Below are positions 1 to 20,255 of a stretch of 20,255 nucleotides of DNA, piece after piece (position 1 is the first letter of the stretch; every line of letters begins with the position of its first letter). The notes beneath the pieces were generated by a model. That model did not search any database and had not been told where the DNA came from. It saw only the letters and a program-made list of their open reading frames with translations. This DNA is from Vulcanimicrobiota bacterium (GTDB lineage Bacteria; Vulcanimicrobiota; Vulcanimicrobiia; Vulcanimicrobiales; Vulcanimicrobiaceae), in contig PLCF01000026.1 in the NCBI GenBank assembly GCA_003135555.1, positions 196-20,450 on the forward strand, in the 5' to 3' direction. Position numbers and translations under genes: made by a program.

Positions 1-219
1 CCCGCCGACGATCCAGCTGCCGGTGCAGTGCGTGCTTGTCCACCTGCCGGAACCGGTTGTCTTACAGTCGTCGACCGTTGCGACCGCTCGGGGACCGGTC
101 TGGCGCTGCACGAGGAGAAAGATGCCGGACCCGATCATGACCGCCGCGATGATAGCCGCGACGATCGCAGCGAAAATCATGGCGCCCTTCGTAGGCGTGC
201 GTCCCCTTCCGATGATCAC
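1..219 (-). CDS. Hypothetical membrane-anchored protein, N-terminal part (runs off the window edge; not in the ORF track)
   Basis: Manual minus-strand translation from GTG 219 (alternative ATG 180): VIIGRGRTPTKGAMIFAAIVAAIIAAVMIGSGIFLLVQRQTGPRAVATVDDCKTTGSGRWTSTHCTGSWIVGG. The frame is open to base 1 and shows a basic N-terminus, one clear TM helix, then a Cys-containing segment. Confidence 0.7.
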   Translation of the reverse strand, partial: MIIGRGRTPTKGAMIFAAIVAAIIAAVMIGSGIFLLVQRQTGPRAVATVDDCKTTGSGRWTSTHCTGSWIVGG

Positions 220-225
220 GGCGTA

Positions 226-258
226 CTCACCATCATGCTCACCATCATGCTCACCATC
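226..258 (+). repeat. 12-bp tandem repeat CTCACCATCATG, 2.75 copies
   Basis: Units at 226-237, 238-249 and a partial unit at 250-258; they encode LTIM-LTIM-LTI. Confidence 0.9.
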
Positions 259-480
259 CTTGTGGCTCTGCGGCGCATCGACCCGGACTTCAGCTTGATG
301 CTGTGGAGCGGCGCGATGCTCTTCGCGTTGCCTGCGGTGCGCAATTCACTACCCGATAGCCCGCCGCTCGGCATTCAGGCTGACTTTTACATCTTCATGT
401 GGGCAGAATCTGTCGTTGCTGTCTCGATGGTTGTCCTAACGTCGTATTTGATCGCGAAGCGTGCCCGCGGCGGACCGTGA
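235..480 (+). pseudogene. C-terminal fragment of a DUF4436-like membrane protein (about 81 aa)
   Basis: WSGAMLFALPAVRNSLPDSPPLGIQADFYIFMWAE resembles the conserved DUF4436 C-terminal motif (LFAL..LRN.LP..PP.G...D....W). The upstream in-frame sequence (28-225) is the antisense of another gene and is not protein-like. Confidence 0.6.
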
Positions 481-504
481 GCGGTAGCCCCGATCCGGCG
501 CCCG

Positions 505-1425
505 TCAGTCTCCGTGGGCGCCTGCCCAGGGCTGGGGCGCGATGGCGATGGCGTCGTTGGCGTAGCTGCGGATGTACGCAAACGAGACAAACCCGTAGCC
601 GTCGCTCCCGAAGCCGGTCCCCATGCTGTTGCGGAAGATAAAGTAGCCGCCGCCGGGGAACGCGCGCGACTCGCGGAAGCCCACGAGGTCGATTGAATGA
701 CCGTCGAACATCGGCGGGTTGGAGCCCGTGTTGGCGCTGCGCGGATAGTCCTTGAGCAGCGGAACGCCGGCAACGGTCACCGTGGGAACGTTGTTGTGCC
801 ACAAGGTGTCATTGAGCCACCAGATTCCGGTGGCCACCGGACGCCCCGAGCGCAAGATTGTGAGCGTGCGTTGAAGTTCCGCGCCGGTCATCCCCGTGGT
901 GTTGTCCCAGGTTTTGACGACCGTGAACGGATACTTCACCGGGAACATCGCCTGAGCTGCCGCGATCGTGGCCTTGTTCGGCGCCGCGGGATGGTTGGGA
1001 TCGTACGCCGCGCGGTAGGGCATCTCGCGCAGGGTGGCGATGCCCCACGTGCGATAGCCGCTCATGAACTTGGTGAAGAACCCACCGTCGGCGTCTTCAC
1101 CCGTCGCGCGGTTGCCGGCCCAGTTGAGATACTCTTCCGACAGGTTGCGGCCCCCGCGCGCGAGCGGCGTAGCGGCCTTCTGATATTCGATCAAAAACGT
1201 CGTTGCAAAAACGGTGCAGGTGCCGCGATTGCCCTGATCGCGCACGTGCAACCGGCGCTGCCTGATCGTGGGACGCAGGTCGACCTCCGGTGCGAGACCG
1301 GAAACGAAGTGCTCCACGAAGCGAACGTGGATCGGGACCGCGGGGCGCCATGCCGGCACGGCAGCCGCCGCAACGCCGGTCATCAGGAACGCCGACGCGA
1401 GGAACGAAGCAGGAAGCTTGTACAT
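505..1425 (-). CDS. Secreted C1 (papain-like) cysteine peptidase
   Basis: Signal peptide; VDLR motif; oxyanion Gln and catalytic Cys in VRDQGNRGTC; LSEEYL; catalytic His in GHSIDLVGF; catalytic Asn in FIFRNSMG..FGSDGYG. GGAGG lies 7 nt before ATG 1425, which favours it over ATG 1431. Confidence 0.9.
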   Translation of the reverse strand: MYKLPASFLASAFLMTGVAAAAVPAWRPAVPIHVRFVEHFVSGLAPEVDLRPTIRQRRLHVRDQGNRGTCTVFATTFLIEYQKAATPLARGGRNLSEEYLNWAGNRATGEDADGGFFTKFMSGYRTWGIATLREMPYRAAYDPNHPAAPNKATIAAAQAMFPVKYPFTVVKTWDNTTGMTGAELQRTLTILRSGRPVATGIWWLNDTLWHNNVPTVTVAGVPLLKDYPRSANTGSNPPMFDGHSIDLVGFRESRAFPGGGYFIFRNSMGTGFGSDGYGFVSFAYIRSYANDAIAIAPQPWAGAHGD

Positions 1426-1517
1426 GAGCATGCCTCCGGATCGATGCGCGAGCTTGCGCCTTTTCTGGTCCGGGCCGAGGCGGGCCTTCGAGCGCCGGCT
1501 GCGCGTGACGGCGGCCC

Positions 1518-1778
1518 ATGCTTTCCAATAGGCACAAGGGCCTCATTCGCGGCCTGATCTATCCGGTTCAGTTCGACCCCGACCCCGTCGACGGAGTCGA
1601 CCGAGTGCTCGAACTGGTCGTCTACCGGCGTGCGCTCGACGCGGGTCCCGACGAGTATTCGGCGGCCATTGCGGCCGCGCTGCAAAGCGACGAGCAGCTA
1701 GCGCCGCTGATACCTCAACCGCATTCCGAACCGGTTATCAGGGCTTATCTCACTGCGCTCCAGCAACGTTTGGCCTGA
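1518..1778 (+). CDS. Small helical hypothetical protein (86 aa)
   Basis: Fills the gap between two minus-strand genes and has protein-like composition (LIYPVQFD...ALQSDEQLAPLIPQPHSEPVIRAYL). Confidence 0.75.
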   Translation: MLSNRHKGLIRGLIYPVQFDPDPVDGVDRVLELVVYRRALDAGPDEYSAAIAAALQSDEQLAPLIPQPHSEPVIRAYLTALQQRLA

Positions 1779-1785
1779 TGCCCGT

Positions 1786-4440
1786 TCAGGGCCGCGCCCC
1801 GAGCGATTTCAGCGCCGCGTTCGCGGTGGCGCGCTGCCCGTAGCCGGGACAGTCGTGCGCCGCCAAACGGTAGAACGGTAGCGCCGTGTCCGGCGAACCC
1901 TGCACCGCATAGAATTCGCCGACGTAGAAGTTCGCCTCGCACAGCCGGCCCAGGTTTTTGGCCGGGTCGGGGTCGTGCGCCGCGGCAATGGTCGCGGCCG
2001 GCGCGCTCTGCCCGAGGAACAGCCGCACGATCGGCGCCGGCCACGCGCTCATGTCGAGCTGCTTGGCCGCATCCGAGAGCCGGCTTGGCGCGTGGCTGCG
2101 GCGACCCGTCACCTCCACGAGCAGCGCCGCGTACGCATCTTTGGGCGCGAGCGTGGCGGCTTTCTCGAAATCGGCGCGGGCCTGATCGAGCGGGCCGCCG
2201 CCGTACAGGTTCGCGATGCCGCGCATCACGTATGCGGCTTCCTGGTCGGGCGCGCCGTGGATCGCCGTGCCCAGGGTGGCGACGGCGCGTTCGCGATCGC
2301 CCGCGGCGAAGTAGTCGGAGCCCAGCGCGAGTTGGATGTAGGGCACGTTCGGATTGACGCGCACTGCCTGCTCGTAGTCCGCGATCGCGCGGTCGTGCTC
2401 GCCGCGCACGTCCTCGATGTACGCGCGCCCGGACAGCGCGAGCATGGCGTTGGGATCCAGGCGCAGCGCCTCGTTGTAGTCGGCGTACGCCCGGTCGTAG
2501 TCGAGCTTGAAACCGTACGCGATGGCCCGGTCCGTCCGGTACTTGGCGATGGCCGGCGCCAGGCGAATGGCCTCGCCGTAGTCCGCAACCGCACGATCGT
2601 AGTCGGCCTTGAGCTGGTACGCAAAGCCGCGCTGATCGTACGCGAAGGCGAAGGCCGGGTCGAGCCGGATCGCCTCGCTCAAGTCCGCGATCGCGCGGTC
2701 GTTATCGCCCTTGCGCTGGTACGCCATGCCGCGGCCCAGCCACGCCGCCTTGGAGGCGGGCTTGAGGCGCAGCGTTTCGTCGTAGTCCGCGATCGCGTGA
2801 GCGAAATCGCCCTTTGCGCGGTACGCGTTGCCGCGATTGTTATAGGCGGCGGCCAACTGCGGATTGAGCCGTATCGCCTCGTTTTCGTCGGCGATTTCCT
2901 TGTCGTAGTCGCGTTTGGTCTCGTATGCGAGGCCGCGGTTGTTGTAGGCCTCCGCATACCCGGGCTGCAGCCGGATCGCTTCCGTGTATTCGACGATCGC
3001 GCCGTCGTTGTCGCTGCGGTCGACTCGCAGGCGGTTGCCGCGGTTGAAGTGCGCGGCGGGATTCGCCGGCTCGATGCGAATCGCTTGGTCGTAGTCGGCC
3101 AGGGCCCGCACGTGGTCCCCTTTGGCATCGAACGATGCGCCCCGGTTGACGTACGCGTTGGCGTGGGTCGGCGCGAGGCGGATCGCTACGCCGTAGTCTG
3201 CGATCGCGCGGTCCTCGTCGCCGCTGTCGCTGTACGCGAGGCCGCGGTTGTAGTACGCCGATGCGTAGGCTGGATCGAGCCGGATCGCCTCGGTGTAGTC
3301 GGCGATCGCCCGCGCAAAGCTCTTTTTGGTTTGGTAGCTATTACCGCGGTCGTAGTAGGCGATCGCGTTGTTCGGGTTCAGGCGCAGCGACTCGTCGTAG
3401 TCGGCGATGGCGCGGTCGTGATTCCCGGCAACGTCGAAGGTCACGCCCCGATTGGTATAGGCGGAGGCGTGCTTGGGATCGAGCCGGATCGCCTCGTCGT
3501 AGTCCGCGACCGCTCGGGCGACGTCGCCCTTGCTCCAATAGGTATTCCCCCGGTTGTAGAACGGGACGGCGTCGCGCGGCGTAAGCCGAATCGCTTCGCC
3601 GAACTCCCCGATCGCGCGATCGTAGTTGCCCTGCGCGTGATCGACCGCGCCGAGGTTGTTGTACTCGCCGGCGATGCGCTCCGGATCGCCGCTCCGGCGC
3701 GCGAGCTCCAGCCTCGCGTCGTACGACGCTCGAGCAGCGGTGACCGTGTCGAATCGTTGAACGAACTCGGGCACGCCGAGCGGAAACGAGACGCTGGGCG
3801 TCCCCGTCGCCGCGATCACGTCGATCGCCTTGACCGACAGCGGCGCGGCGGACGACGGTGCCGACCCGGCCGTGCTTGCAACGGGCGCGTTGCGCGACGT
3901 TCGCGGCGCGTCTGGTTTCGCCGCGCCGATCTGCAGGCGCGCGGCGTAGGCCACGTCGACGCTGCCGCGGCGGCACGCGAAGGTCACCTTACGCCCCGAG
4001 GTGTCGAACGAGAACACCGTGCCGCGCGCCGAGGCGGTGAACGTGTTGCCGTAGCGCACTTGAAAGAAATCCAGCGCCCCGTGCACGACCGAGAACAGCG
4101 CGCTGCCGTGGGCCACGCTCGATCGTTCCCCGGCGCCGGTCGCGTCGAGCGTGAAGCTGGTGTCGGGCCGCAACGTGGTGGTGCTCTTCGCGTCCGTCGA
4201 CGCGATCACAACGGTCACCCGCAGCGGGACGTCGATGCGTGCGCCGTCCGGCAGCGTCGCATGGACGGTCAACGGTTGGGGGTGACCGCCGGCCGGCGTC
4301 ACCGTCGGCCGCGCGGTCGCACCCGGCTGCGTGCGGATCTCCAGCACGACGTGCTGCCGCACGGCGGCCCCGGCCGGTGCCGGACCGAGCGCGAGCAGCA
4401 GAAGCGTCGGGCCGAGCCCGAGTGCGAGGCGTCTGGTCAC
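1786..4440 (-). CDS. Secreted FecR-like domain + tetratricopeptide repeat protein with NlpI-like C-terminal cap
   Basis: Signal peptide (MTRRLALGLGPTLLLLALGPAPAGA). FecR-like beta domain (LRPDTSFTL...HGSALFSV...FQVRYGNTFTASARGTVFSFD...CRRGSVDV). About 15 TPRs (AYxNRG...D.AIADY.EAIRL.P). C-terminal WPAPIVRLFLG...LCEANFYVGE resembles NlpI. GTG start lies 1 nt after the upstream gene's stop. Confidence 0.88.
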   Translation of the reverse strand: MTRRLALGLGPTLLLLALGPAPAGAAVRQHVVLEIRTQPGATARPTVTPAGGHPQPLTVHATLPDGARIDVPLRVTVVIASTDAKSTTTLRPDTSFTLDATGAGERSSVAHGSALFSVVHGALDFFQVRYGNTFTASARGTVFSFDTSGRKVTFACRRGSVDVAYAARLQIGAAKPDAPRTSRNAPVASTAGSAPSSAAPLSVKAIDVIAATGTPSVSFPLGVPEFVQRFDTVTAARASYDARLELARRSGDPERIAGEYNNLGAVDHAQGNYDRAIGEFGEAIRLTPRDAVPFYNRGNTYWSKGDVARAVADYDEAIRLDPKHASAYTNRGVTFDVAGNHDRAIADYDESLRLNPNNAIAYYDRGNSYQTKKSFARAIADYTEAIRLDPAYASAYYNRGLAYSDSGDEDRAIADYGVAIRLAPTHANAYVNRGASFDAKGDHVRALADYDQAIRIEPANPAAHFNRGNRLRVDRSDNDGAIVEYTEAIRLQPGYAEAYNNRGLAYETKRDYDKEIADENEAIRLNPQLAAAYNNRGNAYRAKGDFAHAIADYDETLRLKPASKAAWLGRGMAYQRKGDNDRAIADLSEAIRLDPAFAFAYDQRGFAYQLKADYDRAVADYGEAIRLAPAIAKYRTDRAIAYGFKLDYDRAYADYNEALRLDPNAMLALSGRAYIEDVRGEHDRAIADYEQAVRVNPNVPYIQLALGSDYFAAGDRERAVATLGTAIHGAPDQEAAYVMRGIANLYGGGPLDQARADFEKAATLAPKDAYAALLVEVTGRRSHAPSRLSDAAKQLDMSAWPAPIVRLFLGQSAPAATIAAAHDPDPAKNLGRLCEANFYVGEFYAVQGSPDTALPFYRLAAHDCPGYGQRATANAALKSLGARP
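2131..3666 (-). repeat. Array of about 15 TPR-coding units (about 102 bp each)
   Basis: Counted by eye from EYNNLG... to ...APKDAY; 512 aa. Confidence 0.9.
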
Positions 4441-4441
4441 G

Positions 4442-6178
4442 TCATGCTGACCCCGTAGGGGCTGCGAGTGGAGGAGGCGGTTTGGGTTCCAGGCCGGCGA
4501 GGATCTCGGCGACGATCTCCGCGACGAGGCCGGGCCGGTCGTCGATGCTCGCGGCTTGAATGTCGTCGACGGTGGCCAAGATCACCGGCTTGCCGCGCAT
4601 GATCGGAAGGACACACCGCGAGCCTTCCCCAGCCGTGATCCATTTCCGGTGCGCGCGCTTGATTTCGAACCGGCAGTACGGCCGCTGGAAGTAGGTTTCC
4701 GAGTACACCGGAACGACGAACCGGCTGCCGTCGATCGCCAGGCTGATCTTGTCCTGCCAGGCCGAGCCGACCCGGATCGACGAGGTGTCGAAGAAGATTT
4801 CGAGCTTGCGCCCGTCGGCGGAGCGCGCGTCCTTGAGCGGGACGAACACGTTTTCGTAGACCCAGCTGAACTCGTCGTGCGCGTACGAGATGAACACGTC
4901 GTAGTCGTTTGATTCTTCGGGCGGGGCATCGATCGCCCGCGACTGCTCGAACAGGATCTCCCGCCCGCGCTCGCCGCACAGCCCGGCCGCAAAGAGCACG
5001 CTCATCGCAACCAGGCTCACCTGGGGTTGAATCTGCCGCGCGACGAGCATCCAGGCCTCGAACGCGCCGAATGCCGCCAGGGCGAATGCGCCGGCCGCGC
5101 CCGCGGCGATCCAGGGAAGGGAGCTGCGCAGCGCGCGTAGCTGGAGCCGGCGCAGCCCTTGGAAAACCGCGATGAAAGCGACCAGCGTGAGCGCTGCAAA
5201 CCCCGCGACGAGCAGTGCGAGCAACTCGTTGGCGGGGAGCGGCTGAAAATACCCCGAGTCGGCGTTCTTGCGCTCGAGCAGATCGCTCAGCGCCCACGCC
5301 AGCAGCTCGGGATTGCTGCGCGGTGCCGCTCCGCGGTGCAGCGGCCCCAAGTCCTTCTCCAGCGTCGCGACGATGACGTATTTCCCGTTGAAATCGGCGC
5401 CGGCGGGGAATGGCTGCGCCCGCGTCACGCGCTGCACGCTCTGGGCGAATGCCGCCTGCGCTCCCAGCCGCACCGCCTCCATCGTTTGCGTCGCCCCGGA
5501 GCGATCGCAGGCCGCTCGGGGTTCCCCGGCGACGTCCTTGACCGCGCGGTACGGCAGCGCCCAGAGATCTTGGGTCCCGGCAACGTTCCCTTTGCTGTCG
5601 GTTTGCGGAAGCCGATAGCAGCGCTGGTAGAACACGCCGTCCGCCGCGGCGAGCTGCAGAATCGTGTGACCGGCCGCCAGATGATCGTAGACGTTGTCGC
5701 GATCGAGCGCGCCCAGCGACGCCGCGTCGATCTGACCGGCGCCCTGCGTCGCGACCGGATTCTCCGTCGCGTACACGGCGATTTTTGGCGCGGCCGCAGC
5801 CGCGGCGTCGAGGCTCTTGGTCAACGCCGCGGTCGCCGCATCGGGACGGCACGCCTGGGTATCGGGCGTCGCGCAGACCGACTCGAAGTACAGGTCGAGC
5901 AGTACCGCGGCGGGCCGCTGGCCGTGGGCACGCAGGCCGTCAAGGAACTGCGCGATCGTTTGACGATCCCGGGCCGGAGCACGCTGGTCGTAGTCCGCGA
6001 GATCGACGACGGAAACGTTGCCGGCGAATGCCGGCGCATGCAGGTTGCTCAAGGATTGGAACACCGACCAATCCCACTCGTGCCACACCGGCGCCAGCAC
6101 GAACGTCGCCACCCCGAGAAGCGCGACGTAGACCGCGATCAGGACCGCCGTCGCCCGCAGCCAGGGCTGATTGGTCAC
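4442..6178 (-). CDS. CHASE2-domain membrane receptor with C-terminal TIR domain (578 aa)
   Basis: The GTG start at 6178 overlaps the upstream TGA (GTGA). N-terminal TM; CHASE2-like motifs (VSVVDL...R..IAQFLDGL...PAAVLLDLYFE; FNGKYVIVA; NPELLAWALSDLL); three TM helices. TIR domain: YDVFISYAH...IFFD...I.VG..W...I..AIDGSRFVVPVYSETYFQRPYCRFEI, with the catalytic-position Glu codon at 4664-4666. The ORF-track extension to 6787 overlaps the upstream gene in another frame. Confidence 0.88.
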   Translation of the reverse strand: MTNQPWLRATAVLIAVYVALLGVATFVLAPVWHEWDWSVFQSLSNLHAPAFAGNVSVVDLADYDQRAPARDRQTIAQFLDGLRAHGQRPAAVLLDLYFESVCATPDTQACRPDAATAALTKSLDAAAAAAPKIAVYATENPVATQGAGQIDAASLGALDRDNVYDHLAAGHTILQLAAADGVFYQRCYRLPQTDSKGNVAGTQDLWALPYRAVKDVAGEPRAACDRSGATQTMEAVRLGAQAAFAQSVQRVTRAQPFPAGADFNGKYVIVATLEKDLGPLHRGAAPRSNPELLAWALSDLLERKNADSGYFQPLPANELLALLVAGFAALTLVAFIAVFQGLRRLQLRALRSSLPWIAAGAAGAFALAAFGAFEAWMLVARQIQPQVSLVAMSVLFAAGLCGERGREILFEQSRAIDAPPEESNDYDVFISYAHDEFSWVYENVFVPLKDARSADGRKLEIFFDTSSIRVGSAWQDKISLAIDGSRFVVPVYSETYFQRPYCRFEIKRAHRKWITAGEGSRCVLPIMRGKPVILATVDDIQAASIDDRPGLVAEIVAEILAGLEPKPPPPLAAPTGSA

Positions 6179-7788
6179 GTTCCGCGACCGATCACGCGCA
6201 GCGGGCGGTCGCGGCGCGCCAGCAGCCATTCGGCCTGCTCGACGAGCGCCTCGCGTCCGACCTCGCGCAGGACCTGGGCCTGACCCGTGGACTCGCCGCC
6301 GGCGCGGTGATGCAGCTGATGCAGCGCGCGATCGAAGACGCTGAACATGCGGTCGTAGCGCTTTGCGTTCGCCGAATACCCTCGTTTGTCGGCGTAGCTC
6401 GCGAACAGCGCAGCCGCCGCCCCGACGAGCGCCGCGAACGACGCGGCCCAATGCTGCGCGCTCACCGCCATCGCGCCGAAGAGCGAGCTGAACGGCGGCA
6501 GCAGCAGGATCGCGACGACGACGATCGATCCCACGCCGATCCATTGCGAAACCTTGCCGATCCGCTGGTAGACTTGGGCGCGACGTTGATCGCGCGTCGC
6601 GGCGCGATGGTAGTACCGCCACTGCTCGCGCACCCAGTCCAAGGCGAGGCGCTCGTTGCGCGCCTGCGGTGTAAGCGATTCCACGAACGCCGCCGAGCGA
6701 AGCACCATCCGGATCCATTGCAGCTCGCTCTGCTGCATCCGCATATAGTACGGATCGACGAACTCCTCGCCGCCGACCGCGTTCCAAGCGATCTGGACGC
6801 GCAACCCCTCGCTGACCGCGCGGTAGTCTTGATAGCGGTTTTCAAGGTCGGCGCCGCGCACGATACGATACGCGATGAACGCCGCGACCAGCGTGGCGAT
6901 CTTGACTGGCTCGGGCCCCAACGTGTCGCCGAATCCGAGCTGCGCAGCGATCGCGATCAGGGCGAGGGCGTAAAGCACCCGGAGCTGTGAGAGCGCACGT
7001 CCCTGCAGCCGGTTCGCCGTTCGGTCGGTTCGCGCCATCAATCCAGGCAGCCCGGCGGCTGCGGGCGACTCGGCCGTCGCGGCGAGATCCGCATTGAAGC
7101 GATCGAGCAGCCCGATCGCCGCGTCGAAGCTCGCTCGCGCTTTCCGGTCGCCGGAGAAACGCCGCGGATAGCGGCGCTGGACCGAGAACGTTGCGTCCGG
7201 CCGCGGCTTGCCTAGGCGCGACGTGACGATTTGGAAGACCGGCGTCGGATCGGGCTGATGACGCTCGTCGATGCTCGAGGCCCACCGCGTCGACGCAAGT
7301 CCCGTCTCGCGGAGCTGCACGATGCCGGCGGTCGCCCCAGGCGCCGGCGACGTCGCGCCGTCCCAAAGCGCGATGAGGATGTGGCTGTGGAATGCGAGGT
7401 ACCAGCCCGTCGCGGCCTCGCCCCCGGTATCCGCCTCCGCGTGCGCGACGACCGAGACGTGCGAGCAGCGAGCCAAGACTGCGCGCAGACGCGCCGCATC
7501 GGCCGGCGTGAGGTCGCGTTCGTACGTCTCGGGCGACATCGCCATGCACCCGATGACGGCGAGTCCCGCGTCGAGCGCGACCTCGGCCGACAGCAGCCCG
7601 GCGCCGCGGCGCAGCAACGAAAGCACGACGAGGCGCGTGTGCGGCACGCTCCGCGCGACGTCGTCGAGCAACGCGCGCAAGGCAGCGCGCATCGCAGGCT
7701 CGTCGGCTGGTACGATCTCGCGATGGCCGGTGATCCCCACCACGAGCGCAGCGCCATCCGATGAAAACGCCGGCGGTGCCTGCTCCAC
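6175..7788 (-). CDS. SLOG (YpsA-like) nucleotide-binding domain fused to SLATT-type transmembrane modules
   Basis: N-terminal VVGITGHR...VVLSLLRRGAGLL.AEVAL...HILIALWDG...PGATAGIV matches the SLOG fold motifs (TGHR, G-A-D loop, WDG..GGT). The C-terminal half has two 2-TM hairpins, each followed by a conserved-looking helix (YQDYRAVSEGLRVQIAW; WVREQWRYY; VGREALVEQAEW), typical of SLATT/DUF4231-like modules. Start uncertain: GTG 7788, 7833 or 7842. Confidence 0.75.
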   Translation of the reverse strand: MEQAPPAFSSDGAALVVGITGHREIVPADEPAMRAALRALLDDVARSVPHTRLVVLSLLRRGAGLLSAEVALDAGLAVIGCMAMSPETYERDLTPADAARLRAVLARCSHVSVVAHAEADTGGEAATGWYLAFHSHILIALWDGATSPAPGATAGIVQLRETGLASTRWASSIDERHQPDPTPVFQIVTSRLGKPRPDATFSVQRRYPRRFSGDRKARASFDAAIGLLDRFNADLAATAESPAAAGLPGLMARTDRTANRLQGRALSQLRVLYALALIAIAAQLGFGDTLGPEPVKIATLVAAFIAYRIVRGADLENRYQDYRAVSEGLRVQIAWNAVGGEEFVDPYYMRMQQSELQWIRMVLRSAAFVESLTPQARNERLALDWVREQWRYYHRAATRDQRRAQVYQRIGKVSQWIGVGSIVVVAILLLPPFSSLFGAMAVSAQHWAASFAALVGAAAALFASYADKRGYSANAKRYDRMFSVFDRALHQLHHRAGGESTGQAQVLREVGREALVEQAEWLLARRDRPLRVIGRGT

Positions 7789-7792
7789 GCCT

Positions 7793-7806
7793 CCTGCGTA
7801 CGCAGG
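7793..7806. promoter_or_regulatory. Perfect 14-bp palindrome CCTGCGTACGCAGG at the 5' end of the SLOG-SLATT gene
   Basis: Self-complementary sequence read directly; it overlaps a minus-strand AGGAGG just before GTG 7788. Function not established. Confidence 0.35.
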
Positions 7807-7859
7807 CGCAGTCCCCCGCTCCTCCGCACGCACGGTCTGCACGCCGTTGCCGGACCCGG

Positions 7860-8684
7860 TCAGGTTTCGATCGGCGTATCGGTGGCCTTTCCCCACTCCG
7901 CCCACGAGCCGTAGTAGACGCGAACGTCGCGGTATCCGAGGAGATACGTCAACGCGAACCACGCCTGGCTGGCCCGATTGCCGATCGTGCAATAGGTGAC
8001 GACCTCGGATTGCGCCGTGACGCCGCGATCTTGCAAGGTCTGCCGCATCTCGTCGGCGTTCCTGAAACTACCGTCATCGGTGCGCAGCAGCTCGATCGGG
8101 ACGTGCACGGCGCCCGGTATGTGCCCCGCGCGTCCGGCCCCTTCGGTCGCGCCGGACGGCCAGAACCGTTCGCCGTCGTACTCGGCCTGCGAGCGCGTAT
8201 CGAGGATCAATGGAGTCGGCCGGCCGATCGTCTCCCGTACGCTCTCCTTCGACGAGAACAACGCGTTCGGCGCGGCGAGCGCGTAGTGCGAGGGCGCGAA
8301 CGCCGGAACATCCGTGGACCACGTTCGGCCCGCGGCGATCCACTGGTCGCGCGAGCCGTCCATCAAGCGCACCCGATCGTGTCCGTGCGCCTTGAGCAGC
8401 CAGAAGCCGAGGTGAGCGCCGTAGCCGTAACAGACGACCGTCGTATCGGGAGTCACTCCGGATTTGCGCAGGACGTCTTGCAACTCGGCGGCGTTTACCG
8501 GGCGGTAGTCGGGGTGGCGCAAATCGGTGTACGCATTCCAGAGCGCGGCCCCGGGAATGTGCCCGGCGTTGTACGCCGATGCGCTGACATCGATCTCCAC
8601 GATCCGCACGGACGGATCGTCGATGCGCGCCGCGATCCAGGCTGCGTCGACGCGTCCATCCGGGGAAGTATCAGCAGATTCCAC
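7860..8684 (-). CDS. Two-domain rhodanese-family sulfurtransferase (thiosulfate/3-mercaptopyruvate type)
   Basis: YNAGHIPGA, VVCYG, LDTRSQAEYDG, GHIPGA, active-site loop YCTIGNRAS, C-terminal VYYGSWAEW. AGGAGG lies 5 nt before GTG 8684. Confidence 0.93.
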   Translation of the reverse strand: MESADTSPDGRVDAAWIAARIDDPSVRIVEIDVSASAYNAGHIPGAALWNAYTDLRHPDYRPVNAAELQDVLRKSGVTPDTTVVCYGYGAHLGFWLLKAHGHDRVRLMDGSRDQWIAAGRTWSTDVPAFAPSHYALAAPNALFSSKESVRETIGRPTPLILDTRSQAEYDGERFWPSGATEGAGRAGHIPGAVHVPIELLRTDDGSFRNADEMRQTLQDRGVTAQSEVVTYCTIGNRASQAWFALTYLLGYRDVRVYYGSWAEWGKATDTPIET

Positions 8685-8889
8685 GGCTACCTCCTGGTCC
8701 CCGAGCCTTTGGACGGCGGCTTGCGTTTTCCCATCCGCGAGCGAGCGGGCGCACGTTCCAACCCACCGCCTGGTATGCCGAGGACATCGCGTTCTTCGCG
8801 GAATACAACCGAATTCGCGAGGAGTGGTTCGGCCCTCACGGACCCGGCGATGCACAACTCGCCGAATACTTCGGACAGCTGGAGAGCAC

Positions 8890-9912
8890 GTGAGCAAGCC
8901 GAGAGTCCTCTACGTATTGGTCCAATACCCTCAGCTGTCCGAGACGTACATCCGTGCGGAGATCGAGGCGATCCGCGCCGACTTCGACGTTGAGATCATC
9001 TCCTTGATACCCGCCGATTACCCCTACGCGAACTACTTCCCGTTCAAGCTTCTTCCGACGCGCGCCGAGATCCAGAGCGAGATCGAGCGCTTCCGCCCGC
9101 ACCTCGTGCACACGCATTGGCTACACACGCAACTGGAGCTCGTGATCGATCTTTCGCGCGCGAACGGCATCCCGTTCACGGTGCGTTCGCACTCCTTCGA
9201 CACGCTCTTCGACGCCGTACCGCAGCACCTCGCGGCTTCGGTCGAGGCGCTCAACAGCGACCTCTGCCTAGGAGTGTTGACGCTTCCGTTTGCAGTGCAG
9301 CGGCTGCGCAACGCGGGCATCGACGCCCGTAAGATCAAGGCCGTCTATCCGGCCGTCCAATACGCGGAGTTCCTCGACCGCGGCCCCAACGGCGACGCGG
9401 TGATGAACGTCGGAGCATCACTGCCCAAGAAGAAGTTCGAAGACTTCGTCGCGCTCGGCGCTGCGCTCCCGGGTGTCGAGTTCAACCTCTATTCGATCGG
9501 GTACCTATCCGATTCGATCCGTGCCGTGAACGAGGCGCACGGGAGCCCCGTGAACGTTCGGCGCCCGGTCGAACCGAGCGAGATGCCCGCGGTCTACAAG
9601 GCGCACCGCTGGCTGGTGGTGACAGCCGACAAGTCGATGGGAACCGTGGGCTGGCCACTGTGCATCGCCGAGGCGCAAGCGAGCGGCGTGGGCGTCTGCG
9701 TGCCGAACTTGCGCGAGGACTTGAAGGACTACGTCGGAGCGAGCGGCTTCTTCTACGACTCGATCGACGAGGTTCGCGAGATCATCTCGCGACCGTATCC
9801 GGACCACATGCGCGAAGCGGGGTACGTGCAGGCGCGCAAGAGCGACATCGGCATCCATAAGTCGGTGCTCACCGACCTCTGGGAATCTGCTACGCCTGCT
9901 GCGCTGAGGTAG
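8890..9912 (+). CDS. Glycosyltransferase, GT-B fold (family 4, WcaL-like)
   Basis: YPQLSETYIRAEI (FPxxSETFI-like), PHLVHTHW, IPFTVRSHSFD, KKKFEDFV, GWPLCIAEAQASG. GGAG precedes GTG 8890. Confidence 0.85.
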   Translation: MSKPRVLYVLVQYPQLSETYIRAEIEAIRADFDVEIISLIPADYPYANYFPFKLLPTRAEIQSEIERFRPHLVHTHWLHTQLELVIDLSRANGIPFTVRSHSFDTLFDAVPQHLAASVEALNSDLCLGVLTLPFAVQRLRNAGIDARKIKAVYPAVQYAEFLDRGPNGDAVMNVGASLPKKKFEDFVALGAALPGVEFNLYSIGYLSDSIRAVNEAHGSPVNVRRPVEPSEMPAVYKAHRWLVVTADKSMGTVGWPLCIAEAQASGVGVCVPNLREDLKDYVGASGFFYDSIDEVREIISRPYPDHMREAGYVQARKSDIGIHKSVLTDLWESATPAALR

Positions 9913-10840
9913 CTTCGTGCCGGGCCACCGACCCGGCAAGCTGACGGACGTACCCCGCCGCCAGCTGCATCGGGTTTAGGATCGCAGCGTTGCCGTAGCG
10001 CCAGATCGGAACGGGCGCGAGCGGGTCGTACGTCAGCGTCGGGTCGGTCGGCGTGCCGGCGTCGTCGGCGTAGTTCAGCGCGATCTCGTACACGTCGTCA
10101 TCACTCCATGCCGGCGCCGATTCGAGCTTATCGAACAGCCGCCGCTGATGCCAGCCCATGCCCATGCCCACGCCGTCGTGTCCCATCGCGAGATAGGCGC
10201 CCCACCCCAGCAGCACCTTTCCTTGGATCTGGGCCAGGCTGCGCACGGGGAAATGCGCGAGGGCCGCGTCCGCCAGCAGTTCGGACGGCGCGGTGCCGCG
10301 TGCGTCGAACGCATAATGGTTCCCTTGAGAGATCGCGAAGTCTCCGCGTTGTGCGTATCCACGCGAGAGCACGCATTTGGTGTACGCGGGGCTCGCCTCG
10401 ACCAACCGCCGGTGACGGATGCGTTCGAGAACGCGCGGCACGTCGGCCGGATCGCGCGGTGTCGGAACGTACGTGAGCCAGGACAGGCGCCCGTTCTGCC
10501 CAGGCGAGAGCGCAGCCAGCGATCCCTCGAGGGCGTTACGGTCGGTGACCTTTACGAACTCGTCGGCGTCGAGGAGAAAGAGAAAATCCCAGTCCGATTC
10601 CGCCGCGGACTGACGGGCGACGCGGGTCACGGTTTCGTATTGCCGCTTCGGCAATAACGGATCGTGCAGGATCGTGACCGCAAGACCTTCGGCGCGCAGC
10701 GCTTCGAGAACGGGCAACGTTCCATCGAACGAGGCGTTATCGACGACGGTCAGCGCATCCAGATAGCTGAGGTTATGGCGCACGAACTCCTCGATGACAT
10801 CGCCTTCGTTCTTGACGCGCGCCAGCCCATGCAGCTTCAA
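9890..10840 (-). CDS. Glycosyltransferase family 2 (GT-A)
   Basis: VKNEGDVIEEFVRHN, VVDNASFDGT, DxD motif in FLLDADEF, QGNH, HFPVRS. TTG start; overlaps the convergent GT4 gene by 23 nt. Confidence 0.88.
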   Translation of the reverse strand: MKLHGLARVKNEGDVIEEFVRHNLSYLDALTVVDNASFDGTLPVLEALRAEGLAVTILHDPLLPKRQYETVTRVARQSAAESDWDFLFLLDADEFVKVTDRNALEGSLAALSPGQNGRLSWLTYVPTPRDPADVPRVLERIRHRRLVEASPAYTKCVLSRGYAQRGDFAISQGNHYAFDARGTAPSELLADAALAHFPVRSLAQIQGKVLLGWGAYLAMGHDGVGMGMGWHQRRLFDKLESAPAWSDDDVYEIALNYADDAGTPTDPTLTYDPLAPVPIWRYGNAAILNPMQLAAGYVRQLAGSVARHEATSAQQA

Positions 10841-10924
10841 CGAAGTGACGCGTTACAACACTTCCAGACGGCAACCTCCCAACGCCCAGCCGCTGATTCC
10901 GGCCCGGCGGCGCAGTTCACCCGC

Positions 10925-11131
10925 TCAAGAGAAGCGGAACCGCAGCGCAGCGGTGGTTCTCACCGGGCGATGCTGCGCGCACGACACGAGCCTCAGGTCG
11001 TAGAAATCGTCACCTTCCGCGGCGCACCCGCACGGCCATGAAACCGCCGCATGTGGTCCGTGCGCGCACTCGACGGCGAGCCGGTTGGGACGCCCCACCA
11101 GGGCGGTCAATTCGCGAAGCGTAGTCCGCAA
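10925..11131 (-). CDS. Small Cys/His protein (68 aa), W-x-CGC...C-x2-H, putative metal-binding
   Basis: GGAGGTG precedes TTG 11131; VSWPCGCAAEG...LRLVSCAQH. Paralogous to 11280-11519. Confidence 0.7.
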   Translation of the reverse strand: MRTTLRELTALVGRPNRLAVECAHGPHAAVSWPCGCAAEGDDFYDLRLVSCAQHRPVRTTAALRFRFS

Positions 11132-11279
11132 GGTCGTCACCTCCGGAGAGCACGGGTATCGATCGTACGCGGCACGTTCGCGCCCGGTCTGCCTGCGACC
11201 GTACATTGCACCGCCCGCCGCCGGTAGGTGTGCCCATCCTCACAGCGGCGCAGCGCCGCGCGAGAAGCCGGCGCCGCGT

Positions 11280-11519
11280 TTAGCCGATCATCCAGTCTCC
11301 GGCGAACTCGGGGACGAACCGGCCGCGCTCTTCGGACGCCGGCGTGCCGTGATCGGGGCAGGCCCGCAGGCTCAGCTCGCGCATCGTCTCGCCGTCGGCA
11401 TGGCAGCCGCAACGCCAGCGTACGCCGACATCTCCGCTACCCTCGCTGAGCCGCGGAAGGTTGATGACGAAGCGGATGGGGCGTCCCAGGCGCTTCAGCA
11501 AGGTGGCGTAGGTCGGCAC
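11280..11519 (-). CDS. Small Cys/His protein (79 aa), W-x-CGC...C-x2-H, putative metal-binding
   Basis: GGGGGA precedes GTG 11519; VRWRCGCHADG...LSLRACPDH. Paralogous to 10925-11131. Confidence 0.72.
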   Translation of the reverse strand: MPTYATLLKRLGRPIRFVINLPRLSEGSGDVGVRWRCGCHADGETMRELSLRACPDHGTPASEERGRFVPEFAGDWMIG

Positions 11520-11656
11520 GGCTTTGTCCCCCCGAAGAGTTCGCTCGATGGTTCGAGACTACGGCTCCGGGGGCGACGATCCCATACCTGAAACCGGGTA
11601 CCGTCCCCGGAGCCCAGGCTGCCACCGGCTCGGCCGCAAGTCAACTAAGAAAATAG

Positions 11657-14600
11657 TTAGAATCGGCCCGCGACCGCCTCGAAGCCGCAGAAGGCCGCGA
11701 CCGATCGCAGTTGCTCGACGCTCGAAGCTCGGGTCTCGAACAGCCGCGGCGAGCAGACCAGCACGGCCAGAGCGCGACCGCGCGACAGCGCCACGTTGAA
11801 GCGGTTCTCCTCGAACAAGAAATCCGCGCCGCGCGGGGCGTCGTCGGCGCTCGACGCCGCGACCGAGTAGATCACGGCCGGCGCTTCTTGGCCTTGGAAC
11901 TTGTCGACCGTACCGACCCGGACGCCGTCGCCGAAGCGTTTGCGCAAACGCCGCCGCAGCAGCCGCACCTGCGCGTTGTACGGCGACACCACCAGCACGT
12001 CGTGGGCGGTGATCGCGTGCTCGGCGCCGAGCCGGTCGGTGAACGTTCCCCCGATCAGCCCGCCCAGGATCTCTTCGACGGCCGCCGCCTCCTCGTCCGA
12101 AGACTGCGCGTTGGACTCGTGCACGACCGGAACGTAGCGCAGTCCCGCGCCGGCGAACCACGGCGCATCGATGCGCTGCCGCGCGCACGACGCCGCCGCG
12201 CACAACCGCCCCTCGTACACCATCTCCGAAACGAACTCGCACAGAGCCGGGTGCATGCGAAACGTGCGATCCAGAAAGACGCCGCGGTCTTCGGGGATCG
12301 TGCCGCGCGGCGCGAGGCTGCCGGGCTCGGCGAGCAAGTGCTCGAGCACCGAGGCGCCGACGCCGTCGGGATGGGTGCCGACGGAAACGTGCGCGAGCTG
12401 TAACGGATCGCCGAGCAGGATGACGTTGTCGGCGTTCGTCGCCATCGCGAGCGCGTCGGCGAGCGCGACCTGGCCGGCTTCGTCGATCACCAGATAGTCG
12501 ACGCGCGCGAGGTCGTCGCGCGAGAACAGCCACGATGTCCCCGCGACCAGCTCGTACTCGCCGAACGCTGCGTTCTTCTCGGCGTTCTCGATGAACGACT
12601 CCGGGCGAATCGACTCGAACGGCGAGTCGGGATTGGCCTTGTCGCACTTCTTGACGCCGCGGAAGACCTCGCCGCGCTCGTCGACCGCGGCCTCGACCGC
12701 GTGCAGCAGGTTGTTGATCGCCTTGTGGCTGTTCGAGGTGACGCCGACGCGCTTGCCGGCGGCGAGCAGCGTGGCGATGACGTGTGCGCCGTCGAAGGTC
12801 TTGCCGGTGCCGGGCGGGCCTTGCACCGCGAGCGCGCTGCGGTCGAGGCGCAACGCGAGGCTGGCGATGTCGGCCGGATCGATCGCTTCGGCGCCGGGAC
12901 GAATCTGCGGCTGCACCCGGTCGCCCTCGTGCAGCCCGGTGATGCGCGGCCGGGCGCGGCGCAGGATCTCCGATGCGGCGGGATACGCAACGGTCTGCGT
13001 GCCGTCGAGCGCGGCCTGCGCGAGCCGGAGCAGCGCGGCCTGCTGCACGCCGGTGTAGATCGGCCCGCCGGGCACCAGCGCGCGCGGATGCGGATCGTGC
13101 GGCCACTTCTTGACCCGCACGAGACGCGCGTCTTCGTCGACCTGCACGACCTCGAGCGCGGCGGCGTCGCGGCGGTCGACGTCGAGGAACGAGCCCGGGC
13201 CGACCTTGTGCTGCTGCACCGGAAACCGGTACGTGTACGTCGCGCGCGTCCCGCGCCGTGTCGGTTCGAGCGCTGGAAACTCGGTTGCGAGCTCGAGCTC
13301 GCCGAGCGCGTCGGAATCGTCGACGAACGTATCGTCGGGCGCGCGCTCGTAGCGGTCGAACAGCGCCCACCAGACCGGCTTCTCTTCGCGCCGGTGGTAG
13401 CCGGCGAGGTGCGCCAGCAGCTCGCGCTCCGACCCCGGCGGCGCGTCGGCCAGGAGCGCGAGCTGGACGTCGTTGAGCCGGCGCAGCTCGCGCAGCTTCT
13501 CCTCGGTGGGCAGCTTCGGGTCGCGCTCGGCGCGGAACGCGATCTCGAGCGCGTAGCTCGAACGCGCCTCGTCGCGCAGTTGCAGCAGCCACTCGTGCAG
13601 GCGGCGGGTCGAGATGCAGTCTTCTTCGTTGTACCGCACGATGTCGCGCCGGCGCGCGGGGTCGCGGTCGAGCAGGTACTCCTCGAACGCGACGATCGAC
13701 TGATCGCCCTGGCGCACGTCGGCGTCGCGTACGAACCCGTAGAACAACTCGAGCTTCTTGATCGAGTAGCCTTCCTGCGACTGCGCGAGTGCGCCCTTGA
13801 CGACCGCGTACAGATCGACCAGTACCTCGCCACGCAGCAGTTCGTCGACCTCTTCCTCGCGGGTGCCGTGCCGCATCGCGAGCCGGCGCAGCGCCGTCTT
13901 TTCGTACGCCGCGTAGTGGTAGACGTGCGCGCGCGGATGCTGCCTGCGGTGCGCCATGAGCCAGTCGACGAAACGCTCGAACGCAGCGCGCTCTTGCGTC
14001 CGCGTCTCGCCCCAGAACTCACGATACGGCTCGCGCGCATCTTCGGGGACGAACGCGCCGAACAGATATTCCAGCCCGATCCGGGGCTCGTAGAGCGGGT
14101 CGCCTTCCATGTCGAAGTACACGTCGCCGTCGGCCGGCGGCGGCAGCGCACCGAATCCGTGCAGCTCGCGCGGCGCCAGCAACTCGTACGACGGCCGGCC
14201 CGTCGCGCGCTGATGCAGCTGCAGCGATGCTTGCCGCTGCAACGTCGCGAAGGTCTTTTCCACCACCCCGGGCGGACGCGCCGCCGCGCTCGCGGTGGCC
14301 AAGCCTTCGAGCGTGGCGATGCCGCCGGCAGCGAGCCGCTGCGTTTGGTCGCGCCGTATCCCCGCCACCAGCGAGAGGTGATCGACGCCGCGCCGCACCG
14401 CATCGCACTGCGCTTCCCAACCGCACTGTCCGCACGCGGTCACGCGGTCGGGGACCGCGGCAGGGTCGAGCGTCGCGAGCGCCGCTTCGAAGCGGCGCTT
14501 GGCCGCACGCACGTACGCGACGTAACGGCTGGGGTCGTACGCCGTTTCATGGCCGTCGCCGAAGAGCGCGCGCACGCGCCGGGGCAGCGCGCCCTGGACG

Positions 14601-15079
14601 GCGGCGAGCAGGTCGGCGTACACGCACAGCTGGACGATGAACTCGGGCTTCTCGGCGGTCGCCAACTTCGTGTCGGCGACCTCGTACGACCACGCCCCGA
14701 GCCGGCTGGCTTCCTCGACGCGCAACAGGAAGTCGGCGCGCCCGGTCCAGGCGCCGTCGAGGAACGAGGCTTGGTAGATCGCCGGCGCACCGCTCGCCAT
14801 GGCGACCCGTGTCGCCTCGACCGCGCGCGCCAGGTCGCGGGCGGTGTTGTCGCCTTCGGGGACGCGCACGACGGCGACCCCGCTCGCTTCGAGACGTTCG
14901 AGCACGCGCCGCTCGTGCTCGCGCCCCTTGCGCGCGATGATCTCGAGCGTGGGATCGTCCTCGGGCCGCGCGTCGCCGCGGGCGAGCGCGCGCCGGTTCA
15001 GCGCGACCCGATGCGGGCACGCCAGGTAGTCGTTGAGGTCGGAGGCCGCGAGGACGACCCGGCCGTCAACGAGGCGCAC
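11657..15079 (-). CDS. TM0106-family RecB-like nuclease fused to RNase H-like domain and SF1 (Dna2/Nam7-like) helicase
   Basis: PD-(D/E)xK motifs GRADFL and YEVADTK; Cys set LACPH...CGQCGWEAQC; YFDMEG...YNEEDC; helicase motifs QGPPGTGKT, IDEAGQ, GDPLQL, SPYNAQV, GTVDKFQGQE, RFNVALSR. Confidence 0.93.
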   Translation of the reverse strand: MRLVDGRVVLAASDLNDYLACPHRVALNRRALARGDARPEDDPTLEIIARKGREHERRVLERLEASGVAVVRVPEGDNTARDLARAVEATRVAMASGAPAIYQASFLDGAWTGRADFLLRVEEASRLGAWSYEVADTKLATAEKPEFIVQLCVYADLLAAVQGALPRRVRALFGDGHETAYDPSRYVAYVRAAKRRFEAALATLDPAAVPDRVTACGQCGWEAQCDAVRRGVDHLSLVAGIRRDQTQRLAAGGIATLEGLATASAAARPPGVVEKTFATLQRQASLQLHQRATGRPSYELLAPRELHGFGALPPPADGDVYFDMEGDPLYEPRIGLEYLFGAFVPEDAREPYREFWGETRTQERAAFERFVDWLMAHRRQHPRAHVYHYAAYEKTALRRLAMRHGTREEEVDELLRGEVLVDLYAVVKGALAQSQEGYSIKKLELFYGFVRDADVRQGDQSIVAFEEYLLDRDPARRRDIVRYNEEDCISTRRLHEWLLQLRDEARSSYALEIAFRAERDPKLPTEEKLRELRRLNDVQLALLADAPPGSERELLAHLAGYHRREEKPVWWALFDRYERAPDDTFVDDSDALGELELATEFPALEPTRRGTRATYTYRFPVQQHKVGPGSFLDVDRRDAAALEVVQVDEDARLVRVKKWPHDPHPRALVPGGPIYTGVQQAALLRLAQAALDGTQTVAYPAASEILRRARPRITGLHEGDRVQPQIRPGAEAIDPADIASLALRLDRSALAVQGPPGTGKTFDGAHVIATLLAAGKRVGVTSNSHKAINNLLHAVEAAVDERGEVFRGVKKCDKANPDSPFESIRPESFIENAEKNAAFGEYELVAGTSWLFSRDDLARVDYLVIDEAGQVALADALAMATNADNVILLGDPLQLAHVSVGTHPDGVGASVLEHLLAEPGSLAPRGTIPEDRGVFLDRTFRMHPALCEFVSEMVYEGRLCAAASCARQRIDAPWFAGAGLRYVPVVHESNAQSSDEEAAAVEEILGGLIGGTFTDRLGAEHAITAHDVLVVSPYNAQVRLLRRRLRKRFGDGVRVGTVDKFQGQEAPAVIYSVAASSADDAPRGADFLFEENRFNVALSRGRALAVLVCSPRLFETRASSVEQLRSVAAFCGFEAVAGRF

Positions 15080-15165
15080 GCATCACCATTGCCAGGCTCA
15101 TACGACGATAGTAGGCGGTGTCCGTGCCAGGCGGGTGGCAGTCCCGCCCGTCGAACTCTGGCCGC

Positions 15166-15624
15166 ATGGAACACCCGCGCTGGAAGTTCGACGGCGTTCG
15201 CGTCGTCCACGGCTGCGACCTCGACCCCAACACGCCGCAGACCAGCGGGATGAACCGGGCGGCCGCGATCACGACCGCCAGCGCCGGCGCGCGCAAGCTC
15301 TGGGCCGGGACGGTCGTCATCGAGCCCGACGCTAAGACCGGCGCCCATCACCACGGCGACCTCGAGAGCGTCATCTACGTCGTGAAGGGCCACGCCCGGA
15401 TGCGCTGGGGCGAGCGCTTGGAGTTCACAGCCGAGGCCGGCCCAGGCGATTTCATCTTCGTGCCGCCGTACGTCCCGCACCAGGAGATGAACGCCTCGCC
15501 CGGCGAGGCACTCGAGTGCGTGCTCGTCCGCAGCGGCCAGGAGCCCGTGGTGGTCAACCTCGACGTGGCCGCTGCCGACGATCCCCAGACCGTCCGCTGG
15601 ATCGACGACATACACCGAACTTAA
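15166..15624 (+). CDS. RmlC-like cupin domain protein
   Basis: TGAHHHGDLESVIYVVKG and GPGDFIFVPPYVPHQE cupin motifs; ATG 15166. Confidence 0.9.
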   Translation: MEHPRWKFDGVRVVHGCDLDPNTPQTSGMNRAAAITTASAGARKLWAGTVVIEPDAKTGAHHHGDLESVIYVVKGHARMRWGERLEFTAEAGPGDFIFVPPYVPHQEMNASPGEALECVLVRSGQEPVVVNLDVAAADDPQTVRWIDDIHRT

Positions 15625-15718
15625 CATTCCGACGCGTTCCGTGCGGTCCGGGTCACGTTTCGGCCAGGACCGCGCAGGCAAGGAGGCCGGGGCCGGATCG
15701 GTGCGAAGGGTGCATTCG

Positions 15719-16499
15719 ATGTTCCGGATTTTCTCGCTGCGTCACACCGCAGCGCTATTCGTTTTATGCGCCGCGCCGCTTGCCGCCACGCCCGCCACGG
15801 CGAGCCCGCTCGCCCCGGGCCCTCGGCCGGCCAGCGAGTCGAGCTACGCCGCGGTGCTGCGCACGATCAATCCGCAACTGCCGGTGAAAAAGGCGCGCGC
15901 CTACGCCCGCTCGGTGATGGCGAACGCTTGGCGCACGCACCTCGACCCGCGCTTCATCATGTCGATCGTCACGGTCGAGTCGCGCTGGCGTTCCAACGCC
16001 ATCTCGCGCTCAGGCGCCCGCGGTCTCGGCCAGCTCATGCCCGCCACCGCCAGACGGCTCGGCGTCAACGCCTGGAGCCCGTCGGAGAATCTACGCGGGA
16101 CCTCCGTCCTACCTCAAGTCGCTGATGGACCATTTCGCCAAGAAGCCCAACGGAACCACGTTGGCGATCGCCGGATACAACGCCGGGCCCAAGGCTGTCG
16201 AACGCTATCGCGGGATCCCGCCCTACGCCGAGACGCAACAATACGTCGTGCGCGTGCTGCGGGTGTGGAAGCAGCTCAACGTGCGCATCGGCCGCGCGTT
16301 TGCGGCGCCGGTAGCGGCGATCGCGGTCCGTCCCGCCGCGCCGCTACCCGACATCCGCCAATGGGTCAGCGAGTCGAACTCGGTATTGCCCGCGACCGCT
16401 CAAGCAGTCGAAGCGACACCGAATCCGGCGCTGGCCCCGCATGCGGACGCGCCCCCGACCACCTCCCCCGCCGGCGAGAGCGTCGACCCGGTCAAGTAG
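15719..16499 (+). pseudogene. Secreted lytic transglycosylase (SLT domain) interrupted by a +1 frameshift near 16103-16109 (pseudogene or sequencing error)
   Basis: First frame: signal peptide, catalytic [27 protein letters not shown]. The sequence continues in another frame as [10 protein letters not shown]...[12 protein letters not shown]...[12 protein letters not shown], ending at TAG 16499. Confidence 0.88.
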
Positions 16500-16556
16500 C
16501 AACCGGCTGCGCGGGTTGACGCAACCGACCCGCATCCCCGTCCTGTCGGGACCCAT

Positions 16557-17555
16557 ATGAGGACGGACGGCGCGGTCCCCGACACGATGCGGGCGGCCGT
16601 GATCGACGCGTTCGGCGGTCCGGAGCGGCTGGTGATACGTGACGTGCCCGTCCCTGACGTCGCGGCGAACGAGGTCCTCATCCGCGTCGACACCGCCGGC
16701 GTCGGCGTCTGGGACGCCACGACGCGGCGCGGAGAATGGGCCGACGGCCGCGATCGCTTCCCGCTGGTGCTCGGCGCCGACGGTTCGGGCACGATCGCCG
16801 CGCTGGGCGACGACGTGCAGGGCCTGCGCCTGGGTGACGCGGTGATCGGCTACGCCTACGGCGACGCGAAGGGCGGTTTCTACGCCGAATATGCGGCGCT
16901 CGATGCCGGACACGTAGCGCCGATCCCGGTCTCGTTGGACTTTCGCGAAGCCGGCGGGATCGCGGTAACCGGACTGACCGCGCTCGCCGGCATCGACGAC
17001 GCGCTCGAGCTGCGTCCGGGCGACGTCGTGCTCATCCACGGTGCGACCGGCGGTGTCGGCACGATGGCGGTGCAGTTCGCGAAGCGGCGCGGAGCGCACG
17101 TCGTCGCGACGGCGAACGGCGGGGAGGGTCGCGAACTGCTGCGCCGGCTCGGCGTCGACGACGCCATCGACACGCAACACGACGACGTGCTCGCCGCGGT
17201 GCGGCGCGTGCTGCCCGCCGGCGTGGACGCGATTCTCGCGCTCACCGGCAGCGCGTCGCTCGAACGCTGCCTACCCGCGCTACGCGCGGGTGGGCGGCTC
17301 GCCCACCCCAACGGTGTGGACGCACCGGCCCCCGCCGGGATTCGCGCGACGGCGTTCGACAGCGCGCCGAACCCCGCCGCGTTCGCGCGGCTCAGCGCGC
17401 TCGTCGACGAAGCGCCGATCGCCTTCCCGATTGCGGCGACCTACTCGCTCGACGACGCCGCCGAGGCCCATCGCCGCCTCGAACGCGGGCACGTCCTGGG
17501 CAAGATCGTACTCGTAGTCGATGCCCGCGAAGACGTGATCGAGAAGGTCGCCTAG
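16557..17555 (+). CDS. NADP-dependent oxidoreductase, MDR superfamily (quinone-reductase-like, zinc-free)
   Basis: MRAAVIDAFGGPE, PLVLGADGSG, GFYAEY, VLIHGATGGVGTMAVQFAK, GKIVL; no Zn-ligand Cys motifs. Alternative start ATG 16587. Confidence 0.92.
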   Translation: MRTDGAVPDTMRAAVIDAFGGPERLVIRDVPVPDVAANEVLIRVDTAGVGVWDATTRRGEWADGRDRFPLVLGADGSGTIAALGDDVQGLRLGDAVIGYAYGDAKGGFYAEYAALDAGHVAPIPVSLDFREAGGIAVTGLTALAGIDDALELRPGDVVLIHGATGGVGTMAVQFAKRRGAHVVATANGGEGRELLRRLGVDDAIDTQHDDVLAAVRRVLPAGVDAILALTGSASLERCLPALRAGGRLAHPNGVDAPAPAGIRATAFDSAPNPAAFARLSALVDEAPIAFPIAATYSLDDAAEAHRRLERGHVLGKIVLVVDAREDVIEKVA

Positions 17556-17562
17556 CCGCGGA

Positions 17563-18039
17563 TCAGACGCGCGCGGGCTGCGCTCCCAGCTGCTCTTTCA
17601 TCTCCGCCATGCGCCGTCCCATTTCGAGCATTTCGTTCTCGTCGAACAGCTCTTGCGCGCCGGGGAACAGCTTGGACTCTTCCTCCTTGACGTGATGCTC
17701 GATCAACTCGCTGAGCGCTTTGATCTTCGGCTTGAACGATTCGTCGGTCGAATCGACGGCCTCGATGTCGGCGATGACCTTCTTGGCCGCCGAGTGCTCC
17801 TCGTACGACTCAAGTACGAGATCTCGCTCTTCCTTTTCGCCGCGCTTGGTGCGCGCTTGGATCGCGGGATAGAAAACCTTTTCTTCGATCTCGGCGTGCA
17901 CTTTGAGCGCCTGGCAGATCTCGTCTCCGAGTTTCTGCAATTGCGCGGTCGCGCGGTCGGAGCACTCTTCAACATCTTTGAAGAGGCCTTTGACGGTCTT
18001 GTGGTCGGCTTTGAGAAGGGCGACGGCGTCCTGTTTCAT
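17563..18039 (-). CDS. Hemerythrin/HHE cation-binding domain protein
   Basis: DAVALLKADH, LKVHAEIEEKVFYP, EEH, HHVKEEESKLFP; ATG 18039. Confidence 0.92.
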   Translation of the reverse strand: MKQDAVALLKADHKTVKGLFKDVEECSDRATAQLQKLGDEICQALKVHAEIEEKVFYPAIQARTKRGEKEERDLVLESYEEHSAAKKVIADIEAVDSTDESFKPKIKALSELIEHHVKEEESKLFPGAQELFDENEMLEMGRRMAEMKEQLGAQPARV

Positions 18040-18099
18040 GCCAAGCTCTTGCCCACCGCGAGCACGCGCGTACGCGGGGCGCTCGCCTGCTGCCCGCGC

Positions 18100-18117
18100 C
18101 GCAACCTTACGGTTGCG
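18100..18117 (-). terminator. Stem-loop CGCAACC-GTAA-GGTTGCG just after the lipoprotein stop codon
   Basis: Perfect 7-bp stem with a GNRA tetraloop on the minus strand, 4 nt past the stop at 18122. No U-tract follows, so it may only stabilise the mRNA or terminate weakly. Confidence 0.4.
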
Positions 18118-18121
18118 AACG

Positions 18122-19231
18122 TTAGGGAGTCTTGCCGGGCGCGGAGGGGAACGGCGTCGCCGTCGGTTTGACCGGCGGCGCAGGCGCCGGCGCTGCGGTG
18201 GGGGGCGCACTGGTCACGCTCGAAGCGGCCGCGGCGTCCGAGGCCTTCGGTGCAGGCGCGGCCTTCGGCGCGGCCGAGGCCGACGATGGATGCGGCAACG
18301 CATACAGCGCGAACACCGCGGGGCGATTGGCGACGAGCTTGAGCGTCGTCGCGGTCGAGGCGAACAACAACCGCTGCGGCGGCAACGTCGGTGCGACCGT
18401 CGGACCGATCGACCCGGCGGCGCCCGGACTCGCCACGGGGCCGGTGGGCCCGCCCGGTGCGAGGCCGCCCGCAACCCTCGTCGCACTCGACGGCGACGGC
18501 GTCGCGGTCGGTGAACCCGACGCCGCCGGTTTCGCCGAGCCGCCCGGGCTCGCGCCCGCTAGCGGCGCCATGGTACGAGCGATCATCGGCGGCGGGGTCG
18601 AGACGGTGTCGAGCTCCGCGACCGCGAGGCGATAGCGGCTGTCTTTCTCGCCGGCGTTCCACATCGCCAGTCCGAACTCGCCGTCCCGGTACTGCGAGGC
18701 GATCTCGCGCGGTACGTCGAGCGCGAAGCGCGGATAGCTCTCGAGGGTCACATCGTGCGTCGGCAACAACGTGACATATGCCAGCGCGCGCGCCGGGTGC
18801 TCGCGCGACTTCTTGCGCTTGCCTTTGCCGCTGCTGAAGTTCAGATCGGGTCCGTCCTGCGGTTTGACGATCGACAACGTGACGCCGATCGAAACCGCGA
18901 CCGGGGTCGGGGCCGCGGGCGGCGATGCGTTCTTATTCTTGTCGTTCTTGCCCGCCGGCGCCACGGTTGGTTCGGGCGCCTTGGGGAACGCGATCGCGCC
19001 GCCGTAGCCGCCGACAGTGGGGAGTTCCTGGAACGCGGTCGACTCGCCGTAGGTCAGGATCGAGCTCGACTGGTTGGCCGGCGGCGCCGGCGAGCTGCCC
19101 TGCCCGAAATTGGGCGTCGCCATCGTGCTGGGCATCCCAGAGCCCGAGCCGAACGAGCCGGAGCACGCCGCGACCGCTGCGCCGAGCACGACGCAGCCGG
19201 CCGCCGCGGTAAGAACGCGAGCGAGAGTCAT
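18122..19231 (-). CDS. Pro/Ala/Ser-rich lipoprotein of unknown function
   Basis: ATG 19231; MTLARVLTAAAGCVVLGAAVAAC-SG lipobox; beta-rich segments separated by low-complexity linkers. Confidence 0.8.
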   Translation of the reverse strand: MTLARVLTAAAGCVVLGAAVAACSGSFGSGSGMPSTMATPNFGQGSSPAPPANQSSSILTYGESTAFQELPTVGGYGGAIAFPKAPEPTVAPAGKNDKNKNASPPAAPTPVAVSIGVTLSIVKPQDGPDLNFSSGKGKRKKSREHPARALAYVTLLPTHDVTLESYPRFALDVPREIASQYRDGEFGLAMWNAGEKDSRYRLAVAELDTVSTPPPMIARTMAPLAGASPGGSAKPAASGSPTATPSPSSATRVAGGLAPGGPTGPVASPGAAGSIGPTVAPTLPPQRLLFASTATTLKLVANRPAVFALYALPHPSSASAAPKAAPAPKASDAAAASSVTSAPPTAAPAPAPPVKPTATPFPSAPGKTP

Positions 19232-19250
19232 CGCCCGTACGGTTCGCGTC

Positions 19251-20255
<1,005 letters not shown>

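Follow-up and report, generated by a model that had tools for sequence, protein, structure and literature searches.

Type VII Thoeris, described in December 2025, consists of a TIR protein, ThsB, and a SLATT effector, ThsH, with canonical cADPR as the signal (bioRxiv 10.64898/2025.12.03.692087). In the parts of the published accounts on which we draw here and below, type I Thoeris combines a ThsB TIR with the SIR2-SLOG protein ThsA, whose SLOG domain senses 3'cADPR; cADPR sensors are found in the YpsA-like SLOG clade, and SLATT effectors are also used in CBASS. In a different setting, CHASE2 cyclases of Campylobacterota cluster with FecR-domain and TPR proteins.

Here we analyse a stretch of DNA of 20,255 nucleotides (the window) from a peat bacterium, in which three genes form an operon resembling the Thoeris immune pathway moved to the cell surface. 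The closest described system, compared by description only, is type VII Thoeris: a TIR gene adjoins the gene for a predicted SLATT-type membrane effector, and a TIR-made ADPR derivative is proposed to activate a membrane-breaching protein. However, the TIR domain of the window ends a CHASE2 membrane receptor that has a predicted secreted FecR-TPR partner, whereas type VII Thoeris is described with a soluble phage sensor, and in the effector of the window an N-terminal SLOG domain of the YpsA-like kind precedes two predicted SLATT hairpins, whereas the portion of the description compared gives no SLOG for ThsH. The likeness to type I Thoeris lies in the SLOG domain as receptor, here a putative one, of a TIR-made cyclic ADPR isomer; the differences are that SLATT membrane hairpins replace the SIR2 NADase and that the sensor is a membrane receptor. 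A reading of the DNA made before any database search (the sequence-only reading) knew of no characterisation of the three-gene combination. This holds for the CHASE2/FecR input, of which we found no description in the literature searched, but not for the combination of TIR with SLATT, which is already that of type VII Thoeris.

Layout and domains of the operon

The three genes are co-oriented ORFs on the minus strand, encoding a SLOG-SLATT effector (g1), a CHASE2-TIR receptor (g2) and a predicted secreted FecR-TPR protein (g3). Both this layout and the close packing of the genes, as proposed in the sequence-only reading, are borne out by the sequence and the ORF coordinates:

6175..7788, minus strand: g1, SLOG-SLATT effector, 537 aa (ORF and start; identical database protein P0121; AlphaFold2 model, pLDDT 89.4)
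6175..6178, minus strand: GTGA, overlap of the g1 stop and the g2 start (read from the sequence; bridged by independent contigs)
4442..6178, minus strand: g2, CHASE2-TIR receptor, 578 aa (Pfam CHASE2 and TIR_2; AlphaFold2 model, pLDDT 81.5)
4441..4441, minus strand: 1-nt spacer between the g2 stop and the g3 start (ORF coordinates; bridged by independent contigs)
1786..4440, minus strand: g3, predicted secreted FecR-TPR protein, 884 aa (ORF; Pfam FecR and TPR families)

The stop codon of g1 (TGA, 6177-6175) and the start codon of g2 (GTG, 6178-6176) overlap within the 4-nt GTGA, and g2 ends at 4442 with g3 starting at 4440. The g1 start (GTG, 7788) is preceded by GGAGG, and the length of 537 aa is matched by the same protein in the database; a longer version starting at TTG 7992 was rejected, since it would reach into the rhodanese gene that lies upstream and has its end at 7860. 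The database representative of g2 has 591 aa, 13 more than our call of 578 aa. The N-termini of homologues favour the start at 6178, and the tight packing of g2 holds with either start. Both junctions are bridged by DNA contigs of other peat runs (6175-6178 by the X3 and X4 records of 8,522 nt, X6 record 24 and X7 record 29; 4440-4442 by X3 record 4, X4 record 11 and X6 record 19), which indicates that the locus is not an assembly artefact.

The receptor, g2, comprises the following parts:

5201..6121, minus strand: residues 20-326, N-terminal membrane helix (11-29) and extracytoplasmic CHASE2 (Pfam CHASE2; hydrophobic segment 11-29)
4976..5221, minus strand: residues ~320-401, the three membrane helices that follow CHASE2 (hydrophobic segments; model helices)
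4490..4903, minus strand: residues ~426-563, cytoplasmic TIR domain (Pfam TIR_2, 428-532; profile and Foldseek PDB matches)
4664..4666, minus strand: codon of Glu505, putative catalytic glutamate, in CRFEI (conservation and alignment; codon confirmed by translation)

Pfam matched both CHASE2 (E 3.8e-9, 36.9 bits, where the cut-off is 26.3) and TIR_2 (E 6.2e-14), and g2 has more than 120 clusters of full-length homologues. Three hydrophobic segments follow CHASE2 (320-338, 361-379 and 383-401), as do three helices in the model (318-344, 354-379 and 387-417). The order of helix, CHASE2, three helices and TIR, read from hydrophobicity and the model, places CHASE2 outside and the TIR domain inside. 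CHASE2 receptors usually end in a cyclase, kinase or GGDEF domain; Pfam, profile and fold matches agree that the output domain of g2 is instead a TIR. Profile A1 matched the PDB TIRs BtpA/TcpB (1.5e-9), TLR2 and AbTir, and Foldseek matched the g2 TIR to TRR-2, TLR, MyD88, AbTir and SARM1. AbTir and SARM1, among these fold matches, are NADases. Glu505 is invariant in all 23 aligned g2 homologues and aligns with the glutamate of ARELD in TcpB and of CKYELD in TLR2, a column that we take to be that of the catalytic glutamate of TIR NADases. Like Toll-like receptors and SARM1, to which the fold matches extend, g2 follows a plan of extracellular sensor, membrane span and cytoplasmic TIR. However, CHASE2 is unrelated to the LRR ectodomain of Toll-like receptors, and g2 is predicted to signal through a messenger made by its enzyme domain, not by recruiting adaptors; the parallel is one of design, not of membership.

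The partner of the receptor, g3, is built as follows:

4366..4440, minus strand: residues 1-25, signal-peptide-like N-terminal segment (hydrophobic segment 5-23, then AGAA)
3706..4365, minus strand: residues 26-245, FecR-type N-domain common to the partners of CHASE2-TIR (Pfam FecR; iterated profile)
2131..3744, minus strand: residues ~233-770, TPR array of ~12 repeats (TPR_11, 1.1e-81, 12 stretches; TPR_1, 1.7e-80)

Hydrophobic leaders are also found at the N-termini of g3 homologues. FecR scored 24.8 bits with the whole protein and 28.4 bits with the N-domain alone, against a cut-off of 24, and was matched at E<=0.01 by 27 of 42 aligned partner N-domains. With an iterated profile, we detected a FecR-domain gene in 65 of 73 CHASE2-TIR loci; in 64 it shares the strand of the receptor gene. 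Of the eight loci without one, seven lie at a contig end. These counts bear out the pairing with CHASE2 receptors given in the sequence-only reading. Judged by record titles, the loci belong to Eremiobacterota, Bacteroidota, Alpha- and Betaproteobacteria, Chlorobium, Gemmatimonadales and Verrucomicrobiia. FecR and CHASE2-TIR form a two-gene sensor core found across many phyla. L031 is an example from Verrucomicrobiia; an alphaproteobacterial locus, L032, carries FecR, CHASE2-TIR, SLOG-SLATT and patatin genes together.

In the accounts consulted, the CHASE2 systems of S. meliloti (CyaD1/CyaD2/CyaK-NsrA), Burkholderia and Campylobacterota share with g2 the topology of helix, CHASE2, three helices and cytoplasmic output, and share with the window an adjacent FecR-domain, TPR-containing extracytoplasmic partner. 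They differ in that the output of g2 is a TIR and not a cyclase, kinase or GGDEF domain. NsrA had been cited in the sequence-only reading as a secreted FecR/TPR protein. This was mistaken, at least as far as the literature consulted goes: NsrA is described there as an outer-membrane beta-barrel protein, whereas for g3 we predict a soluble, secreted protein in which, by Pfam, the TPRs extend as far as the C-terminus.

The remaining gene, g1, encodes a Rossmannoid domain and a membrane region:

7159..7749, minus strand: residues ~14-210, YpsA-like SLOG domain (Rossmannoid), putative messenger sensor (Foldseek PDB matches; family Pfam matches)
6745..7053, minus strand: residues ~246-348, first SLATT-type two-helix membrane hairpin (SLATT_3; DUF4231; hydrophobic segment 269-287; long model helices)
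6214..6654, minus strand: residues ~379-525, second SLATT-type hairpin (SLATT_1; hydrophobic segments 422-440 and 448-466)

The best PDB match of the g1 model (AlphaFold2; pLDDT 89.4, pTM 0.89) found by Foldseek is YpsA (2nx2; E 2.5e-4, probability 1.00, TM 0.68 on target), followed by ShosA, DprA, TRPM8 N-terminal regions and LOG-like chains. Pfam gave no SLOG match for g1; among the 34 members of the SLOG-SLATT family, at E<=0.05, DNA_processg_A matched 12 and YAcAr seven. In the model, g1 thus begins with a SLOG fold of the YpsA-like kind, a putative sensor domain for an ADPR-derived signal. Its Pfam matches to SLATT_3 (E 8.8e-4, 20 bits) and SLATT_1 (residues 386-521; E 9e-3, 16.5 bits) lie below the cut-off of 26.3, and that to DUF4231 (E 8e-3) is likewise sub-threshold. 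In the family, DUF4231 matched 27 of the 34 members (best 5.1e-8), SLATT_3 16 and SLATT_1 12. The predicted SLATT identity of g1, sub-threshold in the window protein, is thus supported across its family. Profile or fold searches upheld all five domain calls of the sequence-only reading (CHASE2, TIR, SLOG, SLATT and FecR), that of SLATT in g1 through this family-level support.

Proposed pathway and its genomic setting

On balance, and with no great assurance, we take the operon to be a Thoeris-like TIR signalling pathway with its sensor facing the outside of the cytoplasmic membrane. Gene layout, domain identities, topology (from hydrophobicity and models) and gene linkage are observed; that a ligand binds, that the TIRs cluster, that a messenger is made and that it gates the effector are steps that we infer. 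The g3 protein would detect or relay an envelope or extracellular cue and act on CHASE2, the extracytoplasmic part of g2, which would alter the packing of the cytoplasmic TIR domains. With NAD+ as substrate, these may then produce a messenger derived from ADP-ribose, probably one of the cyclic ADPR isomers, as the conservation of Glu505 and known TIR enzymes suggest. By analogy with their families, the YpsA-like SLOG domain of g1 would bind the messenger, and the two SLATT hairpins would then disturb membrane integrity or ion balance, leading to growth arrest or death. The most likely role lies in conflict or defence, with phage contact, predators or envelope attack setting off the response at the cell surface.

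In sister genomes, other effectors predicted to respond to a messenger lie on the flanks of the sensor pair, namely a CBASS-type patatin with a stand-alone SLOG, and a TIR-like plus TPR-S protein. A patatin gene is present in 12 of 78 loci, and the neighbouring patatins match PADLOC models of CBASS phospholipase effectors (1e-34 to 8e-36). A stand-alone SLOG paralogue adjoins the patatin in L003, L005 and L100; in L003-L005, a TIR-like plus TPR-S gene separates the SLOG-SLATT gene from that of CHASE2-TIR; and Bacteroidota loci have TPR-S, CHAT, pYEATS-TIR and SIR2-TIR neighbours. SLOG-SLATT, CBASS-like patatin and TPR-S predicted effectors recur with the receptor in shared neighbourhoods. The CapV-type phospholipase matches and the SLATT-type membrane proteins recall CBASS; however, the predicted source of the nucleotide here is a TIR, with no CD-NTase-type or other cyclase among the window ORFs by Pfam. 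PADLOC models put no existing name to the trio, in keeping with the novelty that had been suspected: no ThsA or ThsB model of PADLOC v2.0.0, whose library is without Thoeris types V-XI, matched g1 or g2, and its only matches were PDC-S66 (7.3e-11, TIR part) and RT-TIR_XII for g2, with none for g1.

The same relay might instead serve ordinary physiology, with FecR-TPR and CHASE2 sensing a cue and the TIR messenger tuning ion flux through SLATT and lipid turnover through patatin, non-lethally. This we consider unlikely, although several observations favour it. CHASE2 and FecR partners have regulatory precedents in the accounts consulted (a Burkholderia operon of LysM-FecR and a CHASE2 histidine kinase; CHASE2 cyclase clusters), and PADLOC and Pfam gave no clear defence-island or mobile-element signature in the window. 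As to a defence island, PADLOC found only a partial similarity, of a helicase to MkoA/MkoC; this helicase is syntenic in five related loci, which suggests a stable chromosomal site. The system is also essentially absent from the viral contigs searched, which yielded one TIR-only match and one SLATT-region match. Nevertheless, CHASE2-TIR is patchily distributed, being present in 21 of 251 genomes sampled from the phylum and, apart from G000, in two of 14 of the window's own genus. The modules that accompany it are typical of conflict systems (CBASS-type patatin, TPR-S, CHAT, pYEATS-TIR, SIR2-TIR and TIR-STAND partners), and SLATT and TIR have so far been characterised as immune components in the literature consulted.

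Linkage of SLOG-SLATT to TIR genes

We detected SLOG-SLATT in all 21 phylum genomes that have CHASE2-TIR and in 54 of the 230 receptor-less ones, with the proviso that these genomes are kin of one phylum and not independent, so that 21/21 overstates the statistics. The two genes are no more than 2.1 kb apart in 12 of the 21 genomes, 4.8-16 kb apart in three and on separate contigs in six; one of these six assemblies has only five contigs, and hence the genes are truly unlinked there. We found at least four arrangements: SLOG-SLATT co-oriented upstream, downstream of FecR, divergent, or with CHASE2-TIR first. The recurrence of the trio genes together in related genomes, in several arrangements, points to more than chance.

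SLOG-SLATT also keeps other company. In genomes without CHASE2-TIR, 15 of 19 SLOG-SLATT loci have another TIR gene within 6 kb (TIR-NB-ARC-TPR, TIR with nSTAND1-TPR, or a short TIR), while at the other four the queries used found no nearby TIR; the second SLOG-SLATT copy of the window's genome (contig C52) has no TIR within 6 kb. In a domain tree, these other TIRs fall outside the CHASE2-TIR clade, which argues that the effector family is linked to TIRs as such. The putative relay from TIR through SLOG to SLATT, first drawn from the window alone, thereby gains independent support from gene linkage.

Outside the phylum, no SLOG-SLATT gene lies within ~8 kb in 45 of the 46 CHASE2-TIR loci, and the family profile found a convincing SLOG-SLATT homologue in none of five whole non-phylum genomes (0/5), with one match of 58 residues (E 1.3e-4). 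SLOG-SLATT is an exchangeable, lineage-restricted effector, almost confined to this phylum. The three-gene operon proposed as a unit therefore stands only in part: SLOG-SLATT accompanies every receptor genome of the phylum sample, but the trio is not fixed and elsewhere the receptor almost always lacks this neighbour.

It follows that this effector is not required by CHASE2-TIR, for which NAD+ depletion may suffice. CHASE2-TIR would then itself be the effector, depleting NAD+ in the manner of SARM1 with no diffusible signal, and SLOG-SLATT would be separate or merely modulatory. TIR domains are NAD+-depleting effectors in other systems, according to the literature consulted. We regard this reading as rather improbable, since it sits poorly with the co-occurrence in 21 of 21 genomes, the adjacency in several arrangements, the 4-nt overlap in the window and the linkage of the SLOG-SLATT family to at least three other TIR types. 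Moreover, effectors with SLOG or TPR-S sensor domains cluster round the receptor in several phyla, together with the CapV-like patatin, a pattern expected of a diffusible signal.

A further proposal, to which we assign a very low probability, makes the SLOG domain of g1 an enzyme or sink that cleaves or sequesters the TIR product or another nucleotide, setting a threshold or protecting the cell, with the membrane part only an anchor. SLOG proteins include N-glycosidases, and viral SLOGs have been proposed to degrade cADPR-type signals, as described in the sources consulted; the stand-alone SLOG paralogue beside the patatin (L003, L005 and L100) would also fit. However, the fold of g1 is nearest to the YpsA/DprA branch and not to LOG enzymes, and a domain joined to two SLATT hairpins is what the literature consulted predicts of messenger-gated membrane effectors. 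The SLOG motifs read GAD and GGT in the family consensus but GAG and GAT in the window and its closest relatives; this loss of conserved polar and glycine residues speaks against catalysis, although it might equally weaken binding.

That the three genes adjoin through common descent alone, with no functional link, is scarcely credible: the close relatives all belong to one phylum, and shared ancestry inflates the co-occurrence counts, but the genes have stayed linked through at least four changes of order and orientation, and the alphaproteobacterial L032 also has FecR, CHASE2-TIR, SLOG-SLATT and patatin genes together.

If the Thoeris-like reading is true, the operon would be a TIR-to-SLOG relay of the Thoeris kind with its input outside the cytoplasm.

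Layout and domains of the operon

The window comes from an assembly of 3.57 Mb in 98 contigs (84% complete). Its closest relatives, among the matches listed, are labelled candidate division WPS-2, Eremiobacterota or Vulcanimicrobiota, and peat metagenome runs contain DNA near-identical to it. ORF calls and the sequence itself agree with the initial description of three co-oriented genes, overlapping at one junction and one base apart at the other:

1786-7788, minus strand: three ORFs that fill the whole interval, encoding SLOG-SLATT (6175-7788), CHASE2-TIR (4442-6178) and FecR-TPR (1786-4440) proteins (ORF calls)
7788, minus strand: GTG start of the SLOG-SLATT gene, preceded by GGAGG; the 537-aa product has an identical entry in the protein collection
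6175-6178, minus strand: GTGA, in which the SLOG-SLATT stop overlaps the GTG start of the CHASE2-TIR gene (sequence)
4441, minus strand: 1-base spacer between the CHASE2-TIR stop and the FecR-TPR start (ORF coordinates)

Judged from the sequence, GTG at 7788 is the most likely start of the SLOG-SLATT gene; we rejected TTG at 7992, which would overlap the end of the upstream rhodanese gene (7860). Both gene junctions are bridged by contigs of other peat runs from at least three studies, with 0-10 differences; hence, the arrangement is not an assembly artefact. A scan of 1300-8100 returned 0 promoter-like and 5 terminator-like sites, and is uninformative since shuffled sequences averaged 4.0. 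Two peat runs (X3 and X4) have contigs that lack 12 nt in frame at position 4502, within the proline-rich C-terminal tail of CHASE2-TIR; this is a strain-level length variant.

In the CHASE2-TIR protein (578 aa), Pfam recognises CHASE2 (E 3.8e-9) and TIR_2 (E 6.2e-14). Hydrophobicity and an AlphaFold2 model (pLDDT 81.5) give the order of one N-terminal membrane helix, CHASE2, three helices and TIR, so that CHASE2 should face outward and the TIR the cytoplasm. As a single sequence the TIR found nothing at E<=0.01 among PDB sequences; a profile from 23 homologues succeeded, matching TcpB/BtpA (1.5e-9), then TLR2, L6 and AbTir, and fold matches of the model include TRR-2, MyD88, AbTir and SARM1. 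Glu505 (codon 4664-4666) is invariant in 23/23 aligned homologues and aligns, by the same profile, with the glutamate conserved in TcpB and TLR2, a column that we take to be the catalytic residue of TIR NADases.

The FecR-TPR protein (884 aa) has a hydrophobic leader at its start and about twelve TPRs after FecR. Its FecR match lies just above the Pfam cut-off (24.8 bits; 28.4 bits for the N-domain alone). In an alignment of 42 N-domains from proteins that partner CHASE2-TIR, 27 reach E<=0.01 with Pfam FecR. Pfam thus upholds the CHASE2, TIR, FecR and TPR assignments made in the sequence-only reading. An outer-membrane beta-barrel at the C-terminus, which we considered, is perhaps less likely, as TPR-type Pfam matches reach about residue 768 and the tail looks helical by eye.

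The assignments for the SLOG-SLATT protein (537 aa) fared unevenly. Its model (pLDDT 89.4, pTM 0.89) matches YpsA best in the PDB, followed by ShosA, DprA and TRPM8 N-terminal regions, all of which we take to be SLOG superfamily members, and the SLOG call stands on this fold match. SLATT_3, DUF4231 and SLATT_1 all fall below the Pfam threshold in the protein itself; across its family the SLATT call has support, with DUF4231 in 27/34, SLATT_3 in 16/34 and SLATT_1 in 12/34 members at E<=0.05, alongside DprA (DNA_processg_A) in 12/34 and YAcAr in 7/34. The family profile gave only chance-level matches to PDB sequences. Model and hydrophobicity place two pairs of hydrophobic helices after the SLOG domain. 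SLOG and SLATT were reportedly defined by Burroughs et al. in NAR in 2015. Where the wider family has the consensus GAD and GGT, the protein and its closest relatives have GAG and GAT, and the putative messenger pocket of this clade may therefore be altered:

about 7590-7610: altered SLOG motif, residues ~62-64 (alignment)
about 7320-7340: altered SLOG motif, residues ~150-153 (alignment)

Two further genes in the window drew our attention. At 505-1431 (minus strand), 355 nt downstream of the FecR-TPR gene, lies a 308-aa ORF whose product begins with a hydrophobic stretch and weakly resembles papain-family peptidases (Peptidase_C1, 4.5e-8); loci of sister genomes have the patatin and small SLOG genes at this place. 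At 11657-15079 (minus strand), an 1140-aa protein combines an RNase_H_2 domain, a weak Cas4-like region and an SF1 helicase that resembles PADLOC MkoA/MkoC (6.8e-46). Homologues of the latter lie near the receptor locus in L005, L010, L011, L014 and L017, a pattern suggestive of conserved synteny and not of a defence island; Pfam and PADLOC found no defence-island signature in the window.

The FecR and CHASE2-TIR pair across genomes

Scanning one genome per species, we obtained 78 loci among the matches listed; at least 223 of 603 pattern matches encode a relative, some of which match the TIR part only. To count loci we searched six-frame ORFs with profiles that had been iterated from the window's domains; a CHASE2 hit, defined at E<=1e-10, was present in 73 of the 78. 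A FecR-domain gene accompanies CHASE2 in 65 of these 73, on the same strand in 64, as the proposed FecR-CHASE2 pairing anticipated. In 7 of the 8 exceptions the contig ends within the locus, leaving L023 as the sole unexplained miss. By record labels, 27 loci belong to Eremiobacterota and 46 to other groups (Bacteroidota, Beta- and Alphaproteobacteria, Chlorobium, Gemmatimonadales, Verrucomicrobiia and Acidobacteriota); the FecR gene is downstream in 23/24 Eremiobacterota loci and upstream in 40/41 of the remainder. Two FecR-domain paralogues occur in L008, L020, L027 and L040 (Chlorobium limicola), in the last case one on each side of CHASE2-TIR. A complex prediction for CHASE2 (residues 30-318) with the FecR N-domain, each supplied with its alignment, gave no answer (score 0.00), which speaks neither for nor against binding. 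We consider a FecR-CHASE2 partnership very likely.

SLOG-SLATT, TIR proteins and candidate effector genes

Recurrence of the full trio, which had been expected, is common within the phylum and breaks down beyond it: SLOG-SLATT is present in 17/27 Eremiobacterota loci versus 1/46 others (alphaproteobacterial L032). We sampled 251 genomes of the phylum: the query for SLOG-SLATT gave hits in 75 and that for CHASE2-TIR in 21. SLOG-SLATT was found in 21/21 genomes with CHASE2-TIR versus 54/230 without. Two unpublished genomes (G178 and G248) sit within the 75 and the 54; excluding them gives 73/249 and 52/228, and nothing else in this analysis depends on them. Of the 21 genomes, 12 have the two genes at most 2.1 kb apart and 3 have them separated by 4.8-16 kb; in the other 6 they fall on separate contigs. 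Where they are linked, at least four arrangements occur: SLOG-SLATT may sit upstream on the same strand, follow FecR or be divergent, and CHASE2-TIR may come first. Since related genomes are not independent, these reshuffled arrangements weigh more than the 21/21 ratio.

We also examined 19 SLOG-SLATT loci from genomes free of CHASE2-TIR, picked among the top-ranking hits and among long contigs, and so not at random among the 54. Another TIR-domain ORF lay within 6 kb of SLOG-SLATT in 15 of the 19, the neighbours by Pfam being TIR-NB-ARC/STAND-TPR proteins, TIR proteins paired with an nSTAND1-TPR protein, and short TIR proteins. A FastTree tree of TIR domains, read for topology, places the TIRs of CHASE2-TIR proteins in one group apart from these neighbours. 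Hence, the SLOG-SLATT family goes with TIR proteins in general, irrespective of the sensor. Such linkage is the pattern expected if SLOG-SLATT responds to a TIR product, and on this genomic evidence TIR-to-SLOG-SLATT coupling is probable.

Other effector-type genes lie near these loci. A patatin gene occurs in 12/78 loci from four phyla, co-oriented with SLOG-SLATT in L006 and L030, and the patatins match PADLOC CBASS phospholipase effector models (1e-34 to 8e-36). In sister loci L003 and L005 the patatin is followed by a small protein, whose copy in the window's own genome is homologous to the SLOG of the SLOG-SLATT protein (hhalign probability 93.5%, E 2.4e-7). In the window, tblastn with the sister-locus patatin and small SLOG found nothing at E<0.3. 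Three loci or groups of loci extend this picture:

L100, own-genome contig C52:13000-26300, all minus strand: SLOG-SLATT (6054-7754), patatin (4876-6111) and small SLOG (4319-4879)
L004:6640-8001 (plus strand), L003 from 3139 and L005 from 6658: 454-aa gene inserted between SLOG-SLATT and CHASE2-TIR
L042, L045 and L050 (Kriegella), about 1300-15400: cluster of conflict-type genes

The C52 SLOG-SLATT is a second own-genome copy, a paralogue with 38% identity over residues 134-533, and the small SLOG there stands alone (186 aa) directly after the CBASS-type patatin. No TIR gene lies within 6 kb of the C52 SLOG-SLATT; a possible partner, though on another contig, is a 454-aa TIR protein without CHASE2 (TIR_2 8.6e-19 at residues 113-224) encoded at 751-2112 (minus strand) of L002 (C50:60910-64209).

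The GTGA overlap of the window occupies the place of the gene inserted in L003-L005, the closest sister loci. The inserted gene encodes a TIR-like N-terminus (PADLOC CBASS 'Effector TIR', 1.4e-7), MAP3K_TRAF_bd (1.2e-43) and TPR-S (4.6e-22), and its product may be a further messenger-responsive effector; compared by description only, it resembles type VIII Thoeris effectors (hydrolase plus TPR). The Kriegella loci place CHASE2-TIR and FecR among TPR-S, patatin, pYEATS-TIR and another TIR, together with a peptidoglycan-binding-domain protein and an 1846-aa DUF7379-LCAT-CHAT-TPR-S protein. A SIR2_2-TIR gene lies near the L039 locus, with a homologue in L051 by clustering. A pattern-based search of viral contigs, which can miss relatives, gave one TIR-only receptor hit and one SLATT-region effector hit, and no sign of a phage-borne system. 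The latter hit lies at 6001-7185 of a 52.9-kb IMG/VR contig (L102), and its product is related to the SLATT half of the SLOG-SLATT protein (36% identity over residues 277-530).

Known systems and a candidate relay

PADLOC models name no system for the trio, and neither the CHASE2-TIR receptor nor the trio is described in the full-text literature searched, on which the contexts of Burroughs et al. 2015 may bear; both outcomes accord with the initial impression that the set was uncharacterised. The available text of a December 2025 study (10.64898/2025.12.03.692087) describes type VII Thoeris as a TIR with a SLATT effector, ThsH, and a canonical cADPR signal, type VIII as a TIR with a CMP-hydrolase-TPR effector, a ThsA SLOG that senses 3'cADPR, and phospholipases in its list of predicted effectors; its main text uses none of the terms CHASE, FecR and periplasm. 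In the accessible sections of other papers, SLATT is predicted by the Aravind group to be a nucleotide-signal-responsive membrane effector and YpsA-like SLOGs include cADPR sensors (PMC9503650, PMC7159879), a single mention of CHASE2 makes it a variable domain at the C-terminus of caspase proteins (PMC8195603), and NsrA is an outer-membrane beta-barrel protein (PMC13001267). Likewise from partial texts, Burkholderia has a LysM-FecR and CHASE2 kinase operon, the CHASE2/FecR ligands being termed unknown in that 2016 paper (PMC5192318), and Campylobacterota have CHASE2 cyclase clusters with FecR (PMC9239204). The operon is best read as Thoeris-type TIR signalling, closest to type VII; its new parts are the CHASE2/FecR surface input and a SLOG-double-SLATT effector. 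Thoeris TIRs, as far as these excerpts describe them, are soluble and triggered by phage infection inside the cell, whereas the trigger would lie outside the cytoplasm for a TIR borne by a CHASE2 receptor and paired with a secreted co-receptor. Animal Toll-like receptors share this outside-trigger design, which would here be reached with unrelated sensor parts.

In the mechanism that we propose, secreted FecR-TPR would read an extracytoplasmic ligand and act on CHASE2, which would gate the TIR; the TIR would make an NAD+-derived messenger that acts through the SLOG domain to open the SLATT membrane effector, with patatin and TPR-S effectors as parallel outputs in relatives. We lean, narrowly, towards this whole circuit with a role in conflict. 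Three main alternatives stand beside it: the same relay may serve ordinary signalling, the TIR may itself be an effector that depletes NAD+ directly, or the SLOG may be an enzyme or sink. Several observations weigh against the circuit. In other phyla the receptor pair does well in the absence of SLOG-SLATT, and in a third of the genomes with both genes these are unlinked or their linkage is unresolved. SLATT is sub-threshold in the protein itself, the SLOG motifs of the window clade are altered, and the window lacks a defence-island signature. The neighbouring SLOG-SLATT, patatin and TPR-S genes, on the other hand, argue that the TIR makes a signal and does not burn NAD+ alone. The envelope-triggered circuit of the sequence-only reading is partly supported and sharpened, with the effector nearly absent from the loci outside the phylum. 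That it constitutes a true surface-receptor TIR pathway in bacteria, with FecR-TPR co-receptor, CHASE2-TIR, messenger and SLOG-gated SLATT, and in relatives also CapV-like phospholipase and TPR-S effectors, is a tentative proposal to which we give rather less than an even chance.

If true, immune or danger sensing would start at the envelope, whether foreign nucleic acid enters later or not at all, and the FecR/CHASE2-TIR core, found in at least seven phyla, would be an input module of general use that feeds different effector sets. The SLOG-SLATT, patatin and TPR-S neighbours offer a testable downstream pathway for the receptor family. The core pair is widespread, and the findings also concern what CHASE2 domains and their FecR partners recognise more generally.
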